Shown here: positions 1 through 64,000 of the stretch, one piece after another
Layout of the letters: every line of letters begins with the position of its first letter
Numbering within the stretch: the first letter of the stretch is position 1
Origin: an uncultured Verrucomicrobiae bacterium
GTDB lineage: Bacteria > Verrucomicrobiota > Verrucomicrobiia > Palsa-1439
Direction of reading: 5' to 3'
Assembly: GCA_963712025.1 (NCBI GenBank)
Contig: CAVQGJ010000011.1
Location: 455,929 to 519,928 of the forward strand
DNA length: 64,000 nt
The notes under the pieces: generated by a model
Told to the model about the DNA's origin: nothing
Seen by the model: the letters and a program-made list of their open reading frames with translations, nothing else
Database searches by the model: none
Program-made: the position numbers and the translations under genes

Positions 1-527
1 ATCGTTTCGAGCTTGGGCACGTCCAGATCGAACATGCGCGCCAGCAACCCCAGCACAAACATGTTCTTGCCCTTGTCCTTCGCGGTGCCGCCAATGGCTT
101 CAACGGTCTGGCCCGTGATCGGCACGCCGACCGACCGATACCGCTTTTGGTTTTCCTCGGGCTTGACGTTATCCGAGTCGTAAATCAGAATCCCGCCGTC
201 GCGGAGGGTGTTGATGTGGTCGTTGTACGAATGCTGGTAGAACGCAACGAGAATGTCCACGTCATCGCCCGCGCTCAGGACTTCTCCCGTGCCGAGGCGC
301 ACCTGATAAATGCTGGGGCCACCCGAAATCGTCGCCGGAATCGTCATGTACGTCATGACGTCCTTGTCGGTGCGGCCAGCCAACCGCGCCAAAAAACCGC
401 CAATGGCCTGAATGCCGTCCTGTGAATTCCCCGCCAGCCGAATTACTGCATCTTGAATTCTTCGTCCACGCTGGGGCTGTTGGCCGCCAGACGGGGCAGA
501 AGTATCTGCAACTTTTTGATCAATCAT
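1..527 (-). CDS. korA: 2-oxoacid:ferredoxin oxidoreductase alpha subunit (KorA-like), N-terminal ~175 codons; gene continues past the window start
   Basis: Own translation of the minus strand from ATG 527-525: MIDQKVADTSAPSGG..IQDAVIRLAGNSQDGIQAIGGFLARLAGR..GGPSIYQVRLGTGEVLSAGDDVDILVAFYQ..GKNMFVLGLLARMFDL. This is a typical KorA/PorA-type N-terminus. It is absent from the ORF track only because it has no stop in the window. Confidence 0.7.
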   Translation of the reverse strand, partial: MIDQKVADTSAPSGGQQPQRGRRIQDAVIRLAGNSQDGIQAIGGFLARLAGRTDKDVMTYMTIPATISGGPSIYQVRLGTGEVLSAGDDVDILVAFYQHSYNDHINTLRDGGILIYDSDNVKPEENQKRYRSVGVPITGQTVEAIGGTAKDKGKNMFVLGLLARMFDLDVPKLET

Positions 528-718
528 TTCCTCGTGTTCCTTCAAAAAGGGTTCCCAACCAGAGGGAGCCACCCGAGAGCTCGTCACTACAAGTGGAATA
601 TATTATCAGAGAGCTTCCCCCTGTCAACCACGAGACCAACCCCCCAATGGGAAAAGCCATTGACCGGATGGCTGTCATGCGATATTTTCCCGGTGGTGGT
701 AACCCTCAGAGACCAGTT

Positions 719-2125
719 ATGGCTGAGAAGAATAACGCCAACATAAATCGGCACGCCAACGACTTCTACCAGAAGGCGATTCAGGCGGTCGAACGCGGTA
801 ATCTCGATTATGCGATCGAGATGTTCATCCAATGCCTGAACCTCGAGCCGGGTTATACCAAGGCCCGCCGCAACCTGCGCGCTACGCAAATGAAGAAGAC
901 CGAGTCCGCAGGTGGCTTCAAGCGCATGTTGGTGGGCACGAAGCTCCAGCCGCTCTTGGCGAAGGCCAAAATGGCTGTCCAGAAGAATCCCGTCGAAGCG
1001 ATGAGCATCGCCGAACAAGCGTTGTCGGAGGATCCCAAGAACGGCCAGGCCCTGATGACTCTCGCCGAAGCTGCCGAGGTTGCCCAGCTTCCGGACACGG
1101 TCGTGCAAACACTCGAAACATACACCCGGCTCAATCCCAAAGACAGCAAGGCGCTGCATTGGCTGGCGCGCGCGTATATCGCGACGGGACAGCATGATCT
1201 GGCCCGCGAAACCTACGATCGCCTGCTCCAGATCAACCCAAACGATTTCGATGCACAACAGGGCGCCAAGGATGCGACAGCCAAAGGCGCGATGTCGGGT
1301 GGCGGTTGGGAAGGAGATGGATCCTTCCGCGACGCGCTCAAGGACAAGGACGAATCCATCGCCTTGGAGCAGGAATCCCGTGTCGTCCGCGCCGAGGACA
1401 TGGTCGCCAACCTCATTCAGGAGAAGCTTGAGGCATTGTCCAAGGACCCGGAGAATCCGGTGATCCAGCGCGAACTCGGCAAGCTCTACGCCCAGAAAGA
1501 AAACTTTGACGAAGCCCTGCGTTACCTCGAAGCACTGTACGCGAAAGAAGGCGGAACGGATCCGTCTCTCGAACGTGAGATCGGCGACACCAAGGTCAAG
1601 CGCCTCGAAACGCAGTTGAACGCCAAGAAGAAACAACTGGAGACAAACCCGGCCAATGCCGCCGCGCTGCAAAACGAGATCACCACGCTCGAGTCCGATT
1701 TGGACAAGCTCAAGCTTTTCGAAGCCGAGCGTCTCGTGGAACGGTACCCCAATGATCTCATGTACCGGTTCGATCTCGGTGCCCTGTACATGAAAGCGGG
1801 CAATATTCAGGGCGCGATCGAGCAATTTCAAAAATCCCGCGGCCAGCCGCAGCGCCGCGTGGCGTCCCTGAATTACCTGGGCCAGTGTTTCCAGCAGATG
1901 GACCTCCACGACCTAGCCATTGACCAATACAATGAGGCCATCGGCGAACTGCCCACGATGGACGGACTGAAGAAGGACTTGTTGTACAATCTGGGTTTGG
2001 CCTACGAACAACTCGGCGATCCGGAAAAGGCTATCGCCGAGTTCAAGAAAATCGCCGCCGTCGATTTCGGCTATCGCGACGTGCGCGAACGGATCATGCG
2101 CAAACCCGCACCGAAAAAGCCCTAA
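719..2125 (+). CDS. tetratricopeptide (TPR) repeat protein
   Basis: ORF 422..2125. The first ~99 codons overlap the divergent korA start region and look non-coding, so the start was moved to ATG 719 (MAEKNNANINRHANDFYQKAIQAVERGNLDYAIEMF..). TPR-like helical repeats run throughout. Confidence 0.7.
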   Translation: MAEKNNANINRHANDFYQKAIQAVERGNLDYAIEMFIQCLNLEPGYTKARRNLRATQMKKTESAGGFKRMLVGTKLQPLLAKAKMAVQKNPVEAMSIAEQALSEDPKNGQALMTLAEAAEVAQLPDTVVQTLETYTRLNPKDSKALHWLARAYIATGQHDLARETYDRLLQINPNDFDAQQGAKDATAKGAMSGGGWEGDGSFRDALKDKDESIALEQESRVVRAEDMVANLIQEKLEALSKDPENPVIQRELGKLYAQKENFDEALRYLEALYAKEGGTDPSLEREIGDTKVKRLETQLNAKKKQLETNPANAAALQNEITTLESDLDKLKLFEAERLVERYPNDLMYRFDLGALYMKAGNIQGAIEQFQKSRGQPQRRVASLNYLGQCFQQMDLHDLAIDQYNEAIGELPTMDGLKKDLLYNLGLAYEQLGDPEKAIAEFKKIAAVDFGYRDVRERIMRKPAPKKP

Positions 2126-2159
2126 AGTCCCACCGTCTCCCCGCGCACCGTCACCGCAG

Positions 2160-2827
2160 TCAGCCTCCAGCCTCGTCGCATTTCGACCAAACGTCCCGCA
2201 GGTTTCGAACTGCGTCCGCGCGTCGCCCTTCCCGGTCCACGAGAATCGCGCTCATCCCCGCCGCCTGCGCGCCGCGCACGTCTTCTTCGGAACTATCCCC
2301 AACATGCACCGCCCATCCCGCGTCAACGCCCGCCGCCCGAAGCGCCGCCCGGAAGATTTCCACAGCCGGTTTCTCGGCCCCGACTTCGCAGGAGATGGTC
2401 AGGGAATCGAAGTGCCGCGCCAATCCCAGCCCGTCCAGCAGCGCCCGCAGTCGTTCATCCCAATTGGAAAGGACGCCGACGTGCAGGCCGCGCGCCCGCG
2501 CCTCGCGCATCGTGTCCTCGACATCCGGAAAAACCCGCCACACGTCGGGCCGGGCAAACGTCTCAAACAACTCCTCGAAGCACGCTTCGTTCTCCTGCCC
2601 GAGCACGCGAAAGACGAGTTCTCGCCACCATTCCTTGCGCGACACGGTTAGCCCGGGTCGCTTCAACGCCGCCCAGCCCGGCGGAACGCGCCCTCCATCT
2701 CGTCGGCGGTTCGGCTGATCCCGTGTCGCCGGGCCACTTCCGCGTACACGGCCCCGACCGACGGATACGGCCCGATCAGCGTCCCGCCCACGTCGAAGAA
2801 AATCGCCCGCCGCCCAGCCCCGCTCAC
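2160..2827 (-). CDS. HAD-superfamily hydrolase (IA-like), reading frame broken once
   Basis: Motif I (GTG 2827; MSGAGRRAIFFDVGGTLIGPYPSVGAVYAEVARRHGI..) is in the frame of ORF 2663..3445. The rest (..WAALKRPGLTVSRKEWWRELVF..GVLSNWDERL..AEKPAVEIF..VHVGDSSEEDV) is in ORF 2160..2873. The span is 668 nt (3n+2). The GTG start overlaps the folC stop (GTGA). Confidence 0.6.
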
Positions 2828-4152
2828 TGCAACACCAGCTCGCGCGGCGTCTTCGCCCTCGTTCCCGCCGCAAACCCGAGCCGATCCAGCGCCTCGCCCA
2901 CCAGGAACAGCGATCCCGCGATGGCGATCGTTTCCGCGTTCTCGACGCGCGCCTGCGCGTACGCGGCGGAAAGGTCCCGCTCGACCGTGATCCGCGCCGC
3001 CGGGTTCGCCGCCTGGCACCACCGCGCCAACTGGTCGGGCTCGCTCGTCCGTTCGCTGTTGACGGGCACGCACAACACGCGCACCGCCAGCGGCGCGAGA
3101 ATCTGGCACATCTGGTCGTAATTCTTGTCCCGCAGCACGCCGAGGATCAACGTCAGCTTCCGTCCCGCGGCATGTTCGCGCAACGTCGCCGCCAATCGCT
3201 CCGCCGCCGCCGCGTTGTGCGCGCCGTCCAGCACCACCGTCGGGTCGTGGTGCACGATCTGGAACCGGCCCGGCCACGCCGTGCACGCCAGGCCTTCCGG
3301 CACCTGTCTCGCATTGACCGTCAATCCCGACGCTTCGAGCGCCGCAACTGCCGTCGCGCAATTGATCGTCTGATGCGCCCCGAGCAACGGAATCGTCAGC
3401 GGCCCGTAATCCCGGCGCGTGCCCGTCAACTCCACCCGCTGGCACCGCTCGTCTTCACTCAACCGCGTCGCGCCAATCTCCCGCCCCACCACCGTCAACG
3501 TGCTGCTCTGCGCCGCCGCGGCGCTCTGGATCACCGCGAGCGCTTCTTCCGTCGCCGCCGCTGTGACCACCGGCACGCCGGCCTTGATGATGCCGCATTT
3601 CTCGCCCGCAATCTGCGCCAGCGTCTCGCCGAGATACTGCGTGTGATCGAACGCGATGTTGGTGATCACCGAAACCAGGGGCACAATCACGTTCGTCGCG
3701 TCGAGCCGGCCGCCCAGCCCCGTCTCCCACACCACCACGTCCACGTTCTGCTCCGCGAAATACCGCAGCGCGATGGCGGTCACCGCCTCGAAAAACGTCG
3801 GTGCGCGAAACTCCGGGTTGGCGCCCACCGCTTCCAGCACCGGCTTGATCTCCTCGACCAGCCGCACCACGTCGCTCTCGGAAATCGGCTGGCCGTTGAT
3901 CTGGAATCGCTCGCAGAACGACACGAGATGCGGCGACGTGTACAGCCCCGTCTTGTAGCCCGCCGTGGACAGCACCGCGCTCAACATCGCCGCCACGCTC
4001 CCCTTCCCGTTCGTGCCAGCGATATGGATGAATCGCAACGACTTCTGCGGATCACCCATCAACCGCAACAAATACTGCATCGTCTCCAGGCCGAGTTTCT
4101 GGCCGAAAAGCCGGATGCCGTACAGGTATTCGATGGTCTCGGGATATGTCAA
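2824..4152 (-). CDS. folC: bifunctional folylpolyglutamate synthase / dihydrofolate synthase
   Basis: 442 aa; MTYPETIEYLYG..FIHIAGTNGKGSVAAML..YTSPHLVSFCERF. Mur-ligase family P-loop; classic accD-folC synteny. Confidence 0.9.
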   Translation of the reverse strand: MTYPETIEYLYGIRLFGQKLGLETMQYLLRLMGDPQKSLRFIHIAGTNGKGSVAAMLSAVLSTAGYKTGLYTSPHLVSFCERFQINGQPISESDVVRLVEEIKPVLEAVGANPEFRAPTFFEAVTAIALRYFAEQNVDVVVWETGLGGRLDATNVIVPLVSVITNIAFDHTQYLGETLAQIAGEKCGIIKAGVPVVTAAATEEALAVIQSAAAAQSSTLTVVGREIGATRLSEDERCQRVELTGTRRDYGPLTIPLLGAHQTINCATAVAALEASGLTVNARQVPEGLACTAWPGRFQIVHHDPTVVLDGAHNAAAAERLAATLREHAAGRKLTLILGVLRDKNYDQMCQILAPLAVRVLCVPVNSERTSEPDQLARWCQAANPAARITVERDLSAAYAQARVENAETIAIAGSLFLVGEALDRLGFAAGTRAKTPRELVLQ

Positions 4153-4208
4153 AGCATTGACCCAAAAGTTGTCGCCGCCCCACCCTGCCCCGCCCGCCGT
4201 TCTCTCCG

Positions 4209-5087
4209 TTACGCCGCCGCCTTGAACTTCCGCCCGCCACGCCCGGAAAAATAACTCAGCAATTGCGCCAGCGTCTGTTTGAGTTGTTTCCGGTGGACGA
4301 TGAGATCGACCAGCCCGCGCTCGCGCAGAAATTCGCTGGTCTGGAATCCCTCGGGTAACTCCTGTTGCGTCGTCTCCTTGATCACGCGCGGGCCCGCGAA
4401 CCCGATCAACGCCTTCGGTTCGGCGATGATCACGTCCCCGAGCGAGGCGAAGCTGGCCATCACTCCCGCCGTGGTCGGGTGAGTCAGCACCGAGATGTAG
4501 GGCAACCCCGCTTTCGCGTGCAAGGCCAGCGCCCCGCTGGTCTTGGCCAGTTGCATCAGGCTGAGAATCCCCTCGTACATCCGCGCCCCGCCCGATGCCG
4601 ACACGATAATCACGGGAATCTTCAGTTCCGTCGCTTTCTCAATCGCCCGCGTGATCTTTTCGCCCACCACCGACCCCATGCTCGCGCCCAGAAAACTGAA
4701 ATCCATCACCGCCAGCGACACGTCGTGGCCTTCGAGTTTGGCCAACCCGATCACCACCGCGTCGTTCAGCCCGGTCTGCCGGTGATACGTCCGCAGCCGC
4801 TCCGAATACGCCGCCACGCCCGTGAACTTGAGGATGTCCACGCTCACCATGTCCGCGTCGCTCTCGCGGAACGTCCCCTCATCGGCCAGCAGCGCCACCC
4901 GTTCGACGGCGGTCATCGTGAAGTGGTAATCGCATTTCGCGCAGACCTTGGCGTTGGTGACGAGTTCCTTGCTGTAGATGATCTCGCCGCATTGCTTGCA
5001 CTTCACCCACAAACCGCTCGGGATCTCGTGCTTCTTGGTTTTCGTCTCGGAAATCTTCGGCTTTTCTTTTTCTTCGAATACCGCCAT
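4209..5087 (-). CDS. accD: acetyl-CoA carboxylase carboxyltransferase beta subunit
   Basis: 292 aa; N-terminal Zn ribbon (WVKCKQCGEIIYSKEL..CAKCDYHF) followed by the carboxyltransferase domain. Confidence 0.9.
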   Translation of the reverse strand: MAVFEEKEKPKISETKTKKHEIPSGLWVKCKQCGEIIYSKELVTNAKVCAKCDYHFTMTAVERVALLADEGTFRESDADMVSVDILKFTGVAAYSERLRTYHRQTGLNDAVVIGLAKLEGHDVSLAVMDFSFLGASMGSVVGEKITRAIEKATELKIPVIIVSASGGARMYEGILSLMQLAKTSGALALHAKAGLPYISVLTHPTTAGVMASFASLGDVIIAEPKALIGFAGPRVIKETTQQELPEGFQTSEFLRERGLVDLIVHRKQLKQTLAQLLSYFSGRGGRKFKAAA

Positions 5088-5465
5088 GGGCCAGACTCCT
5101 TGTGCGACTCCATTACCCTACCACAATCCTCCGCCATCGCGCCAGCCGGAATTATTTTGGCGTTGTCGCGGGGCGTACTTGGATCCGCGGAACCCTTTCG
5201 CGGCTGACCACATTCACGTCGCATCGGCCGGGCGTCTCTCAGCCGCCAGCCTCCGCCCGGAATTCCGCCACTTGTTTTTCCAGTTCGCGCACGCGGCGAG
5301 TCAACTCCGGCAACTGCTGCACCGCGATCATCTGCCGCTTGGCCCACCCGCCCCCGCGACCAGCAAGACCTCAAAAAAAGCCTTGCCTGTTACGCGTGAA
5401 CCTCCTACGCTGCCCGCATTACCCCGTTTGTTCCAACAACAATGGTGAAAGGAGCGCAGTGTCCA

Positions 5466-6245
5466 ATGAAGCGATTTTTTGTTCTTCTGTTTGCGTTGTG
5501 TGCGAGTTCGGCCATGGCTCAGGTGCCCTTTGGTCACTTCAGCTATACGTTCACGAACGCACCCCTGTGGGATGCCACCGGCACCTACGCGACCACCAAT
5601 ACTGCTGACGGTTTTACCGATACTGCCAGTTCGGACATAATCGTCGCAGCCAACGGGGCGCTTTCGGGCGTGCGCACGGACAAGTTCGACGATGGCTCGA
5701 TTACCGCGGATGTCGACGGGACTCTCACCGGAAAAGTCTCTGGCAAGGGTGCGGCGGTCACGGGCAAACTGAAGGATAACGGACCGGCCAGTGGCGTGTA
5801 TGATGGCGTCTCGTTCACGGGAAACGCCAAGGGAAGTGCCGCCGTGACGTTCGATTCAGACGCATTAACCCTGATTACCCGCGGCTCATGGAAAATAAGC
5901 GCCGACCACAAATCCAAGTCCTTTCAGGGGACCGAGACGAACGCCCTGCCGGCAGGTGTGAACGGTGATTGGACGCTGGAGACCGACATTACCAGCACGA
6001 ACGCCGACAAGCTGGCGGGCACCGGTACGGTAACCCTATCCAACGATCGCACCTTCACCTACACGCTCAGCGGCACCTACAAGGCGACAACCGAAACTGC
6101 CAAGCTGAAACTGATCGGTGCCACTAATGAAGTCGGATATGCCGTCGGATCGAGTCTATCGCTGACCACGACAGGCACGAACATGGTTTTGCAGACGCTC
6201 AAAGGCAAAGTCCTGGGCCAGTCACCCGCGTTCACGGCCCCGTAG
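5466..6245 (+). CDS. secreted hypothetical protein (T/G/S-rich)
   Basis: ORF 5442..6245. Signal peptide MKRFFVLLFALCASSAMAQ from ATG 5466. No recognisable domain. Confidence 0.6.
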   Translation: MKRFFVLLFALCASSAMAQVPFGHFSYTFTNAPLWDATGTYATTNTADGFTDTASSDIIVAANGALSGVRTDKFDDGSITADVDGTLTGKVSGKGAAVTGKLKDNGPASGVYDGVSFTGNAKGSAAVTFDSDALTLITRGSWKISADHKSKSFQGTETNALPAGVNGDWTLETDITSTNADKLAGTGTVTLSNDRTFTYTLSGTYKATTETAKLKLIGATNEVGYAVGSSLSLTTTGTNMVLQTLKGKVLGQSPAFTAP

Positions 6246-6275
6246 TCGAATCACTGCGCGAAAGTTAACTGGGAA

Positions 6276-6306
6276 GCGGCGGGCGTTCAGCAACCACGCC
6301 CGCCGC
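6276..6306. terminator. GC-rich hairpin between convergent genes (possible bidirectional terminator)
   Basis: GCGGCGGGCG (6276-6285) pairs with CGCCCGCCGC (6297-6306), with an 11-nt loop. No clear U tract. Confidence 0.3.
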
Positions 6307-6317
6307 GCCCTGCGCCG

Positions 6318-7082
6318 TTACACTCCCCTCGCCACGGCCAGCGCGACGACCTCCCTCGCGCCAGCTCCGCGCAACGTCTTGGCGCAACTGTCCATCGTGG
6401 CGCCGGTCGTAAACACGTCGTCCACCAGCACGAGGCGCTTTCCCGCAAAGCACTTCTCATCGCGCACGGCGAATGCCCCGCGCAGGTTCCGCGCCCGGGC
6501 TTCGGCATCCAGTTTGGTCTGTGTCCCGGTATCCTTGACGCGGCGCACCTTCCCTTTGAGAACAGGAACATCGAAAACCCGGCCCACCCCGGCCGCGAGG
6601 TATTCGGCTTGGTTGAACTCGCGCTGGCGCTGCTTGTGCGGATGCAATGGCACGGGAACGATGCCGTCGATCTCCCGCCAGTCGATCCACCGTTGCGCCG
6701 CTCCCGACAACCAATCCACCAGATGCCGGCCGAAATACATCTCGCGATTGTATTTGAAACGGAGAATGCAGTCGCGGACGACCCCTTGCGCGCGGCAGGC
6801 GCACACGGTTCGGCTGAAATAGAACCGCAGGTCCTGGCAATAACCGCAGACGAACGTTTCGCCCGTGACCGTCCCCGTGAACGGCGAGGCGCATTGCCGG
6901 CAAAACGGCGGCTCGATCAGTTTGGCCGAGCACACGCACGCGGGACAGACAATGCCGGGATCCGTGTCGGCCAGCGGACAACCGCAGAAGGGACAATTCC
7001 GCGGCCAGACCAGGTCTAACGCGCGGCGTGCCCAGAGTTGGAGGGCGCGGGGTTGCGCAGTGGTTTGAATACCGTCTGACAT
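6318..7082 (-). CDS. comF: ComF family protein (phosphoribosyltransferase-like with N-terminal Cys clusters)
   Basis: C-terminal 254 aa of ORF 6318..7736 from ATG 7082: ..CPFCGCPL..CPACV..CRQC..CGYC.. then the PRTase motif RLVLVDDVFTTGAT. Confidence 0.75.
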   Translation of the reverse strand: MSDGIQTTAQPRALQLWARRALDLVWPRNCPFCGCPLADTDPGIVCPACVCSAKLIEPPFCRQCASPFTGTVTGETFVCGYCQDLRFYFSRTVCACRAQGVVRDCILRFKYNREMYFGRHLVDWLSGAAQRWIDWREIDGIVPVPLHPHKQRQREFNQAEYLAAGVGRVFDVPVLKGKVRRVKDTGTQTKLDAEARARNLRGAFAVRDEKCFAGKRLVLVDDVFTTGATMDSCAKTLRGAGAREVVALAVARGV

Positions 7083-7924
7083 AACCACACCATCAGCACG
7101 AGCAGTGCCACGAGCATCGGCCAGGACGCCACGTCCTGTGTGACATCGACAGTGGCCGACCAGCGCATAAACTCGTTGACCAGCACCCAGCCCGCGTGCA
7201 GCCCAATTGGCAGATATAATGCCTTCGTCCGGGCGTAAGCCAATCCCAAAACGCACCCGGCCAGAAACAGCGATACGAACCCAACGAAAACACCCTTCTG
7301 GACCAACGACTGTGTCACGATCCAGACAAGGCACTGCCAGCCGCTGGCCCACGTGACCTGATTGGCCGGGATGTTCACGCCATTCGGCTTCAGGAAATGC
7401 GCCGCCGAATACACCGCGCCGGCCAGGAGAACGGCGACGGTCATGTTCAGGCGACGTTGCAAGGCGCCTTGCAGCGCCCCGCGGAAGAACGTTTCTTCGA
7501 TGACCGCAACCGCCACACCCACAAACAGGAATTTCACCACGGCACCCGCCATTTGTCCCGAGGTTTTGGTGAACACCAGCCGGTGGCCCCCGAAGACGAC
7601 GATCACGGCAACCATGATCGTCAGTGTCGCCACGCCGAGGATGTATCCGCCCAGGGCGTGCCGCCACCATCCGCGCGCCCGCACGTAGCCGATGTCGCTC
7701 CAGAACCGGAACCCGAGCACCCGCAGCAACGGCCACAATCCAGCCAGCGCCACGAGCATGATCGATCGGTCAAAGATCCGATGGAACGGGTACGTGGCAT
7801 ACACGCGCAGGGCGGACACGCGCGGGGCCACCTGTTGCACGGCCCGGAACAGCCACGGCGCCAGCAGCGCGCCGAGCAGGATGACGGCGACGAAATAAAG
7901 GCCGATGGCCCGGGACGCTCTCAA
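7016..7924 (-). CDS. CPBP family intramembrane glutamic endopeptidase
   Basis: 302 aa, multi-TM. Motifs IEETFFRGALQ and AVYSAAHF. TTG start. The 3' end overlaps the comF start by 67 nt. Confidence 0.7.
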   Translation of the reverse strand: MRASRAIGLYFVAVILLGALLAPWLFRAVQQVAPRVSALRVYATYPFHRIFDRSIMLVALAGLWPLLRVLGFRFWSDIGYVRARGWWRHALGGYILGVATLTIMVAVIVVFGGHRLVFTKTSGQMAGAVVKFLFVGVAVAVIEETFFRGALQGALQRRLNMTVAVLLAGAVYSAAHFLKPNGVNIPANQVTWASGWQCLVWIVTQSLVQKGVFVGFVSLFLAGCVLGLAYARTKALYLPIGLHAGWVLVNEFMRWSATVDVTQDVASWPMLVALLVLMVWLCQTVFKPLRNPAPSNSGHAAR

Positions 7925-8263
7925 TTACGTTTCGCTGGGCCGGTGAAGTTCCTGGGGCGTGAACACCTTGTGCCGCTGGACTTCATTGTCGGCCTTTTCC
8001 GACGGCGAGCCGGGGTCGATGATTTCCGTGTACCGAATCGAGCTGTGGGGAATCCAATACACCTTGGTATCCGCCTCGACCGGCCGCTCCAGGAGCGCGG
8101 CCGATTCCAAATCCGGATGCTCTTGGAACCGCCGCCCGCTGACGCGCACCCCGGTTTCATCAACGTCGGTAATGATGCCCCGAACGATTTCCCGGGGTGT
8201 CTGCGGGTGAAACCGCCGCAAGACCACTTTCACCCGCTGGCTGAGTAATCCGTTTGTGTCCAT
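7925..8263 (-). CDS. hypothetical protein (112 aa)
   Basis: ORF directly downstream of gspD and abutting the CPBP gene. No recognised motif. Confidence 0.5.
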   Translation of the reverse strand: MDTNGLLSQRVKVVLRRFHPQTPREIVRGIITDVDETGVRVSGRRFQEHPDLESAALLERPVEADTKVYWIPHSSIRYTEIIDPGSPSEKADNEVQRHKVFTPQELHRPSET

Positions 8264-8289
8264 TCGTTCCTCTGCGGCGCGACCGGCCT

Positions 8290-10972
8290 CTATTGCGTCG
8301 TAATGTCGCCGTCCTGCAATTTCAGCGCCTTGACCTTGTCCGTTTGACGGTCCGACGAGTAATCGGTCGGCGGCTGCGTCGCGTTTGATTGGCTTGGCGC
8401 CGTTGTGTCGGTACTGTCGCTGCGGGGCGGCGGCGCCGCCTGGTTCGGCTGGTTCGGCGCCATCGAACCGATGCTGTCATTCCGTGGCGACTCGGCCTGA
8501 TTCGGTTGGGCTGGCGACATTGAACCGATAAAGTCCTTGGGCGGCAGCGCCGCGTTATTCGTCCCCGAACTACCCTTGGGGAAATACGTTTCTTCCAACT
8601 CTTCGCTCACGCCCAACATGCGCAGGCGGCGTTTGGCCTCGGCGACGGCCACCAGATCGGAGCGCAATACGACAGGGCGGATGAAGATGATCAGTTCGGT
8701 GCGCTGCCGGTTGTTCTGCTGGCTCTTGAATATCTGGCCGAAGAACGGAATGTCGCCCAGGAACGGCGTCTTGGTCGTCGATACCGACTTCGTCTGCTGG
8801 ATCATGCCGCCGAGAACAATGGTGCTTCGATCTTGCACCGCCAACGACGATTTCGCTTCCCTCTTGAGAATCGTGGGAACAATCGTGCCGCCGATGTTCA
8901 CGTTGGCCCCGAGATCGTTCACCTTCTGATTGATGTCCATCCGCACGTAGCCGTCGGGATTGATCCGCGGGGTCACGTCCAATTCGATGGCGACGTCCTG
9001 GTATTGGATACTGGAGGTCACGCCGTTGGCGGTCAACGTGCCCACGCCGCTGATGAGCGACGATGTCTGCGAGGTCGGCACGGGCACCGACTCGCCCACG
9101 ATGATGTCCGCCTCCTGGTTGTCCATCGTCTGGATCACCGGCGTCGAGAGCACTTTGCTGTTGGACGTGGTGGCGAGCGCGTGAAGCACCGCGTCGAGGT
9201 TCAAATTCCTAAACGTGGTAAAGTACGTAAGACCGCCCGCGCCCCCGGCCAAGGCCGCCGCGGTGGGCAAATTGCTGCTAATCGCGCTGAGCGGCGAGAG
9301 TTGAACGGGCGTATTCCCGTCGGTGCTGTTGCCGCCCGTCCCGGAATACTCGCCGGCCCGCGACAGCCGATTGAACAAATCCACGCCCACGTCCAGCTCA
9401 TTGTTGAGCGTCAGTTCGGCGATCACGACCTCGATTTGCACCTGGGCGACGGACGTGTCGATGCTTCTGACCAGTTCCTGGATGCGCGCCATGTCCTCCT
9501 TGGTCGCCATCACCAGCAGGCAATTCGTCCGCGGATCGGGCAGGATGTGGACGCCTTCCGAGTACTGCAGGAAACCCGTGTTCTGGCCGCCTGCTCCCCC
9601 GCCTCCGCCGCTCATGGGCGGTGGCGGTACGGACGGAGCGCGCGCGCCGGAGGTGGTCGTGCCGGTCGACGACGTGGTTCGCCGCGTCGAAGAAGACGAG
9701 GCAGGGGCCGATCCGCCCGTGATCAATGCGTTCAACAACCCGGCCACATCCTCGGCCGCGGCATAATTGAGCAGAATCACTTTCATCACGATATCGGGCT
9801 CGACCTTCGCATCCAACTCGGCAATGAGCCGGTCGAAAAACCCGAAATTACTTACCCGGGTCAATATGAACAGTTTGTTCGTCCGATCATCGGCTGCCAT
9901 GATGACCTTTCCCTCGACGACCGATTCTTCGCCGCCTTCGACCGTCGGACCCGTCTGGGCCGGTTGTCCGGGCCGGCGGATCGGAGATGGCGGTTGACCG
10001 GGCGCGGCGGCGTGGGCTCCTGCTTGCTCGGCTTCCTGGATGATGGACTGGAGCCGCGCCATGGCGTCGGCCGCTTTGGCGTGCTTGAGGACGTACGTCC
10101 GCATTTCCATCCGCAGGGCCGAGGGTTGATCGACGTAGGCGACAATCTCCATCATTTGTTTCAAGTTCGCCGCCGTCTCCGAGATCAGGATGCTGTTGGA
10201 ATCCTGGAGCGCCATCAACTGGCCATACGGGTGGAGGTACGGCTGCAGCACTGGAACAACATCCGATGCCTTGGCGTTCTTCAGCGGGATGATCTGCGTG
10301 CCCAAGGTGTCGGCCACCGTGGCCGCGGGCCCGACCGGCAGGCCTTCCTGCTTGGCCGTATTGATCTGGACGATCTTCAAGAACTTCTCGCCGAGGGGTA
10401 TCGCGGCGATGTTGTTGATCGCCAGCACGCTATCGAGGGCTTGAATCGCCTCGCCCTTGGTCAGCTTGGACTGACTGCGGAAATTGATCTGCGCGTTGAG
10501 GTTTGGCGCGGAGATGATCGAACGGCCCGTCAGCCGCGAATACCAGTCGAGAATCGCGGTAATGGGCGCTCCTTGGAATTCGAAATCGATGGTGGGCTTG
10601 GTCCGACGATGCGGTCGGACGAGCCGGTGCCGAGCGGCCGACCGAGGTGGCGGCGGCGGAGCCGGCGGTGCCGATTGCGCCGGCGTCGTGCCAACGGGGG
10701 CGACAGACCGGGCGTTGCGGAGGTTGCATGGGCGGCGGTGCCGGTGTGTTCGATTGTGGATGCAGGATGTCCAGAAGTTGCTTCGGCAGGCCATTAGTAG
10801 CTGTGGTTGCCTCATCGGTCGCGTCGGTGTCCGTTTCCTGGTCGGTATCGGTCTGGGAAACCGTGTTGGCTCCGTCGGCGGCGTACGCGACGCCACGTGA
10901 CCGGATTCCCGTTAGGATGGCCAGCCATGCCGATATGACTACACTCAATAAACTCAATCTCAGCTTTCTCAC
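8290..10972 (-). CDS. gspD: type II secretion system secretin GspD (frame broken near the 5' end)
   Basis: ORF 8290..10896 has N0/N1-type domains (TIDFEFQGAPITAILDWYSRLTG..) and a secretin domain (VLSTPVIQTMDNQEADIIVGESVPV..TKTPFLGDIPFFGQIFKSQQNNRQRTELIIFIRPVVL). The signal peptide MRKLRLSLLSVVISAWLAILTG is in another frame, starting at GTG 10972 behind a GGGGAGGA Shine-Dalgarno (SD) ribosome-binding site. The frame break lies at about 10640-10740. Confidence 0.85.
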
Positions 10973-11489
10973 TTATCCTCCCCGTCGAAACGGAATACGG
11001 CGAACACCCGGTTGGATGGGCATCGGCGATTGTGGTTGCCCGGGCTGACCCGGGGCCGGCGAGCCGGCGCGCCGCGCCAACTCCCGGTTTGGCCTCCAGC
11101 ATCAATGTGGCGACTTCCAGGTCCTGTTTCAGCACAAGCTTGGTCGGGCCATTCTCCGACTTTTCAATCTTTACCACCTTGACCGCGCCGATGCTTTCCC
11201 CTTCCGCCTTGAAATCAACGTGCTTGGTATCATTCTCCTGGATGATCGCCAGCAGCGGCTGGTCGTCACCCTCGCTGGCAATCCCCACGAACGTGAACCG
11301 TGTCGAAAAACTGGGTTGTTGGGCATCCTCGGGCAACTCGCCCATTTTCCCGAACGGCGCGCGATCCAGAATGATCTGGTACCGGGAAAAATCCCGCGTC
11401 GGCGGCTCCGCCCCGCCCAGCGGAACTCCGCTCAGCGCGACCGTTAGGGCGCAGAGGATCGCCAGATGCGTGCCGGTTCTCCCGCTCAC
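10973..11489 (-). CDS. PilP/GspC-position secretion-system accessory protein (frame broken near the 3' end)
   Basis: GTG 11489 overlaps the pilO stop (GTGA). Signal/anchor HLAILCALTVALSGVPLGGA. The natural-looking end ..PGQPGQPQSPMPIQPGVRRIPFRRGG-TAA (10975-10973), abutting the gspD GTG, is in the +1 frame. The break is at about 11055-11090. Confidence 0.5.
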
Positions 11490-12025
11490 GATTTCGCCCT
11501 GACTGTTTTGGCGGCGAGCGCCCGCACTTGAATATCGCACCGGAGAATACTCTGATTCTCCGTTCGCGGCGTGACCTGCAATTGCTCCACGCTTATGAAA
11601 CCGGCCGCGGTCTGCAGCTCAAACAGAAACCGCACCAGGGAATCCGTGGTCGCTTCGAGGGCCACCTGTTCCGGCAGCACACGATAGACACCCTTGTCCT
11701 CTTCCGCCATGGGACGACTGGAACTGATTTGCACCCCCGAACTCTTGGCGACGTCCAGGATCTTTTTGCCCACGTCTGAACTTTGTTGAAAGCTCTCGGC
11801 GCGCTGTCCCAGACTTTGCTTGAGTTCGTCATATTGTGTCTGCCACTGTTTTTCGTGATCGATCGTCGCCTCCATCACGGCCAGTAGCTGTTGCTGCGTC
11901 CTGAGCCGGTCGCCTGCCGACCGCCAATTCCGCAACAGCGGAACCACGACGAAATAATTCACGCCAAGGATGATCGCCGTAATGGTGATCACCAGCAGAT
12001 TGCGCTCTCGTTTCGTGACAGCCAT
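11486..12025 (-). CDS. pilO: PilO/GspM-like inner-membrane assembly protein
   Basis: 179 aa; N-terminal TM (LLVITITAIILGVNYFVVVPLL), coiled coil and periplasmic domain. Its position follows the PilN-type domain. Confidence 0.6.
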   Translation of the reverse strand: MAVTKRERNLLVITITAIILGVNYFVVVPLLRNWRSAGDRLRTQQQLLAVMEATIDHEKQWQTQYDELKQSLGQRAESFQQSSDVGKKILDVAKSSGVQISSSRPMAEEDKGVYRVLPEQVALEATTDSLVRFLFELQTAAGFISVEQLQVTPRTENQSILRCDIQVRALAAKTVRAKS

Positions 12026-12031
12026 AAAATA

Positions 12032-13454
12032 TCAGGGCGTTGCCCCCGTGGCAGCTTTTGAGAGTACAAGTGAGGCCAAATTTCGTCAAGCCGCCCGCCT
12101 CCGTGGCGGACCGTTCCGCCTCCACCTTCGAGAACAGGTCGCATTTCTCCAGTCGGCTCTGGAAATCGAGCGCCAGGGCCGGTGTCGGCGCCTGGCCCTT
12201 GATGGTGACCGCCAGGTCCTTCTTGTAGACGAACGACGTCAGTTTCACGTTGTCGGGCAGGAGTACCGCGACCTCGCGCAAGACCTCCAGGGCGGAAGAC
12301 TTCATGTCGAGTTGCTTGGACATGGCGAGCAACTCGCTCTGTAATGCCTTCGCCTTGTGAAACTCGGCCTGTCGCTTGTTGATTTCGTTGTCCAGCCGGT
12401 ACAGGCGTGAATTCCTCAACACCAGGAAAGGTCAGAAACACCGCCAACGCCGCCGCATAGACGACTGCCACCGCAATCGCCCCGCGAATCAGACGTTGCC
12501 GGAACGCCGCCGTCTGCCGTTTCTGACGCCATTCGTCCGGCAGCAGGTTCAAGGAGGGCGCTCCGCTGCCCGCGCATTCCAGACACAAGCTCAGCCCGGG
12601 CGACGGCACCGCGCCATTCGTCAGGAACGACGTCGCCGCGTTCAGTCCACTCGCCACCTTCTCGGCGAACAATTTCGACGGTTCATCCTGTGTCAGGAAG
12701 ATGACGTTGCCCCGGGCGCGTTGCGGCTGGCCGGCCTCGGCGGCCACGAACGTCCGTTGCAGTTCTTCCCGGAGAATCGATTCGGAATCCGCGCCCAGCA
12801 CAATGGACCGCACGGCCAGGATCACCTCGCGGGAATAGACGATCACGTCGGCCGTTGTCGGGCCAAGCATCACCAGCACGTTTCGGTTGTCGTCCGTCGC
12901 CAGCAGATTGCGTTTGCCCAACGCGCGAAACATCGCCAGGGCGTCGACCGAGACGATTTCCGCCTGCAGTCCCGCGGCTTCCAGTGCTTCCACGCGCTCA
13001 TTCACCGTCGCTTTCCGGGCGATGGCGACCAGCACGCGCGTCTGGCCGTCCACGATATCCAGCGGCTCGAAACTGTAGACAACCTCCTCCAGCGGCAAGG
13101 GGGTAATGTTGTCGATCTGAAGGTCGAGCATCTGTTTCAATTCCGCAGGGTCGGTCGCCGGCAACCGCAGGATCTGACAGAGCACATCACCGCAATTCAC
13201 CGCGGTCACGATGCGATGTTCGCCCGGATCGAACTGCTGGCGTAGCGATTGGGCGGCGTACTGCCATTGCAACGGCGCATCGGCAGCGGCTTCTGGCGGC
13301 GTCGCGCTGGCCGTTGCCTCCTGAACGACGGTGACCTCCGCGCCTTCCGCGCGCGCGGTGGTCAGTTCGAGACGGAACCTCCAAACGCCACCGCTGCCCA
13401 GCCGCGGGCGTGGCCGATGTGCGCCAGCTTGCGGGGATTGAGGCTCGGCCTCAC
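12032..13454 (-). CDS. pilM: PilM-PilN fusion (GspL-like assembly platform protein), at least 3 frame breaks
   Basis: GTG 13454 overlaps the gspK stop. A PilM-like region (..VLVAIARKATVNERVEALEAAGLQAEIVSVDALAMFRAL..) is followed by the TM helix GAIAVAVVYAAALAVFLTF. A PilN-type part (LVLRNSRLYRLDNEINKRQAEF..KLTSFVYKKDLAVTIKGQA) then continues in another frame. Breaks are at about 13365-13400, about 12423-12430 and in the T/A run 12056-12059. Confidence 0.6.
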
Positions 13455-14476
13455 GATGCCTCCCTCATTTCCTGCCACATCACGATCTCAATGTTGCCGT
13501 TATCACGGTGCACGGTGGCCAGGATCGTGTGCTTTACGCCGCCGACTTCACCCGTCGATCTGATGGTAAAAAACGAGGAGTTCACTGCCACCAGCCCCTG
13601 CACGGCATGGAGGGTCGCCGCATCAAGGTTGCCGACGGTCGCGAAAAACTCTTCAGCGCTGTGAAATGGAATGTCATCGTCCGTGCCCGGGATGCCGTCG
13701 GAGCCGTCCCGCCGGGCCAGCACGGCCTGCACCTGTACGTCATTGAGCCCGAGCCATCGCCTGCAGCACGATGGGCGGACGCCGTGTTCACGTTGACCTG
13801 ACCCGAGCTCATCGTGGTAAACACGTCGCCCAGTCCGGGTTGGGCCGGGTCTTTGTCGGTGGCGGGCGTTCCATGAAACAACTCCGGCGTCACGCCGCGG
13901 ACGAGCAGCAACTCATCCACCCGATCCATCGGCGCGTCTTTGGCACGATAGGGCGGCGACAGGCTCATGTAGTAATCCGACTTCGCGCCGTTCAGACGGG
14001 TGAGATCGCCCGGGCCGATCCAATCGAGAATGGAATCGACAATGATGTCGCCGTCCGACGGATCGACGTTGAGCAACGTCATCAACCGCTCCAATTGCAC
14101 TTGCGGATGCCGTGTTGATCGGCATCTTGGACTCTTCGTCCGTGATCTTCACGTTGAACACTCCGTCGCCCAGTTCATGGTTCACATACAACTCTTCGTT
14201 GGTCGCCCAGTCCTGATTGAGCGCGTCATAGGCGGCATCCGCCGCCGATTGCTGGTGCAGCAGCAATTGCATCTTCGCCACTTCAATTCCCGAACGCGCC
14301 AGCATCTCGGCTTTCAGCTCCTTGCGCGCGTAGGAGGCAAGCTGCGTCTCGACGTGCATGGTGAAGGCAAACCCGCTAATCAGCAAGGACAATACCATGA
14401 TCACCCACAGGACGATGACGATGGCCACTCCCCGCTGATCGTCGAGGCAACGGGTCCTTGCAGCGTCTCGGCTCAT
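13451..14476 (-). CDS. gspK: minor pseudopilin GspK (about 3 frame breaks)
   Basis: ATG 14476 overlaps the gspJ stop (ATGA). MSRDAARTRCLDDQRGVAIVIVLWVIMVLSLL..KMPINTASA | VQLERLMTLLNVDPSDGDIIVDSILDWIGPGD..VNVNTASA | ..VQAVLARRDGSDGIPGTDDDIPFHSAEEF. The pieces are spread over ORFs 13913..14728, 13582..14100 and 13451..13732. Confidence 0.65.
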
Positions 14477-15259
14477 GGCATCGACGAGCGTCCTCCCGTG
14501 ATCGAGCCGAAGGAATGCGGTGGCGGCGGTGGCGCTGCCGAATTGGTCGTGTTTCCTGTCTCCGTCAGACCGGTCTGACCGGGAATGGGAATACCTCCGG
14601 CGGCGACAAACGCGGCGACCGGAATGTCCACCGGGCGTGTGATGACGAGGGGCGGGAACCGACCGCCCCGCTCGCCAAAGACCACAGTGTACTCGACGGC
14701 CGACGGCGGAAACCCCTCCTCTTCCCACTTCTCGGACCAGCTCCCATCCCGCGGGTCACGGTACCGGACGTAGAACCCGCTGACATCCATCGAAATCACG
14801 TGAGCTTGCGGCGGCTCGAGAGACTTGTCGTCGTTCGGGCGCAATGCCGGTTCATTCACCAGGGCCAGATAGGTGCGCTGATACTGGTCCTGCTCCAGGG
14901 AAATGGTCACACGCCGCATGCCGGCCGAAACAGCTTCGCTCGGCGGCAGGAATGCGTCCGAAGCGGTGACGAAACTTATGCTGTCGCCGAGACCGGGGTT
15001 CTGGGTGGCGATGAAGGCGTACAGCGACGACGGATGGCTGAAAGAAGACCGCCGATTGCGTCAGTTCCATCAGCGCATCCATCACGATCCGTTGCCGCTG
15101 AAAGGCTTCGCTGGCATCGCTGCCGCGCTGCCAGGAGTTCAACGCCGCGCTCCACGTGCTGTACACGGCGGTGACAAGCATGCCGAGAATGGCGACGGCC
15201 AGCAAGACTTCCAGCAGCGTGAAGCCGGCCTGTGTTCCCTGTGAATGGCGTGATGGCAT
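14473..15259 (-). CDS. gspJ: minor pseudopilin GspJ (one frame break)
   Basis: ATG 15259: MPSRHSQGTQAGFTLLEVLLAVAILGMLVTAVY (prepilin motif). Continues as YAFIATQNPGLGDSISFVTASD..MRRVTISLEQDQYQRTYLALV in the frame of ORF 14473..14919. The break is at about 15025-15040 (T run). Confidence 0.65.
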
Positions 15260-15261
15260 AC

Positions 15262-15669
15262 TCAGTGTTCTTTGTCGGGCAGATACCGGAACTCGACGAC
15301 CGACTCGCTGACTTCTTTTCCCCGCTCGTACCAATACACAGTGATCGTTTGCTGCCACATGCCGTCGATGCCTGTGCCTTCGAATTTCCGCGACCATGAG
15401 TAGCCGGGGTAGTCATCGAACTTGCCCTCTTGATCGAGAATGTCCGTTGGCTGCTCCACGCGGAACTCGTAACTCTTGTTGGCCAGAAGGATGTCGGACA
15501 CCGTGTAGTTCTGGATGGAGCGCGCCGCGGCCACATCGCGGCCCAGGCATTCGAGAAGCCCAAACACACAGATCGCCAGGATAAACACCGCCAACAACAC
15601 CTCCAGCAGAAGGAAGCCGGCCTCGGTCCGTCCGTGTGTGGCAGGGTGATGTTGACAGAGGGATTTCAT
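15262..15669 (-). CDS. gspI: minor pseudopilin GspI
   Basis: ATG 15669 overlaps the gspH stop (ATGA). MKSLCQHHPATHGRTEAGFLLLEVLLAVFILAI prepilin-type N-terminus. 135 aa. Confidence 0.65.
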   Translation of the reverse strand: MKSLCQHHPATHGRTEAGFLLLEVLLAVFILAICVFGLLECLGRDVAAARSIQNYTVSDILLANKSYEFRVEQPTDILDQEGKFDDYPGYSWSRKFEGTGIDGMWQQTITVYWYERGKEVSESVVEFRYLPDKEH

Positions 15670-16199
15670 AGTTTGACCGGCCACAACATGCCCCGACAGG
15701 TCACGGGATCGACGACCACTTCCAACCCATTGCCTTTTTCGACGCCGCGGAGCGTTACCGCAAAAGCGTCGCACGTGCCGTTCGGGTAGAACGTGGCCTC
15801 AACCTGCCCTCGGCCCTGCGGCATGAGTTCTCCCAACTGGGCGGAGGATAGCCCGATGCGGGTGGGCATCGGGATTGTCTTGAGTACGTCCGCGTCGCTG
15901 GAGGAACCATCGGCGGTGTCGTTCGTGCTGGCGGCTTGCATCAGCCAGATCGTCTGACGGTCCATGTCGATGTAATAGCCCACGTTTCGCTGGTGCAGCA
16001 CGGCATTGAGCTTGGCGAACTCGCAACTCGTCGCGATCGTGCGCCCGGTCGCATTCAGGACCTCGGTGTTATACGAGCGCACGAAACTGGGGACGGTCAC
16101 GGCGATGATGATGGCGATGATGAACACCGCGATGCTCAACTCGATCAGCGTGAAACCGCTCTCGCGACGGCGTGCGTCATTGCCAGTTGCCAATATCAT
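15666..16199 (-). CDS. gspH: minor pseudopilin GspH
   Basis: MILATGNDARRRESGFTLIELSIAVFIIAIIIAV prepilin-type N-terminus. 177 aa. Confidence 0.6.
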   Translation of the reverse strand: MILATGNDARRRESGFTLIELSIAVFIIAIIIAVTVPSFVRSYNTEVLNATGRTIATSCEFAKLNAVLHQRNVGYYIDMDRQTIWLMQAASTNDTADGSSSDADVLKTIPMPTRIGLSSAQLGELMPQGRGQVEATFYPNGTCDAFAVTLRGVEKGNGLEVVVDPVTCRGMLWPVKL

Positions 16200-16620
16200 C
16201 TTCGTTCCCCGCGACGCCATCGGGACCGGGCGAGGACAGGTCGTAGCTGGTCGTATTATGCGTGCCCGGATTCTGGTAGATATAATCATGGTTCCAAGGG
16301 TCCTTGCGGATGACCGGTGGCTTCAGATACGGGCCTTTCCAGTTGCCCGGCACCGGTGTGCTGCTTGGCGCCACGATCAGCGCTTGCAGCCCTTGCTCGG
16401 TGTTCGGCAATATCCCGTTGTCCAATTCATACAAATCGAGCGCCGCCGAAAAGTTGTGGATTTGATCCTGTGCCGCCGTCTTCTTGGATTCCCCGATCTT
16501 GGGCGCCAGATTCACGACGGCCACGCCGACGAGCATGCTGATGATGATCACCACCAGGAGGATTTCCAGGAGCGTGAACCCCGCCTCCGCACTACGATTG
16601 TGTTGGGGTCTGTTATTCAT
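16177..16620 (-). CDS. gspG: major pseudopilin GspG
   Basis: MNNRPQHNRSAEAGFTLLEILLVVIIISMLVGVAVVNL..DPWNHDYIY. GspG-type size and motifs. Confidence 0.8.
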   Translation of the reverse strand: MNNRPQHNRSAEAGFTLLEILLVVIIISMLVGVAVVNLAPKIGESKKTAAQDQIHNFSAALDLYELDNGILPNTEQGLQALIVAPSSTPVPGNWKGPYLKPPVIRKDPWNHDYIYQNPGTHNTTSYDLSSPGPDGVAGNEDDIGNWQ

Positions 16621-16636
16621 TGCCGCCTCCTCGATC

Positions 16637-17854
16637 TCACTTTCCAATTCCCGACGTGATGGAGAATACCGCCATCAATATGCTCATGACGATACCGCCG
16701 ACGACAACCGCCATGATAATGATAATCACGGGCTCAAGCAACGTCGTGAATATCTTCAGCATCCGCGAGAGTTCCTGCTCGTAGGCGTCGGCGATATTCT
16801 TGAGCGCGGGCACGACCGCGCCGCTCTCCTCCCCGACCGCCAGCATGTCGATGAGCAACGGCGGGAACACCTTGCCCTTGCTGAGCGGTTGGCTGATGCT
16901 TGTGCCGTCGGTCACCCGGGTGCGCGCCTCGCGAATCTCGTTCGCGATGACGCGGTTGGTCATGGTGTCCTCGACAATCTGCAGGGCCGTGAGCACGGGC
17001 ACGCCGTTTTCCAACAGCGTCGCCAGGGTCCGCGCGAACTGGGCCAGCGCGTTGGCCATCAGGATGTTCCCGAAGACCGGCAGCCGCAACTTCAGGACGT
17101 CGAGCGCCAACTTCCCCTCCGGGGTTCGGGCGCGAATCCGATAGACCGTCACCCCCGCGACAGCCAGAAGAACCCCGATCCACCAATAGGCCACGAACTT
17201 GTCGCTGATCCAGATGAGGCACCGGGTCGGCAATGGCATGGTGGTGCCCATTTCCTTGAACATGGCCGAGAACCGCGGCACCATGACCAGCATGAAGAAA
17301 ATAATCGTGCAGATGCCGACCGCGACAATAATCAACGGGTAAATCAGGGCGCCAACAACTTTCTCGCGCACCTCGGCCATCTGCTCCTGATGTTTTCCCA
17401 GACGCAGGAGCACGTCGTCCAAAGAGCCACTGGCTTCACCCGCCTTGATCAGGTTCACAAAGAAGCGGGAGAAAACCTTGGGGTGCTTCGACAGCGAATC
17501 CGACAGGCTCTCGCCCTGGACGATGCCATTCCGCAATTCACTCAGGATGGCCCCCAGCGCCCTCTTTTGCGACCGTCGTTCCAGGGTGCCAAGCGCCTGG
17601 CTCAGCGACATACCGGATTTCAGGAGACTGGACAATTGCTGGGTGAACATGAGCACATCACGGGACTTGACCCGGTTGCCCAAGCTGCTGGCCTTGTCCT
17701 GGGCCAGTTGATCCGCCTCGGCCGAATCCACCGCCAGCGGGAAGAACCCCAGTTTGCTCAGCTCCGCCAATGCCGCGCGACGGTCGCCCGCAGCGAGAGA
17801 CCCGTTCACGACTTCGCCAGCGCGCGTCTTGGCTTTGTATTGGAACGTCGGCAT
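16637..17854 (-). CDS. gspF: type II secretion system inner-membrane platform protein GspF
   Basis: 405 aa; duplicated GspF/PilC domain architecture (..LSSLLKSGMSLSQAL.. and ..LATLLENGVPVLTAL..). Confidence 0.9.
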   Translation of the reverse strand: MPTFQYKAKTRAGEVVNGSLAAGDRRAALAELSKLGFFPLAVDSAEADQLAQDKASSLGNRVKSRDVLMFTQQLSSLLKSGMSLSQALGTLERRSQKRALGAILSELRNGIVQGESLSDSLSKHPKVFSRFFVNLIKAGEASGSLDDVLLRLGKHQEQMAEVREKVVGALIYPLIIVAVGICTIIFFMLVMVPRFSAMFKEMGTTMPLPTRCLIWISDKFVAYWWIGVLLAVAGVTVYRIRARTPEGKLALDVLKLRLPVFGNILMANALAQFARTLATLLENGVPVLTALQIVEDTMTNRVIANEIREARTRVTDGTSISQPLSKGKVFPPLLIDMLAVGEESGAVVPALKNIADAYEQELSRMLKIFTTLLEPVIIIIMAVVVGGIVMSILMAVFSITSGIGK

Positions 17855-17956
17855 GTAATGGTCGTTAGTTCGACACCGAACAGGATACTTTGTTCCGCGC
17901 CGTGCTCAATCCCAAAAGAGCGGGTTGCAGCACGTTCCGCCCCTCCGCCAGGCGGC

Positions 17957-19684
17957 TCACGTGCCGGTCAGTTCTTCGTCTTCCTGCGTGACCCGCGCGA
18001 TTTCTTCCACGGTCGTCATGCCCTGGCGGACCTTGTCCCACCCGTCATCGCGGAGGGTCTTCATCCCCTGGCTGATCGCCATTTGCTTGATGGCGCTGGA
18101 CGAGGCGCGTTCGATAATCAAGGGCCGCAACGCCTCGGACATCACGAGGATTTCGTAGATGGCCGAGCGCCCCTTGAATCCGGTAAACCGGCACTCTTCG
18201 CAGCCGCGCCCCCGGTAGAACTTCACCTTGCCAATGTCCTGGGCGGGAAACCCGACCTCGTGGAGAAATTCAGGTCCGGGTTTGTACTCCTCCTTGCACG
18301 CCTTGCAATTCGTCCGGATCAGGCGCTGGGCAATCAACGCCTCGACCGACGAACTCACCAGAAACGGCTCGATGCCCATGTCGATCAACCGCGTGATCGC
18401 GCCGGGCGCGTCGTTCGTGTGGAGCGTCGAGAACACCAGATGGCCCGTCAGCGCCGCGCGAATGGCGATCTCCGCCGTTTCCAGGTCGCGCACTTCACCA
18501 ACCATGATCACGTCGGGGTCCTGCCGCAAAATGTGGCGCAGGCCGCTGGCAAACGTCAGCCCGATTTCCGACTTCACCGAAATCTGGTTGACGCCGGGCA
18601 GTTCGTATTCGACGGGCTCCTCGATGGTGATGATTCGCTGGTCAATCGAGTTGATCGTGCTCAGAAACGCGTACAACGACGTGGATTTGCCCGAACCGGT
18701 TGGCCCCGTGACGAGGATGATCCCGTGCGGCATATCAATCAGTTTGCGGATGATCTTTTCCTCCTCCTTGTTCAGGCCCAAACTCTCGAGCCCGAGAAAG
18801 ATGCTGCTGCGCGTCAGCAACCGCAAACTGACGCTTTCCCCGTAGGCGGTCGGAATGGTCGAGACACGCACGTCGATTTCCGCGCCGCTGCTGCGGACGT
18901 TGATGCGACCGTCCTGCGGGAGGCGGCGTTCGGCGATGTCCATGTTGGACATGACCTTGATGCGTGAGATGATCGCGGCCTGGAACCGTTTCAGGTGCGG
19001 CGGCACGGGCGTCTGGTGCAACACGCCGTCTACGCGATAGCGGATGCGCAGGTCGTTCTCCATCGGTTCCATGTGAATGTCGGTCGCCCGCTCCTTGTAC
19101 GCCTCCCCGATGATCTGGTTCACAAATTTGACGACGCTCGCCTCTTGGTCGCCGCTTTCCAAATCGTCCTTCGTCACTTCGGCGATCTCGTCGATGTCCA
19201 GCACGTTCTTCTGCAACAGCTCGTCCAGTGTCTCCGCGCCAACCCCGTAATAGCGTTTCAGGGCCTTGGCGATGTCGGCCTGGGTGCACAAGGCCAGTTG
19301 GACGCGCGATTTGGTCACGAGCCGGACGGCTTCGAGCATGGTGAGATTGAACGGATCATGGGCGGCCACCAGTAGCGTCCCGTTCTCGGCGCGCATCGGC
19401 ATGACGTTGTGCTGGAACACTACCTTGGTCGGGACCTTCTGGCGCGCGACCGCGTCGATCTCTTTGTCGGTGATCCGCGTGAACGGCAGGTGCAGCGCCT
19501 GGGCCAGAGCTTGGAGCAGCTTCTCTTCGGGCGCGACTCCCGATTTCACCAGCGTAGTGATGAGCGGCTGCGCGGCTGACTGCGGGGCCGACAGCGCCTC
19601 GGAAATCTGCTTTTCCGTGAAAAGTCCCGTCTGCTGAAGCAGTTGCCGCAGATCCACCGGTATTGTGTCGACAGTCGCTACCAT
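17957..19684 (-). CDS. gspE: type II secretion / type IV pilus assembly ATPase GspE
   Basis: Start moved to ATG 19684 (MVATVDTIPVDL..). Walker A VTGPTGSGKSTSLY. Tetracysteine CKACK..CEEC. GspE/PilB N-terminal domain. Confidence 0.9.
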   Translation of the reverse strand: MVATVDTIPVDLRQLLQQTGLFTEKQISEALSAPQSAAQPLITTLVKSGVAPEEKLLQALAQALHLPFTRITDKEIDAVARQKVPTKVVFQHNVMPMRAENGTLLVAAHDPFNLTMLEAVRLVTKSRVQLALCTQADIAKALKRYYGVGAETLDELLQKNVLDIDEIAEVTKDDLESGDQEASVVKFVNQIIGEAYKERATDIHMEPMENDLRIRYRVDGVLHQTPVPPHLKRFQAAIISRIKVMSNMDIAERRLPQDGRINVRSSGAEIDVRVSTIPTAYGESVSLRLLTRSSIFLGLESLGLNKEEEKIIRKLIDMPHGIILVTGPTGSGKSTSLYAFLSTINSIDQRIITIEEPVEYELPGVNQISVKSEIGLTFASGLRHILRQDPDVIMVGEVRDLETAEIAIRAALTGHLVFSTLHTNDAPGAITRLIDMGIEPFLVSSSVEALIAQRLIRTNCKACKEEYKPGPEFLHEVGFPAQDIGKVKFYRGRGCEECRFTGFKGRSAIYEILVMSEALRPLIIERASSSAIKQMAISQGMKTLRDDGWDKVRQGMTTVEEIARVTQEDEELTGT

Positions 19685-19743
19685 CACATTTTCACCTCTA
19701 CGATATGAGACACCACATTCCTTGTCAATGGCACAAGAAATCG

Positions 19744-19763
19744 GGTAGTGTCCTAATTTGAAA
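19744..19763 (+). repeat. left terminal inverted repeat GGTAGTGTCCTAATTTGAAA (flanked by TSD AGAAATCG at 19736-19743)
   Basis: Exact reverse complement of 32020-32039. The tip matches the IS1-family end consensus GGnnnTG. Confidence 0.85.
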
Positions 19764-20165
19764 ACTTCGCATAGCAGGGTCAATCAGGCCCATGGCAAGA
19801 AAAGGCCAACATTCCCCCATCCTGACCCCAGCCTTATTGACTGGAAGCGAATCGACAAGGGCATTCTGCATGAGGTGCGCGTCCTGCGAGCCAACGGCAT
19901 CGAGACGACGGAATCCTGTCAGGGCGGACACGGGCATCCGTTCCCGGAGCCTACGGTGCGATTCTGCGGTGGAGAAGCCGCCGGATGGTTTGCGCTTGGC
20001 ATCGCGATGCAAGAGCGCCTAGCGGTGAACGAGCTTCGGAGAATCTGGCGCATTATTGATGGCGTGCCCACTGGCCCGGAATGGGAAATAACATTCGATC
20101 ATCCCGGTGTCGGGCCATGCCCGGTGGATAGAGGAGACGGGAAAGCCACTTGGCGCTGGCGCTAA
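19758..20165 (+). CDS. hypothetical protein (up to 135 aa; start uncertain)
   Basis: ORF with a TTG start inside the left TIR and no early ATG. ..GIETTESCQGGHGHPFPEPTVRFCGGEAAGWF.. No recognised domain. Confidence 0.4.
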   Translation: MKTSHSRVNQAHGKKRPTFPHPDPSLIDWKRIDKGILHEVRVLRANGIETTESCQGGHGHPFPEPTVRFCGGEAAGWFALGIAMQERLAVNELRRIWRIIDGVPTGPEWEITFDHPGVGPCPVDRGDGKATWRWR

Positions 20166-20169
20166 AGCC

Positions 20170-20394
20170 CTACTTGCCTTTTCGGTCTAGCTCATTGCAA
20201 TCGTCACACAACGGTTTCCCGCCCGTACCCTTCCGTCGATTGTGCGGAGGTATCTCACTGCCCGGTCCGCATTTTGGGTTGTCGTGATGGTGTTTCTCTT
20301 TTACGGAATACCACGTATTTTTCCCGGCGTGCTTGGCGATGGAAAGCCCGCTTCCCAATCCTTTGGAGCGGTTGCCCGCTGGCTTGTTTTTCAT
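20170..20394 (-). CDS. small Cys/His-containing hypothetical protein (74 aa)
   Basis: MKNKPAGN..KHHHDNPKCGPGSEIPPHNRRKGTGGKPLCDDCNELDRKGK. Resembles a widespread family of small GTGGK..C..C proteins. Confidence 0.5.
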   Translation of the reverse strand: MKNKPAGNRSKGLGSGLSIAKHAGKNTWYSVKEKHHHDNPKCGPGSEIPPHNRRKGTGGKPLCDDCNELDRKGK

Positions 20395-20457
20395 GCGGGC
20401 TGTTATCGCGCCATGCGGACGCCTAGACAACCAGAAAAGCGAACACCCCGGCATCCA

Positions 20458-20721
20458 TCATTCCCTCTGGATGTTGACATTCGCTCCGCCATCGGAAGTG
20501 ACCACACAAATCAGCCTTCCGGTCTCCTCGCTCCTGTTGTTCTCCCATTGGACCGGACGTAAGCCTCTCCGGTCGATTTCCCATCCGAAGCCCGACTCGT
20601 GGTTTCCGTGCTCGCTGCGCACAATCCACGCGCCGCATTCGTCTTTACGCGCTTTGGCCGGGTCATGGCTTGCTACCGTATCGCCATTTCTCCACGCTTG
20701 CTCTATCAAATCCTCATCCAC
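20458..20721 (-). CDS. HNH-endonuclease-like small protein, catalytic core apparently deleted
   Basis: ..RKDECGAWIVRSEHGNHESGFGWEIDRRGLRPVQWENNRSEETGRLICVVTS. The family normally reads GWEIDH-about 15 aa-NLRPLQWENN. Confidence 0.55.
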   Translation of the reverse strand: MDEDLIEQAWRNGDTVASHDPAKARKDECGAWIVRSEHGNHESGFGWEIDRRGLRPVQWENNRSEETGRLICVVTSDGGANVNIQRE

Positions 20722-20904
20722 AGTAGCCTCCCGTGTGACACATGATTACTGGGTAGTCGAAACGCGAAGGCCCGGCCATCCAACCTGACCGGAAGCCAAG
20801 TCCGGGGGAAGGACAGCCGAGCCGTCGCAGTCAGAGCCTACGAGCCTTCCGAATTGCTGTCAACACCATCACGCAACTCAGCGGCTTGGGCTGGTAGCCG
20901 GATT

Positions 20905-21132
20905 TCATCGGCGGTTCTTCTTTCGCTTTGGAGCGGAAAAATCCCGAGCAGGCATCCACACCGCATCCATTTTCGGCTTCTTGTCCGGTGCCGACATACC
21001 GATGAGTCTCAGCGACCGGAAGGCAGCCTCCTTGTCGCGGAATGCGGCCAGCGGGCGATACTCGCCATCGTACAGGGCCGAAATCACGTACACTTTCTTC
21101 GTCGGTACGATTGGAATTAGTTGGTTGCTCAT
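20905..21132 (-). CDS. small hypothetical protein (75 aa)
   Basis: ATG 21132 lies 4 nt after the stop of the upstream TPR gene. MSNQLIPIVPTKKVYVISALYDGEYRPLAAFRDKEAAFRSL.. Confidence 0.5.
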   Translation of the reverse strand: MSNQLIPIVPTKKVYVISALYDGEYRPLAAFRDKEAAFRSLRLIGMSAPDKKPKMDAVWMPARDFSAPKRKKNRR

Positions 21133-21135
21133 GCT

Positions 21136-21741
21136 TCATCCTCCTTGGCCTTGGCGATGGTCTGTCGTCAATCCATTGCCAACACTGTCTCGCAACTCAG
21201 CGGCTTGTTGGCATGTCTCTGCTGATTCTCGGATTCGGCCAAGCCGAAACAGAATCTTGCCACGGTGGTTTATCACACGGGCCGCGTCCTTGCGCATTTC
21301 GGGATATGGATTTGCGCTCATCAATTCACGGTAGAGCCGGATGGATTCGTCCACCGTTTTCAATGCCTCATCGAACCGATTCAGTTGAAACAGCGCATCG
21401 GCTTTGGTCGATAACGCATAAGCGATGTCGATTCGGTACTGAGTAGCGCCCGCCTCGACCGCCTTCCGGTAATTGTTAATGGCGGCATCGTTGCTTGCCA
21501 CTGATTCTTCGTACTGCATAAGGCGAAACAGAACTTCGCCAGCATAGTATTGAGTCTGAGCCAAATCGGTTACGGATTCGACCCCACCATCTCGTGCGAG
21601 CCGCTCGAAAATTTCCGACGACTCATGGAATCGCTCAAGCGCCTCTTTGTAAGAATCCCCATCAATACACTTCAAGCCGTCACGGGCCGCCGCAACAGCG
21701 CCATCACGGATAGCTGCGTGGTCTTTGATAGTTTCAGCCAT
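21136..21741 (-). CDS. TPR-like helical repeat protein (201 aa), cassette A
   Basis: Paralog of 22786-23292 (shared ..VASNDAAI..AGxxxYxIxIAYALSTxADALxxLNRFxExL..). C-terminus CQQAAELRD. Confidence 0.6.
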   Translation of the reverse strand: MAETIKDHAAIRDGAVAAARDGLKCIDGDSYKEALERFHESSEIFERLARDGGVESVTDLAQTQYYAGEVLFRLMQYEESVASNDAAINNYRKAVEAGATQYRIDIAYALSTKADALFQLNRFDEALKTVDESIRLYRELMSANPYPEMRKDAARVINHRGKILFRLGRIRESAETCQQAAELRDSVGNGLTTDHRQGQGG

Positions 21742-21760
21742 GTTACATACCTCCTAGCAT

Positions 21761-22264
21761 CTAGCGGACAAAGGTGTGTCCTCCCCATCCGCGCCGGTGG
21801 CGTCGCCCAAATTCCGCCTCGGCCAGTTTGTCGCACCAATCTGTGCGGCCTGATTCAACCAGTGTGCGGATAGCTCGCGCTGCGTCGGAGTACGACTGCT
21901 CGGCGCTAACGCCACACGCCGCATTGGAGCGAGCGTCTATCAAGAATGCGATGGCCGCAGATTCGTCTGTGTCACGAGCGTTGTCCCATGTCTCGCGCCA
22001 TCCACCGTTTTTGACGCGCTCCCGACACGATGGACAAGCCCACACCCCTTCAATGCGATTAGCCTCGCGGATGTCGAGTCGGCCCGGGCAGAATTCACAG
22101 AATCGGAACGGTTGCTGTTCCAGCGCCTTCGCGCCAGCCGTGCCTAGACAGCACAAGCAAATGAATTCACTCCGACCAGCAACGGTCGGGTGTGTCTGCA
22201 TGTGATTCCATTGGCCCCGATAGAGACCGACCTTGCCGCAGAGTTGGCAGACCTGCGAACCCAT
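21761..22264 (-). CDS. Cys-rich (multi zinc-ribbon-like) hypothetical protein (167 aa), first gene of cassette A
   Basis: CQLCG..CLCC..CEFCPG..CPSC motifs. Directly preceded by structured leader copy A. Confidence 0.55.
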   Translation of the reverse strand: MGSQVCQLCGKVGLYRGQWNHMQTHPTVAGRSEFICLCCLGTAGAKALEQQPFRFCEFCPGRLDIREANRIEGVWACPSCRERVKNGGWRETWDNARDTDESAAIAFLIDARSNAACGVSAEQSYSDAARAIRTLVESGRTDWCDKLAEAEFGRRHRRGWGGHTFVR

Positions 22265-22284
22265 CTTGTCCCGTTTCCCTTCCT

Positions 22285-22466
22285 GCGATCAGGACAAACA
22301 GAAACCGCGCTCGGTCAGGAACGCGGTTCAATCTGCGTGGAGTTACTGTTCGGACGGTCATTCGCCGCCCGCACATCGACCGGAGCAACTTACTCTGGTC
22401 AAGCCACCGTGGGACTCCCGCCCCGGTTGGCAGATTCGGCTTTCACCGAATCGTTCCTGATGCTGG
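22285..22466 (-). ncRNA. candidate structured 5' leader RNA, copy A (ends in a terminator-like hairpin 22303-22328 plus a U-rich tract)
   Basis: About 85-90% identical to 24046-24257. Several hand-foldable hairpins. Promoter immediately upstream, RBS and ATG about 20 nt downstream. Confidence 0.55.
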
Positions 22467-22470
22467 CGCG

Positions 22471-22498
22471 ATTATACACCACGCCGTCGCTGAGTCAA
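22471..22498 (-). promoter_or_regulatory. sigma70-like promoter for leader A
   Basis: Minus strand TTGACT (22498-22493), 16-nt spacer, TATAAT (22476-22471). The conserved leader begins 5 nt downstream. Confidence 0.55.
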
Positions 22499-22505
22499 GC
22501 TCGGA

Positions 22506-22760
22506 TTAGAGCATCTCGACTTGATTGCTTCTTACACCATCCGCTTTTGGACTGGCAAACGGGTCTATGCGCGGCGGACAATCGAGGCGTTCAGTCTTGT
22601 TCAACAAGCCCTCGATGGTGAGAATCTGAACACGCGGATAGTCCTTGTCACTCCACAGTTTTGATGTGTAGCAGTTTGCCTCCACTGCTTCCAATTTCAT
22701 CTTCGACGTTGGCGGGTCGAGTGTGATGAGCACGCCCGCCTTGAACCCCTGATTGCCCAT
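22506..22760 (-). pseudogene. C-terminal fragment of a DNA methyltransferase
   Basis: ..KAGVLITLDPPTSKMKLEAVEANCYTSKLW..YPRVQILTIEGLLNKTERLDCPP. This is the typical C-terminus of N6/N4 methylases, and no upstream catalytic part is present. Confidence 0.55.
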
Positions 22761-23292
22761 GTCTGCCTCGCACGACTGACGAAACCTGGCGGATGGATTC
22801 CTCCACGACTGTCAACGATTCCTTGAATCGATTCAAGCGATACAAGGCATCGGCATTGGTGGACAGCGCGTAAGCAATGTGGATTTCGTACTCGCTCTGG
22901 CCTGCGTTGACCAATTCCTGCCACAACCGGATGGCCGCGTCGTTGCTGGCGACACATCCCTCGTACTTGGCGTTGTGGAAGAAGCCTTCGCCCGTGTCAT
23001 AGTGCGCCTCCGCCAAATCGCAGGCGAATTCGGCATGGCCGCGATTGACCAGCCGCTTGAATACTTTCAATCCCCTTCGGAAACACGCGAGCGCCTCTTT
23101 GTGGTGACGGTCATGGAGCAACTTCAACCCTTGCGTCATCACGTCTGCCGCGTCATTTCGCTCTTGTTCTGACACAATCTTGTCGGCCATCTGGTTAGCG
23201 AACGCCTCGAATTCGGCTTTCGTGGCACCGCCGCTAATGAATCCAAGCGGCACCATGTCCGGTGTTTGGATGAATGGGGGGTTAGGATTCAT
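22648..23292 (-). CDS. TPR-like protein, cassette B second gene, truncated and fused into the methylase remnant
   Basis: ATG 23292 (MNPNPPFIQ..). Paralogy to 21136-21741 stops after ..TVVEESIRQ (about 22786). The remaining ORF reads out of frame across the methylase fragment. Confidence 0.5.
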   Translation of the reverse strand: MNPNPPFIQTPDMVPLGFISGGATKAEFEAFANQMADKIVSEQERNDAADVMTQGLKLLHDRHHKEALACFRRGLKVFKRLVNRGHAEFACDLAEAHYDTGEGFFHNAKYEGCVASNDAAIRLWQELVNAGQSEYEIHIAYALSTNADALYRLNRFKESLTVVEESIRQVSSVVRGRHGQSGVQGGRAHHTRPANVEDEIGSSGGKLLHIKTVE

Positions 23293-24025
23293 GGTCGGTT
23301 GCGCCTCCACTCTTGACCTGAGCGTGCAATTCGGCGGCTCGCTGATAGCACGCGCTGGCCTCCGCTGCCCGATGCAGCCCCTTCAACGCATGGCCTTCGC
23401 ATCGCAGCGACCAGATGAGGACATTCTTGAATCGCTTTTCGTCGGTGGGGCCGCTTATCCCGTCCAGAGCTTCAACCGCGCCGTGAGCGCAAGTCACGGC
23501 TTCGTCAAATTGTCCACGGTTGCAAAAGATGATGCTTTTTTCCGCGAGTACCCATGCCGTCTCCTGTAGCGCGTCGGCCCGCAACGTGCCGCCAAGCAAC
23601 CGCTGGTAGACGGCCAGAGCCTCACCGAGTCTAGTCAGTGCATCGTCGAATTTTCCCGCCTTTCGGAGCGACTGGCCAATGGTAAAGAGCGTGATGCCGA
23701 ATTTCAACACCATGGGTTCACTCCATCGGTCAGACCAGTCGAGATACGCCGCGCCCACTTTGGCGAAAACGCCCAGTCCTTCGTCAAATTGGCGTGAGTG
23801 AACAAAATGCAGCGCATAGTCAAGCAGCGCGTCTACTCGTTCCGGCGGCAAATACGTAAGACCCCGATGCGCGGCAGCGCCGCCAATGATTTGGATGCCG
23901 CCGCCAATCATCTGGTCGGTGATGTCCTGAATCTCCACCTTGCTGCCGTCGGTCGTCGCCGGGTCATACTCGCCAAGGTCGGATAATCGCTTCGGTGCTT
24001 CTGACTGATTGCTGGTCCCACACAT
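23282..24025 (-). CDS. TPR-like helical repeat protein (247 aa), first gene of cassette B
   Basis: Helical repeats. The C-terminus CYQRAAELH resembles that of the other cassette proteins. Preceded by leader copy B. Confidence 0.6.
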   Translation of the reverse strand: MCGTSNQSEAPKRLSDLGEYDPATTDGSKVEIQDITDQMIGGGIQIIGGAAAHRGLTYLPPERVDALLDYALHFVHSRQFDEGLGVFAKVGAAYLDWSDRWSEPMVLKFGITLFTIGQSLRKAGKFDDALTRLGEALAVYQRLLGGTLRADALQETAWVLAEKSIIFCNRGQFDEAVTCAHGAVEALDGISGPTDEKRFKNVLIWSLRCEGHALKGLHRAAEASACYQRAAELHAQVKSGGATDHES

Positions 24026-24045
24026 GATGCACCCTGTCCTTTCTC

Positions 24046-24257
24046 GCGATCAGGACAAACAAAAACCGCGTTCGTCAGGAACGCGGTTCAAACTGCGGAG
24101 TATTTTGTTCGGGGATTCCAGTCCAGAGGGCTCTAATTGCCCAAGGAGGGAACCACTCCCGCACATCGACCGGAGCTACTCGCTCCGACCAAGCCACCGT
24201 GCGAACTCCCTCGCCGGTTGGCAGATTCGGCTTTCACCGAATCGTTCCTGATGCTGG
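24046..24257 (-). ncRNA. candidate structured 5' leader RNA, copy B (terminator-like hairpin 24064-24088 plus UUUUUGUUUGU)
   Basis: Same blocks as copy A with a 30-nt longer central hairpin. Compensatory substitutions occur in two stems. Confidence 0.55.
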
Positions 24258-24261
24258 ACAG

Positions 24262-24290
24262 AGAATATCAGGTAACAGATTCGATTGCAA
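24262..24290 (-). promoter_or_regulatory. sigma70-like promoter for leader B
   Basis: Minus strand TTGCAA (24290-24285), 17-nt spacer, TATTCT (24267-24262). Confidence 0.45.
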
Positions 24291-24296
24291 GCGAAT

Positions 24297-26691
24297 TTAG
24301 GCGGGCTGCTTTTCAGATGCTTCCCATCGCGCGCTGGACGCCTTGACCGATTCGTAGTTGGCATCAAGGCTCGGCTGTAAAAGCACAAGCGCAGCAATGC
24401 GACGGGCCATCGCCGTAACTTCTTGGACCTCCTCAACCCGCAACGAGCGGCCAAGCAGCGCATCTTCTCGGTAGCTAAGCCATTTCTTGATGACCTGATA
24501 GCCGCCGATGGTGTAATCCCATATCTGCCAACGCGCCGCGCAATCGCACCGGGAAGTAATAGGCGTCGTCGCGCAACGCATGGTCGTCGCCTAGCAACCG
24601 TGTAAAACAAAATGGCACGCCTTCAGGATTTGCCTTTCCTGTGCATCGTGTAAGCAAGAAACTGTTGCCGGGCCAACATTGCGCCCAAAGCGTAGGACGC
24701 GGTTCGTTCCAAAGCGGTCTGACCCCACTGTAATAGCAGTAGCGGGTATCGAAGGGGCGAACGAAGTATGCTCGCAAATGTGATGGCACGAACTTTTCGA
24801 CGGCAAGAATCTTATTTCTAGTCTTCCTAGCGTCAAATCGTGCCGCGTTCTCGACTAGACCACCTCCTGCTGCCGCAAGCGTTTCCCAAGTCACGTTAGG
24901 GTCACAATATCTTCTCATCCGCTGTTCAAGCGTCGCTTGGTCAGTGTCAATTAGTGTCCCGCCGCGTTTCTCCATCAGACCATTGGGCGGAGCCTGCGCG
25001 CATAATTCAGAAATCTTAGGCCACTTTGCATAGTGGTCGGCAACATTGCCCGGGACGGAACGAGAACCGATTGCTTTTCTTTGGTTCCGCTATGGCGAAT
25101 TTCTCCTCGAATTGCCAAGCACGACCAAAATATCGCCCTCATGTTTCACCTGATTGGCAGCGTCGTACTCCTGTTTCAATTCCGGCATGTTCATTTCCAG
25201 TTGTTGCAGCCGAGCCTTGCCCTCATTAGATGGCGGTTGCCAGCCGGTGAGTGAGTTCGTCAGATAAACACGGACGCGATCAGTCTCGGTGAGCGGGGCT
25301 TTCAGGTTTTGCAACAATAAGCCGATTTGAAGGTGAGAAACCACAAATGGTGCCGGTAAATCTCGAATCCAAACAGACGTTCAAGCGTTGCCTTTTTAAG
25401 CTCGTCTGGAACGGTGGCATCGCCACTATTCTCTTGGAGGGTCGCGTGAATCCTCCTGATGACTTCCAGCAAATAACCCGCCGTTCCACAACAGGGGTCA
25501 AGCACGTGGACGTGCTTGTTGGCGAATCCGTCCTCCAAATCAAGTTCTTCACGCAATATCTTGTCCACTCGCTCAACTTGGTAACGGATAATTTCTCGCG
25601 GGGTCAGCCAGACGCCAAGTTGCTTTCGTAATTCCGGGTCGAAGGCCTTTAGGAATGGCTCATAGAAGTATTGCACGGCCTGATGCTCGTCAAACCGAGC
25701 AAAGAAAGTGGTGCGCTCCACTCGGTTAAGTAGGTTTTCCGTCCACCCTAGGACTTCCGTAAGACCAAGAGGTTTCAATTTGGACGGCGAGGAAACCTGT
25801 TGAAACAACGCTTGGATAACGGGCAGCCTGAGATAATCGACGCACTCCCGCCAGCGAAAGTCATTTTTCCGGGTTGGATTTTCCTTGTGCCATAGAACCC
25901 ACCCGGAGAACACGCCATAGAAAAGCGTTTGCACAAGTGTCGAATGGAAAAAGTGTTGAGCTTCTTCATCCGAGAACTTCATACCCAGTCCTTCTTCCAA
26001 TGCTGTTCGCGTTGAGGCCAATGCTGGCAAATCGGCCTGCTGTTCGACATGGATGCGAGCATCGCGAGCGTAGGACGCGAGAAACCAAGCGACCATTTCT
26101 GGTTCAATTATCGTGGAGGAATTGAGCATCACCCGCTTCAAGTATTCTGCTATCAATTCCCCATGACGCTCTGCCGTCTTGCGAGCATGGTCAGTAGCTC
26201 TCCAAAAATCATCCTCGTTGGTTGCCAAGGAGTAGGTCTCCAGTTCTACTGGCTTTCCATTCGTGTCACGTCCAACCAAGAGAAAGCTCCAGAAATTTGT
26301 CACCAATACTTGACCGTATTTTCCCAAGTACCGTATGACCTGCTCGCCCTTCGCCACATCCCGCAGAGATTCTCCGGCGGGTTTGGCTTCGATTACTCCG
26401 CGGTCGGGGTCCAACTCAGCTAATGGAGGCACGGCTTGGTTTTGTTTGAGCAAAGATGTCGTGAATAATCCGAAGTCGGGAATTCCTTTGCCGTGGTTCT
26501 TCGGATGGTTGATGGAGGTGATCTTAGGTTTGAGTGTGTCGCCAATTGTATTCAGTAGATCGGAGAGAGCCGGGTATCCTGAAGTTTCGTCCGTACCTGC
26601 TCCACGAATTGACTGCACGCGGTTGAGATAGCGTTCTAGCGCCTCGGTAAACTTCGACGTAGTGGTTTTTTCAGGTTTCATCGTCATCATC
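24297..26691 (-). pseudogene. MmeI-like type IIG restriction-modification enzyme remnant (several frame breaks plus an internal deletion of the NPPY region)
   Basis: N-terminal PD..EAK nuclease-like motif (GIPDFGLF..RGVIEAKP). SAM motif I VLDPCCGTAGYL. ..GFEI|LPAPFVVSHLQIGLLLQNL.. ILVVLGN is followed directly by FEEKFAIAEPKKSNRFSFRP. Type-ISP-like C-terminal domain ..WDYTIGGYQVIKKWLSYRE. The pieces lie in ORFs 25302..26879, 25090..25344, 24475..24975 and 24297..24581. Confidence 0.65.
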
Positions 26692-26961
26692 ATCCCACGG
26701 GTCCGGGTAATACCCGGTGTCGTCAGCAATCGCCTTGCTGACACGTTCCGGTATCGAGCCATCCTTGCAAAACTGTCCGGCTTCCTCTGCGGTGACTGGA
26801 ATGGCATCGTTCCATTCACCGACTGTGCCCTTCCAGGGTTTCCACTCGCCGTTGTCGAAAGTGAGTATGCCCCCGCCATCCCTCATCGGCTCTGGGTCGA
26901 TTAACTGGCGAGCGCGGGTTATTGAATATCTGCCATATAGGTCATCGCCCATGCGAGTCAC
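26671..26961 (-). CDS. small hypothetical protein with acidic tail (96 aa)
   Basis: Its start overlaps the upstream gene's stop by 4 nt, and its own stop overlaps the start of the RM remnant. Ends ..YYPDPWDDDDDET. Confidence 0.5.
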   Translation of the reverse strand: MTRMGDDLYGRYSITRARQLIDPEPMRDGGGILTFDNGEWKPWKGTVGEWNDAIPVTAEEAGQFCKDGSIPERVSKAIADDTGYYPDPWDDDDDET

Positions 26962-28067
26962 GAAGCCTGCTTGTCCAACTGTTTCACCCGGTTCTTTAGC
27001 TCGACTTCACGCGCGGCCCATTCCTTGCCGAGCGCCGCGTGCTCCAAGCAGTCAAATAATTCTTCGCTGGTCAAACCACCGTTGCCTAGCAACTTGCCCA
27101 CCGCTTCCCGGTCGCGCTCGACAGCCAACTGCATTTGTTCGAGGTCTTTCACGCCCGCGAACGTCTGCTTGCGGATGGATAGCAGGGTGTCCTTCACCCG
27201 TTCCAACAGGTCGAGATTGCGCAGGAATTTCTCGACGACCAGATTCACCGCGTCCAGCCGGACCGCCAACGTCTTGCCATCTTTCTCGGCTTGCGCTCGT
27301 TCAATGACCATGCGACGCGCCAGCAAGTAGGCGATACGCAGTGGCTCGAAATTGTACCGGGCGCGATCAGTGATGGCCACGAAGCCGCGTTCCTCGAAAT
27401 ACCGTAGTGACCCGACCTCACTTTTGATGGCATCCTTCGCCGTCGCGTCGTCAAGTACGATGATTTGCTCGTCCGACTTTCGGTTGGCCTTCATTTCCAA
27501 CAATTGCGATAACACCGTGTCACCATCCGCGACCACGGCCCGCTTCGCAATCGTACCGAGAGCCATTCCGACTACCAATTTACTTTCGACAGCGATGATT
27601 CGCGGCGACGGCAAGCGAGGGTCGTTGACGGTCACGAGAATATCGCCGGTCTTATTCAGTTCATCCTCAGCCGTCGCGCCGGTAAGCGCCACGGTGTCAG
27701 CTAGTTTTTCGGCTCGAATGATGTCTTTGAGCACGTCGCTGTATTCGACTTCCGCCTCCGCGCCTTTGCGGGTCGTACCGGCCAGAATCTCGCGGTTCTT
27801 ATAGAGCAGTTTGAGGCTTTCGAGTTGCACACCAAGCTCGTCCTCAGTGCGGGCAAGGAACGCGCTTACCCGGTCCTCCATGAGCGCCAGTGACCCGATG
27901 CCGACGGCCTTCCGTACTGCATCGGCGCGGTCGTCGGCCTTGGTGTTGGACAGGTATTCAAACACCAACGGATGCGTGAGCGTGAGGTGGTCAACGACGA
28001 CGGACTTGCTCTCCGCGTCCATCGTGACCTTTTCCTTGTCCGGCACTTTCGCTGGTTGCTTGCTCAT
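26958..28067 (-). CDS. coiled-coil protein with PD-(D/E)xK-like nuclease motif (DUF2130/RmuC-like pattern)
   Basis: 369 aa. ..TRKGAEAEVEYSDVLKDII..TGDILVTVNDPRLPSPRIIAVESKLV.. (D..ExK spacing). Long helical N- and C-terminal regions. Confidence 0.55.
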   Translation of the reverse strand: MSKQPAKVPDKEKVTMDAESKSVVVDHLTLTHPLVFEYLSNTKADDRADAVRKAVGIGSLALMEDRVSAFLARTEDELGVQLESLKLLYKNREILAGTTRKGAEAEVEYSDVLKDIIRAEKLADTVALTGATAEDELNKTGDILVTVNDPRLPSPRIIAVESKLVVGMALGTIAKRAVVADGDTVLSQLLEMKANRKSDEQIIVLDDATAKDAIKSEVGSLRYFEERGFVAITDRARYNFEPLRIAYLLARRMVIERAQAEKDGKTLAVRLDAVNLVVEKFLRNLDLLERVKDTLLSIRKQTFAGVKDLEQMQLAVERDREAVGKLLGNGGLTSEELFDCLEHAALGKEWAAREVELKNRVKQLDKQAS

Positions 28068-28381
28068 TTGCGCCCTTCTTTCTCTTTGATCTCACTGACG
28101 ATGGCCGCTTGTACCGCCTTTTGCGGCGTGTCTATCGGCGGCACTCCCAACACGGCCACGTACTTCGTCTTTTCGTCCTGTGCGCCGTCCAGATGGCTCC
28201 ACGCATAACATCGCTTGGCCTTCGGATGGCCGACCAAATCGAACACTTCCACGATACCGCGCCATGCTGTCTTGCCCTGAAAGACTTCATGCACCGGCAC
28301 GGATTCGATGTGCTTGGAATCGCAGCCGTGCAGCTTGCCGATCACGGCCCGCAGTTCTTCGACGTATTCAGGATTCGCCAC
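28064..28381 (-). CDS. small conserved hypothetical protein (105 aa)
   Basis: MANPEYVEELRAVIGKLHGCDSKHIESVPVHEVFQGKTAWRGIVEVFDLVGHPKAKRCYAWSH.. Its start overlaps the transposase stop by 14 nt. Confidence 0.55.
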   Translation of the reverse strand: MANPEYVEELRAVIGKLHGCDSKHIESVPVHEVFQGKTAWRGIVEVFDLVGHPKAKRCYAWSHLDGAQDEKTKYVAVLGVPPIDTPQKAVQAAIVSEIKEKEGRK

Positions 28382-29198
28382 AGCGTTCTATCAGTTCCGC
28401 AACCGTCCACTGGCTGCTTTCCACGCCTGCCGCTTGTGCGGGAGTCATGCGAATAGCCCCATGCGATTTGCAGAAATTATAGTACGCAAAACTCAGCGCG
28501 ACCGCAGCCTTAAAATTCGGCAGCTTCTTGCTAAAGGCGTTGGTCAACCGGGTGAGGCGTCGGCAGTGCATCCGTAGAGTGTGATTCTGTTTCTCGACAT
28601 GCGAGGTTGTGATTCGGGCAACCAGTGGGTTGCCTTGGATAATTTTCCTTTCGACTTCCACGACCTCTGCCGGGCTGTACCGGCTCGCCGCTTCCTTCGT
28701 GAGATTCGTGACGGAGTAGGTTTTTACAATTTGCCCATAATCGACTTCGCTGCCGAACCCGTAATCGACAGCTTCGGGATAAGTACCAAGAGCGTCTGAC
28801 GAAAGCTGGACGCGATTCGCCAGCCGTCCAGCCAAATCATCCATGAATCGCCGTGCAAAATACCGGTCGCGCTGGCCCACGACAAAGGCAGGAATCAATT
28901 TAGTATCGCAGTCCAAGGCAATCCATGTCCAAACATCGCCATACACGCGCGCCCGTGCCGCGTTCTTTCGCTTGGCTCCAATGAAGCCCCAAATTTCATC
29001 AACTTCGACGTTGCGGCATGGCAGGTTGACCATTTTCGCATCCATGATGGCCTCACAGGCAGTGCCAACGCGGAGGCCTAGCCTCATAATCGTATCCCTG
29101 TGGATGCCCGTCATCCGCTCAATGGAGCGGATGGAATTGCCTTCGGCCAAAGCGCCGATCACCACCGCCTGTTTGTCTGGTTTCAAGTTGTTTGCCAT
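28368..29198 (-). CDS. IS1-family transposase (single-ORF type)
   Basis: 276 aa. N-terminal HTH (EGNSIRSIERMTGIHRDTI). DDE region VEVDEIWGFIGAKRKN..VWTWIALD..LSSDALGTY..TSHVEKQNHTLRMHCRRLTRLTNAFSKK..YYNFCKSH. Confidence 0.8.
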   Translation of the reverse strand: MANNLKPDKQAVVIGALAEGNSIRSIERMTGIHRDTIMRLGLRVGTACEAIMDAKMVNLPCRNVEVDEIWGFIGAKRKNAARARVYGDVWTWIALDCDTKLIPAFVVGQRDRYFARRFMDDLAGRLANRVQLSSDALGTYPEAVDYGFGSEVDYGQIVKTYSVTNLTKEAASRYSPAEVVEVERKIIQGNPLVARITTSHVEKQNHTLRMHCRRLTRLTNAFSKKLPNFKAAVALSFAYYNFCKSHGAIRMTPAQAAGVESSQWTVAELIERCGES

Positions 29199-29226
29199 AT
29201 CGCACCTCTATTCTTTATGGGATTTA

Positions 29227-29272
29227 GTGTACTACAGAAAGTAATGAAGTCAACAACTATTTTGTAGTACAC
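29227..29272. promoter_or_regulatory. operator-like palindrome between the divergent transposase and RHH genes
   Basis: GTGTACTACA (29227-29236) and TGTAGTACAC (29263-29272), a perfect 10-bp inverted repeat with a 26-nt spacer. The core GTAGT resembles the element TIR tip. Confidence 0.45.
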
Positions 29273-29290
29273 AAACTTTTCTTTTGTGCT

Positions 29291-29473
29291 ATGCTTCCTT
29301 CCATGAGCAAACGCATGGGACGGCCCAAGCTGCCCAAGGACGAAGCCCGCAGCATCGTCTTCCAGATTCGTATTTCGCCAAAGGAGCAACGGCGCTTCAA
29401 GGCAGCGGCCCGCAAGGCTGGCAAAGAACCGACCGAATGGGCCAGAAACGCCTTGCTTTCTGTGGCCCTTTAG
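29291..29473 (+). CDS. small ribbon-helix-helix-like DNA-binding protein
   Basis: MLPSMSKRMGRPKLPKDEARSIVFQIRISPKEQRRFKAAARKAGKEPTEWARNALLSVAL. The beta-strand then two-helix pattern is typical of the CopG/Arc type. Confidence 0.5.
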   Translation: MLPSMSKRMGRPKLPKDEARSIVFQIRISPKEQRRFKAAARKAGKEPTEWARNALLSVAL

Positions 29474-29484
29474 CGTATAGAGAT

Positions 29485-29578
29485 TGGCGGAAGCTGAGGG
29501 AGTCGAACCCCCATCGCTGGTCAGAGCGAGACCATTGGGGTGTAAAGTCCAGTTGCGCACCGGCGCGGGTCAGCTTCC
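29485..29578 (-). tRNA. selC-like (tRNA-Sec / allo-tRNA-like) gene with a non-canonical anticodon arm; possibly a pseudo-tRNA
   Basis: GGAAGCUGACCCGCGCCGGUGCGCAACUGGACUUUACACCCCAAUGGUCUCGCUCUGACCAGCGAUGGGGGUUCGACUCCCUCAGCUUCCGCCA. It has an 8-9 bp acceptor stem, a T arm with UUCGACU, a D stem with the 4-nt loop CGGU, a long variable hairpin and an encoded CCA. Confidence 0.5.
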
Positions 29579-29913
29579 AAAAGTGATAGCCTACGCGGGC
29601 CGTGCACAAGATCAGTGGAAGCTGAGTGTGCGCGGCCCGCCCTTTTGTATCCTCGCGCTTGTCCCGGACCGGCCATGCCAGGGGGCGCTCGCGACTAATA
29701 CTTGGTGCATCATGGCGATTTCCTTTCACACGCGCACCATATCGAATCGTGCCTGACCACGTAAGAGACCGGATGGAAAGCGGCCCGTGGCGTTCACGGG
29801 ACACGCTGCCGAGCGGGGGAAGTCTCAGGGGGGACAAGAAGGGGGTGCCTTGGTGTCCCCAAGGGGCTACTGAGGGGGTGCCTTGATGACCCTGCGGGAA
29901 AGCGGACGCGAGA

Positions 29914-30501
29914 CTACTGCGGCGGCCCGCGTTGGAGAAACCTCAGTCCAATCCGATGGCAAAGTTTCTTCGTGCGTCCAATATCACCAACAATGCTCTT
30001 TTGAAGTTTGGAACACAGCCACTCGTGGACTTGTGGAATGCTCCGCAGAGCATTGACCTCGGTTTGGTGTTGCAGGAGTATCTGGTAGATCACCAGAGCC
30101 GTTGTCGCCGCTTTTGGAAGGCGCTCAGGATGCCGGTCATATTTCTGGAAGCATTTAATGCCGTGAAGGAATCCCCGGATGAAGTCCTCGCTTTCTTCCA
30201 GAGTCGAATTCGTGAGCGTGAGCCGTACCGTCGTACCGATAATCACCAGCGTTGACTGGCATTTATCCACCACCAGCTTCGCCTGTTTTGGCGATAGCTT
30301 TTTCATTCCGAGACTGCGACGGTCACGAATGCGGGCGAATTGCGCGAACTGGTATCCCTGCATGGCCCCTTGCCGGAACTTGGTTGATGGTTTTGGGCCG
30401 AGTGGAACGTACATCCGAAAGATGAGATTCGTGACGTTGCCCACCCAAAGCGGCTCCTTGGGGTCCGGCCAAGTGGCGTTCGTTTCGCGTTCCGGTGTCA
30501 A
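29914..30501 (-). CDS. hypothetical protein (up to 195 aa)
   Basis: ORF only. A possible internal start is MKKLSPKQAKL. No recognised domain. Confidence 0.4.
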   Translation of the reverse strand: MTPERETNATWPDPKEPLWVGNVTNLIFRMYVPLGPKPSTKFRQGAMQGYQFAQFARIRDRRSLGMKKLSPKQAKLVVDKCQSTLVIIGTTVRLTLTNSTLEESEDFIRGFLHGIKCFQKYDRHPERLPKAATTALVIYQILLQHQTEVNALRSIPQVHEWLCSKLQKSIVGDIGRTKKLCHRIGLRFLQRGPPQ

Positions 30502-30615
30502 CGCGAGTCACGTTACTACTTCGGTCGCAGGAAAGGCAATTGCACTCTTGCGGTCAGAGTTTGCGCGTGACTACATCACCGGGAGTTGATATAAGCACGA
30601 CGTGGCAGGAATTCC

Positions 30616-31062
30616 ATGAAAGCTGAAATCTTTACCCTTTGCGATGCAGCAACAGCAGATGCGACAACGGGCAAGTTAAACATTCTCGGGAGTTTCGACC
30701 GATTTTGGTTTCCTCAGATGCCCGCAATGACACCGTTCTTTGCCTTGGCAGCCAAAATCCGATTCACGCAGAGCGAGGAAGGAAACAAGAAAATTCGGAT
30801 TCTGTTTATGGATACTGACGGAAAACCGGTAATACCTAAGCTTGAGGTCGTGGCACCAGTTCGTTTTGCACCAAACGATACGACTGCCACTTTGCAGTTT
30901 GCGATGATACTTCCACCGCTAAAACTAGCGAGTTTTGGGGACTACTCGATTGAGTTATCTGTAGACCAGACGGAATTGGCGACGTGCCAGTTGTCTGTGC
31001 GACAATCTCCCCCGTCGCCCCTGTCACCGCAACAATTCCAACCGCCGCCGCCGCCTTCATAA
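30616..31062 (+). CDS. hypothetical protein (148 aa) with Pro-rich tail
   Basis: MKAEIFTLCDAATADATTGKLNILGSFDRFWFP.. ATG preceded by GGAA. Lower GC than the core genome. Confidence 0.5.
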   Translation: MKAEIFTLCDAATADATTGKLNILGSFDRFWFPQMPAMTPFFALAAKIRFTQSEEGNKKIRILFMDTDGKPVIPKLEVVAPVRFAPNDTTATLQFAMILPPLKLASFGDYSIELSVDQTELATCQLSVRQSPPSPLSPQQFQPPPPPS

Positions 31063-31324
31063 GAAAACCCCTCGTGCTATACCAGCCAACGAATCTCCGT
31101 GGATACGGTATAGCCGCGCATGTCTGATTGTCAACCAGTTTGATGCAGACTGGCATTTGAGAAATCTCGTGTACCACCAGAATGGTCGCGCCAATGACCA
31201 GAAGAAGGAGCGGGACCCAAAGCTGTCCGCTTCTGTCAGCGAGCATCATGACCGGAGCCGTTACAGCCGCCCAAGCCAGCGAAAAACGCCAGACGAACCG
31301 ATTATTGCTTTTGAGAATACTCAT
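30836..31324 (-). CDS. putative small membrane protein; 3' end uncertain (the ORF runs antisense into 30616..31062)
   Basis: N-terminal about 85 aa have two hydrophobic helices (FSLAWAAVTAPVMML, LWVPLLLLVIGATILVV). The remainder is probably not translated as such. Confidence 0.3.
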   Translation of the reverse strand: MSILKSNNRFVWRFSLAWAAVTAPVMMLADRSGQLWVPLLLLVIGATILVVHEISQMPVCIKLVDNQTCAAIPYPRRFVGWYSTRGFLMKAAAAVGIVAVTGATGEIVAQTTGTSPIPSGLQITQSSSPQNSLVLAVEVSSQTAKWQSYRLVQNELVPRPQA

Positions 31325-31574
31325 TTTTCAAGTCCCTATATACCTTCAGCACTATTCTAGCCACAATTGCAGTAAATACAAGCGCGTCCGTGATGGCGGA
31401 AATGCTCACCAAATACTCGATTAGCAATATGACGTGTGACGGTTCATCATACCGCATCGCCAGTTTCTCAATGAGAGCAAGACCAACTGCGAACACAAGC
31501 AGGCACAGGCAGAGAATGAATAGTTCAAACGAGTCCCTGATGGTCTGCTTTGTCCCTGCCGAGAGAATCTCCAC
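31302..31574 (-). CDS. small membrane protein (90 aa), AT-rich
   Basis: Hydrophobic helices (LFILCLCLLVFAVGLALI; SISAITDALVFTAIVARIVL). Overlaps the next ORF's start by 23 nt. Confidence 0.4.
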   Translation of the reverse strand: MEILSAGTKQTIRDSFELFILCLCLLVFAVGLALIEKLAMRYDEPSHVILLIEYLVSISAITDALVFTAIVARIVLKVYRDLKNEYSQKQ

Positions 31575-31675
31575 ACGGTTTGTTGTACCGCAAGGTCATC
31601 ATTTACGGAAGCCAAATCAGACGCGGCCCGTTTCCCGTTGACGCGATTCACGCACTGGTGCGATGATGCCGCACC

Positions 31676-31981
31676 ATGAATCCACCGCTCCCGTCCAGAT
31701 TAGGCAAGACATCGCACCGGAAGAACATTCATGGCCACCCGATGGTCTATACTGTGATTGACGAGGATGTATTTATCGCTGCGACAAATCCGAAGAAGGC
31801 GTTTGCGATTCATAAACTGAAATCTACTGATGGCCGAGAGAATTTTCGCATCGGTTACTATATGATTGCTGAACGTCCACGAGTGAAGGGGAAGTGGGCA
31901 TGGGGTCAATTTGCGCCAACAATGTCCAAGGAAGAAATGATAGCTATTTTTGACCGAGCCAAGGCAAAGGGCTGGATTTGA
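31676..31981 (+). CDS. small hypothetical protein (up to 101 aa)
   Basis: ..MVYTVIDEDVFIAATNPKKAFAIHKL..FRIGYYMIAERPRVKGKWAWGQFAP.. Last ORF before the right TIR. Confidence 0.45.
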   Translation: MNPPLPSRLGKTSHRKNIHGHPMVYTVIDEDVFIAATNPKKAFAIHKLKSTDGRENFRIGYYMIAERPRVKGKWAWGQFAPTMSKEEMIAIFDRAKAKGWI

Positions 31982-32019
31982 GGCGAAAGTAGCCCAACCA
32001 CTCACGTCAAGAGCCGGAA

Positions 32020-32039
32020 TTTCAAATTAGGACACTACC
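32020..32039 (-). repeat. right terminal inverted repeat (flanked by TSD AGAAATCG at 32040-32047)
   Basis: TTTCAAATTAGGACACTACC on the plus strand is the reverse complement of 19744-19763. Confidence 0.85.
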
Positions 32040-32110
32040 AGAAATCGGCGGATTTGCGTAATGCACACGGCAACAGCCCTGTAGTGCCGCCAGCAGAGGA
32101 CCATCGGCGC

Positions 32111-34126
32111 TTACCAATGCCCGGCCTGATGGCGAATCGAGAATTCCTGGTAGTGGGTCTTGGGGAGTTCGGCGATGAATCGGGACGGACGCTGGAACCC
32201 GCCCGTGTCGCCGCCGGTCACGCGAAAGACCGGATACGAGAGATACAGTTCGTCCTTTGCCCGCGTCACGGCGACGTAAAACAACCGACGTTCTTCCTCC
32301 TCGCCTTCCAAATTGTCGAGCGACCGCGCGAGCGGGAACATGCCGTCGCAGAGCCCGATCACGAACACGGCGCGCCACTCCTGACCTTTCGCCTGGTGGA
32401 CGGTGCTGAGCCGCACGAACTCCTGTTCGTTCGACGCCCGCAATGACGCGTCCTCGGCTTCCAGGTTCGTCAGCAATGCGAGTTGGCTGAGGAAATCGTC
32501 GATGGTCTCGAACTGCATCGCGAACGCGGCCAGTTGATGCAAATCTTCCTCACGCGACCGCGCATTTGGAAATTTCACCTTCAGATAGCTGGCGTAGAAC
32601 CCCTCGATCACCTGCTCGATCATCTCCGCCGCGCGTCTGGGCTCCACCTGGCGCAATTGATTCAACACCTGCGCCGCCTTCTTCCAGTCATCGACCGCCT
32701 TTTTCGGGATCGCCTCGCTCGTGAGCAGCAACGGTTTGCCCTCGGCCAGGACCGGATGGAACTTCGCCCAGAGTTTCTCGGCGGTTTTCGCGCCGATGCC
32801 GGTCAGCAGTTTCAGGATGCGCTTGAACGCCATCTCATCGTGCGGGTTGACGGCGATTTTCAGGAAGCAACTGACATCCTTGACGTGCGCCTGCTCGAAG
32901 AACCGCAGTCCGCTGGTGATGACGTACGGGATGTTGCGCCGCGTCAGTTCCATCTGCAATTCCATCGCGTGATAATGCGCACGGTACAGCACGGCCACGT
33001 CGTTGAGCGGCACGCCTTCGTCCCGCAACTCCAGAATGCGCTGGGCGACGAAGGCCGACTGCTGGTTGCTGTCGGGGCACGGGATGAGCCACGGTTTGGC
33101 GCCGCCGGAGCGCACGGCCATCAGGTTCTTGGCGAACTGGCGGATGTTGCCCTTGATGGCGTCGTTGGCGAGCGCGAGGATGCCGGGGACGCTGCGGTAG
33201 TTGACCTCGATCTTGAACGTGCGCGCGCTCGGGTACCGCTGCGGGAACCCGAGGATGTTGCGATAGTTCGCCCCGCGCCACGAATAAATCGATTGCGCGT
33301 CGTCGCCGACGACCATCAGGTTGCGATGCACCATCGCGATGGAGTCGATCAACTCCGCCTGGATCTTGTTGGTGTCCTGATACTCGTCGACCAACACGTG
33401 CAAGAACTGTTCGCGATAGTGCGCGGCGACCTCGCCGTACTCCTGAAACAGCCGCAGCGTGTTGACCAGCAGATCGTCGTAGTCCATTGCGTTGGCCTTG
33501 AGCTTGCGTTCGCGGTACACCTCGCGCAACGTCTTGATCGGCCCAGCCAAATGCGAGAAATAGTCGTATTGTTCGGCCAACACCTGTTCGACGGTGCGCT
33601 CCGTGTTCACCGCCAGCGAGTAAATCTCCGCCAACACGTCGCCTTTCGGAAACCGCTCCTGCTTGGTGTCAATCCCCGCTTCCGTCACGCACGCATCGAG
33701 CATGTCCTTCGCGTCCTCGCGGTCGAGGATGGTGAAATCGTTGCCGAAACCGAGCAGCTTCGCGTGTCGGCGCAGGATCCGATTGCCGATGTGATGGAAT
33801 GTCCCGCCCCAAATCGAGGAGATATCCGTCGGAAGCAGATTCTCAACGCGCCGCAACATCTCCTTGGCGGCCTTGTTGGTAAACGTCAAGAGCAGGATCC
33901 GTCCCGGCGGGACCCCGTGCTCGACCAACCACGCCACGCGATACGTAAGCGTGCGCGTCTTGCCGCTGCCCGCGCCCGCAATGACCAGCATCGGCCCGGA
34001 ATTCGCCGTGTCGTCCGCGCCCGTAGCCGTCACCGCGGCATACTGCTGGTCGTTGAGTTCCGCGCGATAGTCGATGTGCAGGTCCCGCGCCCCGTGCGCG
34101 GGCTGCAAAATGTACTCGGGGGCCAT
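32111..34126 (-). CDS. uvrD: ATP-dependent DNA helicase, UvrD/PcrA/Rep family
   Basis: 671 aa. Walker A AGAGSGKTRTL, motif II VLVDEYQDTN, motifs ..VGDDAQSIYSWRGA.., ..LSTVHQAKGQEW.., ..RRLFYVAVTRAK. Confidence 0.85.
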   Translation of the reverse strand: MAPEYILQPAHGARDLHIDYRAELNDQQYAAVTATGADDTANSGPMLVIAGAGSGKTRTLTYRVAWLVEHGVPPGRILLLTFTNKAAKEMLRRVENLLPTDISSIWGGTFHHIGNRILRRHAKLLGFGNDFTILDREDAKDMLDACVTEAGIDTKQERFPKGDVLAEIYSLAVNTERTVEQVLAEQYDYFSHLAGPIKTLREVYRERKLKANAMDYDDLLVNTLRLFQEYGEVAAHYREQFLHVLVDEYQDTNKIQAELIDSIAMVHRNLMVVGDDAQSIYSWRGANYRNILGFPQRYPSARTFKIEVNYRSVPGILALANDAIKGNIRQFAKNLMAVRSGGAKPWLIPCPDSNQQSAFVAQRILELRDEGVPLNDVAVLYRAHYHAMELQMELTRRNIPYVITSGLRFFEQAHVKDVSCFLKIAVNPHDEMAFKRILKLLTGIGAKTAEKLWAKFHPVLAEGKPLLLTSEAIPKKAVDDWKKAAQVLNQLRQVEPRRAAEMIEQVIEGFYASYLKVKFPNARSREEDLHQLAAFAMQFETIDDFLSQLALLTNLEAEDASLRASNEQEFVRLSTVHQAKGQEWRAVFVIGLCDGMFPLARSLDNLEGEEEERRLFYVAVTRAKDELYLSYPVFRVTGGDTGGFQRPSRFIAELPKTHYQEFSIRHQAGHW

Positions 34127-34144
34127 CGTAACAATAGTCAGCCA

Positions 34145-34459
34145 TTACCGCTTCAACGCCCGCGCGAACATCACGGCGGCCATCAGGCTGAGGATCGCGA
34201 GCATCCCCGCCGGCATAAACCGCCGTTTCTTGGCGTAGCGAATGGCGAACAAGACCACCAACAGAAGCGCAATGACTTCGGCGGCTACGAGACTGTCCAG
34301 CGAGCCACGCCATACGCCGAACCCGGTGACCAGCAGCACCAACCCGAAACCAACACCCGAGATCAGCGAAGCTTTGCTGCCCACCCTGGCGAATCCCGCG
34401 ATGCCGCCCAAAATCATGATCACGCCGTACACCCACACCTCAATTGCCGTATTTTCCAT
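34145..34459 (-). CDS. TMEM14/UPF0136-like small membrane protein
   Basis: ATG 34459. Four hydrophobic helices in about 104 aa (GVIMILGGIAGF..SLISGVGFGLVLL..). Confidence 0.6.
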   Translation of the reverse strand: MENTAIEVWVYGVIMILGGIAGFARVGSKASLISGVGFGLVLLVTGFGVWRGSLDSLVAAEVIALLLVVLFAIRYAKKRRFMPAGMLAILSLMAAVMFARALKR

Positions 34460-34607
34460 GGCTACCACCTTAACCGATGGGCACTGACTTTGTCCAGAGT
34501 ACGGGCGAGCCGGTCACGAGCTTCTTTACTTGCGCAGTTGGAAGCCCTTGTGCTACAAATGCGGCACGGAACTTGCACCAGTTAGCCCGGAACCAAGGAG
34601 ACGTTTC

Positions 34608-35579
34608 ATGAGCATGAAAAGAATGCCGAGGTTGTTGTTGTGCGTTTTTGTCGTCACCGTGGGCATGGCTGTTTCTGCACGCCAATCTTTCGCGCAGAAT
34701 CTGGTTGCCCGCAGCCAGTTGCGGCGAACGGTGGATTCTTCCGATCACACACTTTTCGGAAGTGTACTTGTTCAGAAGTTGGCGTCCGGCAAGCAAGAAG
34801 TGTACGTCCAAGTAAGCGGCCTTGGCGAGGTTAACTTCTATGTCGCTCTTGGCCCAATCAGTACGTTTTATAACACAAATTCGCTGGAAAACCTGATCGC
34901 ACCGTTGAACCGGGCCAAGCTCTCGACTGGAGCTTGGAATCGCAGACTGGTGGGCAATGGCTCCGCGCCTTTGGAATTCCAAGAAGTTGACGTGGGCGAT
35001 CTGACCGAACTCGCCGGCCGCTATCTCACTGTCGGCGAGCCGGGCAATGACGAATTGGTCCAGAACACCGCTTTTACCAACGTCGTTAATGGCATCACAA
35101 ACATTATCACCGGGACCTTTATCCCGTTGCCTCCGCCATCGGTCACCAATGGCATTCTCGACATCCTGTGGGCACCCATTCCAACCCTCAGCAGCGACCC
35201 AGGCGCCACCAGCTTCAATCACACCCTGAAGTTGAGCCTTCCGGGCCCTCCGAATCCAAGCCCGAACGCCATTGGAATTCTCAAAACGCGCTTTAACAAC
35301 GCCAGTGGTGAGTCCTTGTTCCAACTCAGAATCAGCCACATGACCAAAGGCCAGACGTACTCCGTCTGGATCGCCAATGACGCAATAGCCCCGACCGCAC
35401 TAGTCAAGGCGGGCGACCTGACCCTAACTGCGGGAGGTTCCTCGGGCACGTTTATTCGCGACACGAGGTTCGGCGATCCCATCCCCCAGAATTACGGGAA
35501 TCCGGGCGAGCTATCGGGACGGGTGATTCAGGTTCGCGATGCCTTTGATGTCATCCATCTGAGCGGCGTGATCCCGTAG
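34608..35579 (+). CDS. secreted hypothetical protein
   Basis: Start moved to MSMKRMPRLLLCVFVVTVGMAVSARQSFAQ (signal peptide). No recognised domain. Confidence 0.6.
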   Translation: MSMKRMPRLLLCVFVVTVGMAVSARQSFAQNLVARSQLRRTVDSSDHTLFGSVLVQKLASGKQEVYVQVSGLGEVNFYVALGPISTFYNTNSLENLIAPLNRAKLSTGAWNRRLVGNGSAPLEFQEVDVGDLTELAGRYLTVGEPGNDELVQNTAFTNVVNGITNIITGTFIPLPPPSVTNGILDILWAPIPTLSSDPGATSFNHTLKLSLPGPPNPSPNAIGILKTRFNNASGESLFQLRISHMTKGQTYSVWIANDAIAPTALVKAGDLTLTAGGSSGTFIRDTRFGDPIPQNYGNPGELSGRVIQVRDAFDVIHLSGVIP

Positions 35580-35741
35580 CCTCCGCTTGCCTCTTCGACA
35601 GATTGCGACGGGCGGCCCGAGTTCCGGGCCGCCCTGTTCGTTTCTTCGAGAAGCGCCCTTCCCTCTCGCCGCAACGAAATATCCTCGACATTCCCGCCGG
35701 GAAAATGGTTTGCTCGGTGTCGAGTGTTCAAGGAAGACATC

Positions 35742-37967
35742 ATGACCAATTTCCGGATTCTGGCGACCATTGTCCTCATCGGGTTTCTCAGTTCCCGCTG
35801 TGACGCCTTCACGAACTTCGTCGCGTGGACCCAACTTTACGGCTTCACCGGCGGCGCCGATGGTGGGCTCCCGGAATCCTGGCTCATTCAGGCCAGCGAC
35901 GGGAATTTCTACGGCACGGCGTCCCAGGGCGGCGCCAACAACTCCGGCACCGTGTTCCGTCTGACCATGGGCGTGACAAACATCGTCGGGACGATAACGA
36001 ACCTTGCGACGGTGACGACCTTGTACAGTTTCACGGGCGGCGATGACGGAGCCACCCCGGTCGCCGGGCTCTTCCAGGGCACCGACAGCAATTTCTACGG
36101 AATGACGACGCGCGGCGGCGTCAACGATACTGGCACGGTGTTTCAGATCACGCCTGACGGGACATTGACCACTTTGCATGGCTTCACCGGCGGCGCCGAC
36201 GGCGGCTATCCGCTGGGTGGGGTCATCCAGGGCAGTGACGGGAATTTCTACGGGACGACGTCCCAAGGCGGCGCGAACAACACCGGCACCGTATTCCAGA
36301 TCACCCCGGCCGGGACATTCACCACCTTGTATTCGTTTTCCGGCGGCACCGATGGCGCCATCCCGGCAGCCGGTCTGGTTCAAGGCACGGACAGCAATTT
36401 CTATGGAACAACTTCGATCGGCGGCTCGAACACCTACGGCACGGTGTTTTCGATTAGTTCCAACGGCGCGTTCACGTCGATCTATCAGTTTAACAAAGCC
36501 GACGGCAGATACCCCGCCGCGGCGCTCATCCAAAGCTCCTCGGACGGATATTTCTACGGGACGACTCCCCTCGGCGGGAACCGTGGCGAAGGGACGGCCT
36601 TCAAGGTCAGCTCGCAAGGGACGTTTACCACACTCTTCGACTTTGGCGGGTCGGACGGCGAACGGCCCGGCTCGTCTCTCCTGCAAGCCAGGGACGGTTT
36701 GTTTTACGGTACGACCTTCCTCGGGGGGTACCGCTACGGCACGCTGTTCCAGATGAACTCGAATGGCGTGTTCAACACCGGAAATGGCGGGGCCAACACC
36801 CTGGGCCGTTTCCTCGGTGACGTCCTGGGGGGCGTTCCGTACGCGGCCCTCGTCCAGGGCGCCGATAACTATTTTTATGGAACGACGGGCTACGGCGGGC
36901 CCGGTCTCCACGGCACGGTGTTCCGATTCACGGCGTTCCCGGGTGGAACCTATACCGGTCTCGCTACGCAAACCAACGACCTCACCGCGGCCAGTTCCGG
37001 CTTTCTCAATCTCAGCCTCCGGTTCACAGGATATTTCACGGCCAGGCTCACGATGGGGAATAAATCGTCGATGTTTAATGGAACGCTTAATCCTTCGGGC
37101 ACTACAACGAACTTCGTCACTCCCAGCGGCCAGAACCCGCTTCAGGTTGTATTCCAACTGAATAACGGCGGCGGCGGAACCAATGAAATCGACGGCACCG
37201 TCTCGAATGGAGTGTTCACGTCCGAGTTTCTGACGGATGCCGCGGGCGTGTTCGTCAACACGAATCCGTGTCCACAGTTCGGCAAATTCACCTTCATCAT
37301 CGCTCCGGCCAACACTAATGACACGAGCGTTCCCCAGGGATTCGGCTACGGAACGCTGACCGTCGCGAGGTTCGGCAAGGTGAACCTGCACGGCGTCCTC
37401 GGTGACGGCACTCCGTTCCGAGCCAACGGCCCCATCTCCAGCATCGGCACCTTCCCAATCTACGACCTCCTCTACAATGGAAAGCTCGGCTCCGTCCTCG
37501 GACGCATCAGCTTCCCCGCCACGAACGCGTTCGGCGCGACCCTGGATTGGTTCAAACCACCCGCCACGTCCAGCAACGGCTTCTACCCACGCGGGTTCAC
37601 GACCAGCCCGACCTTACAGGGCGCCGCTTACATCACGCCGACGAAGACGAACAGCCTGATCGTCGCCGGCCCCGCCCAGGTCACCCTCGCGGGCGGCAAC
37701 CTGTCGAGCAACATCGTCAAGGACGTGCTCATCGACTCCAATGGAGTCGTCACTGTCACCAATCCCGGCCCCGACAACCTGTCTTTCGGCATCGCGCTAT
37801 CCACTGGTCTGTTCAGCGGCGGCTTCACCAACCAGGACATCAACAAGATCGTGTTCTTCACCGGCTACCTGCTTCAGACCAACCAACTTGAGACCAGCCA
37901 AATTGGCGCCGGCCTCTTCTTCGGAACCAATCAAACCGGCTACGTCCTCATCCAACCCGCTCCCTGA
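35742..37967 (+). CDS. secreted GloVer (Gloeo_Verruco) tandem-repeat protein
   Basis: Signal peptide MTNFRILATIVLIGFLSS. At least 8 repeats of the form FTGGxDGxxPxxxLxQxxDGNFYGTTxxGGxNxxGTVFxI. Confidence 0.8.
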   Translation: MTNFRILATIVLIGFLSSRCDAFTNFVAWTQLYGFTGGADGGLPESWLIQASDGNFYGTASQGGANNSGTVFRLTMGVTNIVGTITNLATVTTLYSFTGGDDGATPVAGLFQGTDSNFYGMTTRGGVNDTGTVFQITPDGTLTTLHGFTGGADGGYPLGGVIQGSDGNFYGTTSQGGANNTGTVFQITPAGTFTTLYSFSGGTDGAIPAAGLVQGTDSNFYGTTSIGGSNTYGTVFSISSNGAFTSIYQFNKADGRYPAAALIQSSSDGYFYGTTPLGGNRGEGTAFKVSSQGTFTTLFDFGGSDGERPGSSLLQARDGLFYGTTFLGGYRYGTLFQMNSNGVFNTGNGGANTLGRFLGDVLGGVPYAALVQGADNYFYGTTGYGGPGLHGTVFRFTAFPGGTYTGLATQTNDLTAASSGFLNLSLRFTGYFTARLTMGNKSSMFNGTLNPSGTTTNFVTPSGQNPLQVVFQLNNGGGGTNEIDGTVSNGVFTSEFLTDAAGVFVNTNPCPQFGKFTFIIAPANTNDTSVPQGFGYGTLTVARFGKVNLHGVLGDGTPFRANGPISSIGTFPIYDLLYNGKLGSVLGRISFPATNAFGATLDWFKPPATSSNGFYPRGFTTSPTLQGAAYITPTKTNSLIVAGPAQVTLAGGNLSSNIVKDVLIDSNGVVTVTNPGPDNLSFGIALSTGLFSGGFTNQDINKIVFFTGYLLQTNQLETSQIGAGLFFGTNQTGYVLIQPAP

Positions 37968-38016
37968 GCGAACCGGCCTTTTCGGATTTCCGACGATAGC
38001 CGCTCGCGCCCCGCCC

Positions 38017-38748
38017 CTACCCTTCCAACTGCTTCAAATCAATCCGTCCGTCGTACAGCGCTTTGCCGATGACCACGCCCACGAGGTTGGGAAGGTGTTC
38101 CGCGAGGTGTCGCAGACGGAGAACATCGTCGAGACCCCCAATCCCGCCGCTGGCGATCACGTTGCAGGTGACGGCACCGCAGACCGAGGTAATCGCGCTG
38201 TAATTCGGCCCCGTCAACATCCCGTCCGTTGATACGTCCGTGAAAATGATGTTCTGGACGCCGAGCCGGGTCACCTGCTGGGCAAATTCATTCGCCGTGA
38301 GCTTCGTTTTCTCCGTCCAGCCTTTCACCGCAACAAAACCGTCGCGCGCGTCGATGCCCACGACGATCCGGGTGTGAAAATCCTGGACCAGCGCACTGAC
38401 GAAATCCGTCGAGCCGCACGCCGAGGTGCCCAGCACCACCCGGGTGACGCCCATCTGCAACGCCTCCTCGACTTGCGAGCGGCGACGCAGACCCCCGCCG
38501 AGTTGAATCGGAATCTGCACGGCCCGGAGGATCGCCCGGACTCCGTCCCAATTGCGTGGTTCGCCTTCGAACGCGCCGTCCAGATCGACGACGTGCAGGT
38601 ACCGCGCCCCGTCGTCCTCCCAGCGCTTCGCCACTGCGCCGGGATCCTCGCTGTACACCGTGGCCGCCTCGGCGCGTCCCTGTTGCAAACGCACCACCTT
38701 TCCACCCTTCAGGTCGATGGCGGGAAAAATCAGAAAAGGTCTTTTCAT
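38017..38748 (-). CDS. hisA: HisA, ProFAR isomerase
   Basis: 243 aa. FPAIDLKGGKVVRLQQG..GGGLR..ASGGIG. Confidence 0.85.
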   Translation of the reverse strand: MKRPFLIFPAIDLKGGKVVRLQQGRAEAATVYSEDPGAVAKRWEDDGARYLHVVDLDGAFEGEPRNWDGVRAILRAVQIPIQLGGGLRRRSQVEEALQMGVTRVVLGTSACGSTDFVSALVQDFHTRIVVGIDARDGFVAVKGWTEKTKLTANEFAQQVTRLGVQNIIFTDVSTDGMLTGPNYSAITSVCGAVTCNVIASGGIGGLDDVLRLRHLAEHLPNLVGVVIGKALYDGRIDLKQLEG

Positions 38749-38756
38749 AAGGGATA

Positions 38757-38784
38757 CAGAAGTCAGGAGACAGTAGACAGAATG
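38757..38784. repeat. inverted-repeat arm (3' side of the four-helix-bundle ORF)
   Basis: CAGAAGTCAGGAGACAGTAGACAGAATG. 23 of 28 positions are complementary to 39129-39156, and the terminal 10 are perfect. Confidence 0.7.
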
Positions 38785-39131
38785 GCCGAGGCGTAAGCGT
38801 CTAACAATCGGCTCACCTCATCAAGTTCGGTTTGCAGTTCGTCCGTTTTCCCGTAGCCCAAGTCGGCCGCAAGGATCAAATAGTATCGGCATTCCTCCAA
38901 CGACCCTTGGGCGGTGTTCATAAAACGCGCCTTGTCAGCGCGCCCCTTTTTCTTGAAACCTTCGGCGATGTTGGCTGGGACGGATACCGCTGCACGCCGC
39001 ATCTGTCGAGCCAGACCATATGTTTCGGCGTTGGGAAAATTACCGCTGAATCGATAGAGCGCCAGCACCAATTCATGTGCCTTTTGCCAGACAATCAAAT
39101 CCCGAAAGGACTTGGACGGCGGGCGGTTCAT
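38763..39131 (-). CDS. four-helix-bundle protein (23S rRNA intervening-sequence protein family)
   Basis: 122 aa. MNRPPSKSFRDLIVWQKAHELVLALYRFSGNFPNAETYGLARQMRRAAVSVPANIAEGFKK..SLEECRYYLILAADLGY. The ATG overlaps the hisH stop (ATGA). Confidence 0.85.
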   Translation of the reverse strand: MNRPPSKSFRDLIVWQKAHELVLALYRFSGNFPNAETYGLARQMRRAAVSVPANIAEGFKKKGRADKARFMNTAQGSLEECRYYLILAADLGYGKTDELQTELDEVSRLLDAYASAILSTVS

Positions 39132-39775
39132 TCTGTCTCCTGTCTTCTGTCTCCTGTCTTCTTGCCTAAGCCGACGAAATTTTCCAACATCTTCAATCCA
39201 ACGCCCTGCGATTTCTCGGGGTGAAACTGGGTCGCGTACACGTTGCGCGTCCAGAGCATCGAGCAGAACTCGATCCCGTACTCCGTCGTGCCGCAAACGA
39301 CCGATGCTTCTTTCGGCTTGCAGTAGTAGCTGTGCACGAAATACACGCGGCTGCCGTCAGCCACGCCGTCGAGCAACGGACAGCCCGGCTTTCGGATTTG
39401 GAGTTGGTTCCAGCCCATGTGCGGCACCTTCAGGCCGTTGGCCCCGACTCGGAGTCGGGGCACCGTGCCGGGGAACACCGCCAATCCGCGCACGCCCGCC
39501 GTCTCCTCGCTCGACTCGAACAACGCTTGAAACCCGAGGCAAATCCCGAGGAACGGTCGCTTCGTCCCGATAAAATCGCGGATCGCGCCGGTCAGCCCCG
39601 CCTTCTCCAGGTTCGCCATGCAATCCCCGAACGCGCCGACGCCCGGCAGCACCACGGCGTCCGCCGCCAGCACCGACGGGGCGTCGCTGACGATGTGCAC
39701 GTCGGCCCCGACCCGCGCCAGCGCTTTCTCCACGCTCCGCAGGTTGCCCATTCCGTAATCAACAAGCGCAATCAT
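39128..39775 (-). CDS. hisH: HisH, imidazole glycerol phosphate synthase glutamine amidotransferase subunit
   Basis: 215 aa from ATG 39775. MIALVDYGMGNLRSV..LPGVGAFG..GICLGFQALF..HSYY..FHPEKS. Confidence 0.85.
   Translation of the reverse strand: MIALVDYGMGNLRSVEKALARVGADVHIVSDAPSVLAADAVVLPGVGAFGDCMANLEKAGLTGAIRDFIGTKRPFLGICLGFQALFESSEETAGVRGLAVFPGTVPRLRVGANGLKVPHMGWNQLQIRKPGCPLLDGVADGSRVYFVHSYYCKPKEASVVCGTTEYGIEFCSMLWTRNVYATQFHPEKSQGVGLKMLENFVGLGKKTGDRRQETE
39129..39156. repeat. inverted-repeat arm (5' side; also encodes the hisH C-terminal tail and the SD and ATG of the inserted ORF)
   Basis: CATTCTGTCTCCTGTCTTCTGTCTCCTG. Contains a tandem GACAGGAGACAGAA unit on the minus strand. Confidence 0.7.
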
Positions 39776-39822
39776 CCCGTCCGACACAATAGCGAAAACT
39801 CGCTCAGAGGGGAAGCTCCGCC

Positions 39823-41200
39823 TCACGGCACCGGACGCCGCGGCAGCAGCCGGCTGATCGCCCGGCTCGGCGTTTTCACCAGCAGTTCGCGCAAGAACGC
39901 ATCGGTCGTCATCGCGCGGGCCTCCGAGACACGGCTGCGTAGCGCCACGGCGACCGTCATGCCGACCGCCATCGCCGCGTACAACAGGCTGTACTGGTTC
40001 CATTGCCATCGCGACCACGAACCGCCCCAACCCGCCAGGGCATCGAGCAGGATCCCCCAGAAAATCGGGAAGATGCCCGATATCAAGCTCGTCACCACGG
40101 TGTACAACGCAAAAAAATGACTCCGCCCCATCTGCCGGCACCGACGCCATCACCAGCCGCGTGTTCGCGAGGTTGAACGCCCCCATGCCGATGGCCGATG
40201 TGGTTTGAACCAGGATGATTGCCAGCAGTCCGAACGGCAATACGTGCGCCGCCACCGAACACCAGAGGCTCAGGTGCACCACCAAGGTCGCCGTCGCCAG
40301 TCCCAGCAGCGGACGGCTCCCCACCCGGTCCACCAGACGGCCGAATCCCCACAGGCACGCCGCGCTCACGAAGCTCCACAACACCATCATTCCCAGGATC
40401 AGGGAATCGGTTGCCGCAAACGAGTCGCGCAACAACGGAATCCAGATGACGCCCGCGCCCGCTATGGAAAACAACAGCACCGCGTTGTAGACCATCAACC
40501 TGAAGAACGGCGGATGAAACAGCATCTCTTTGTAGGGCACGTTCTCCGGGCTGGCCGCCGTCGGCGGCACCGGCACGTCCGGAATGCGCCGCAGGAACCA
40601 CAGGCTCAGAAGAATCGCCACAAAACCCCCAGCAAACAGCAGCCCGTACGCGTACTTCGCTTCTGGCGCCTTCAGGTAGATCGTCGAGATGATCATCGTC
40701 CCCAACGTCGCCAGCGCCGCCGACGTTTGATCGCCCGACACGTACCGACCGCGCACTTCCTCGGGAATCCAGTGGGTCATCCACGGCAAATATCCGCACA
40801 GCGAGATGCCGCGCGACGCGTTGAACGCGAACAACAGAAACAGCAACAGCGAGATCCGCGTCATCGGGTCGATTTTCCCCGGCAGCATCGCCACACCCGC
40901 GATCCCGAGTATGAACGCGCTCCGTAGCGTCCACCCCCGCACCACGAACGCCCGATACCCCATCTTCTCCACGAACTGCGCGGCGGGAATCTGGAGGATG
41001 TTCATCAGCGACGGCAGCGCCACGACGATCCCCAACACCGTTGCCGACGCCCCCAGCTTCTTGAAATACAGAAGCATCGGCGTGCTCGTCATCATCGTGA
41101 ATGACGCCGTGTTGAACACTTGGAACAAATACGCATTCCACACTCCCTCGGGCATCCGGGCGGGCGCGTGCAAGGTCCGTTGGGTCTCGACTTCTGTCAC
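39823..41200 (-). CDS. MFS transporter (one frame break)
   Basis: About 12 TM helices. The N-terminal ~355 aa lie in ORF 39128..41200, and the C-terminus (MGRSHFFALYTVVTSLISGIFPIFWGILLDAL..) lies in ORF 39823..40131. The break is at about 40128-40140. Confidence 0.65.
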
Positions 41201-41311
41201 GAGATCAAGTGATGGAGAACTTTGCCGGCCCGGTCAACACAATTGATTTTGACCGGCGCGGTGGGAGCCGCATACGATGCAACAGCGTGGAGTGACCGTG
41301 GCGACGTGCTT

Positions 41312-42592
41312 CTACGCCGCGTCTTTCGATTGCTTCTTGCGGATGAGGGGTTCGCGTTTGCCGTCGACAACGCCGCGGTTGATGGTGACTTCGGCGATGT
41401 CGTCGCGCGACGGGATCTCGTACATCAAATCGAGCATGAGCTTTTCCAGCAGCGATCGCAGCGCGCGCGCGCCCGTCCCCTTCTTCAAGGCCGCCTCGGC
41501 CAACGCCTGCAGCGCGTCCTTGGTGAAATTCAGGTGCACGCCTTCCATCGCGAACAGCTTACTGTACTGCTTGATCATCGCGTTCTTCGTCTCGGTGAGA
41601 ATGGCGATCAACTCGGGCTCGGTCAACTCGCGGAGCACCGATACCACCGGCAGCCGCCCGACAAACTCGGGGATCATCCCGAATTTCAGCAGGTCTTCCG
41701 GCTCGACGCGCTCATTGACGTTGCCGCGCTCCGACACAGACTGGGGCTCGTCCTCTTTCCCAAACCCCAACGCGTGCCCGCCAATGCGGCGCTGGACGAT
41801 CTTGTCCAAACCGATAAACGCGCCGCCGCAGATGAACAAAATGTGCTCGGTATTGACCTGGATGTATTCCTGATGTGGGTGCTTGCGACCGCCCTGCGGC
41901 GGCACATTGCACGTGGTGCCTTCCAGGATTTTGAGCAACGCCTGTTGCACGCCTTCGCCGGAAACGTCGCGGGTGATGCTGGCCGAATCGCTCTTGCGCC
42001 CGATCTTGTCAATCTCATCGATATACACGATGCCCAGCTCGGCGCGTTTCACGTCGTAATCGGCGTTCTGCAGCAATCGCAGGATGATGTTCTCAACGTC
42101 TTCACCGACGTAGCCCGCCTCGGTCAGCGTCGTGGCATCGGCGATGCAAAACGGCACATCGAGCACGCGCGCCAGCGTCCGCGCCAGCAGCGTCTTGCCG
42201 GACCCGGTCGGGCCGATCAGCAGAATGTTGCTCTTCTCGATCTCAACGTCGCGATGCTCGTCCAGCTTGACCGATTTGTCGGAACTCCCGCCGTCCTGCT
42301 GGATGCGCTTGTAGTGGTTGTGAACGGCCACCGCAATGCTCTTCTTGGCGCCCTCCTGCCCGACGACATACTGGTCCAGCTCGCGACGGATCTCGGCCGG
42401 CTTGGGGACACTCAGCTTGAAACCGGACGCGTGCTTGCCTTTCGAATTACCGAGTTCCTTGTCGAGGATGCTCTTGCAGACGGTAATGCAGTTGTCGCAG
42501 ATGTACACGCCCGGACCGGCAATGAGCTTGCGCACTTCCCCGTGGGTCTTCCCACAGAAGCTGCACATCGTCAGGTTGGTCGGTCGAGCCAT
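41312..42592 (-). CDS. clpX: ATP-dependent Clp protease ATP-binding subunit ClpX
   Basis: 426 aa. Zn ribbon CSFCGK..CDNC. Walker [12 protein letters not shown]. Confidence 0.95.
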
Positions 42593-42600
42593 GGACTTTC

Positions 42601-43227
42601 CTAGGCGGCTTTCTCCGGTTTCTTCTCGGGATCGCGCCGAGATTTGACCACGTCATCGACGAGTCCGTAATCACGCGATTCCGCCGCGGACATGAAGAAG
42701 TCGCGGTCCGTATCCTTCGCAATCGTCTCAATCGGTTTGCCGGTGTGCAGCGAGAGGATTTCATTCAGACGGTCGCGCATCCGCAATATCTCTCTTGCCT
42801 GGATGCTGATGTCCGAAGCCTGGCCCTGCACGCCGCCCCAGGGTTGATGGATCATGATGCGCGCGTTGGGCAGCGCGAACCGTTTGCCCTTCGAGCCGGC
42901 CGCCAGCAGCACCGCCGCCATGCTCGCCGCCTGGCCGACGCAATAGGTCGTCACGTCGCACTTCACGAACTGGATGGTGTCGTAGATCGCCAGCCCAGAC
43001 GTGACCGAGCCGCCCGGCGAATTCACGTAGAGATTGATGTCCTTGGCCGGCTCCTCGGACTGGAGGTACAGCATCTGCGCGATGATGACGTTGGCGACAT
43101 TGTCGTCAATGGGGGTCCCGATGAACACGATGCGGTCCTTCAGCAACCGCGAATAGATGTCGTAACCGCGTTCACCACGACCGGTCTGCTCCACCACCAT
43201 CGGCACTAGTATCTGGGCTTTGTCCAT
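42601..43227 (-). CDS. clpP: ATP-dependent Clp protease proteolytic subunit ClpP
   Basis: Start moved to ATG 43227 ([29 protein letters not shown]..). Catalytic-site context GQAASMAA. Confidence 0.9.
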
Positions 43228-43296
43228 TTGCGTTCCTTTAGTGTTGAATAGTAGCACTTCCCTTGCCGTCTGCAACCGGCTTCCGCTCGGGCTACG

Positions 43297-44608
43297 TCAC
43301 GATTCCGTGACGACCTCGACCTTGGCGTTGTCCACCAGGAAATCCAGGGTCTTGCCGACCAGGATCTGTTCCTCGACCTCGCCCAGACCGCCTTTTTCGG
43401 CCAGTTGGGCTTTCAGGCGCGCCGGCGTCGTGCGGGAACGCTGCGCCATTTGCCGGATCCGCTCCTCGACTTCGGCCTCCTCGACCTTGATCTTCTCGGC
43501 GGCGGCAATCGCGTCGAGGATGAACGACGTGCGCAACCGGTCCTTGGCGCTCTTGGCCGCGAACCCGTAGATTTCATTCTTCTTTTCTTCGAGCTGTTCC
43601 TTGGTCGCCCCGCGCAGGCTGTTCTCGCGGACGACATCGTAAATAATGCTGCGGGTCTCCTGCTGGACAAGCGACTCGGGAAGTTCAAACTCGACCTTGG
43701 ACAGCAGGTGCTCGATCACCTGGCGGCGCGCGTCGGACTCCTGTTGCTCCTCCACCTCGCCTTCCAGGCTCTTGCGGACGTTCTCCTTGAGCTTGGCGAG
43801 GCTGTCCATGCCGAGCTTCTTGGCAAACTCGTCCCCGAGTTCCGGCAGCTTCTTCTCCTTCACACGCAACAACATCGACAAAATAGGTCGCTTTCTTGCC
43901 GGCCAGCGGTGCTTGTGGGAAGTCCTTGGGAAAATCGATCAACACCTGGCGCTTCTCGCCGGCATTGGCTCCAACGAGCTGATCGCAAAAGCCCGGCAGG
44001 AACGAATCCGAGGAGATCAGCAGCCAGAAATCCTTGTTCTCCCCCAGCCCTTTGGCGTCCGGTGACAGTTCGCCTATGGGTTTGCCGTCCGCCACGCCGG
44101 TGTAATTGACCACCGCGAAATCGCCGGTCTTGAGGCTGCGGCCTTGCACGTCGACAAAATCCGCCTGCTGATCCCGCAACGTGTCGAGCGACTTGTCAAC
44201 GTCCTCCTCCTTCACCGCGATCGTCTTCTTCTTCACCGAAATCCCCTTGTACTCCGGTAGCGGAAATTCCGGGGCCGTGTCGACCGTGGCGGTGTAGACC
44301 AGCGGGCGACCGGGTTGGTATTCGACACCGTCGATCTTCGGGTAGCCCACGACCTTCAAGTTCTGATCGTGCAGGGCCTCGCGATAGCTCTCGGGAATCA
44401 GCCGTTTGCGCAGTTCCTCGTCGATCTGGCCCGCATAGCGTTTCTCGACCATCGGTTCCGGCGCTTTGCCTGGACGAAACCCGGGAATCGTGGCCACCTT
44501 GCGGAATTCCTGTAAAATCTCGGCGCGGGTGCCCGCGACACGCTCGGCGGCAATCTCGACTCGTAGCGTTTTGCGGCACGGCGCGGCATTCTCGATCGTA
44601 ACAGCCAT
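43297..44608 (-). CDS. tig: trigger factor (one frame break)
   Basis: N-terminal part MAVTIENAAPCRKTLRVEI..FRPGKAP.. in ORF 43685..44608. C-terminal part ..LLRVKEKKLPELGDEFAKKLG.. in ORF 43297..43881. The break is at about 43865-43880. tig-clpP-clpX synteny. Confidence 0.85.
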
Positions 44609-44883
44609 TGGTCTTTAATCTCCCCCCATCGTTAGGTCATCCACCGTATAGAATGGCGATGAAGCGCGCAAGTCGCAAAGTTGCGCCGTGCCGGGCATTG
44701 GTTTGTGGGCAATTTTGAGACTCCGAAAGGGAACGCCGCGTCTTTTTTGTCCGTTTCGGCCAAAATCGGCCCCATCGACCCTGGATTTGGCGCTTTTGGC
44801 ACCGTTGGCACCGACCCTGCTAACCTAACATTCACCCTATACCACACCATACCTCGTCGAAGGCGCTTCTCCACGCCAGTCGA

Positions 44884-44920
44884 CAAAAGAGGCCGAGGCC
44901 CCAAACCTCGGCCTCACCCT
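44884..44920 (-). terminator. intrinsic terminator downstream of mgtA
   Basis: Minus strand GAGGCCGAGG-UUUGGGG-CCUCGGCCUC followed by UUUUGUCG. Confidence 0.65.
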
Positions 44921-45002
44921 TTTGGGGGATCGGCGCCACGGACAATTTACCCGCGTGATCGGTTCCTCGCTGGGATCCGCCCTTGCCGCCAGCACCCGAC
45001 CA

Positions 45003-47750
45003 TTACACCCACGATTTGCGAACCAGCCACATCTTGATTACTTGCGTCAATCCGACGTAGCACAGCAGCGTCAGGAACAACAGTGGCCAAAACAGCAGCG
45101 GCAGCGGCACGAACCCCAGCGGCGCGGCCACCGGTGAGAACGGCAGGTAGGCCCCGACAGCCATGATCAACAGCGACGTCATGGTCAGTTGCCAACTCGC
45201 CCGGGATTGGACGAAGGGGATCAAGTTGGTGCGGATGACGTGGATGATGAGTGTTTGCGTCATCAGCGATTCGACAAACCAACCCGTGTGAAACAAGGAA
45301 GCCGCATACGTCTCATCCGGCGTGGTCGCATGCGCGAACCGTGCCACCAATTCCACTGGCGGCGTGAGGTTGAGCTTGTTGCATTTGAACAGAAACCACA
45401 TCATCGCATAGGTAGTGTAGTCAAAGATCGAACTGATCGGCCCGATGAACAGAATGAATCGCGCGATCTCGCCGATCTGCCAGGGACGCGGCTTGGCAAT
45501 CTGTTGCGGCCCGACATTGTCGGTCGGGATCGGCACCTGCGAGAAATCGTAGAGCAGTGTGTTCGTCAACACCTGGATCGGCGCCATGGGCAAATACGGC
45601 AGCCACGCGCTCGCGCCGATGACGCTGAACATGTTGCCGAAGTTCGAGCTCGCGCCCATGCGAATGTACTTGAGGATATTCACGAAGACCTTGCGGCCTT
45701 CCAACACGCCTTCTTCCAGCACCATCAAACTCTTTTCGAGCAGAATCACGTCGGCGGATTCCTTGGCGATGTCCACGGCGTTGTCCACGGACACGCCCAC
45801 GTCGGCGGCCTTCAGCGCCGGCGCGTCGTTGATGCCGTCGCCCATGAACCCAACAACGTGGCCTTTGCCTTGCAGCGCCTTCACGATGCGCTGCTTGTGC
45901 GCCGGCGACAGCCGGGCGAACACATCGGTTGTCTCCACCGCATCCGTAAGCTGCGGGTCGGTCATGGTCTCGACGTCACGGCCCAGCACGATTTTCTCCG
46001 CGTCGATGCCGACTTCACGGCAGACCTTGCGGGTGACGAGGTCGTTGTCGCCGGTCAGGACCTTGACGGTGATGCCGTGCTGTCGCAACGCGGTGATGGC
46101 TTTGGCGGCGGTGTCCTTCGGCGGATCGAGAAACGCCAGGTAGCCGGTCAGCACCAGGTCACATTCGTCGGCCTTGGAGTACGCATCTCGTTTGTCCAGC
46201 TTCTTGGTCGCGACCGCCAGGACACGGAAACCGTCCGAATTCAGGTCGTTGACTTCCGCCATCAGGTCGTCGGCCAAAATCGGCTCCATCGGGAAAATCT
46301 CGCCCTCATACTCGAAGTGCGTGCACTTGACAAATACCGCCTCGGGCGCGCCCTTGGTCAGCAACTGCCGCGCGCCATCCGATCCCTCGACCGCAACGGA
46401 CATCATGCGCCGTGAGAAATCAAACGGCAACTCGTCCACCTTGGTGTACGCATCGAGCGAGAGTTCGCCGCGGAGTTCCTTGTGTTGCAGCACGGCGCGG
46501 TCGAGGACGTTCTTCAGACCGGATTGAAAATGGCTGATGAGATAGGCGTCGCGCAGCACTTCCTCGTTTTCCTTTTTGAAAACGTCACAATACACTTCGA
46601 GAATGACGTGATCCATCGTGAGCGTGCCCGTTTTGTCGGTGCACAGCACGTCCATCGCCCCGAAATTCTGGATGGAATTGAGCCGCTTGACGATGACCTT
46701 CTTTTTCGACATCGCCAGACCGCCCTTGGAAAGGCACACCGACACGATCATCGGCAGCATTTCGGGCGTCAGCCCGACGGCGACGGTCAATGCAAAGAAG
46801 AACGCCTCCTTCCAGTCGTGTTTGGTGATGCCATTGATCAGGAACACCAGCGGCACCATCACCGCCATGAACCGGATCATCAGCCAGGTGAATTTCTTCA
46901 CGCCTTTGTCGAACGCCGTTTCCACCGGCTGCCCGATGAGGCTGCGCGCCATGGTCCCGAAATAGGTGTGCGCGCCGGTGGCGACAATGGCCGCCGTGGC
47001 CGTGCCGCTCTCGACGCTCGTGCCGAGGAAACAGAGGTTTGTACGTTCGATGGGAGACACTTTGTCGCGCGTGTCGCGTGCGTCGGTCTTCTCCACCGGC
47101 AACGATTCGCCGGTCAACGTGGCCTGGATGAGAAACAGGTCCTTGGCGGAAAGGAGACGGACATCGCCGGGAATCATGTCGCCCGCGGACAGCTTCACCA
47201 CGTCGCCCGGCACGATCTCCCGCAACGGGATTTCCTTCGGCTGCCCGTCGCGGATGACGGTGGCGGTGACCTTGATCATCGCCTTGAGCTTGGCGGCGGC
47301 ATTGTCGGCCTTCGTTTCCTGGATGAATCGTAGCGACAATCCCAACACCACCATGACCAGCATCACCACGCCGCCGATGTAGTCGCTGGAAGATTCCGCC
47401 GTCGCGAAGGTCAGGATGGCGAGAATCGTGAGCAGGATGACGAGCGGATTGATCGCGGCAGTATATAGACGGTCCAGCCAGCCGTGCCGCTTCTCTTGCG
47501 CGATTTCATTGGGACCGTATTGCTCCAGCCGGGCCGCGGCCTCATCTTCAGTCAGGCCGGCGGGCGAAGTGCCGAGCAGTTGCAACACTTCGGCGGCTTC
47601 CTTCGTCGCCGCCTCCCGGACAGTATCCGCAAGCCGGTCCGTTGCGCCGTTTTTCGCGCCGCGCGAAAAAAGCTTCGCGCCCGCTCGCTTGACAACGTCC
47701 TCCGTCTCGACCACGCCCGGCAGTTTGAAATTGGGTCGGAACAAGCTCAT
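45003..47750 (-). CDS. mgtA: magnesium-translocating P-type ATPase
   Basis: Start moved to ATG 47750 (MSLFRPNFKL..). DKTGTLT phosphorylation motif, TGDN, GDGINDAPAL. MgtA-like N- and C-termini. Confidence 0.85.
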   Translation of the reverse strand: MSLFRPNFKLPGVVETEDVVKRAGAKLFSRGAKNGATDRLADTVREAATKEAAEVLQLLGTSPAGLTEDEAAARLEQYGPNEIAQEKRHGWLDRLYTAAINPLVILLTILAILTFATAESSSDYIGGVVMLVMVVLGLSLRFIQETKADNAAAKLKAMIKVTATVIRDGQPKEIPLREIVPGDVVKLSAGDMIPGDVRLLSAKDLFLIQATLTGESLPVEKTDARDTRDKVSPIERTNLCFLGTSVESGTATAAIVATGAHTYFGTMARSLIGQPVETAFDKGVKKFTWLMIRFMAVMVPLVFLINGITKHDWKEAFFFALTVAVGLTPEMLPMIVSVCLSKGGLAMSKKKVIVKRLNSIQNFGAMDVLCTDKTGTLTMDHVILEVYCDVFKKENEEVLRDAYLISHFQSGLKNVLDRAVLQHKELRGELSLDAYTKVDELPFDFSRRMMSVAVEGSDGARQLLTKGAPEAVFVKCTHFEYEGEIFPMEPILADDLMAEVNDLNSDGFRVLAVATKKLDKRDAYSKADECDLVLTGYLAFLDPPKDTAAKAITALRQHGITVKVLTGDNDLVTRKVCREVGIDAEKIVLGRDVETMTDPQLTDAVETTDVFARLSPAHKQRIVKALQGKGHVVGFMGDGINDAPALKAADVGVSVDNAVDIAKESADVILLEKSLMVLEEGVLEGRKVFVNILKYIRMGASSNFGNMFSVIGASAWLPYLPMAPIQVLTNTLLYDFSQVPIPTDNVGPQQIAKPRPWQIGEIARFILFIGPISSIFDYTTYAMMWFLFKCNKLNLTPPVELVARFAHATTPDETYAASLFHTGWFVESLMTQTLIIHVIRTNLIPFVQSRASWQLTMTSLLIMAVGAYLPFSPVAAPLGFVPLPLLFWPLLFLTLLCYVGLTQVIKMWLVRKSWV

Positions 47751-47835
47751 AACGCAAATGCCCGGCTTACATACACGCGTCGATGGAATTTTGCACGGAG
47801 AATTTTCGGAATACGGCCGTATGGACGACGTGGCC

Positions 47836-48777
47836 CTACCCTTGCCGCTGATACCACGCCACGGCTTTCTCGATGCCCTCGCGGAACCCGACACGAGGTT
47901 TCCACCCGAGGAGTTTTTCGGCCTTCGAAACGTCGGCCTGGCTGTGGAGGATATCGCCGGGGCGCGGCGGGTCAAACTTCGGCTGGATGTTCTTGCCGAG
48001 AATCTTGTTCACCGTGTCCACGAGATCCAACAACGAGACCCGGCCGCCGCAGGCGATGTTGAACGCCTGTCCAAGCGCTTCCTTGGGCGCCTGACAGGCG
48101 AGCAGGTTGGCTTCGATGATGTTTTCGACGTGCGAAAAGTCGCGCGTCTGTTTCCCGTCGCCGTAGATCGTCGGCGACTGGTCCTTCAGGATGGCGGTGA
48201 TGAACCGCGGGATGACCGCCGCGTACTGCGATTGCGGGTCCTGCCTCGGGCCAAATACATTGAAATACCGGAGCGAGATCGTCTCCAGCCCGTACAGTTG
48301 CCGGAAGATGGTGCAGTAATACTCGCCGGTGATCTTGTGGACGGCATACGGCGACAACGGCGATGGCGGCATGTCTTCGCGCTTGGGCAACGTCGGCGTG
48401 TCGCCGTACACGCTGGAGGAGGAACTGAACACCACGCGCTGGACACCCGCGTCCCGCGCCGCGATCAACAGGTTCACCGTGCCCAGGATGTTGGCTTCGC
48501 TCGTGGTCCGCGGGTCCTCCACGGAGCGGATCACGCTCGGCATCGCGCCCAGGTGAAGCACGAAACGCACGCCGTTGACCGCCTGCGCCACCGCCTTGGG
48601 ATCGCGCAAATCACCTTCGACAATCTCCGCCTTGTCGGCAAACGCTTGGATGTTCCCCCGTTTGCCGCTGGAAAAATTGTCGAAGACGCGCACACGGCGG
48701 CCCAGCCCCACCAAGTGCTCGGCAATGTTCGAGCCGATGAACCCGGCTCCCCCGGTGACCAAATAGTCCATACTCAT
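47836..48777 (-). CDS. SDR-family NAD-dependent sugar-nucleotide 4-epimerase (WbpP/TviC-like)
   Basis: 313 aa. GGAGFIGSN Rossmann motif. YAVHK catalytic motif. Located downstream of ugd. Confidence 0.75.
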   Translation of the reverse strand: MSMDYLVTGGAGFIGSNIAEHLVGLGRRVRVFDNFSSGKRGNIQAFADKAEIVEGDLRDPKAVAQAVNGVRFVLHLGAMPSVIRSVEDPRTTSEANILGTVNLLIAARDAGVQRVVFSSSSSVYGDTPTLPKREDMPPSPLSPYAVHKITGEYYCTIFRQLYGLETISLRYFNVFGPRQDPQSQYAAVIPRFITAILKDQSPTIYGDGKQTRDFSHVENIIEANLLACQAPKEALGQAFNIACGGRVSLLDLVDTVNKILGKNIQPKFDPPRPGDILHSQADVSKAEKLLGWKPRVGFREGIEKAVAWYQRQG

Positions 48778-48804
48778 TCTCCCCTGCCCACGCTGCGGTG
48801 CATA

Positions 48805-50098
48805 TCACCTGCCGATGCTCTTGTAGACAAACCCCAACTCGGCCATCTTCTGCGGGTCGTAGAGGTTGCGACCGTCCAGCACAATGGGCTGGCCCATGAC
48901 GCCGCGCAGCTTTTCCAGGTCAAGCTGGCGGAATTCGTCCCATTCGGTGCAGATCAGGAGCCCGTCGGCTCCCGTCGCCGCCGCGTACGGACCATCGCAA
49001 AACTCCACGCCCGGCAACAACTCACGCGCCTTGTCCATCGCCTTGGGGTCGTACGCGCGGATTCTGGCGCCTTCCTTCTGCAAGGGACGGATGACATCGA
49101 GCGACGGCGCGAGCCGCATATCATCCGTGTTCGGCTTGAACGCCAGCCCGAGGACACCGATGGTCTTGTCCTTCACGATCCACAAGCTGTCGTGGATCAT
49201 CTTCAGAAAGTACTGAATCTGGTCCGTATTGATCTGCTGCACTTCCTTGAGCAGGCGGAAATCGTAGCCCAGCGCATCGGCGATGTGAATGAATGCGCTT
49301 ATATCCTTCGGGAAACACGACCCGCCATAGCCGAGGCCCGCGTTCAGGAACGCCCGCCCGATGCGCTTGTCCAGCCCCATGCCGTTGACGACATCGGAAA
49401 TGTTGGCGCCGCTGGCTTCGCAAATCACCGCCAGCGCGTTGGCATAGGAAATCTTCAGGGCGAGAAACGAATTGCAGGCGTGCTTGATCAACTCCGCGCT
49501 GTTGATGTCCGTGATGATGATCGGCGCGTGGAACGGCGAATAAATCTCCTTCATCTTGGCGACGGGCCGCGGGCTGCCAACGCCGATGACCACCCGATCC
49601 GGTTGCATGAGGTCTTGCACGGCGCAGCCCTCCCGCAGGAACTCGGGGTTGCTGACGACGTCGAAGTCAACCTTGTGCTTGTTGTAGCGTTTGATGGTCT
49701 CCGCGACCTTCTCCCCCGTTTTGACCGGGACGGTGGATTTGTCCACGATGATCTTGTACTCCGTCATGGTGCCGGCGATCTCGCGCGCCACCCGCTCGAC
49801 AAAACTCATGTCCACCGAGCCGTCGGGATTGGGCGGCGTGGGCACCGCGATGAAGACCACCTCGGAGTTTTTCACCCCGTCGGCAATTTCGCCCGTGAAC
49901 CGCAACCGCCCCGTGCGCGACATTGCGCTTGACGATTTCCTCCAGGCCCGGCTCGTAAATGGGGATGCCGCCGGCCCGCAGCACTTCGACCTTTTTCAGG
50001 TCGTTATCCACGCAGATCACCTCATGGCCGACTTCGGCGAAACAGGCGCCGGTCACCAAACCCACGTATCCCGTTCCGACAATGCTTATCTTCGGCAT
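48805..50098 (-). CDS. ugd: UDP-glucose 6-dehydrogenase (one frame break)
   Basis: N-terminus [39 protein letters not shown] in ORF 49667..50119. The rest ([23 protein letters not shown]..) lies in ORF 48805..49923. The break is at about 49915-49925. Confidence 0.85.
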
Positions 50099-50121
50099 AC
50101 TGTCGCTATTTCCTCTCACAC

Positions 50122-52717
50122 TTAGTTCACCGCGATGACCGCTTCCGGATAGGCCTTCAACGTCAGGCTGAAGAACGCCGTCATTTCATTGGGTGTGCTT
50201 CCCGATGCGTTCCGCTGCTCAAGATACCGGAATCCATAGGTAATGTACCAGTCGTGTGTTTCCTGACGCAAGGTGTACTCTTGCTCCTCCCACGCGCCAT
50301 CCTGAAGGTCCACCCGCTCGTACAGGTGCGCCGTCCAGTGGCGCGTCAGCTTGTACGCCCAGTCCACACTCACCAGGTTGCTGTCCCCCCGCAGGTATCG
50401 CGTGCCCACTCCCAGCGTCCAGCGGTCGGCATCGATCAGGCGCAGGGCCGTGTTGAACTCGCGCATGATCCCGCCATTGATCTGGTATCGCCCAAACGTG
50501 TCCAACGAGCACCACCGATACGGACGAAACTCCATCGTGCCAAAAAAATCGGAAAAATCGGTCTCGCCAGCCGTCTTCTCAACTTCATAATCCGTCCAGC
50601 CCGTCAGATCGATCAGATTCCACGCCTGGTTGTCCCGCCGGGTCTGCACGGTTTGGCGCAGCCCGAAACGGATGGTGTCCTCGCCCGTAATCGAGTCGAT
50701 CGCATTATTCGCCGGAAAGTCCAGCGGCGAATAGCGCGTGACGGACAGGCTGTCGCCCCCCAACAGCGTGACATCGCGCACGGAATCGAATTGAAACAGG
50801 TCGTTGGTCGCGCGGTCGACACGCGGGATCCACTGGTAGTCCGCGAACGGTTGCAGGATGTGCCGCAGCCCGTCGATGTGCAACCAGTCGCTGTGCACGT
50901 CGTCCCACTCCCGCGAGATCTTGAACGATGTCTCCGCGCCCAGATCGTACACGACCCGGGTCACGTTCTGCGTCTCCGGGGCATCTGACGGCGCGCGCGA
51001 ATAGTAATCGCCGCGGATCCCGGCGCGCGGAACCACCGACAACCAACCGCCCACCATCGACGGCACCACAATCTGATGAAACGTGTCCGCCCGGACCGCG
51101 TTGCCCACGAAATCCGGGCTTTCGCCCGTGCCCACAATGTTCGTCGGGCCGGCCACGTCGTGGTATTGCCCGACGCTGCTTTCGCCTTCATAGAAGAACG
51201 GCGTGTTGCCCAGGCGCGTTCGGTCCACCGCCAGTTTCGCTTCTGGGAGACGTTCCACCTCCGTAAAGAACTTGTCGAACTGCGGCCGGACAAGAAACGA
51301 CAGCGTATAGTCCGGTCCGGCCTTCGTGATGTCCGCCACCGAATCGGGCGCGCGGTCGTGGTCGAATTCATGGCGGAAATAATCGTGGATCACCTCGGCG
51401 TCGCTCATCTTGTTGAGATCGACGGTGACCGTCACGTCATTGGTCAAATACTGCTTGTGCTGCCACTCGACGCGGTAGCGGGCCGCGGAGTTGGTGACGA
51501 AGCCGGTCGCGGGCGGGTTGGTCACGCCGCCCGTCACCGTGGTCCCGCCGGGTTCGGACTTGTCCGGCTCCGCGTCGTCAATAAAGTAGCCGGTCAACAA
51601 TCCCTGAGCCGCCGAGCCGAACCGATACTTCACGTCCGCGCCGGTGCCGAAGCCGCGTTCCGTCCGCCCGTCGGCGTGAACGGTCAGGTCCATGTACTTG
51701 TTCACTTTCCAGGTGAAACTGGACAGCACGAACGCTCCCCACAGCGAGTTGTCGCCCACGCTCACCACCATCGGCGGCATGTCTCCCTTCAGCGACCAGA
51801 TCACGAGGGGCGACCACAGCACCGGCACGTTCCCCTGATGCACCGTGGCGTCGTGCAACACCAGTCGGTCACCCGTCCACGTTTCGCCGTGCTTCGCTTG
51901 CAGAGTATAGCCGGGGTGCTCCAGGTCGCTGGTCGTGACCGTGGCACGGGCGAACACATAGTGGTTGGTGCCCACCTGTTCAAGGTCGTGGACCTGCAGG
52001 TAGACGGGATCGACAAACCCGCTCGCTTCGTCCGCCTTCAACCGCCGCGTGGCGAAGTTGTAGTACGCCGCTGGCGCGATCCATTCCTGGGCGCCCTGAT
52101 TGATCCGTACATGGCCCTCGGCCCACGCTTCATTGGTTTGCTTGTTGAACCGTATCCGGTCGGCCACCAACGTGACATCCTTGTCCCGCATCAGGGCATT
52201 GCCCTCGGCGAGAAACGTCTTCGCGACGTTGTCGAATGTCATCTTCTCCGCGTTGATCGTTGGACTCGGAGTTGGGCCGACTTCGGCAGCCGCCGGCTCC
52301 GCCACCATGTTGGTCGGCGGCGGCACGGTCACCGTCATGTTCGTGGCCGGCTCAACAACCACATTTGTGACTGCCTCTGGTGTCGCATTCGTCGATGGCC
52401 CGACCGATGGGGTCGCGGAAGACTCTGGGAGCGTGTTGGTCGCCGGCTCCGTGACGGCGTTGGTGGTGGGCTCAACAACCACATTCGTGGCCAACTCGGT
52501 TGTCGCATTCGTTGCCGGCTCGACGGTCACATTTGTCGCCGCCTCTGGTCGTCGCATTCGTCGATGGCGCGACCGGTGGGGTGACGGAAGACTCCGGGAG
52601 CGTGTTGGTCGACGGCTCGACCGTCACGTTGGTCGCCACCGGCTCGTCGGCGCGCACAGTCATCGCCCAAGCCGCCAGCGCCGCTGCCAACCACAGGAAT
52701 CGCCCCACTCTCCTCAT
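50122..52717 (-). CDS. lptD: LptD/OstA-like outer-membrane LPS-assembly protein with repetitive N-terminal linker (one frame break)
   Basis: OstA-like N-domain (..[31 protein letters not shown]..) and a large beta-barrel region. The signal peptide [23 protein letters not shown] is in ORF 52472..52717. The break is at about 52549-52556. Confidence 0.65.
52258..52651 (-). repeat. coding tandem repeats (about 8-9 aa units, consensus EPATNVTV) in the LptD-like N-terminal linker
   Basis: ATNVTVEP / STNTLPES / ATNATTEL / ATNVVVEP / TTNAVTEP / ATNMTVTV and related units, read directly from the translation. Confidence 0.7.
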
Positions 52718-53373
52718 AAAAGCGGGCGAACGCTAACACATCCCGCGTCGCGCCAGCAAGGCGAAAGCCCCATCACCACCAGGCACAAAAATCGCCTGCC
52801 CATCTCATTCCTGCGAGGCGAACTCGCAAAACTGCGGGCGCAGGCGCGCGGGAACACTTTGTTCATCGGAAATAGCGCCCGTAGTCCCGTGGTTTTCGAA
52901 ATCCTCTGTGATCGTGCACGAAGCCTGCTTTCTCTCCCCGCGTCAGCCAACAAATGGGAAACAATCACATGAAAAGATCAAGAATTCCTCCCACCAATCT
53001 AACCGACTGGATTGAGTTCTGTTGGCTGTACGTTGTCAGCCCGGTCTTCCGGTCCGCGCCAAACAAGCGCAAGGCGTACTTCGAGCACCGCCTCGGCAAG
53101 ATTTACAACATGCCCTGCTTCTGAGTTCCCCCCGCCTCGCGCGTGAATTCTGGCGACCTTTGGCCCTCAATCGGGCAAGGCGTTTACTCCCTGCTCTGGT
53201 TCTGTCAATGAACCGCGGCTGGATCCGCGTCAAAATCTGGCGTTAGGAAAGAGCGGTTGTCGGTAGCGCCCACTCTTGGCGATTGGTTGCGAAGGCATCC
53301 GGCGCGTCAGAATTTGTGCTCGCAATTGCGCGGACAACCGTGGTAGACTTCCTATTCTACGAGGCTTGGACGT

Positions 53374-54282
53374 ATGAAGAGAACGCTGAGAATCACCTCT
53401 CTTGGAGTCTTCCTGCTCCTTGGTTTCTGCTTTGCAGTCCCCCTCGCACATGCTGATACTATCTACGCATCCGCGTATGGTTTCGACGAGATATTGAAAA
53501 TCGACTCGAATGGGTCCGTGTCCACCTTCGCCTCTGTTGGTTCTGGACTGAACAACCCGCTTGGCCTTGCCTTCGACAATAACGGCAATCTCTACGTAGC
53601 TAATTCTGGCGATAACACGATTGAGGAATTCAATTCGAGCGGAACCGGGTCGATCTTCGCCACATCGGGATTGAGCCTTCCCATTGGTCTTGCCTTCGAC
53701 GCCAGCGGCAATCTCTTCGTCGCCAACGCTGCCAACAGTACGATTGAGGAATTTAATCCGAACGGAACCGGCACGGTGTTCGCCACCGCAACCTCGGGCT
53801 TGAACGGCCCCGTTGCGCTCGCGTTTGACGGCAGCGGCAACCTCTTCGTTGCAAACCAGGGTAACAGCAGCATCGAGGAATTCGGCTCAAGCGGAACCGG
53901 GTCGGTCTTCGCCACATCCGCCTCGGGCGTAAGCAATCCATATGGCCTTGCTTTCTACGGCGGCGATCTCTATGTGGCGAACTACAGCGGCAATACGATA
54001 GAGAGATTTAATTCGAACGGACAAGGATCGATCTTCACGTCGACGAACCTGCTAGCGGCTCCTATTGGTCTCGCCTTCGACAGCAGCGGCAATCTCTTCG
54101 TCGCGAACCATTTCACCGCTTCAATTCTGGAATTCAATTCCAGCGGTGTCGGCTCCGTGTTCGCTTCGGGCTTAGGTAACCCTACTGATCTCGCCATCGA
54201 CGTTCCCGAGCCATCGTCGTTTCTGCTGGCCGTGCTCGGAGTCGTATCCCTCGCCGCGCTCCTCAAACGCCACCGCGCATAA
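53374..54282 (+). CDS. NHL-repeat beta-propeller protein with PEP-CTERM sorting signal
   Basis: Signal peptide. Six repeats of the form PxGLAFDxSGNLFVANxxNxTIEEFNxxGTGSVFA. C-terminal VPEPSSFLLAVLGVVSLAALLKRHRA. Confidence 0.85.
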   Translation: MKRTLRITSLGVFLLLGFCFAVPLAHADTIYASAYGFDEILKIDSNGSVSTFASVGSGLNNPLGLAFDNNGNLYVANSGDNTIEEFNSSGTGSIFATSGLSLPIGLAFDASGNLFVANAANSTIEEFNPNGTGTVFATATSGLNGPVALAFDGSGNLFVANQGNSSIEEFGSSGTGSVFATSASGVSNPYGLAFYGGDLYVANYSGNTIERFNSNGQGSIFTSTNLLAAPIGLAFDSSGNLFVANHFTASILEFNSSGVGSVFASGLGNPTDLAIDVPEPSSFLLAVLGVVSLAALLKRHRA

Positions 54283-54319
54283 CGTCAGGATTACAGCGTC
54301 CGTGTTGAGAGCGGTCGCG

Positions 54320-54700
54320 TCAGCGCGCGGCGACCACTTCGATCTCGATCAGCGCGTCCTTGGGCAGTCGGGCGACCTGCACCGTCGAGCGCGCCGGCGG
54401 CTCCTTCGCGAAATACGTCGCGTAGACCCCGTTCATCGCCCCGAAATTGTCCATGTCACTCAAAAACACCGTGGACTTCACCACGTTGCCGAAATCCAGA
54501 CCTTGCGACTTCAACAAGCCGCGGATGTTCTCCAGAACGCGCGTCGCTTGTTCGGTGATCCCGCCCGCCACCATGTTTCCCGTCCCCGGATCGAGCGGGA
54601 TTTGCCCCGCGCAAAACAAATAGTCCCCGGCCCAGACGGCCTGTGAATAGGGCCCGATCGCCTTGGGGGCGGCATCGGTCGCCACGATTTGACGTTTCAT
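54320..54700 (-). CDS. ridA: RidA family reactive-intermediate deaminase
   Basis: 126 aa from ATG 54700. APKAIGPYSQAV..AGQIPLDP..ARSTVQVARLPKDALIEIE. Confidence 0.85.
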   Translation of the reverse strand: MKRQIVATDAAPKAIGPYSQAVWAGDYLFCAGQIPLDPGTGNMVAGGITEQATRVLENIRGLLKSQGLDFGNVVKSTVFLSDMDNFGAMNGVYATYFAKEPPARSTVQVARLPKDALIEIEVVAAR

Positions 54701-55179
54701 TCGTTTGTCTCCGTTGTTGGTACCGTTGAATCCTCCGGACCCCACGCCAGCCACGCGGCCATCGCCAGCAACACGAAATCCTCGGCCAGCGCCGTGACGC
54801 CCACCCGTCGCGCATCGACGGTGCCGAAGCAGCCGCAACGGATGTCATACCCGTGGGCCAGCGCCCAGCCGATGGCCGCCAGGAAGACGACCATCAATCC
54901 GGTGATCACCAACGCGCTCGCGCGTTTCCAGGCGCCGAGAACCAACAGTCCGCCCGCCAGCAGTTCAATCCACGGCAGGGTGATGGCCACGAGGTTGGTC
55001 AACGCCCGCGGCGGGACGTGGTAATTGGCAACGTCCTCGGCGAACTGTGTCAGGTCGGGAACATGCGAGAACTGGATCCCATGCGCGTGGCTCACCTGCA
55101 CGTTCCCGATCTTGATGACGGCCGAGACGATGAACACGCCGCCGATGATCACCCGCAGAATCAGGTTCACAATCTTCAT
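54697..55179 (-). CDS. MauE/DoxX-family membrane protein
   Basis: 160 aa from ATG 55179. Four TM helices. CGCFG motif. Paired with a rhodanese gene. Confidence 0.7.
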   Translation of the reverse strand: MKIVNLILRVIIGGVFIVSAVIKIGNVQVSHAHGIQFSHVPDLTQFAEDVANYHVPPRALTNLVAITLPWIELLAGGLLVLGAWKRASALVITGLMVVFLAAIGWALAHGYDIRCGCFGTVDARRVGVTALAEDFVLLAMAAWLAWGPEDSTVPTTETNE

Positions 55180-55640
55180 GGCTGGTCCCCGGCGTGCGTC
55201 AACAGCCCCGCGGTGTGCCACGTCGTCCAGCCATTGGCAAGCAGGTGCACGTTGTGATACCCGAGCTCGCGCAGTCGGTCCATCAGCCGATGGCTCAGGT
55301 CGCAGTCTGGCCCATCGCAATAGACGACAATCGCGGAATCGGATGTCAACATCGGTTGGATTTGCGGGTAGTGGTCGTCGAATTCCTCGATCGGCAGGCT
55401 CAAGGCGCCGGCGATGTGCCCGGCTTGATAGTCCGCCGTCGCGCGCGCATCGAGAAACAACGCCGTCCCGCTGCCCCACAACGCTTTCGCCTCTTCCAGC
55501 GCCACCGTGTCTTTGGCCTGGGGCGGGGCTTTCGGTGGCGTGAGGAATGGGATCCGCCGCGGCGATAGCGCGTTGGCGGCCAACCCCGCCGCCGCGCCGG
55601 CCATCACGATCACCAGCGCCTGCCGGAGCGTGCGCGCCAT
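55176..55640 (-). CDS. rhodanese-domain protein with N-terminal membrane anchor
   Basis: ..ALFLDARATADYQAGHIAGALSLP..IVVYCDGPDCDLSH.. (active-site Cys loop). The start could instead be 55697. Confidence 0.7.
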   Translation of the reverse strand: MARTLRQALVIVMAGAAAGLAANALSPRRIPFLTPPKAPPQAKDTVALEEAKALWGSGTALFLDARATADYQAGHIAGALSLPIEEFDDHYPQIQPMLTSDSAIVVYCDGPDCDLSHRLMDRLRELGYHNVHLLANGWTTWHTAGLLTHAGDQP

Positions 55641-55700
55641 CCCTCCACCGGCCACTGTCGCAGGACGATGATCGCCGGTATCGTAATCTTCCTTCAAGTG

Positions 55701-56781
55701 CTACGGCAGAGACGGGCGTCCATCGTTGCTCTTCAGCACGATGATCGTCACCGGTATGACAATCTTCGGTTGCGCGGACGCGTTCGAATCAAAGCTGATC
55801 GTGCCCCGCTCTGATTGCTTCGGCGATTCCGTGAGCTTGGCCACCACGTTGTACACCTTCCCCGTCTCGACGGTCACCAGCTCTACCGTCAGGTTCGTCA
55901 AGCTGGTGCTTAAATTCGTGATCTCGAGGGCTTTGTCAGAACGCGTGGAGGACACGGTGATCCGGCGGACCGGCAGCGACTGCGCATCCTGCATGGGTGT
56001 GTGCGACGAATCCGTGATCGGCCAGTAGAGTTGTTCGTGATCCAGGACCAGGTCGCCAAGCAGACGCCCGGCGACACCCACCGTCATGGCGGGCTGGCTG
56101 ATGCCATCGAGGTAAACCTTCACGTTTTCATTGATGGGCCGAGGGGTGCCGTCGGGACGGGCATCGATCACGAGTTTGGCCGATTGGTCGTTCGATCCCT
56201 CAATGGGTTCCACATGCACGGTCAGGAATTTGCTGCTGGGCTCGGTCTTCGCCACCACCAGCTTCTGGCCGTCGACCCGGTGTAATACCACGCTCAGGTT
56301 GGTCGTCGCCCCCGGACGGAGTGCTCCCAGGGAAACTTGTGGCGGCGTGGCATCGAGGATCTGTTTCATTTCGATTTTGATCGACAGGCTCACGCTCGGG
56401 CTCGGCCGGGTCGTTGGAGGGGACGGTGATGTGCTTCTCCAACCGCCCGCGCTGGTTGCCGACACGGACGGTGAAAACCAATTGCCCGCTGTCACCCGGC
56501 TTCAGGACATCGGGCTTCACGCTGGCGACCGTGCAGCCGCAGGATGGCTGGGGCTTGTTGAGCTTCAGTTCGGCGGCGCCGACATTCTGATACGTGAACG
56601 TGCCGGTCACGGAGTCCACCAGCGACGTCGCGCCGAAATCGTACACGGTCTTGTCGAACTGGATTTTGGGCGCGCCCGCAGGAGGCGTCGCCGCTGCCGC
56701 CGGGGTGTTGGTTCCGTCCGCGCGGGCGACGCCAACCGTCGCCAACGCCAGTACTATCGCTGCCAGCAATTGTCGCTTCAT
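55701..56781 (-). CDS. DUF1573-domain secreted protein (one frame break)
   Basis: Signal peptide MKRQLLAAIVLALATVGVARA. DUF1573 core FDKTVYDFG..TFTYQNVGAAELKL..PSCGCTV. Continues in ORF 55701..56495. The break is at about 56395-56425. Confidence 0.7.
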
Positions 56782-56945
56782 GGTTGTTCTTGCAATCTCC
56801 GTTTTCGTTGAACTTGGTGTTGTCCGCATCTTACTAGGCCCCCGACCGTCTGACAAGTGCAACTCTTCAGGTATTTCACCCGCAAAAGAAGTTGCATTTG
56901 ACCAGGGTCCGGTTGAAGATTTCCCGGTGGCCTTTGACAGCGATC

Positions 56946-57887
56946 ATGTATTTTCCACTCAATGTTTTTCTGCAATCCCTCGCGGTGGCGACCACCACCG
57001 CGGGCATGGATAATCTCTCGGAACCCCAGCTTATCGCCCGCTATCCGGCCATTGCCGCCACGACCGCCGTCCTGCTTTCGGCCGGGTTGATTTGCGATCT
57101 CTACCTGCTGTTCCGATTTGCGCGGCCGACCCTGTCCAATTACCCGTCGACCGACAACGGCCCGACGCTCAAGATCGACCCGAAACCATGGAATATGCGC
57201 GATTTGCTGGCTGCCGCCAGTTCGCTCATCCTCGTGCTCGTCGCCGGCGAGTTGGTGGTCACCCTCATCTTCTACCTGGCCCATCGGGATCAAGATGGCG
57301 CCCTGCCCTGGCTTCTGGCCACGGACATGACATTGCGGGTCGTCATTCTCTTTGCCTTCGTGGCTGCCTTCCGGCAACGTGGTATTGATTGGCGTCGGGC
57401 GATCGGCCTTCGCGGTATCTCACCGGCGAAATCCATCGCCTTCGGGGCAATGGCCTTTCTCGCCATCCTTCCCCCGCTGGCAATCGCGTTTGCCGTCTGC
57501 TCACAGGTTTGCCACCTTGTCGGGATCAAGGAAGAGACGCAGCCCATTGCCGACCTCCTGGCCAGTTCCGACTCGATGGCTGTCGTGGTCCTGATTGCGG
57601 GCTTCGCCGTCGCCGTCGCGCCCGTGTTCGAAGAGTTCCTCTTTCGCGGTTTCGCGTATCCCGTGCTCAAGCAACGGTGGGGCGCGTGGAGGGCTTTGCT
57701 GGTCGTATCCGCAGTGTTCGCCGCGATCCATTTTCACCTGCCGTCCCTCGGGCCGCTCTTCGCCTTCGCCATCGGGCTCGGGCTCGCCTACGAAGCCAGC
57801 GGCTCCCTGCTGGCCCCCATTACCATGCATGCGTTGTTCAACACCGCCAACGTCGCGCTGGTCCTGTACGTGCGCGCCCACTCATGA
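56946..57887 (+). CDS. CPBP family intramembrane glutamic endopeptidase
   Basis: Multi-TM. EEFLFRGF and AAIHF..HALFN motifs. Start uncertain (56892-57006). Confidence 0.7.
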   Translation: MYFPLNVFLQSLAVATTTAGMDNLSEPQLIARYPAIAATTAVLLSAGLICDLYLLFRFARPTLSNYPSTDNGPTLKIDPKPWNMRDLLAAASSLILVLVAGELVVTLIFYLAHRDQDGALPWLLATDMTLRVVILFAFVAAFRQRGIDWRRAIGLRGISPAKSIAFGAMAFLAILPPLAIAFAVCSQVCHLVGIKEETQPIADLLASSDSMAVVVLIAGFAVAVAPVFEEFLFRGFAYPVLKQRWGAWRALLVVSAVFAAIHFHLPSLGPLFAFAIGLGLAYEASGSLLAPITMHALFNTANVALVLYVRAHS

Positions 57888-58843
57888 AACACCGGCGCAA
57901 ACAACACCCCACGGTCCGTGACCTCGGCGAATTTGGATTGATCCGCCAACTCCGCGGCATCGTCGGTCCCTCCGGGAATTCGGTCGTGCGGGGGATCGGC
58001 GATGACTGCGCGGTCTTGCGCGGCGACGACCCGCGCAACTACCTGCTCTACACCTGCGACCCCGTGGTCGAAGGCATCCATTATCGACCGACCGACCCCC
58101 CGCGCAAAGTCGGCTGGAAAGCCATGGCCCGCAACCTCAGCGACATCGCCGCCATGGGGGGTGTGCCGCGTTGGGCCGTCGTCAGCATCGGGCTGCGGCG
58201 CGATACCGACGCCCAGTGGGTGAAACAACTCTATGCCGGCCTCCAGGCGGCGGCGAAAGCATTCGGTTGCCAGATTGTCGGGGGCGACACGACACACGTC
58301 CGACACGAACAGTTCGTTGTGGTCGCGGTGGTCGGCGAGGTCGAGCGATCGCGGCTCACCTTGCGTAGCGGCGCGAAGCTCGGGGATTCGATCCTCGTGA
58401 CGGGCACACTCGGCGGCTCGTCGCGCGGGAAACATCTCTCGTTCACCCCGCGGATTCACGAAGCGCGGTGGCTGGTGGCCCGGTTTCCCGTCCATGCCAT
58501 GATCGACCTGAGCGACGGATTGTCCAGCGATCTGCACCGCCTGGCGGAGGCCAGCCCGCGCGGTATCGCCTTCGAGATTCACGCCGCCGAAATCCCGATG
58601 AGTCACGCGGCTCGCGGCAATCTGGCCGCCGCGCTCGGCGACGGCGAGGACTTCGAGCTGCTGTTCACCGTCGATCCGCGGCAGGTGACCGCGCTCCGCC
58701 AGAAATGGGCGCGCCGATTCCGCACCGAACTGACCGAGATCGGCCGAGTCGTGAAGTCCAAACACAAAGTCGCGCTCATCCAACGGGACGGTTCCCGACA
58801 ACTTCTTACTGCCGCGGGCTATGATCATTTCGCAGCCAGTTGA
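57884..58843 (+). CDS. thiL: thiamine-monophosphate kinase
   Basis: ATG 57884 overlaps the upstream stop (ATGA). GEFGLI..GIGDDCAVL..DPVVEGIHY..ARNLSDIAAMGG..GGDTT. Confidence 0.85.
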   Translation: MKHRRKQHPTVRDLGEFGLIRQLRGIVGPSGNSVVRGIGDDCAVLRGDDPRNYLLYTCDPVVEGIHYRPTDPPRKVGWKAMARNLSDIAAMGGVPRWAVVSIGLRRDTDAQWVKQLYAGLQAAAKAFGCQIVGGDTTHVRHEQFVVVAVVGEVERSRLTLRSGAKLGDSILVTGTLGGSSRGKHLSFTPRIHEARWLVARFPVHAMIDLSDGLSSDLHRLAEASPRGIAFEIHAAEIPMSHAARGNLAAALGDGEDFELLFTVDPRQVTALRQKWARRFRTELTEIGRVVKSKHKVALIQRDGSRQLLTAAGYDHFAAS

Positions 58844-59243
58844 CACTCACAGCGTCGAGGAAACGCTGCGCTTCGGGGAACGATTGGGCCGCGAACTCCA
58901 GCGCGGCGACGTCGTCGCCTTGTGTGGCGATCTCGGCGCGGGAAAAACCGCTCTCGTCAAGGGCATCGCGCGCGGGTTGGGCATCACGCAGGAGGTGACG
59001 AGCCCTACGTTTACTCTCGTACACGAATACCCGGGCGGGCGCCTCCCGCTGTTCCACATCGATTTGTATCGGCTCGACAACCCGGAGCAGGCATTGGCGA
59101 TCGGCATTGAAGATTACTTGAGCGGTCCCGGTGTGACGGCGATCGAATGGTCGGAGAAAATCGACTCGCTGCTGCCGGCGACGGCGACGCGCATCCGTAT
59201 CACCGTGATGGACAACGACGCGCGCCGCATCGAGGTCGCATGA
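58821..59243 (+). CDS. tsaE: tRNA t6A37 biosynthesis ATPase TsaE
   Basis: 140 aa. GDLGAGKTALVKG..SPTFTL..HIDLYRL. Confidence 0.85.
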   Translation: MIISQPVDTHSVEETLRFGERLGRELQRGDVVALCGDLGAGKTALVKGIARGLGITQEVTSPTFTLVHEYPGGRLPLFHIDLYRLDNPEQALAIGIEDYLSGPGVTAIEWSEKIDSLLPATATRIRITVMDNDARRIEVA

Positions 59244-59917
59244 TCACACTGGCCATTGACACCTCGACCCCGCGTGGCGCCGTGGCGCTGTTGCGTGACG
59301 ACAACCCGCTGGCCGAGGAAACGTTCGACCGCTCCCGGGCCGGTCAAAACCTTTTCGATGCGGCGGCCAAGCTGCTTTCGGAGAACCATCACGGCGTGGC
59401 GGACATCGGGTTGCTCGCCGTCGGACTGGGACCGGGGTCGTTTACCGGGATTCGAGCCGGTATTGCGGCGGCCAAGGGACTCGCTTTGCCGCGCCGGCTG
59501 CCGATCAAGGGCGCCAGCAGCTACGATGCGCTGGCCTTGACCGCGCTGCCGAAGATGCCGCGCGATTGCCCGCAACTGTGCGTGTTGGGCGACGCCCGGC
59601 GGGACGAGATTTATTTCGCGCTGTACGATCAAGCGGGCCGCCGCGTGAAGGACTGCCGGATCGCCACGCTCGAAGCCGTCGCCGACGAGATTCACCATCC
59701 GATTTGGTTTGTCAGTTCCGAAATCGACCGCTACAAGAGTGCCTTGGCGTCGCTCTTTGGCGGTTTCGCATCGGTTGCGGAAACGCCGATATTTCCCAGC
59801 GCCGCGGCGGTGGGCTGGCTGGCCTTTCACCGCTTTCGAGACGATGGCAATCAAGGTGACGAAAATGCCGAGCCGATTTATTTGCGGGCTCCGCAGTACA
59901 GGAAAATTGGAATATGA
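59240..59917 (+). CDS. tsaB: tRNA t6A37 biosynthesis protein TsaB
   Basis: ATG 59240 overlaps the tsaE stop. MITLAIDTSTPRGAVALL..GLGPGSFTGIRAGIAAAKG. Confidence 0.85.
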   Translation: MITLAIDTSTPRGAVALLRDDNPLAEETFDRSRAGQNLFDAAAKLLSENHHGVADIGLLAVGLGPGSFTGIRAGIAAAKGLALPRRLPIKGASSYDALALTALPKMPRDCPQLCVLGDARRDEIYFALYDQAGRRVKDCRIATLEAVADEIHHPIWFVSSEIDRYKSALASLFGGFASVAETPIFPSAAAVGWLAFHRFRDDGNQGDENAEPIYLRAPQYRKIGI

Positions 59918-61371
59918 CAGAACCCAACGAGAAGCCGGTTCCTCAATGGTCGGCGAACCCCGGTGGCCAGGAGCATATTACCGACACGGGCCAGAAGGCG
60001 TTTCAGATCAATCTCGATGCCAAGAAGTACGGCACATTCGCGGAAATCGGCGCAGGCCAGGAGGTTGCGCGCTGGTTTTTCCGGGTCGGCGGCGCGGCGG
60101 GCACGGTGGCCAAAACCATTTCGGCCTACGACAAAACGGTCAGCGATGCCATCTACGGCACCATCGACCGCTATGTGAGCCGCAAACGGCTCCAACAAAT
60201 GCTCGATTACGAGTACAACCTGCTGATCGAGCGGCTCGACGCGTCCCGCGGCGCGGAAACGTGTTTCTTCGCGTTCGCCAACACGGTTGCGGCGCACAGC
60301 TACACGCGCCGGGATGATTCCAATGGCTGGCTGGGCATCAAGTTCCAGTCTGCGCCCCGCGCCGAACCGTCCCAGATCATGATCCATGTCCGCTTGTTGG
60401 ACGAGGAGAACCTCCGCGAGCAGGAGGCTCTGGGCATCATCGGCGTCAATCTCATCTACGGCGCGCTGGTCCATTTCGAACGGCCGCACTACCTCATCAC
60501 CTCGCTGCTGGATCAATTGAGCAAGAGCCGCGTCGATGTCGACATGATCAAGTTCTCGGGCCAGGCCTTCGCCCAGGTGGACAACCGCCTGATGAGCCTC
60601 CAGTTGGTCGAGCAAGGGCTGACCGAGGCGGTGATGTTCACCGTCGACGGTGACGTCGTGCAGCCCTCGGAAGTTCTCTACAAGAAACCCGTGCTCGTCG
60701 AGCGCGGCACGTTCCGGCCGGTCAACAACCTGCACGTCGACATGTTGGAGTGTGCGCGCCGCCAATTCGCGGCGGCGGCGCCGGAAAACAAGGACGCGGT
60801 TGTGCTCATGGAAATCACGATGCGCAATCTGCTCCAGAACGTAAACATTCAGCCCGCGGATTTTCTGGCCCGTGTCGATACGATTGGCACCATTGGCAAG
60901 ACCGTCCTCGTCACCCGACACGGCGAATTCTTCCGCGTGATTGAGTACTTGCGCCGTTCGACACAGAATTCCATTGGCATGGCCGTGGGCATGCCCACCG
61001 TCCAGGAACTGATGGAGCCACGATACTACGCCGGGCTTCCCGGCGGGATACTCGAAGCCCTCGGCCGACTCTTCGCAGGGCCGGTGCGGCTGTACATCTA
61101 CCCGCGCAAGGACGAGCACGGACACCTCATCACTACCAAAAATATTCCTGTCCCCGATAACGAGAAATTCTTACTGGCCCACTTGCAACAGCAACATCTC
61201 TCCGAGGATCTGGAGGGCGTCAACCTCAAGAATCTCGACATCAAGTACGCTGACTTGCTGAAGAGGATTCGCGCCGGCGACCCCGAGTGGGAAACCATGG
61301 TCCCGGCCGCCGTCCGCGACATTATCAAGTCCCGAAACTACTTCGGCTTCGGCGGCGGCAACGACGAGTGA
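59914..61371 (+). CDS. conserved hypothetical protein (485 aa), translationally coupled to tsaB
   Basis: ATG overlaps the tsaB stop (ATGA). ..KYGTFAEIGAGQEVARWFFRVGGAAGTVAKTISAYDK.. No family name that I can assign with confidence. Confidence 0.65.
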   Translation: MTEPNEKPVPQWSANPGGQEHITDTGQKAFQINLDAKKYGTFAEIGAGQEVARWFFRVGGAAGTVAKTISAYDKTVSDAIYGTIDRYVSRKRLQQMLDYEYNLLIERLDASRGAETCFFAFANTVAAHSYTRRDDSNGWLGIKFQSAPRAEPSQIMIHVRLLDEENLREQEALGIIGVNLIYGALVHFERPHYLITSLLDQLSKSRVDVDMIKFSGQAFAQVDNRLMSLQLVEQGLTEAVMFTVDGDVVQPSEVLYKKPVLVERGTFRPVNNLHVDMLECARRQFAAAAPENKDAVVLMEITMRNLLQNVNIQPADFLARVDTIGTIGKTVLVTRHGEFFRVIEYLRRSTQNSIGMAVGMPTVQELMEPRYYAGLPGGILEALGRLFAGPVRLYIYPRKDEHGHLITTKNIPVPDNEKFLLAHLQQQHLSEDLEGVNLKNLDIKYADLLKRIRAGDPEWETMVPAAVRDIIKSRNYFGFGGGNDE

Positions 61372-61742
61372 GACGGCACGCTCCGATTCCAGCCGCTGTC
61401 TCGGATGCGTGCTTTCAGCCTATTTAGAACTGTTTCAAAGGATTCAATTCCCAAACCTTTCAGGTACTCTCCTGACCCTACCAAGACAAAGAGCATCCCC
61501 CCTGCAGTTGCCCCCACGACTGCCCGGTAATATTTTAGATAAAAAACTGCCCTCGGAGACAATCCAGAATGGAATGCGTCTCTAGCCAGGCACATCGCCC
61601 CGAAGACAAATGCCAAGCACAGACACATGATCAACGAAAACCGCGCCCAGCGTGGCCGCTGGGTCGAGTATACAAGAGATCTTGCCAGCATCCACAGCAC
61701 AAAGATGGTACCACATGAATCAATAATCGTGTGTGTTTCCAA
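61338..61742 (-). CDS. hypothetical membrane protein (134 aa), lower GC
   Basis: Three or four hydrophobic helices. The 3' end overlaps the convergent upstream gene by 34 nt. Confidence 0.4.
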   Translation of the reverse strand: METHTIIDSCGTIFVLWMLARSLVYSTQRPRWARFSLIMCLCLAFVFGAMCLARDAFHSGLSPRAVFYLKYYRAVVGATAGGMLFVLVGSGEYLKGLGIESFETVLNRLKARIRDSGWNRSVPSHSSLPPPKPK

Positions 61743-61850
61743 TCGGGTTATCCCCCAAGCTGGCTTCCATGCCCATCAGTTTACTCGCGTTCCCAGCCAC
61801 GCTCAAGCCGTTTTGCTAGGCGCGAAAGTGTTTCACGACAAAAACATCGC

Positions 61851-62258
61851 TCACGGCACGATCTGAAAACCCATCTGTTTGAAATGGCGGTCGGTGGTCA
61901 GTGCCTGTTTCAGTTTGAGTTGTTGCATGACCACGAAACTGGCGCAGTCGGTGAATGAGAAATCCTTGTCGGCGTACCGAAAGAACACATGCCGCGCCTT
62001 CTCCGCGCGTTCGGGCGTGATCGGTTCCCATTGCAACCGCGCGCTTCCGTCAATCTGCTTCCACCACGCTTCCGCCGCCGACAACCCGAGCCGAAACCGA
62101 ATCAAGGTCAGTGTCTCATCTACGACGTAGTCGGTCGTCACCAACGCACCTTTGCGCTCCAGCCAACGGTCACGCGCCATCGTCGCCCGGTCATGAGCCC
62201 GGTCCGCCGCGTCCGCACAGGCCATCCAGCCCGCCGTATCGACGAACAGGCCTTTCAT
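61851..62258 (-). CDS. vapC: type II toxin VapC (PIN domain ribonuclease)
   Basis: 135 aa. FVDTAGW..TTDYVVDETL..FSFTDCASF..TTDRHF acidic PIN residues. Confidence 0.8.
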   Translation of the reverse strand: MKGLFVDTAGWMACADAADRAHDRATMARDRWLERKGALVTTDYVVDETLTLIRFRLGLSAAEAWWKQIDGSARLQWEPITPERAEKARHVFFRYADKDFSFTDCASFVVMQQLKLKQALTTDRHFKQMGFQIVP

Positions 62259-62503
62259 TTGCCGTAGAGCACCGCATCATGGTCGCGAGCACTCAATCCA
62301 TCCCGCGACCTGCCCAGCGCCGGGGCGCGGTAGAGGGAATCGCTCTCCAGCTCGTCTTGCGGAACTGACGTCGCATCCACGGGGACGATTTCAAATGCGG
62401 GCCGGCTCCGGTACAGCACGGTGAATCGCGTGCCCTTTTTCACGCGACCGACAACATCCGGCAGCCGCCGCCGCAGCTCCTTCACATTAATCAATGTACT
62501 CAT
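62255..62503 (-). CDS. type II antitoxin (Phd/YefM-like)
   Basis: 82 aa. MSTLINVKELRRRLPDVVGRVKKGTRFTVLYRSRPAFEIVPV. 4-nt overlap with vapC. Confidence 0.7.
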   Translation of the reverse strand: MSTLINVKELRRRLPDVVGRVKKGTRFTVLYRSRPAFEIVPVDATSVPQDELESDSLYRAPALGRSRDGLSARDHDAVLYGK

Positions 62504-62728
62504 GCTCGATTTCTCAGGTTCACATTAAGATGAACCTGAATGCCCCGCGTGTCAAGCGTCCGGAATACTCGTCAGAGTCACGCCCTGGATCGGGCATTCC
62601 TGCGTGAACGAGATGATAGCTGGGCAGTCACCCTTTCAAATCGACATCCATGACGAGAACTGGACACTTTCAGTGTTCTCCAGTAACTTCCCACCAGATA
62701 ATGACGGCAACGCGACAGACTCATCGGT

Positions 62729-63241
62729 ATGTTGGCCGTAGTGATTCTGGCTTCCGCAGTCGTTTGGGGGCAACTCGGCACCCCCGCGAATCCGCCTTCT
62801 GCGCCGGTGACGACCCCGGATGTCTCGGCAAACACGAACAGGCCCGTTGCGGCCCCGGTGGCCGTTCCCCAACCCGCCATGACCGTGGAGCCGGTGCCGC
62901 CTCCCATCACCGTGCCCCGTCCCGCCGAGGTAGTAATTCCATCGGCCACAACACCCCCGCCCGCGTCGTCGGCGACAATTCCCCCATCACGCGCCATGCC
63001 GTTACAAATACCGACGACCCAAGAATTGCTCACGAAATCGATCGCGTCGGCCCCGGGAGGATCCCAACAAAAGCTCAACGCCATTGCCTCTTCCCCGCTT
63101 ACGCTGTCCACCACCAACGAGGTGGCGCCGGACGTTGGCGCGGCAACCCTGTTCCCGTCCTCGACAAACCCGCCCGCCGGTCAACCCAACCCGTGGCAGA
63201 AGAACAATCCACTCCTGAAGGGGGTCGATTACCACTGGTAG
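62729..63241 (+). CDS. Pro/Thr-rich hypothetical protein with N-terminal anchor
   Basis: MLAVVILASAVVWGQ.., then low-complexity P/A/T/V sequence. Competing ORFs on both strands make this uncertain. Confidence 0.4.
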   Translation: MLAVVILASAVVWGQLGTPANPPSAPVTTPDVSANTNRPVAAPVAVPQPAMTVEPVPPPITVPRPAEVVIPSATTPPPASSATIPPSRAMPLQIPTTQELLTKSIASAPGGSQQKLNAIASSPLTLSTTNEVAPDVGAATLFPSSTNPPAGQPNPWQKNNPLLKGVDYHW

Positions 63242-63286
63242 ATCAGTCTGTTCTTCGAACCTCGTTGACGCTCGACCGATGGCGAT

Positions 63287-63697
63287 CTAGTTTAACCGGA
63301 TACCACGTTCCACATCCGACTTTGCTTTGCGGATGAGTTCGTCGATTACATTCTCTCCGGTCGCCAACGCAAACTCATCGGCGGTCTGAAATGTCGTCGT
63401 GTAGCAAAAGCGATTCACGCGCAAGTTGTCCTTGAATACTCGCAACTCGACCCGAGTCTCGTTGGCAGTGTGACGAATTTCATATTCTTCCCCATTGGAA
63501 GCCGTAAACGTAATCGATCCATGGTCGGCGTACATTATTTCCTCCTTTCCCTGCCTGAAACGTACATCGTACGGGACCAATTTCAAGGGCAGTGTCCCGG
63601 TTTGCCATCGGATGAAGGGGCAATGCGCGAGTGCACTTTTTTCAGGGTCGTTTGCAAAACAACTGACTTGACTCGTGTGCTTCGCGGTGCTAGTCAT
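63287..63697 (-). CDS. hypothetical protein (up to 136 aa)
   Basis: ORF only; lower GC. A possible internal start is MYADHGSITFTASNGEEYEIRH. Confidence 0.4.
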   Translation of the reverse strand: MTSTAKHTSQVSCFANDPEKSALAHCPFIRWQTGTLPLKLVPYDVRFRQGKEEIMYADHGSITFTASNGEEYEIRHTANETRVELRVFKDNLRVNRFCYTTTFQTADEFALATGENVIDELIRKAKSDVERGIRLN

Positions 63698-63780
63698 GAA
63701 ACGGAGGGACGTTGATTGGTCTCAAGGCGGCGTAAACATTCGAGTTCCAAGTTGCGCTACATGAGGAGGCTACCGCACTT

Positions 63781-64000
63781 ATGGGAGAGAGCATACTCGT
63801 CATTGACGACGATCCGGCAACGCTTGATTTTCTGATGGAACGCCTGAGCCCCGAGGGGTTCAGGATCTCCACGGTTGCGACGGGGCAGGACGGCATCGAC
63901 CAAGCCATCAGTCTTCAGCCCGATTTGATTCTACTCGATCTTCGCATGCCGGCTCGCGACGGCGTGAGTGTTTGCAAGGCGATACGCGCCAACCCGAAGA
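63781..64000 (+). CDS. response regulator receiver domain (partial, runs off the window end)
   Basis: Own translation: MGESILVIDDDPATLDFLMERL..PDLILLDLRMPARDGVSVCKAIRANPK. Confidence 0.8.
   Translation, partial: MGESILVIDDDPATLDFLMERLSPEGFRISTVATGQDGIDQAISLQPDLILLDLRMPARDGVSVCKAIRANPK

What the first reader, a model, noticed from the sequence alone, without database searches (positions are those of the whole stretch)
10640..15260. Dense cluster of frame breaks in the distal half of the T2SS operon (gspJ, gspK, pilMN, PilP-like, gspD 5' end)
At least 9 single-base frame disruptions fall within about 4.7 kb:
- gspJ at about 15030.
- gspK at about 14100, about 13780 and about 13750.
- pilMN at about 13380, about 12425 and about 12057.
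- The PilP-like gene at about 11070.
- The gspD signal-peptide region at about 10700.

Each break separates pieces that join into a normal protein. Examples are INTASA|VQLERLMTLL, AVFLTF|LVLRNSRLY, and TLK|AATGATP-stop placed exactly before the pilO ATG. Several lie in short homopolymers.

The density is about 2 per kb, against roughly 0.15 per kb elsewhere. gspE, F, G, H, I and the gspD core are intact.

Either this stretch had poor read support, or the operon is genuinely decaying. Decay might follow the transposon insertion 60 nt upstream of gspE.
Basis: partly seen in the sequence, partly recalled or inferred. Interest (0 to 1): 0.5.

Follow-up and report, generated by a model that had tools for sequence, protein, structure and literature searches.

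The report
Assembly indel errors in a secretion operon
Eleven single-base frame breaks really are packed into 4.4 kb of a Verrucomicrobia type II secretion operon, but the evidence says they are consensus errors of a long-read metagenome assembly, not a decaying operon, so the finding is ordinary.

Summary
I find 11 frame-shifting indels between 10597 and 15031, in gspJ (1), gspK (3), pilMN (3), the PilP-like gene (1) and the gspD 5' end (3). There are none in gspE-gspI, the gspD core or about 10 kb of other comparable coding DNA.

The breaks are most likely consensus errors.
- All ten short-read-derived relatives have every gene intact.
- One-base edits restore full-length proteins with the stop codons in the conserved places.
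- After frame correction, dN/dS equals that between intact relatives, and the window's branch carries no excess substitutions.
- Nine of the 11 breaks are +1-type, as are three further breaks in housekeeping genes (tig, ugd, a DUF1573 gene).
- The source contig is 586 kb.
- Sister Nanopore-only MAGs carry their own private one-base insertions.
- A k-mer-assembled contig 98% identical to the window differs by one gap in 1,164 nt, and that gap is the window's extra base in gspJ.
- Two breaks are shared with a noisy long-read contig whose gspK allele diverged under purifying selection, so they cannot be inherited frameshifts.

The transposon upstream of gspE is real (12.3 kb, 19-bp inverted repeats, 9-bp duplication) but leaves a promoter-like site in place. 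Reads were not available, so this remains inference.

The parts
17957..19687 (-). gspE (ATPase), intact, 576 aa
   Evidence: ORF. Pfam T2SSE and MshEN. No window-specific indel.
16637..17854 (-). gspF, intact, 405 aa
   Evidence: Logan contig L132 is 99.9% identical with no gap over 16116-17887.
16177..16620 (-). gspG major pseudopilin, intact, 147 aa
   Evidence: PF08334. The exact protein is also present on a 586,188-nt contig.
15666..16220 (-). gspH, intact
   Evidence: Pfam GspH and N_methyl.
15262..15669 (-). gspI-like minor pseudopilin, intact, 135 aa
   Evidence: tblastn in one frame. No Pfam hit.
14473..15265 (-). gspJ-like minor pseudopilin, split by one extra base at 15028-15031
   Evidence: Removing one base restores 263 aa. 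Logan contig L133 (98% identical) lacks exactly this base and encodes an intact 261-aa protein.
13451..14476 (-). gspK, split by +1 at 14103/4, +1 at 13776 and +1 at 13754-13757
   Evidence: Removing three bases restores 340 aa, 91% identical to L081 GspK. Pfam T2SSK family for its relatives.
12032..13478 (-). pilM-pilN fusion gene (GspL-like role), split by -1 at 13374-13380, +1 at 12428-12431 and -2 at 12055
   Evidence: Pfam PilM_2 and PilN on the corrected protein.
11486..12025 (-). pilO / GspM-like gene, intact, 179 aa
10973..11489 (-). PilP-like gene, split by +1 at about 11067-11071, so its stop is lost and the ORF runs into gspD
   Evidence: No Pfam hit. The break lies in a Pro/Gly-rich stretch whose length varies among relatives.
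8290..10972 (-). gspD secretin. The N-terminal signal and Pro-rich region is broken by +1 at 10707, -1 at about 10637-10640 and +1 at 10597. The core from 10596 down is intact.
   Evidence: Three-frame reading against relatives.. Pfam N0, Secretin_N and Secretin.
10597..15031 (-). The error patch: 11 indels in 4,434 nt with sharp edges
   Evidence: It coincides with the zone where a conspecific long-read contig (L134) differs from the window by 3-10%. In the flank at 16.6-21.4 kb the two are 97-100% identical.
19700..19728 (-). Sigma-70-like promoter match (TTGACA-17-TATCGT) between the transposon end and gspE
   Evidence: This is a consensus match only. It lies in the 57 nt that are conserved in all relatives.
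19745..32039 (.). 12.3-kb transposon with 19-bp perfect terminal inverted repeats (GTAGTGTCCTAATTTGAAA) and a 9-bp target duplication (AGAAATCGG). It is context for the finding, not part of the broken genes.
   Evidence: with the empty site in L004.. Lower GC. IS1-like DDE transposase at 28368-29198 and remnants of a type ISP restriction-modification gene at 24475-26879.

Best explanation
The 11 frame breaks are consensus indel errors in a long-read (Nanopore-type, Flye-like) metagenome-assembled contig. In the organism the genes gspJ, gspK, pilMN, the PilP-like gene and gspD are most likely intact and functional.

Why the errors cluster is inferred, not shown. This 4.4-kb stretch is where co-existing conspecific strains carry moderately divergent alleles (3-10%), while the flanking gspE-gspF region is nearly identical between them. 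In such a stretch the strain's own read depth is effectively low, and reads of the other allele can be recruited during consensus and polishing. That leaves draft-quality sequence of about 2.5 indels per kb. The rest of the contig is well polished, at about 0.06 breaks per kb.
For: 1. Ten short-read-derived contigs of related species, 77-90% nt identical overall, have every gene full length. They have no private frame-shifting indels outside length-variable or intergenic stretches.

2. Single-base edits restore full-length proteins that align end to end with relatives. Their stop codons and start overlaps sit in the conserved places, and no internal stops appear.

3. Selection is not relaxed. 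After frame correction, dN/dS of the window's genes is 0.24-0.28 for gspJ, 0.13-0.29 for gspK and 0.16-0.23 for pilMN. Intact relatives compared with each other give 0.18-0.29, 0.14-0.26 and 0.17-0.20. In a relative-rate count the window's branch has 48 non-synonymous and 61 synonymous changes in the affected genes. The sister branch has 45 and 72. If 11 indels had arisen neutrally at a ratio of one indel per 5-10 substitutions, 55-110 extra substitutions would be expected. That is rejected at P between 2e-7 and 2e-18. The ratio is from general knowledge of bacterial mutation spectra.

4. The direction is biased. Nine of the 11 breaks are +1-type. So are all three breaks elsewhere in the window, which hit housekeeping genes: trigger factor, UDP-glucose dehydrogenase and a DUF1573 gene (by frame arithmetic).

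5. The data type fits. The exact intact proteins and broken fragments of this window sit on one 586,188-nt contig held by NCBI and ENA. Sister MAGs of the Microflora Danica long-read set (L002, L004, L034) carry their own private one-base insertions in similar non-homopolymer contexts, at other positions of the same operon. That set was assembled from Nanopore reads only, with metaFlye and one round of Medaka. [quoted passage not shown]

6. There is one direct comparison. Logan contig L133, from run ERR11523672, is 98% identical to window 14331-15494. Its only gap in 1,164 nt is the window's extra base at 15031, and its gspJ is intact. The same run yields L132, which is 99.9% identical to the window with no gaps.

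7. The conspecific long-read contig L134 (ENA ERZ25039529 contig_14694) is riddled with indels everywhere. Its gspE is in four pieces and its gspF in three. It shares the window's extra base at 15031 and 14103, but its alleles there are 6-10% divergent from the window's. Downstream of 14103 the two gspK alleles differ by 16 non-synonymous and 26 synonymous changes (dN/dS 0.18, P = 1e-6 against neutrality). A frameshift inherited by both is therefore excluded, and the sharing points to a recurrent artefact.

8. The patch has sharp edges. The probability of no event in either 4.3-4.7 kb flank at the patch rate is about 1e-5. The patch coincides with the zone of 3-10% divergence from L134.
Against: - No reads or coverage were available, so nothing is shown at read level.
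- Only one of the 11 sites (15031) could be compared with a near-identical sequence from an independent kind of assembly. That contig is 98% identical, not 100%, so it may be another strain.
- Three sites (15031, 14103, 12055) are shared with L134, which also carries the transposon. I cannot show whether L134 comes from the same read pool (cross-recruitment of reads) or from another sample (context-specific systematic error).
- My test for 'union of two haplotypes' signatures at the insertion sites was not significant: 2 of 8 sites, P about 0.15 against simulated insertions.
- Local diversity among relatives is elevated only at the three gspD sites.
- A real transposon sits just upstream, which gives decay a plausible trigger.
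- Insertion bias is not what is usually described for Nanopore consensus errors, which are more often described as homopolymer deletions. This is from general knowledge.
Confidence: 0.84

Rival explanations
1. Genuine, very recent pseudogenisation. After the transposon landed upstream of gspE the operon lost its use or expression, and the distal genes began to accumulate real frameshifts.
For: - The transposon is real and recent, with perfect 19-bp inverted repeats and a perfect 9-bp duplication.
- The conspecific contig L134 shares both the transposon and three of the indels.
- The breaks are confined to one operon segment.
Against: - There is no excess of substitutions and no rise in dN/dS on the window's branch. 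Eleven indels with essentially no accompanying substitutions do not fit a neutral mutation spectrum.
- Decay of a silenced operon should also hit gspE-gspI and the gspD core. All 11 events fall in 39% of the operon (P = 6e-4).
- There are no nonsense codons and no larger deletions. The bias towards insertions is opposite to the deletion bias known for bacterial pseudogenes (general knowledge).
- The indels shared with L134 sit on alleles that diverged under purifying selection.
- L133 lacks the gspJ insertion although it is closer to the window than L134 is.
- A promoter-like site is retained, and intact relatives have unrelated DNA at the same junction.
- tig and ugd carry the same kind of break.
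Confidence: 0.08
2. A mixture. A few breaks are real polymorphisms of this species, in particular the -2 at 12055 in the last eight codons of pilMN and perhaps 15031 and 14103, which are shared with L134. The rest are consensus errors.
For: - Three sites are shared by two long-read contigs far more often than chance allows, given about one indel per 400 nt in L134.
- 12055 lies in an Ala-codon repeat where another lineage (L003) has a 3-nt deletion. A tail change there would cost little.
Against: - For 14103, and less strongly for 15031, the alleles carrying the shared base diverged under purifying selection.
- L133 lacks 15031.
- No independent non-long-read sequence supports any of the breaks.
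Confidence: 0.07
3. The genes are naturally split or are read by programmed frameshifting.
For: None beyond the neat joins.
Against: All short-read relatives, and hundreds of homologues, have single uninterrupted genes at these positions. The break sites have no slippery or conserved motif.
Confidence: 0.01

Closest known systems
Residual indel errors in Nanopore-only metagenome-assembled genomes (metaFlye plus one round of Medaka, as in the Microflora Danica long-read MAG catalogue, PMC12313526)
   Same: - The contig is long (586 kb).
- The indels are private one-base events that split otherwise conserved genes.
- The same phenomenon appears at other positions in sister MAGs of that catalogue (L002, L004, L034) and, much more densely, in the conspecific contig L134.
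- Short-read assemblies of the same clade lack it.
   Different: - The errors here are strongly clustered (2.5 per kb in 4.4 kb against 0.06 per kb elsewhere).
- Most are insertions outside long homopolymers, whereas the paper discusses long homopolymers and low coverage.
- I could not confirm that the window belongs to that catalogue.
Operon decay (pseudogenisation) after insertion of a mobile element
   Same: A real transposon lies next to the operon, and several frame disruptions lie in neighbouring genes.
   Different: There is no relaxed selection, no nonsense codons or deletions, and no spread over the whole operon. The bias is towards insertions. The candidate promoter is retained.
Type II secretion / type IV pilus-like hybrid operons of Verrucomicrobiota (GspE-F-G-H-I-J-K with PilM-N fusion, PilO/GspM, PilP-like gene and GspD secretin)
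   Same: The gene content and order are conserved in more than 30 related loci, and the Pfam domains match.
   Different: Nothing unusual in this window once the frames are corrected.

Membership tests
Long-read consensus indel artefact | Orthologous genes are intact in independent assemblies made from accurate (short) reads | tested here: met
   Ten short-read-derived loci have full-length gspJ, gspK, pilMN, pilP and gspD. Logan contig L133, 98% identical, has an intact gspJ.
Long-read consensus indel artefact | The frame-corrected sequence shows the same purifying selection as intact orthologues, with no accompanying substitutions | tested here: met
   dN/dS. Relative-rate count of 109 against 117 changes. 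Poisson tests.
Long-read consensus indel artefact | The source is a long-read assembly, and sister assemblies of that type show the same kind of error | tested here: met
   The source contig is 586,188 nt. Private one-base indels occur in L002, L004, L034 and L134 but not in short-read loci. The assembly method is given in PMC12313526. The sequencing platform of the window itself is inferred, not read from a record.
Long-read consensus indel artefact | Raw reads do not support the indels, or depth is locally low or mixed | not testable with these tools
   No reads or coverage are available. This is the decisive missing test.
Pseudogene / decaying operon | The reading frame is disrupted relative to functional orthologues | tested here: met
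   Eleven frame-shifting indels.
Pseudogene / decaying operon | Relaxed selection: dN/dS rising towards 1 and excess lineage-specific substitutions | tested here: not met
Pseudogene / decaying operon | A mixed spectrum of lesions (nonsense codons, larger deletions, deletion bias) spread over the unselected unit | tested here: not met
   Only 1-2 nt indels, and 9 of 11 are +1-type. No stop appears after correction. None fall in gspE-gspI or the gspD core.
Pseudogene / decaying operon | Lesions shared among conspecifics in a way that fits the genealogy | tested here: not met
   15031 and 14103 are shared with L134, which is 6-10% divergent there, under dN/dS of 0.18-0.43. 15031 is absent from the closer L133.
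Type II secretion system operon | GspE ATPase, GspF platform, GspG major pseudopilin, minor pseudopilins GspH-K, assembly-platform proteins and GspD secretin in one cluster | tested here: met
   Pfam T2SSE, T2SSF, T2SSG, GspH, N_methyl, T2SSK, PilM_2 with PilN, T2SSM/PilO, and Secretin with N0. No GspC or prepilin peptidase was looked for.
Programmed frameshift / naturally split genes | Break points conserved in orthologues | tested here: not met
   No short-read relative has any of the breaks.

The most novel reading that the evidence does not exclude
The frame breaks are real. In this peat Verrucomicrobia population the distal half of the T2SS operon is being inactivated right now by a localised process that makes almost only +1 insertions. 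For example, error-prone repair or recombination between divergent pseudopilin alleles of co-existing strains could do this. Some lesions (15031, 14103, 12055) would already be spreading between strains by gene conversion.
Probability: 0.05. Interest if true: 0.5.

Novelty: not a real feature. Interest (0 to 1): 0.1.

Why it matters
It matters mainly as a caution. The public record of this 586-kb contig annotates the pieces as separate small proteins. An automated survey would therefore score this genome as lacking a functional T2SS, or as carrying pseudogenes.

The case also shows that errors in long-read MAGs can be locally dense, about 40 times the contig's background. Here the dense patch falls where conspecific strains carry divergent alleles. 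Per-genome error averages therefore understate the risk for individual loci.

If the breaks were real, they would show an operon caught at the first moment of decay. The evidence is against that.

Tried and rejected
1. Same-strain sequence across every break.
- Exact-protein look-ups for GspF, PilO, GspI, GspE (two start codons) and a downstream ORF found nothing usable.
- The GspG look-up gave only L132. The 586-kb contig could not be read.
- Three homologue searches found no conspecific intact or partial protein: corrected GspK, a 185-aa GspK segment spanning three breaks, and a 187-aa PilMN segment spanning two breaks. The best hits were 91-92% and 85% identical.
- The members of the GspD cluster are all C-terminal fragments.

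2. Errors sit where relatives are most diverse. This holds only for the three gspD sites. The other eight sit at average diversity, and the MFD MAG indels show no enrichment (P = 0.24).

3. Each insertion is the union of two co-existing haplotypes. Sites 13757 and 12431 fit exactly, and 15031, 13776 and 13375 look similar by eye. But 2 of 8 sites against a 9% rate for simulated random insertions gives P of about 0.15, so this is not established.

4. A chimeric patch from another species. Rejected, because L081/L009 stay the nearest relatives in every segment.

5. A common sequence motif at the insertion sites, such as a methylation motif. Three sites share TCCG, but no consistent motif emerged by inspection. 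This was not tested statistically.

6. A GC3 and codon-usage scan for frame breaks elsewhere. It is crude, and only the candidates confirmed by Pfam or by reading were kept. Candidates inside the transposon (about 22780, and 25000-25400) were not resolved.
Full report
WHAT IS THERE

The window comes from a Verrucomicrobiia genome. Its relatives are MAGs and metagenome contigs from peat, bog and soil. The closest, L081 from a peat metagenome, is 90% identical in DNA.

A type II secretion-like operon runs along the minus strand from 19687 to 8290. Its genes are:
- gspE, gspF, gspG, gspH and a gspI-like gene;
- gspJ-like and gspK;
- a pilM-pilN fusion, and pilO/gspM-like;
- a PilP-like gene and the secretin gspD.

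These identities rest on the ORFs and the Pfam matches. The order is collinear in more than 30 related loci.

I aligned the operon with 13 relatives. I ran tblastn with the closest relative's proteins. I also read the gspD 5' end in three frames. Together these give 11 indels that only the window has and that shift the frame:

| Gene | Position and type |
|---|---|
| gspJ | 15028-15031 (+1) |
| gspK | 14103/4 (+1), 13776 (+1), 13754-13757 (+1) |
| pilMN | 13374-13380 (-1), 12428-12431 (+1), 12055 (-2) |
| PilP-like | about 11067-11071 (+1) |
| gspD | 10707 (+1), about 10637-10640 (-1), 10597 (+1) |

Removing or adding single bases restores full-length proteins. These are GspJ (263 aa), GspK (340 aa), PilMN (481 aa) and the PilP-like protein (171 aa), plus a continuous GspD N-terminus. 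Their stop codons and start overlaps fall exactly where relatives have them.

There are no such indels in the following stretches:
- gspE to gspI (4.7 kb);
- the gspD core and the genes downstream of it (4.3 kb);
- the uvrD-like region at 32-38 kb.

Elsewhere in the window I confirmed three breaks:
- trigger factor at about 43880 and UDP-glucose dehydrogenase at about 49900, each with its Pfam domains split across two frames;
- a DUF1573 gene at about 56400.

The patch therefore has 2.5 breaks per kb against 0.06 per kb elsewhere. That is far beyond chance, and the edges are sharp.

ERROR OR DECAY?

No reads were available, so I used evolutionary and comparative tests.

1. Selection. With frames corrected, dN/dS of the window against four relatives matches the values among intact relatives, gene by gene. 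I polarised changes with outgroups. In the affected genes the window's branch has 48 non-synonymous and 61 synonymous changes, and the sister L081 branch has 45 and 72. Bacterial mutation spectra give roughly one indel per 5-10 or more substitutions (general knowledge). Eleven neutral indels should therefore come with 55-110 extra substitutions, mostly non-synonymous. That is rejected at P between 2e-7 and 2e-18. A small excess of about 16 non-synonymous changes is within noise. It would also fit a modest rate of substitution errors.

2. Spectrum. Nine of the 11 breaks are +1-type, as are all three breaks in housekeeping genes. There are no nonsense codons and no larger deletions. Real bacterial pseudogenes show a deletion bias (general knowledge).

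3. Distribution. If the operon had been silenced, gspE-gspI and the gspD core should be hit too. All 11 events lie in 39% of the operon (P = 6e-4).

4. Data type.
- The window's exact proteins, including the broken fragments, are on record on one contig of 586,188 nt held by NCBI and ENA.
- Three sister MAGs of the Microflora Danica long-read catalogue (L002, L004, L034; contigs named contig_N) carry their own private one-base insertions. These occur in similar non-homopolymer contexts at other positions of the same operon.
- The ten short-read-derived loci carry no private frame-shifting indels outside length-variable or intergenic stretches.
- That catalogue was assembled from Nanopore reads only, with metaFlye and one round of Medaka. 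[quoted passage not shown]

5. A direct comparison. The 90% cluster of the window's gspJ C-terminal fragment holds a 261-aa Logan protein.
- Its contig L133, from run ERR11523672, is 98% identical to window 14331-15494.
- The single gap in 1,164 nt is the window's extra base at 15031.
- The same run gives L132, which is 99.9% identical to the window over gspF-gspG with no gaps.

6. A second long-read contig. The gspK N-terminal fragment clusters with a fragment from ENA assembly ERZ25039529, contig_14694 (L134).
- L134 is conspecific. It is 97-100% identical to the window from gspF through 1.7 kb of the transposon.
- Across gspH-gspK it is only 79-94% identical, and from pilMN to the gspD 5' end 95-97%.
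- It is full of indels everywhere, with gspE in four pieces and gspF in three.
- It shares the window's indel at 15031, 14103 and 12055, but not at the six other sites it covers.

This sharing is not chance, but it cannot be inheritance either. Downstream of 14103 the two gspK alleles differ by 16 non-synonymous and 26 synonymous changes (dN/dS 0.18, P = 1e-6 against neutrality). Downstream of 15031 the gspJ alleles give dN/dS 0.43 (P = 0.013). L133 is much closer to the window than L134 is, yet it lacks the 15031 base. Two long-read consensus sequences therefore carry the same extra base on divergent alleles, while a k-mer assembly of a near-identical allele does not. That is what a recurrent technical artefact looks like.

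WHY THE ERRORS CLUSTER (INFERENCE)

The patch from 10.6 to 15.0 kb matches the zone where the conspecific L134 differs from the window by 3-10%. In the flank from 16.6 to 21.4 kb the two are 97-100% identical.

In a mixed population, reads of both strains support the shared flanks. In the divergent zone the strain's own depth is lower, and reads of the other allele can be recruited. The consensus there stays at draft quality. L134 has about one indel per 400 nt throughout, which is the same density as the window's patch.

At sites 13757 and 12431 the window's sequence is exactly the merge of two haplotypes seen among relatives. For example, GACC-TTCC and GAC-TTTCC merge to GACCTTTCC. Three more sites look similar. 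My formal test was not significant, though (P about 0.15). Local diversity explains only the gspD sites. I therefore present the strain-mixture mechanism as the likeliest cause, not as shown.

THE TRANSPOSON

- Window 19745-32039 is flanked by perfect 19-bp inverted repeats and a 9-bp target duplication. L004 shows the empty site.
- It carries an IS1-like DDE transposase, remnants of a type ISP restriction-modification gene and three TPR paralogues.
- A sigma-70-like match (TTGACA-17-TATCGT) lies in the 57 conserved bases between its end and gspE.
- Relatives with intact operons have 0-4.3 kb of unrelated DNA at this same junction.

The insertion therefore need not silence the operon.

VERDICT

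The best explanation is local consensus error in a long-read MAG (confidence about 0.84). Genuine recent decay and a mixed case together keep about 0.15. This is not a biological feature, and its interest is low. Read mapping would settle it.

Noticed in passing
window 19745-32039: A 12.3-kb transposon with perfect 19-bp terminal inverted repeats (GTAGTGTCCTAATTTGAAA) and a 9-bp target duplication (AGAAATCGG). It is inserted between a uvrD-like gene and gspE, and the empty site is seen in L004. Its GC content is lower than its surroundings. It carries an IS1-like DDE transposase (28368-29198), fragments of a type ISP/IIG restriction-modification gene (24475-26879), three TPR paralogues (21136-24025) and several unknown ORFs. 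The conspecific contig L134 shares its left end.
   Followed up: partly
window ~43803-43894 (tig), ~49900-49995 (ugd), ~56395-56414 (DUF1573 gene): Three more +1-type frame breaks in otherwise ordinary genes. Trigger factor lies in a tig-clpP-clpX cluster. UDP-glucose dehydrogenase has its NAD-binding domain split across two frames. The third is a DUF1573 lipoprotein-like gene. They are probably the same kind of consensus error.
   Followed up: partly
window ~13400-16200 vs L134 5200-8000: Within one species, the gspH-gspI-gspJ-gspK segment exists as alleles only 79-94% identical, while the flanking gspE-gspF are 97-99% identical. In the most divergent bin, L134's allele is closer to another species' allele (L002/L004) than to the window's. 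This suggests recombination or diversifying selection on the minor pseudopilins.
   Followed up: partly
window 19742-19745 / 32040-32111 and the matching junction in L001-L007, L081, L084, L088: Homology of all relatives to the window ends at the same point about 57 nt upstream of gspE. Between that point and the uvrD-like gene, different relatives hold 0 to about 4.3 kb of unrelated DNA, including large ORFs of 761-1322 aa. This looks like an insertion hot spot or a variable cargo site next to the secretion operon.
   Followed up: no
window 24475-26879: The restriction-modification gene inside the transposon is in at least three pieces: the start of an N6_Mtase domain, an unassigned middle piece, and a Type_ISP_C domain. 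It is much shorter than a full type ISP enzyme. Whether this is truncation, decay or more consensus error was not resolved.
   Followed up: no
window ~22780: The TPR paralogue at 22648-23310 loses similarity to its neighbour paralogue (21136-21741) near its C-terminus, and an abutting ORF (22506-22811) may continue it. This may be another frame break.
   Followed up: no
L002 (13448-15239 and 10632-10748 in window coordinates), L034 (16621-19668), L004 (12540, 7127): Public long-read MAGs of sister species have their own private one-base indels in this operon. In L002 they also concentrate in gspI-gspK. L134 shares insertions with L002 near 14549 and 13878.
   Followed up: partly
window 61851-62524: A small PIN-domain-like ORF (135 aa) with an overlapping upstream small ORF looks like a VapBC-type toxin-antitoxin pair.
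   Followed up: no
L133 vs window 14331-15494: Of the 24 differences between the window and the 98%-identical Logan contig, about 19 are derived in the Logan contig, and the window keeps the state seen in outgroups. The asymmetry is unexplained. The window may be a population-majority consensus, or L133 may be a distinct strain.
   Followed up: partly

Follow-up and report, generated by a model that had tools for sequence, protein, structure and literature searches.

The question raised by this locus is whether the 12.3 kb of DNA between gspE and uvrD form one mobile unit of the IS1 family, and how so much DNA came to lie between its ends. Our answer is that positions 19744-32039 of the 64-kb window (the window being the whole stretch of DNA that was analysed) very probably constitute a single 12,296-bp IS1-family unit transposon, or 'transporter IS', inserted by DDE transposition in the uvrD-gspE spacer of a Verrucomicrobia-like chromosome. 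The block is delimited by the following features:

19736-19743, no strand: left copy of the target site duplication (TSD), AGAAATCG, 8 bp abutting the left terminal inverted repeat (TIR); the family-wide length is 8 bp
19744-19763, plus strand: left TIR GGTAGTGTCCTAATTTGAAA, transposase-distal end (20-mer search)
32020-32039, minus strand: right TIR, transposase-proximal end (20-mer search)
32040-32047, no strand: right TSD copy AGAAATCG, 8 bp abutting the right TIR

The perfect 20-bp repeats and the 8-bp duplication were found exactly where the original prediction had placed them. The 20-mer has exactly two sites in the 64-kb window, which form a perfect inverted pair, and no further site resembles it there at up to three mismatches. 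End-like sequences are absent from the rest of the window at up to 5 of 20 mismatches and from the element itself at up to seven. Shuffling gives an expectation of 0.01 matches to the 20-mer (two matches in 0 of 100 shuffles), and the probability of an identical 8-mer at a fixed position abutting the TIRs is 4^-8, or approximately 1.5e-5. A 9-bp duplication (AGAAATCGG) is formally possible, but all other copies of the family begin with GG and have 8-bp duplications; 8 bp is therefore the correct length here. The expected IS1-type signature is also present: the tip at both ends reads GGTAGTG, in agreement with the IS1-family GGnnnTG and, together with the IS1A ends GGTAATG and GGTGATG, with the pattern GGT(A/G)(A/G)TG, while 8 bp, seen here and in more than 55 other bounded copies, falls within the 8-9 bp of the family. 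Passenger genes are enclosed by one pair of ends, with one transposase and one duplication, which is the layout of a unit transposon or transporter IS (tIS; for the concept see PMC9330008). Profile searches detected no second transposase in the element.

On the left the element is bordered by gspE (T2SSE), on the right by uvrD, and both genes are encoded on the minus strand; the predicted location between these two genes stands, with the sides corrected in this way. Without the element and one duplicate, the uvrD stop (32111) and the gspE start (19684) would be approximately 122 nt apart, close to the 120 nt that had been foreseen. In the relatives L124-126 (GspE 95% identical) the element is absent and the locus empty: a 128-nt spacer leads from uvrD to gspE and is collinear with the reconstructed site, and in the base-for-base alignment of both spacers the target CGATTTCT stands opposite AGATTCCT. 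Because the spacer of these close relatives is uninterrupted, the 12,296 bp are an insertion. Composition across 19.7-32.0 kb, a check that had been proposed beforehand, sets the entire element apart. Its GC content is 54.9% against 60.8%, every other 12.3-kb interval of the stretch lies between 0.600 and 0.624, and in tetranucleotide distance the element reaches 0.292, with values of at most 0.129 elsewhere in the window. The sub-blocks of the element range from 0.52 to 0.58 in GC. The whole 12.3-kb block is thus of foreign origin. As a separate observation, the spread among sub-blocks is compatible with stepwise assembly.

The transposase and the genes around it occupy the right part of the element:

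28368-29198, minus strand: IS1-family DDE transposase, a single and apparently intact ORF of 276 aa (Pfam and NCBIfam profiles, homologs, BLASTP against InsB)
28064-28381, minus strand: ORF105, the conserved 105-aa partner of the transposase, overlapping the transposase stop codon
29224-29275, no strand: imperfect palindrome (inverted repeat I12) over a promoter-like site (TTGACT-16-TACACT)
29291-29473, plus strand: ribbon-helix-helix-like protein of 60 aa, ORF cluster C4 (NikA-like, E = 1.2e-4, below cut-off)
29485-29578, minus strand: non-canonical tRNA-like RNA ending in G-CCA (tRNA-Sec model, 35.5 bits against a gathering score of 47)
29914-30501, minus strand: upstream-module ORF, kept in L120 (85% amino acid identity) and L133 (49%)
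30616-31062, plus strand: DUF6941 protein of 148 aa (E = 3e-30), kept in L120
31676-31981, plus strand: 101-aa ORF in a variable stretch by the transposase-proximal end, where the L120 DNA differs

The transposase lies 2,841 bp and 8,624 bp from the two ends, as predicted, and its description as an IS1-like single-ORF protein is borne out by the Pfam profile, by BLASTP and by the fitting ends and duplication. It has an IS1-type DDE catalytic domain: Pfam DDE_Tnp_IS1 (PF03400) scores 39.2 bits (cut-off 24.1), the E. coli IS1A InsB is matched with E = 3e-6 over the DE(Q/I)WG(Y/F)(V/I)GAK block, and the candidate catalytic residues D67, D135 and E202 are kept in 14 diverse homologs. The stricter equivalog profile for IS1 (NCBIfam NF033558) yields 66.3 bits, below its cut-off of 100, which places the protein in a distant clade of the IS1 family. 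Its homologs number more than 8,000, many of them labelled 'IS1 family transposase' by their sources; this is also the NCBI name of homologs of 44% identity. The N-terminus contains a helix-turn-helix but no CxxC pairs. Membership of the classical IS1 group is ruled out by the single 276-aa ORF, the lack of CxxC pairs and the length of 12.3 kb.

Related copies show what the element belongs to. At least 119 contigs, drawn from many phyla, contain the exact 20-mer GGTAGTGTCCTAATTTGAAA as an element end. It occurs in inverted pairs bordered by duplications, with a transposase between the members of the larger pairs; the suspicion that it might be a common repeat unrelated to mobility is answered in that it is common, but only as the end of a transposon family. 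Exact 8-bp duplications flank more than 55 bounded copies (about 35 of 45 inverted pairs in one set and 28 of 37 in another, plus more copies), which include plasmids of cultured Mesorhizobium and Acidiphilium. The element is a member of a large, mostly unnamed single-ORF IS1-family clade. A normal autonomous copy measures 2.2-3.4 kb (outliers 4.3, 5.6 and 6.5 kb) and carries one or two passengers besides the transposase, the 105-aa partner and a small ribbon-helix-helix gene. Miniature derivatives and solo ends are abundant, often near autonomous copies, and many loci have single ends. At 12.3 kb, the window copy is four to five times as long as usual, and no larger member of the clade was seen. 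Neither the 12.3-kb element nor its cargo junctions turned up a second time, and exact-sequence look-ups of the window's proteins were unmatched in the collection. The original prediction of an unusually large, cargo-carrying IS1 derivative therefore stands as far as size is concerned, whereas passengers are the rule in this clade and not the exception.

Two copies are particularly close. L120 (6,486 bp, with its own duplication CGGCATTT) has a 3.6-kb core in common with the window at 82.7% identity, but a different cargo after ORF105. L133 occupies a different genomic site; like the window copy it has the small ORF immediately behind ORF105, followed by an MmeI-type IIG gene. ORF105 itself adjoins the transposase in 39 loci and has 632 homologs, all unannotated; its predicted structure (pLDDT 92) comprises a helix, four strands and a helix, and has no match in PDB. 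The ribbon-helix-helix gene corresponds to an ORF of about 62 aa present in most copies; its homolog in L015 reaches DUF6290 with 28 bits (cut-off 27). Usually it lies between ORF105 and the distal end, but in the window lineage it lies elsewhere, divergent from the transposase gene, and the palindrome between the two is a candidate operator.

Only the sub-lineage formed by the window copy, L120 and L133 contains the tRNA-like RNA. It has recognisable acceptor, D, variable and T stems, two compensatory pairs (in the acceptor and D stems) and a terminal G-CCA. ARAGORN finds no standard tRNA gene with default settings and reports the region at a relaxed threshold only, with an aberrant anticodon loop. 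Of the predicted tRNA-like gene the likeness thus remains, in the form of a sub-threshold Rfam match, whereas a standard tRNA with a standard anticodon arm is not present.

Most of the extra DNA is found downstream of the 105-aa gene; it contains, from ORF105 towards the left end:

26958-28067, minus strand: PD-(D/E)xK-like nuclease candidate of 369 aa, its start overlapping the ORF105 stop
26671-26952, minus strand: small ORF of 93 aa, common to the L133 cargo, its stop overlapping the type IIG ATG; no Pfam match
24475-26681, minus strand: decayed type IIG restriction-modification gene (REase_MTase_IIG and Type_ISP_C profiles, three-frame translation)
24057-24261, minus strand: leader 2, with a second SAM-I/IV-like aptamer (24123-24259) and a terminator (24063-24089); repeats D2, D3, D5 and D8
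23282-24025, minus strand: TPR protein of 247 aa (TPR_12, 1.3e-10), downstream of leader 2
22648-23310, minus strand: TPR protein of 220 aa, paralog of the 201-aa TPR protein (repeat D1)
22296-22498, minus strand: leader 1, with a promoter-like TTGACT-16-TATAAT, a SAM-I/IV-like aptamer (22334-22468) and a terminator hairpin (22302-22329)
21761-22264, minus strand: Cys-rich ORF of 167 aa, downstream of leader 1; no family match
21136-21741, minus strand: TPR protein of 201 aa (TPR_12, 1.6e-11)
20170-21139, minus strand: two short putative ORFs (20170-20454 and 20831-21139); no family matches
19758-20165, plus strand: ORF reading inward from the left end, up to 135 aa with an uncertain start (ORF scan)

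From the transposase to the type IIG gene, successive genes abut or overlap start-to-stop. The nuclease candidate has 131 homolog clusters, its residues D142, E161 and K163 are invariant, and the best PDB matches of its AlphaFold model (pLDDT 87) are restriction endonucleases, albeit weakly (MspJI, probability 0.90, E = 0.012). The type IIG gene is a pseudogene: its N-terminal 40% is intact (positions 2-404 of 1096 in the REase_MTase_IIG profile), after which, at methyltransferase motif IV, a frameshift and a deletion run straight into a Type_ISP_C fragment (positions 17-152 of 342; three-frame translation ..ILVVLGNSRR*). The 201-aa TPR protein is homologous to a TPR/DUF3856-like gene found elsewhere beside homologs of the 369-aa nuclease (E = 4e-13 against the L216 TPR gene), and its 220-aa paralog appears scrambled in the C-terminal third and so may be truncated. 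Together, the pseudogene and this possibly truncated paralog point to some residence time or decay. For the ORF at 19758-20165 no match was obtained in Pfam, NCBIfam or PHROG, nor any homolog in related elements. About 20 passenger ORFs had been predicted, which is an overcount: some 14-16 are plausible, and at least two of these are fragments of one dead gene.

Both leaders show a promoter-aptamer-terminator layout that would make them riboswitch-like, with class membership unproven. Their scores for the SAM-I/IV riboswitch (RF01725), 38.5 bits for leader 1 and 33.1 bits for leader 2, are below the gathering score of 41.1, and the genes downstream encode a Cys-rich ORF and a TPR protein rather than functions of SAM metabolism. 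In leader 2, three compensatory pairs are found in the closing stem of the aptamer. The two structured leader RNAs of the original prediction are therefore retained as aptamer-like leaders with terminators, at sub-threshold Rfam matches.

The mechanism we propose is the following. The 276-aa transposase, with its N-terminal helix-turn-helix and the candidate catalytic triad D67/D135/E202, would bind both 20-bp terminal repeats. It would then join them to a target site whose strands are cut 8 bp apart, and repair of this stagger would give the AGAAATCG duplication. The divergently encoded ribbon-helix-helix protein probably represses the transposase promoter overlapped by the palindrome, and ORF105, whose translation is coupled to that of the transposase, probably has an accessory or regulatory role. 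Any DNA between both ends would be carried along, and the lineage would have grown from 2.2-3.4 kb to 12.3 kb by gaining DNA mainly in the slot just downstream of ORF105 and less beside the other end. We infer that the entire 12.3 kb transposed as one piece, that the cargo moved together with the element and that the element is still active. The cargoes of L120 and L133 and the abutting or overlapping genes from the transposase to the type IIG gene support joint movement of the cargo; no transposition assays were found for any member of the clade.

Other histories of the block have to be weighed against this. A genomic island that arrived by another route (a site-specific recombinase or homologous recombination), with an IS1-like gene merely included and coincidental repeats, is virtually untenable and at odds with the data already available. 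Islands do tend to have lower GC and defence-type content, but there is no integrase or recombinase in the region and no tRNA gene at a border, the borders of the foreign DNA match to the base the ends of more than 55 other bounded copies with 8-bp duplications, and the terminal repeat has a chance expectation of 0.01. It is also quite improbable that a copy of about 3 kb was inserted with the 8-bp duplication and enlarged later through internal insertions, duplications or recombination, the 12.3-kb unit never having transposed. The typical size of 2.2-3.4 kb would fit such growth in place, as would the internal duplication in the cargo (leaders and TPR paralogs), the pseudogene, the differing GC of the sub-blocks and the lack of a known second copy. 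However, no other transposase, integrase or end-like sequence lies inside to explain secondary insertions, every sub-block is compositionally foreign to the chromosome, and L120 and L133 carry different or partly shared cargo at the same post-ORF105 junction at other sites. Furthermore, neither the TIRs nor the two duplication copies have lost their perfect match, pointing to a recent event.

Unlikely, too, is an origin as a pseudo-compound transposon in a previous host, where an autonomous copy would have lost or ignored its own distal end and captured the chromosomal DNA up to a solo end or miniature element several kb further on. Such an origin would account for the cargo and is compatible with transposition of the complete unit. 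The abundance of miniature derivatives and solo ends near autonomous copies (in L131, a 128-bp miniature element lies 8.6 kb from a full copy) and the displacement of the ribbon-helix-helix gene from its usual interval speak for such a capture. Against it, no internal remnant of a distal end is present, the cargo consists mostly of defence-like or orphan genes rather than ordinary chromosomal genes, and the abutting or overlapping genes from transposase to type IIG resemble an organised slot insertion, not a random chromosomal chunk. A single unit transposon remains the preferred reading. Tentatively, the clade may further represent previously unrecognised small unit transposons with a dedicated cargo slot right behind ORF105, in which restriction and nuclease modules are swapped. 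If so, the window copy would have received a PD-(D/E)xK nuclease together with a type IIG gene, L133 an MmeI-type IIG gene, and L120 yet other genes. The clade would then be a compact defence-gene shuttle across many soil and peat phyla, and its largest copies would carry their own regulatory RNAs (the tRNA-like RNA and riboswitch-like leaders driving TPR genes).

Among known systems, IS1 itself measures 768 bp, carries no passengers and generates 8-9-bp duplications; its transposase is made from two ORFs (InsA and InsB) joined by a -1 frameshift, with a zinc finger in InsA. The element has the Pfam DDE family in common with IS1A of E. coli K-12, with the DE(Q/I)WG(Y/F)(V/I)GAK and T..(I/V)E(R/K).N blocks conserved, but differs in its one 276-aa ORF without N-terminal CxxC pairs, two extra conserved genes and 12.3-kb length. 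In Tn9, a complete IS1 is located at each end. Such compound transposons likewise move several kb of non-transposition genes with an IS1-family transposase and an 8-9-bp duplication, whereas the element has one transposase gene, two 20-bp ends and no internal ends; a Tn9-like structure is ruled out by the single transposase gene and the absence of internal end-like sequences. Also comparable are the 'single ORF' and ISMhu11 groups of the IS1 family in ISfinder, the latter with a single ORF, passengers and a size of 0.9 to about 4.6 kb. These also combine a single-ORF IS1-type transposase with passengers inside the TIRs, but the element is about 2.7 times that upper size, and its clade has a three-gene core (transposase, ORF105, ribbon-helix-helix) and a 20-bp end that is exact across many phyla. 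Tn7-like elements are cargo-rich unit transposons with defence genes (PMC8649781). Like these and the Tn3 family, the element has terminal repeats around a transposition module and variable cargo, including restriction-modification and nuclease genes, that varies between related copies. Its transposase family and biochemistry are different, however: there is no resolvase or TnsABCD-type machinery, the duplication is 8 bp instead of 5 bp, and the transposition module is much smaller (approximately 1.3 kb). As typical copies of the clade already measure 2.2-3.4 kb with passengers, the novelty is one of degree, and the element, a real IS1-family unit transposon, extends a known kind in size and cargo.

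Comparison with related contigs shows that the 12,296-bp segment at 19744-32039 of the window is an insertion. The original prediction placed perfect 20-bp inverted repeats and an 8-bp target duplication at its borders, and both are confirmed: GGTAGTGTCCTAATTTGAAA at 19744-19763 (plus strand) has its exact reverse complement at 32020-32039, and AGAAATCG lies directly outside both ends (19736-19743 and 32040-32047). The surroundings are as follows:

17957 to ~19684, minus strand: T2SSE/GspE ATPase, left flank
19728-19700, minus strand: promoter-like site for gspE (TTGACA-17-TATCGT), starting 7 nt from the duplication
32111-34126, minus strand: UvrD helicase, right flank

The element thus lies behind the 3' end of uvrD and in front of the gspE promoter. 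The insertion may have cut the secretion operon off from upstream signals, or it may provide read-out transcription. The exact reconstructed 24-mer of the empty site gave no matches in JGI metagenome contigs; the site was reached through GspE homologs instead. In three contigs (L124-126, GspE 95% identical) the postulated empty locus is indeed present as uvrD, 128 nt and gspE. After removal of 19744-32047 the window aligns collinearly with the spacers of these contigs, and the target CGATTTCT (gene orientation) stands opposite AGATTCCT in the relatives. The TTGACA-17-TATCGT site is also kept in these empty-site relatives. The most similar GspE (98%) is found on another contig (L127:430-2772), where the upstream gene is not uvrD and encodes a 780-aa protein without a Pfam match; hence the locus is rearranged among close relatives.

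One transposase gene is present in the element:

28368-29198, minus strand: IS1-family transposase, 276 aa, above the Pfam DDE_Tnp_IS1 gathering score

Apart from the Pfam score, its expected nature as an IS1-like single-ORF protein is borne out by the alignment to E. coli IS1A InsB (E = 3e-6), where the first catalytic block reads EVDEIWGFIGAK against EMDEQWGYVGAK. The NCBIfam IS1 model yields 66 bits, below its trusted cut-off of 100. Among 14 aligned homologs (38-72% identical to the window protein by tblastn) D135 and E202 are invariant, and D67 is kept wherever the region is present. The N-terminus carries a helix-turn-helix signature without zinc-finger cysteines, and the ORF contains no frameshift. 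Over 8,000 homologs exist, most of them 275 aa long. Their sources label many of them 'IS1 family transposase', and for a few an organism is named, these being from Verrucomicrobia MAGs. Exact-sequence look-ups of the window transposase and GspE returned no match on record. By domain, end tip and duplication length, the characters that can be tested, the element belongs to the IS1 family. IS1 is the textbook minimal insertion sequence, and the single-ORF, passenger-carrying side of the family reaches about 4.6 kb in ISfinder (ISMhu11 group). It is this side to which the element probably corresponds.

Other origins of the repeats and the segment can be set aside. In shuffled sequence the 20-mer has 0.01 matches on average, which rules out a chance repeat; the 64-kb window holds no further site of GGTAGTGTCCTAATTTGAAA at up to 3 mismatches. 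A compound transposon, or a unit with remnants of internal ends, is excluded as well, as no end-like sequence occurs within the element even when 7 of 20 mismatches are allowed. Family searches revealed no second transposase or recombinase among its ORFs, and this, together with the lack of a tRNA gene in the window, excludes an integrase-type island. The composition is that of a block distinct from its surroundings, as the two checks proposed at the outset show. GC content is 54.9% against 60.8% in the rest of the window (60.0%-62.4% for other 12.3-kb windows), with 52%-58% in every sub-block, cargo included; by tetranucleotide distance the element lies 0.292 from the host background, and nowhere else in the window does the value exceed 0.129.

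The 20-mer could also have been a generic genomic repeat unrelated to mobility, which the original prediction named as a refuting outcome. An exact scan over one genome per species found it in at least 119 contigs from Acidobacteriota, Verrucomicrobiota, Planctomycetota, Chloroflexota, Nitrospirota, Proteobacteria and others. In the scanned loci it is paired with an inverted partner, larger pairs contain a transposase homolog, and about 35 of 45 pairs are flanked by exact 8-bp duplications (7/8 matches in several more). These properties contradict a generic repeat. A second, less size-biased sample of 80 metagenome loci, in which the transposase had up to 10 kb of flank in either direction, gave exact 8-bp duplications for 28 of 37 pairs. 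One sub-clade uses a variant end, GGTAGTGGGGTC. Plasmids of the cultured Mesorhizobium loti and Acidiphilium multivorum carry transposases with 44% identity, in elements of 3,370 bp and 2,634 bp, respectively, with GGTAGTG tips, 8-bp duplications and 'IS1 family transposase' as the sole annotation. Target choice shows a mild AT preference, as the duplications average about 50% GC against about 56% for the loci overall.

Two further observations concern the ends. The 20-nt end is exact in contigs of at least seven phyla, though identity to the window transposase is no more than 38-72% for the transposases that go with it. This suggests that the end is strongly constrained, that it has spread widely by horizontal transfer, or both. 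At one locus (L075:1684-3652) a single left end is combined with two right ends, 1.17 kb apart, and the 8 bp before the left end (GCCGCTTT) recur after both right ends. Possible readings are a tandem or nested array and a right end duplicated along with its flank.

Autonomous copies contain three conserved genes (the transposase, the 105-aa gene ORF105 and an ORF of about 62 aa) and one or more variable passengers. Acidobacterial copies often have, as passenger, an opposite-strand gene for a membrane-anchored protein of ~290 aa. ORF105 overlaps the transposase stop codon and adjoins the transposase in 39 loci; none of its 632 homologs is annotated. Searches of Pfam, NCBIfam, PHROG and PADLOC gave no (for PADLOC, no convincing) match. 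Its confidently predicted structure (pLDDT 92) consists of a helix, four strands and a helix, and no structural neighbour was found in the PDB (best E = 0.13). The ~62-aa ORF has a GRPKLPKG motif and a weak match to the ribbon-helix-helix families NikA-like and DUF6290. Complete copies are 2.2-3.4 kb long, apart from the following outliers:

L213: 4,329 bp
L185: 5,589 bp
L120 (same as L136): 6,486 bp
L133: at least 6.3 kb, the element being cut by the contig end

Normally 320-650 bp separate the stop codon of the transposase from the distal end; in the window this stretch is 8,624 bp long. The element was predicted to be an unusually large cargo-carrying IS1 derivative. As to size this holds: at 12,296 bp it is about twice as long as the next largest copy and 4-5 times the typical one. 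The cargo as such is not unusual, passengers being the norm in this clade. Since passengers are usual here, and large transposons are common in families other than IS1, the element is less surprising.

The two largest relatives indicate where the cargo resides. In L120 the transposase is 95% identical, the ends are GGTAGTGTCCTAATTTGGGA and the element has its own duplication, CGGCATTT. The common core with the window spans 3.6 kb (window 31682-28091, 82.7% identity); similarity stops about 27 nt short of the end of ORF105, with other genes beyond, and about 300 nt beside the transposase-proximal end also differ. L133 occupies another genomic site; its transposase is 87% identical, and right behind ORF105 it has a small ORF with about 80% DNA identity to window 26671-26952. 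A relative elsewhere thus has some of the window cargo in common. At the position of the decayed type IIG gene of the window, L133 carries an MmeI-type IIG gene (11848-13806; MmeI_N, MmeI_hel, MmeI_Mtase); its contig stops short of the distal end. Together these comparisons reveal a recurrent cargo position directly behind ORF105. On the minus strand the order in the window is transposase, ORF105, a 369-aa ORF, a 93-aa ORF and the type IIG gene, abutting or overlapping start-to-stop, and this arrangement suggests that the run is co-transcribed.

The main cargo genes and the two leaders are:

26958-28067: 369-aa nuclease-like protein of a rare family (131 clusters)
24475-26681: dead type IIG restriction-modification gene, the ORF spanning profile positions 2-404 of 1096
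24057-24261, minus strand: leader 2, ~200 nt, SAM-I/IV-like aptamer at 33.1 bits (gathering score 41.1)
22296-22498, minus strand: leader 1, ~200 nt, SAM-I/IV-like aptamer at 38.5 bits (gathering score 41.1)

D142, E161 and K163 are invariant in the 369-aa family. The confident model (pLDDT 87) has PD-(D/E)xK restriction endonucleases as its best, though weak, structural neighbours: MspJI on top (prob 0.90, E = 0.012), then PaqCI, SwaI, SPARDA nuclease and HamA. The closest homolog (66% identity) adjoins a TPR/DUF3856-like gene and a PDDEXK_4-RAMA gene, and this TPR protein is homologous to the 201-aa TPR protein of the window (E = 4e-13). The same trio is conserved in L216:83-2506, L217 and L218:642-3671, and the window cargo likewise pairs the nuclease-like gene with homologous TPR genes; the trio may be an undescribed defence-type module. 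The type IIG gene has a frame shift and breaks off at methyltransferase motif IV (..ILVVLGNSRR*), followed immediately by a Type_ISP_C domain fragment. The cargo also holds two more TPR genes, and unknown ORFs lie towards the left end. Family searches gave no support to the suspicion that ORF 22506-22760 is a methyltransferase C-terminal fragment.

Both leaders combine an aptamer with a terminator. Leader 1 is laid out as a strong promoter-like site, the aptamer, a terminator hairpin, a U-run and the start codon. The leaders are 74% identical, and three closing-stem pairs co-vary between them. The layout is riboswitch-like, but the aptamers stay just below the Rfam threshold; at gathering thresholds Rfam gave no match in the whole window. 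The genes behind them, a Cys-rich 167-aa ORF and a 247-aa TPR protein, are not SAM-metabolism genes. The leaders could represent a variant riboswitch whose regulon or ligand is unusual.

Upstream of the transposase lies a further module:

29199-32019: upstream module
29224-29239 and 29260-29275: palindrome, overlapping a promoter-like site for the transposase
29291-29473: ribbon-helix-helix gene, divergent from the transposase
29485-29578, minus strand: tRNA-like RNA (counterparts at L120:9621-9714 and L133:9616-9710)

It also includes a conserved unknown ORF, a DUF6941 protein and a variable 101-aa ORF. The tRNA-like RNA, beside the 3' end of the ribbon-helix-helix gene, has a 7-bp acceptor stem, a D stem, a long variable arm, a T arm (UUCGACU loop) and an encoded G-CCA tail; the anticodon arm is degenerate (loop CUUUACA). 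ARAGORN at default settings does not see it, and it scores below the Rfam threshold. It occurs in the three largest related elements and is absent from relatives of 3.3-3.5 kb; it is kept in L120 and L133, where changes in the acceptor and D stems compensate each other.

At the other extreme, several non-autonomous derivatives are very small:

L084:1409-1447: two overlapping ends, exact 8-bp duplication CAAAATCA
L109:4269-4301: two overlapping ends, exact 8-bp duplication GTAACTTT
L001:97-129: two overlapping ends
L116:4351-4431: 81-bp non-autonomous derivative
L131:20581-20708: 128-bp non-autonomous derivative

The smallest (33-39 bp) are two overlapping terminal repeats and nothing else. Those in L084 and L109 nevertheless have 8-bp duplications on their flanks, which indicates that the ends are sufficient in cis and suggests the 17-20-bp end as the sole cis requirement. 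Standard DDE transposition is the best-supported model: the transposase would bind both 20-bp ends, which would be joined into a target with cuts staggered by 8 bp, the DNA between them being a passive load. The ribbon-helix-helix protein probably acts at the palindrome as a regulator, and ORF105 may be an accessory factor.

Summarizing, a distant single-ORF branch of IS1 routinely has passengers and can reach the size of a unit transposon (12.3 kb) with no more than two ends of 20 bp and a ~1.3-kb transposition module. The window element is a clean testable case: its ends and duplication are perfect, and relatives have the site empty. The exact end across many phyla, the 8-bp duplications throughout and derivatives down to 33 bp provide a handle for annotating a very common, mostly unnamed element of soil and peat metagenomes. 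The clade can also be used to follow the transfer of restriction-type genes and to study how small IS elements gain cargo. No principle is overturned.

A literature search found no paper connecting restriction or defence cargo with a transposase of the IS1 family. Neither cargo-rich transposons nor IS1-family transporter IS are new in themselves. What is new is the size, the slot in which restriction-type cargo genes sit, and the three genes conserved as the core of a clade that is very widespread and mostly unnamed. The element differs from the classical IS1 group, which is characterized by two ORFs, a zinc finger and a length of 0.77 kb, and is no compound transposon either. Functionally it is similar to the cargo-rich unit transposons of the Tn3 family and the Tn7-like type (PMC8649781), but its transposition module is unrelated to theirs and much smaller.

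What the first reader, a model, noticed from the sequence alone, without database searches (positions are those of the whole stretch)
20831..24025. Two paralogous TPR cassettes with shared 5' leaders and shared 3' ends, plus an orphan 3'-end remnant
Cassette A runs leader, Cys-rich 167 aa, TPR 201 aa, 75 aa. Cassette B runs leader, TPR 247 aa, TPR paralog.

The 201-aa protein and the cassette B second gene are clear paralogs (VASNDAAI..IAYALST.ADAL..LNRF).

Three proteins end with a related C..AAEL(R/H) tail. A fourth copy of just that tail (..AQAAELRDGVDSNSEGS-stop) is left out of frame at about 20850-20900. It shares the 17-mer CGCAACTCAGCGGCTTG with 21192-21208.

This pattern of conserved ends with swapped interiors suggests recombination-driven shuffling of a sensor-like TPR module on a mobile element. 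No enzymatic partner is recognisable, so any function, defence or otherwise, is unknown.
Basis: partly seen in the sequence, partly recalled or inferred. Interest (0 to 1): 0.5.

Follow-up and report, generated by a model that had tools for sequence, protein, structure and literature searches.

The report
SAM-riboswitch-controlled TPR gene cassettes
The two shared "leaders" are SAM-sensing riboswitches of a known class, but here they control small operons of TPR and zinc-finger proteins next to a decayed restriction enzyme gene instead of methionine genes, which suggests accessory (possibly defence) genes that switch on when the cell runs low on SAM.

Summary
All genes lie on the minus strand. 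Both about 210-240 nt leaders are complete SAM-I/IV-class riboswitches. Each has P1-P5, the PK-2 pseudoknot, an intrinsic terminator and a second anti-P1 segment near the ribosome-binding site.

A covariance model built without the window sequences scores them at 143 and 121 bits. Rfam scores them 38.5 and 33.1 bits, just under its cut-off of 41.1. Related leaders in PVC genomes precede metH and metK, so the switch most likely turns genes off at high SAM.

- **Cassette B:** leader B, TPR247 and a TPR227-like gene, downstream of a decayed Type IIG restriction-modification gene.
- **Cassette A:** a fragment resembling a DNA methyltransferase C-terminus, a promoter, leader A, Cys167, TPR201 and orf75. 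It is a 1.87 kb block inserted into the 3' part of cassette B's second gene.
- **Orphan tail:** that gene's original 3' end, as an intact relative (L001) shows.

Homologous riboswitch-led operons in other Verrucomicrobiota-like contigs mix the same genes. Some add a kinase-like protein and an AAA_5 ATPase, and many lie next to restriction-modification genes. Leaders and gene ends are conserved while the TPR core diverges.

The protein function is unknown. Induction at low SAM and a link to restriction-modification or defence are inferred, not shown.

The parts
25302..26879 (-). N-terminal and methyltransferase part of a decayed Type IIG restriction-modification gene, upstream of cassette B
   Evidence: PADLOC REase_MTase_IIG, E 1.6e-35, covering model positions 2-404 of 1096. 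Pfam N6_Mtase. The rest of the gene is missing or fragmented.
24297..24975 (-). Two overlapping ORF fragments (24475-24975 and 24297-24581) of the Type IIG target-recognition domain (Type_ISP_C); a pseudogene remnant ending just upstream of leader B
   Evidence: Pfam PF18135 matches to profile positions 17-152 and 294-319 of 342. L021 and L065 have an intact Type_ISP_C domain upstream of their riboswitch, directly upstream in L021 and about 2 kb upstream in L065.
24262..24290 (-). Weak sigma-70-like promoter of leader B (TTGCAA, 17 nt spacer, TATTCT; 8 of 12 matches)
   Evidence: Read from the sequence. It falls below the scan threshold. The same sequence is conserved in L001. Inferred.
24026..24259 (-). 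Leader B: SAM-I/IV-class riboswitch. The aptamer is 24259-24083, with an enlarged P5. The terminator is 24089-24063. A UCCUGAU segment, a ribosome-binding site and the ATG at 24025 follow.
   Evidence: Rfam RF01725 at 33.1 bits, E 6e-3. Own model R1 at 120.9 bits. Terminator scan. 90% identical to the leader of L021.
23282..24025 (-). TPR247: TPR protein with a conserved N-terminal 50 aa (..IQIIGG) and a conserved C-terminal tail (..CYQRAAEL..GGATDHES) flanking a divergent TPR core
   Evidence: Pfam TPR_12, TPR_2 and TPR_10 above their cut-offs. 93% identical to the L001 protein and 31-33% to L021 TPR243. Mosaic conservation.
22761..23310 (-). 5' four-fifths of a TPR227-like gene (paralog of TPR201), disrupted by a 1-nt insertion and truncated at 22761
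   Evidence: Alignment with the intact L001 gene. 48-50% identity to TPR201.
20888..22760 (-). Inserted block of about 1.87 kb carrying the whole of cassette A
   Evidence: Collinearity with L001 is lost between 22761 and about 20888, and about 100 bp of the L001 gene is missing.
22506..22760 (-). 84-aa ORF, probably the C-terminal fragment of a DNA methyltransferase carried in with the block
   Evidence: The only support is a tblastn hit, E 2e-3, 48% over 46 aa, at the matching C-terminal position of the Marinitoga phage MPV1 DNA methyltransferase. No hit in Pfam, NCBIfam, PDB or plasmids.
22471..22498 (-). Sigma-70-like promoter of leader A (TTGACT, 16 nt spacer, TATAAT)
   Evidence: 11 of 12 consensus matches, ending 3 nt upstream of the modelled leader and 9 nt upstream of its P1 helix.
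22265..22468 (-). Leader A: SAM-I/IV-class riboswitch. The aptamer is 22468-22325 and the terminator 22329-22302. UCCUGAU, a ribosome-binding site and the ATG at 22264 follow.
   Evidence: Rfam RF01725 at 38.5 bits, E 4e-4. R1 at 142.9 bits, E 2e-36. PK-2 pairing GGAGU/ACUCC. Terminator.
21761..22264 (-). Cys167: an N-terminal Cys-rich (probably zinc-binding) domain plus a C-terminal helical-repeat domain
   Evidence: Invariant C6, Q7, C9, R54, C56, C59, C77 and C80 in a family of 15 representatives. AlphaFold2 pLDDT 91.6. No structural match. Fused to TPR repeats in L054/P0007.
21136..21741 (-). TPR201: TPR protein, paralog of the TPR227-like gene
   Evidence: Pfam TPR families above their cut-offs. 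Only two other 90% clusters among 5.8 billion proteins.
20905..21132 (-). orf75: small conserved cassette protein
   Evidence: 75% identical to an ORF after TPR306 in L065. 39-41% identical to the N-terminal part of riboswitch-led ORFs in L125 and L143.
20882..20908 (-). First 9 codons (MKSGYQPKP) of an orf98-like gene, cut at the right junction of the block; microhomology AAGCCGC
   Evidence: Compare L065 orf98, MKPGYKPKP.., which follows the orf75 homologue there.
20838..20887 (-). Orphan tail: the last 16 codons plus stop of the disrupted TPR227-like gene
   Evidence: Collinear with the L001 TPR227 3' end and downstream DNA. 31-nt repeat shared with the TPR201 3' end.

Best explanation
**What it is.** The locus holds two independent transcription units, each headed by a SAM-I/IV-class riboswitch. 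A sigma-70-like promoter fires directly into the P1 helix.

**How the switch most likely works (inferred).** When SAM is bound, the aptamer (P1-P4, P5, PK-2) holds the 5' segment AUCAGGAA. The downstream intrinsic terminator then forms, and a second UCCUGAU segment is free to mask the ribosome-binding site, so the genes are off. When SAM falls, the 5' segment is free to pair with its conserved complements in the terminator loop and next to the ribosome-binding site, and the operon is expressed.

**What is controlled.** The genes are not methionine genes. They are small protein-interaction proteins: TPR247, TPR227-like, TPR201, the Cys-rich Cys167 and orf75. These belong to a rare, modular gene set that elsewhere travels with a Kinase-PolyVal-like protein and an AAA_5 ATPase. 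It sits next to SAM-dependent Type IIG and other restriction-modification genes.

**Proposed role (inferred).** I read the cassettes as restriction-modification-linked accessory or conflict modules induced by low SAM. The TPR cores would be the variable recognition parts.

**State of this genome.** The locus is partly decayed. The Type IIG gene is a pseudogene. Cassette A was inserted by illegitimate recombination into the last gene of cassette B, which left the orphan tail.

**Shown versus inferred.**
- Shown: RNA class and structure, operon anatomy, paralogy, the insertion, synteny and mosaic conservation.
- Inferred: SAM binding, the off-switch logic, the protein roles and the defence link.
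For: **RNA.**
- Rfam SAM-I/IV hits on both leaders; relatives L070, L092 and L065 pass the gathering score.
- Model R1, built from 14 other loci, gives 142.9 and 120.9 bits and finds only these two copies in the window.
- On 89 distinct sequences, 96.4% of cells pair against 73.7% when shuffled. 28 of 38 pairs show compensatory changes, including all 9 pairs of P4.
- PK-2 covaries: GGAGA/UCUCC, GGAGU/ACUCC, GGAGC/GCUCC, GUGAGA/UCUCAC.
- The architecture matches the published SAM-I/IV description: continuous P2, no PK-1, P4 present, P5 plus PK-2 (PMC6890682).

**Expression platform.** Terminators are at 24089-24063 and 22329-22302, and a promoter at 22498-22471. A complement of AUCAGGAA lies downstream in 81 of 104 leaders against 3% in shuffles, and a second copy near the ribosome-binding site in 31.

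**Off logic.** The same aptamer and platform family precedes metH (7 genome loci and most of 25 metagenome loci) and metK (2 loci).

**Cargo and context.**
- A Type IIG or Type_ISP_C gene lies upstream in the window, L021, L065 and L125, and fragments of one in L001 and L138. A Type II restriction-modification pair sits at L096.
- The kinase-like protein and AAA_5 module occur in L125 and L132; L021 has the AAA_5 ATPase without the kinase-like gene.
- Cassette genes recur in different orders.
- The TPR core diverges between conserved ends.

**Insertion.**
Against: - No ligand binding or expression data exist.
- Both window leaders score below Rfam's gathering cut-off.
- The cassette proteins have no hit in PADLOC, no enzymatic domain and no structural neighbour, so a defence role rests on neighbourhood alone.
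- The restriction-modification association comes from about 12 loci and was not tested against a formal null.
- In the window the partner Type IIG gene is a pseudogene, the ATPase module is absent and one TPR gene is broken, so the locus may be non-functional here.
- The conserved complement often lies in the terminator loop rather than its stem, so how it would prevent termination is unclear. MFE folding gave no clear alternative structure.
- Most aptamers of this subtype precede an unrelated small protein (HHLW) in ordinary chromosomal contexts, so SAM control is not specific to defence islands.
Confidence: 0.6

Rival explanations
1. SAM-economy regulators. The cassettes belong to the SAM/methionine homeostasis regulon. 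When SAM is scarce, the TPR and zinc-finger proteins bind and restrain the neighbouring SAM-consuming restriction-modification enzyme, or otherwise spare or salvage SAM. They have no role against phages.
For: Close relatives of the same riboswitch family control metH and metK. The leaders sit just downstream of SAM-dependent methyltransferase genes. The proteins are pure interaction modules without an effector domain.
Against: The TPR core is highly divergent between conserved ends, and gene content is shuffled. That pattern is typical of conflict genes rather than housekeeping regulators. The families are extremely rare: 3 and 15 clusters. Relatives include Kinase-PolyVal and AAA_5 modules and lie in islands with Hhe-like, MksE and integrase genes.
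Confidence: 0.2
2. Evolutionary debris. The leaders are copies of a metH-type riboswitch leader spread by recombination within a decaying variable region. In this genome the cassettes have no selected function.
For: The Type IIG gene is fragmented. The TPR227-like gene is frameshifted and truncated. Methyltransferase fragments and a 9-codon gene stub flank the block. An IS1-like fragment lies nearby. The leaders are mosaics.
Against: Both riboswitches are structurally intact, with at most one non-canonical pair visible in leader A. The promoter matches the consensus at 11 of 12 positions. TPR247, Cys167, TPR201 and orf75 are intact ORFs. The riboswitch-TPR-TPR arrangement behind a Type IIG gene is kept in L021 at only 31-33% identity between TPR247 and its L021 homologue, which argues for selection.
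Confidence: 0.15
3. Mobile sensor cassette without RNA regulation. The shared leader is a recombination or attachment sequence of a mobile element, and the conserved 3' ends are its other boundary.
For: Conserved ends with a variable interior, and an insertion of one cassette into the other.
Against: The leader folds into a covarying riboswitch structure with a terminator. The block boundaries do not coincide with the leader or with the tail repeats. No recombinase or terminal repeats were found at the junctions. The shared 3' ends are the coding sequence of a conserved last TPR helix.
Confidence: 0.05

Closest known systems
SAM-I/IV riboswitch (Rfam RF01725, clan CL00012; env87 crystal structure)
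   Same: The P1-P2-P3 core has the conserved CAUCA.GA / GCCAACC / GGUGGCU / GAUG nucleotides. P2 is continuous without a kink-turn or PK-1. A P4 helix, a P5 hairpin and the PK-2 pseudoknot between the P3 loop and the 3' tail are all present. Family relatives control metH and metK.
   Different: The window copies score 38.5 and 33.1 bits, under the 41.1-bit gathering score, because the Rfam model treats P4 as an insertion. Leader B has an enlarged P5. The controlled genes are TPR and Cys-rich proteins, not SAM or methionine genes.
S-box (SAM-I) transcription-attenuation regulon of Firmicutes
   Same: Works alike: an aptamer followed by an intrinsic terminator, so genes are off at high SAM.
   Different: A different aptamer class (kink-turn, PK-1). 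The switching complement here lies in the terminator loop, with a second copy at the ribosome-binding site. The cargo is non-metabolic.
Guard-type backup systems linked to restriction enzymes (PrrC anticodon nuclease with EcoprrI; from my own knowledge)
   Same: An accessory module encoded beside a restriction-modification system that would become active when that system is disabled.
   Different: Analogy only. Here the proposed trigger is a drop in the cofactor SAM, sensed by RNA, not a protein-protein signal. No effector was identified and nothing was tested.
TPR sensor domains of bacterial STAND/Avs-type immune proteins (from my own knowledge)
   Same: A rapidly diverging TPR repeat region between conserved parts.
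   Different: No NTPase or effector domain is fused. The proteins are only 200-250 aa, and there is no PADLOC hit.

Membership tests
SAM-I/IV riboswitch (RF01725) | P1/P2/P3 core with the conserved SAM-pocket junction nucleotides | tested here: met
   cmscan aligns both leaders end to end (model 1-99) with the conserved CAUCA.GA, GCCAACC, GGUGGCU and GAUG.G. These columns are invariant in 67 relatives.
SAM-I/IV riboswitch (RF01725) | Continuous P2 (no kink-turn, no PK-1) and presence of a P4 helix (as described in PMC6890682) | tested here: met
   P2 has 8 pairs, 7 of them with compensatory changes. P4 has 9 pairs, all with compensatory changes, on 89 sequences. Description.
SAM-I/IV riboswitch (RF01725) | P5 hairpin and PK-2 pseudoknot between the P3 loop and the 3' tail | tested here: met
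   All P5 pairs covary. The loop and tail covary (GGAGA/UCUCC, GGAGU/ACUCC, GGAGC/GCUCC and others). The longest-helix statistic is only modestly above mismatched partners (5.5 against 5.0).
SAM-I/IV riboswitch (RF01725) | Score at or above Rfam's curated gathering threshold (41.1 bits) | tested here: not met
   Window leaders score 38.5 and 33.1 bits. Relatives L070, L092 and L065 score 46.2, 43.5 and 41.6 bits. The family-specific model R1 gives 142.9 and 120.9 bits.
SAM-I/IV riboswitch (RF01725) | Binds SAM and represses downstream genes | not testable with these tools
   Inferred from core conservation and from metH and metK being controlled by family members with the same platform.
TPR repeat proteins | Pfam TPR models above the gathering score | tested here: met
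   TPR247: TPR_12 at 41.7 bits. TPR201: TPR_12 at 44.6 and TPR_2 at 42.5. The TPR227-like ORF is borderline, TPR_2 at 27.0.
Type IIG restriction-modification enzyme (upstream gene) | Full-length fused nuclease, methyltransferase and target-recognition polypeptide | tested here: not met
   Only model positions 2-404 of 1096, plus two Type_ISP_C fragments, are present in separate ORFs, so it is a pseudogene. Intact in L125, with the C-terminal domain intact in L021 and L065.
Known anti-phage defence systems (PADLOC-DB v2) | Any cassette protein matching a defence-system model | tested here: not met
   TPR247, Cys167, TPR201, orf75, L001 TPR227, the L021/L132 AAA_5 ATPase, the kinase-like protein and the 648-aa protein all give 0 families.
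Discrete mobile element (IS, integron cassette, integrative island) | Recombinase gene and terminal repeats or attachment sites at the block ends | tested here: inconclusive
   No meaningful direct or inverted repeats at the junctions 22760 and 20888. The junctions show microhomology only. The window was not exhaustively screened for recombinases. An IS1-like fragment lies 6 kb away.

The most novel reading that the evidence does not exclude
The cassettes are the sensor and adaptor part of a backup immune module that guards SAM-dependent Type IIG restriction enzymes. Phages that destroy SAM to escape restriction (SAM lyases, as in T3; bioRxiv 10.1101/2023.02.27.530186) would lower SAM. That would release the riboswitch and switch on the TPR and zinc-finger proteins, and in full versions the kinase-like and AAA_5 partners. 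This would be the first case of a riboswitch acting as the trigger of an anti-phage response, by sensing depletion of a defence cofactor.
Probability: 0.2. Interest if true: 0.85.

Novelty: new variant of a known kind. Interest (0 to 1): 0.62.

Why it matters
SAM riboswitches are textbook regulators of sulfur and methionine metabolism. Here a bona fide member of the class heads rare, fast-evolving, shuffled operons of protein-interaction proteins beside SAM-dependent restriction enzymes.

If the link is functional, it connects metabolite-sensing RNA to genome defence or to control of restriction-modification. It also gives a directly testable model: SAM depletion as a signal.

The analysis also resolves the locus anatomy. 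An insertion explains the orphan gene end. The work provides a covariance model and about 130 related leaders, which show that in PVC bacteria most riboswitches of this subtype control genes of unknown function.

Tried and rejected
- **Rfam at gathering thresholds.** It found nothing in the window. The leaders appeared only with E-value thresholds on the sub-region.
- **tRNA scan.** None found.
- **Word-indexed protein searches.** Almost no relatives: 3 clusters for TPR201, and only the query itself for Cys167 and TPR247.
- **Exhaustive HMMER search for Cys167.** Only 15 representatives.
- **Single-sequence AlphaFold of Cys167.** Useless, pLDDT 41. With 12 sequences it reached pLDDT 91.6, but Foldseek against PDB and BFVD gave no match with E below 0.3.
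- **PADLOC and NCBIfam on the cassette proteins.** PADLOC returned no families. NCBIfam returned only weak generic TPR-level matches for TPR247 and TPR201 and nothing for the other cassette proteins.
- **The 87-aa ORF at 20458-20721.** My first guess of a small HNH nuclease has no family support. Its only relative is the C-terminal part of an HD_4 protein in L054.
- **The 84-aa ORF.** The 'methyltransferase C-terminus' label rests on one weak phage hit.
- **MFE folding with and without the P1 3' strand.** No clear antiterminator emerged.
- **Viral contigs.** The aptamer pattern is absent from IMG/VR, so a phage origin was dropped.
- **Integron attC sites, diversity-generating retroelements and retron RNAs.** I considered these for the 'leader' from memory and dropped them once the riboswitch structure was established. 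They were not formally tested.

Full report
**Observation**

All ORFs of the finding lie on the minus strand. In 5'-to-3' order on that strand the locus reads:
- a Type IIG restriction-modification gene, now fragmented: 26879-25302, then Type_ISP_C fragments at 24975-24475 and 24581-24297
- leader B (24259-24026)
- TPR247 (24025-23282)
- a TPR gene overlapping its end (from 23310)
- an 84-aa ORF (22760-22506)
- leader A (22468-22265)
- Cys167 (22264-21761)
- TPR201 (21741-21136)
- orf75 (21132-20905)
- the tail remnant (to 20838)

The two leaders share long identical blocks. A 30-mer from them occurs exactly twice in the window, against 0 expected. TPR201 and the second gene of cassette B are clear paralogs, 48% identical over 124 aa with E 2e-33. 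TPR247 is related only weakly, E 7e-6. The description is therefore correct.

**What the leaders are**

A whole-window Rfam search at gathering thresholds found nothing. An E-value search of the region aligned both leaders end to end with the SAM-I/IV riboswitch aptamer RF01725, at 38.5 and 33.1 bits against a gathering score of 41.1.

I scanned one genome per species with the aptamer-core pattern CATCAGGAA..GCCAACC..GGTGGCT. That gave at least 117 loci, almost all from Verrucomicrobiota, Planctomycetota and Lentisphaerota. Three of 18 loci tested pass Rfam's own threshold.

I then built a covariance model (R1) from 14 of these loci, leaving out the window and its near-identical relative L001.
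- It scores leader A at 142.9 bits (E 2e-36) and leader B at 120.9 bits, and finds no further copy in the window.
- It confirms about 130 aptamers in the fetched loci.
- On the model-fitted alignment of 89 distinct sequences, 96.4% of cells pair against 73.7% in shuffles and 34-47% when partners are slid.
- 28 of 38 pairs show compensatory changes, including every pair of P4 and P5. The alignment is fitted to the model, which favours the structure.
- An independent MAFFT/RNAalifold run already gave 13 of 24 pairs with compensatory changes.

The P3 loop and the 3' tail covary as a pseudoknot: GGAGA/UCUCC, GGAGU/ACUCC, GGAGC/GCUCC, CGGGAGCG/CGCUCCCG, GUGAGA/UCUCAC. A continuous P2, no PK-1, a P4 helix and P5 plus PK-2 is exactly the published description of the SAM-I/IV class (PMC6890682). 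The sub-threshold Rfam scores arise because the Rfam model treats P4 as an insertion (alignment).

**Expression platform**

Each aptamer is followed by an intrinsic-terminator-like hairpin with a U-rich tract (24089-24063 and 22329-22302). A purine-rich ribosome-binding site and the start codon come next.

Leader A is preceded by a TTGACT-16-TATAAT promoter (11 of 12 matches) that ends 3 nt upstream of the modelled leader and 9 nt upstream of its P1 helix. Leader B has a weaker TTGCAA-17-TATTCT, read by eye.

A sequence complementary to the P1 5' strand and J1/2 (AUCAGGAA) lies downstream in 81 of 104 leaders, against 3% in shuffles. It usually sits in the terminator loop. A second copy lies next to the ribosome-binding site in 31 leaders, including both window leaders. 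The predicted duplexes are -11.7 and -9.9 kcal/mol.

Plain MFE folding did not reveal a clean antiterminator, so the exact switching path is inferred.

Members of the same family with the same platform precede metH (L012, L036, L041, L069, L097, L114, L120, and most of 25 metagenome hits) and metK (L044, L084). SAM should repress those genes. The cassette leaders are therefore most likely off-switches too.

**The orphan tail explained**

TPR201 has only two other 90% clusters among 5.8 billion proteins. One of them (P0002) lies on contig L001, which carries an intact version of cassette B: leader, TPR249 and TPR227 ending ..SCREAAELRDAVDTKSTGA.

DNA alignment shows the window is collinear with L001 up to 22761, apart from a 1-nt insertion that shifts the frame. 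Collinearity resumes from about 20888 through the stop codon and runs at more than 95% identity in the roughly 400 bp downstream of the stop. About 100 bp of the gene is missing, and 1.87 kb is inserted.

The inserted block contains:
- the 84-aa ORF
- the leader A promoter
- leader A
- Cys167
- TPR201
- orf75
- the first nine codons (MKSGYQPKP) of a gene like L065 orf98 (MKPGYKPKP), which follows the orf75 homologue in L065

The right junction shows AAGCCGC microhomology. No repeats or recombinase mark the ends. Intact full-length genes exist in L001, L021 and P0003, so the window state is derived. The tail is the displaced 3' end of cassette B's second gene, not an independent fourth copy.

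**Proteins**

TPR247, TPR201 and the TPR227 type are TPR proteins. None matches a defence model.

Cys167 is nearly an orphan, with 15 representatives among 1.84 billion. Residues C6, Q7, C9, R54, C56, C59, C77 and C80 are invariant. With the alignment, AlphaFold2 gives a confident model at pLDDT 91.6: a small strand-rich Cys domain plus five helices. No structural neighbour was found in PDB or BFVD.

In L054 and P0007 the Cys domain is fused to C-terminal TPR repeats. This links Cys167 functionally to its TPR neighbour.

No enzyme is encoded in the window cassettes.

**Relatives and context**

Riboswitch-led operons with homologous genes occur in other contigs, in different combinations.

| Locus | Upstream or nearby | Riboswitch-led genes |
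|---|---|---|
| L021 | Type_ISP_C gene | TPR243 (31-33% to TPR247), TPR227-like (50% to TPR201), AAA_5 ATPase, 320 aa protein |
| L065 | Type_ISP_C gene about 2 kb upstream | TPR306, orf75-like (75%), orf98, ADP-ribosylglycohydrolase |
| L054 | not identified | 286 aa protein, Cys-TPR fusion, HD_4, metallophosphoesterase |
| L132 | locus starts within the riboswitch aptamer | Cys232, Kinase-PolyVal-like, AAA_5, 648 aa protein, FGase |
| L125 | Hhe-like helicase-nuclease, intact MmeI-like Type IIG enzyme (1421 bits), HSDR_N protein | orf75-like, 133 aa protein, kinase-like, AAA_5 |
| L091 | not identified | TPR300, resolvase |
| L092 | MksE/SMC-like genes follow | Cys-rich 95 aa |
| L096 | divergent MvaI/BcnI endonuclease and C5 methyltransferase | 246 aa protein |
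| L019 | integrase and DUF3987 nearby | not characterised further |

These rows rest.

The DNA just upstream of the L001 leader matches residues 996-1027 of the L125 Type IIG enzyme. The 84-aa ORF upstream of leader A weakly matches the C-terminus of a phage DNA methyltransferase. So at least 7 of about 12 cassette-type leaders adjoin restriction-modification genes or their remnants.

The restriction-modification queries hit none of the roughly 100 HHLW-type or met-type loci. That control is informal, because the queries came from cassette loci. The ATPase and kinase module is absent from the window. The aptamer pattern is absent from IMG/VR viral contigs.

**Mosaicism**

Window leader B is 90% identical to the L021 leader, although the downstream proteins share only 31-33% identity. 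Identity along the aligned cassettes varies by segment:

| Segment | Identity, window vs L021 |
|---|---|
| Leader | 85-93% |
| First ~130 nt of the TPR247 gene | 67-80% |
| TPR core | 28-47% |
| 3' end of the gene | 72% |
| Gene 2 | 70-87% |

The conserved 5' end, however, is a riboswitch, and the conserved 3' end is the coding sequence of the last TPR helix and tail.

**Interpretation**

The best-supported reading is two SAM-repressed operons of interaction or sensor proteins. They belong to a modular accessory gene set linked to restriction-modification, and here they sit in a partly decayed locus.

Three questions remain open:
- whether the set is a backup defence triggered by SAM depletion (phage SAM lyases are known to defeat SAM-dependent restriction and BREX; bioRxiv 10.1101/2023.02.27.530186)
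- whether it is a device that restrains the SAM-consuming enzyme when SAM is scarce
- whether it is debris

Full-text searches found no paper connecting SAM riboswitches with restriction-modification or phage defence.

The source organism was not identified. The closest leaders and proteins come from Verrucomicrobiia metagenome-assembled genomes (L019, L021, L065).

**Verdict**

- The RNA is a known class in an unusual regulatory role (a new variant of a known kind).
- The function of the proteins is unproven.

Noticed in passing
Loci L004-L120 (for example L040 6986-7127, L055, L070 3217-3361, L117): About 73-75 of the roughly 100 true aptamers found with the core pattern precede a 67-125 aa ORF. 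It carries the motif IR..NP.HHLWNNNGTWW.HYTEHLPD.TKRRVR.SLHT..ARVLRDSLL and has a weak Pfam match to DUF6538 (integrase N-terminal-like, E 1e-3). The chromosomal contexts are unrelated. It may be a SAM-controlled small DNA-binding regulator. The count is biased by my search pattern.
   Followed up: partly
L012, L097, L114, L122, L124, L133-L136, L144, L145: In metH leaders of the same expression-platform subfamily, a conserved 62-77 aa ORF (M(S/Y)VTATQP...RRL(D/E)EWAAALDFPLDFQI) lies between the riboswitch and metH.
   Followed up: no
window 29489-29578 (-): A tRNA-Sec-like match below Rfam's threshold (35.5 bits against a gathering score of 47, E 0.003). ARAGORN finds no tRNA in the window. 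It lies next to an IS1-like transposase fragment (28368-29198).
   Followed up: no
window 32111-34126 (-), with 34470-35339 and 35511-37391: A UvrD-family helicase with strong PADLOC GajB-type matches (316 bits). It is followed by two large ORFs with no family hit. Together with the Type IIG pseudogene and the IS fragment, this suggests a variable or defence-island region.
   Followed up: partly
window 26728-26946 (-): A stretch just upstream of the Type IIG start is 47% identical over 75 aa to the C-terminal part of the riboswitch-led orf75-like 241-aa protein of L125. It may be another cassette-gene remnant.
   Followed up: no
L065 1-134 (-), L040 2747-2889 (-), L118, L139: Several loci carry two aptamers of this family within a few kb, as the window does.
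   Followed up: no
L021 3348-5122; L132 879-4692; L125 1-1469: A conserved module of unknown function lies downstream of cassette genes: a Kinase-PolyVal-like protein (266-271 aa; in L125 and L132, not found in L021), an AAA_5 ATPase (271 aa, 90-96% identical across loci) and a 320-648 aa protein with no Pfam or PADLOC hit.
   Followed up: partly
window 15666-19783 (-): Type II secretion or pilus genes (GspE-like ATPase identified by sequence resemblance only; T2SSF and a GspH-like pseudopilin by Pfam) flank the variable region on its downstream side. They mark the return to ordinary chromosomal genes.
   Followed up: partly
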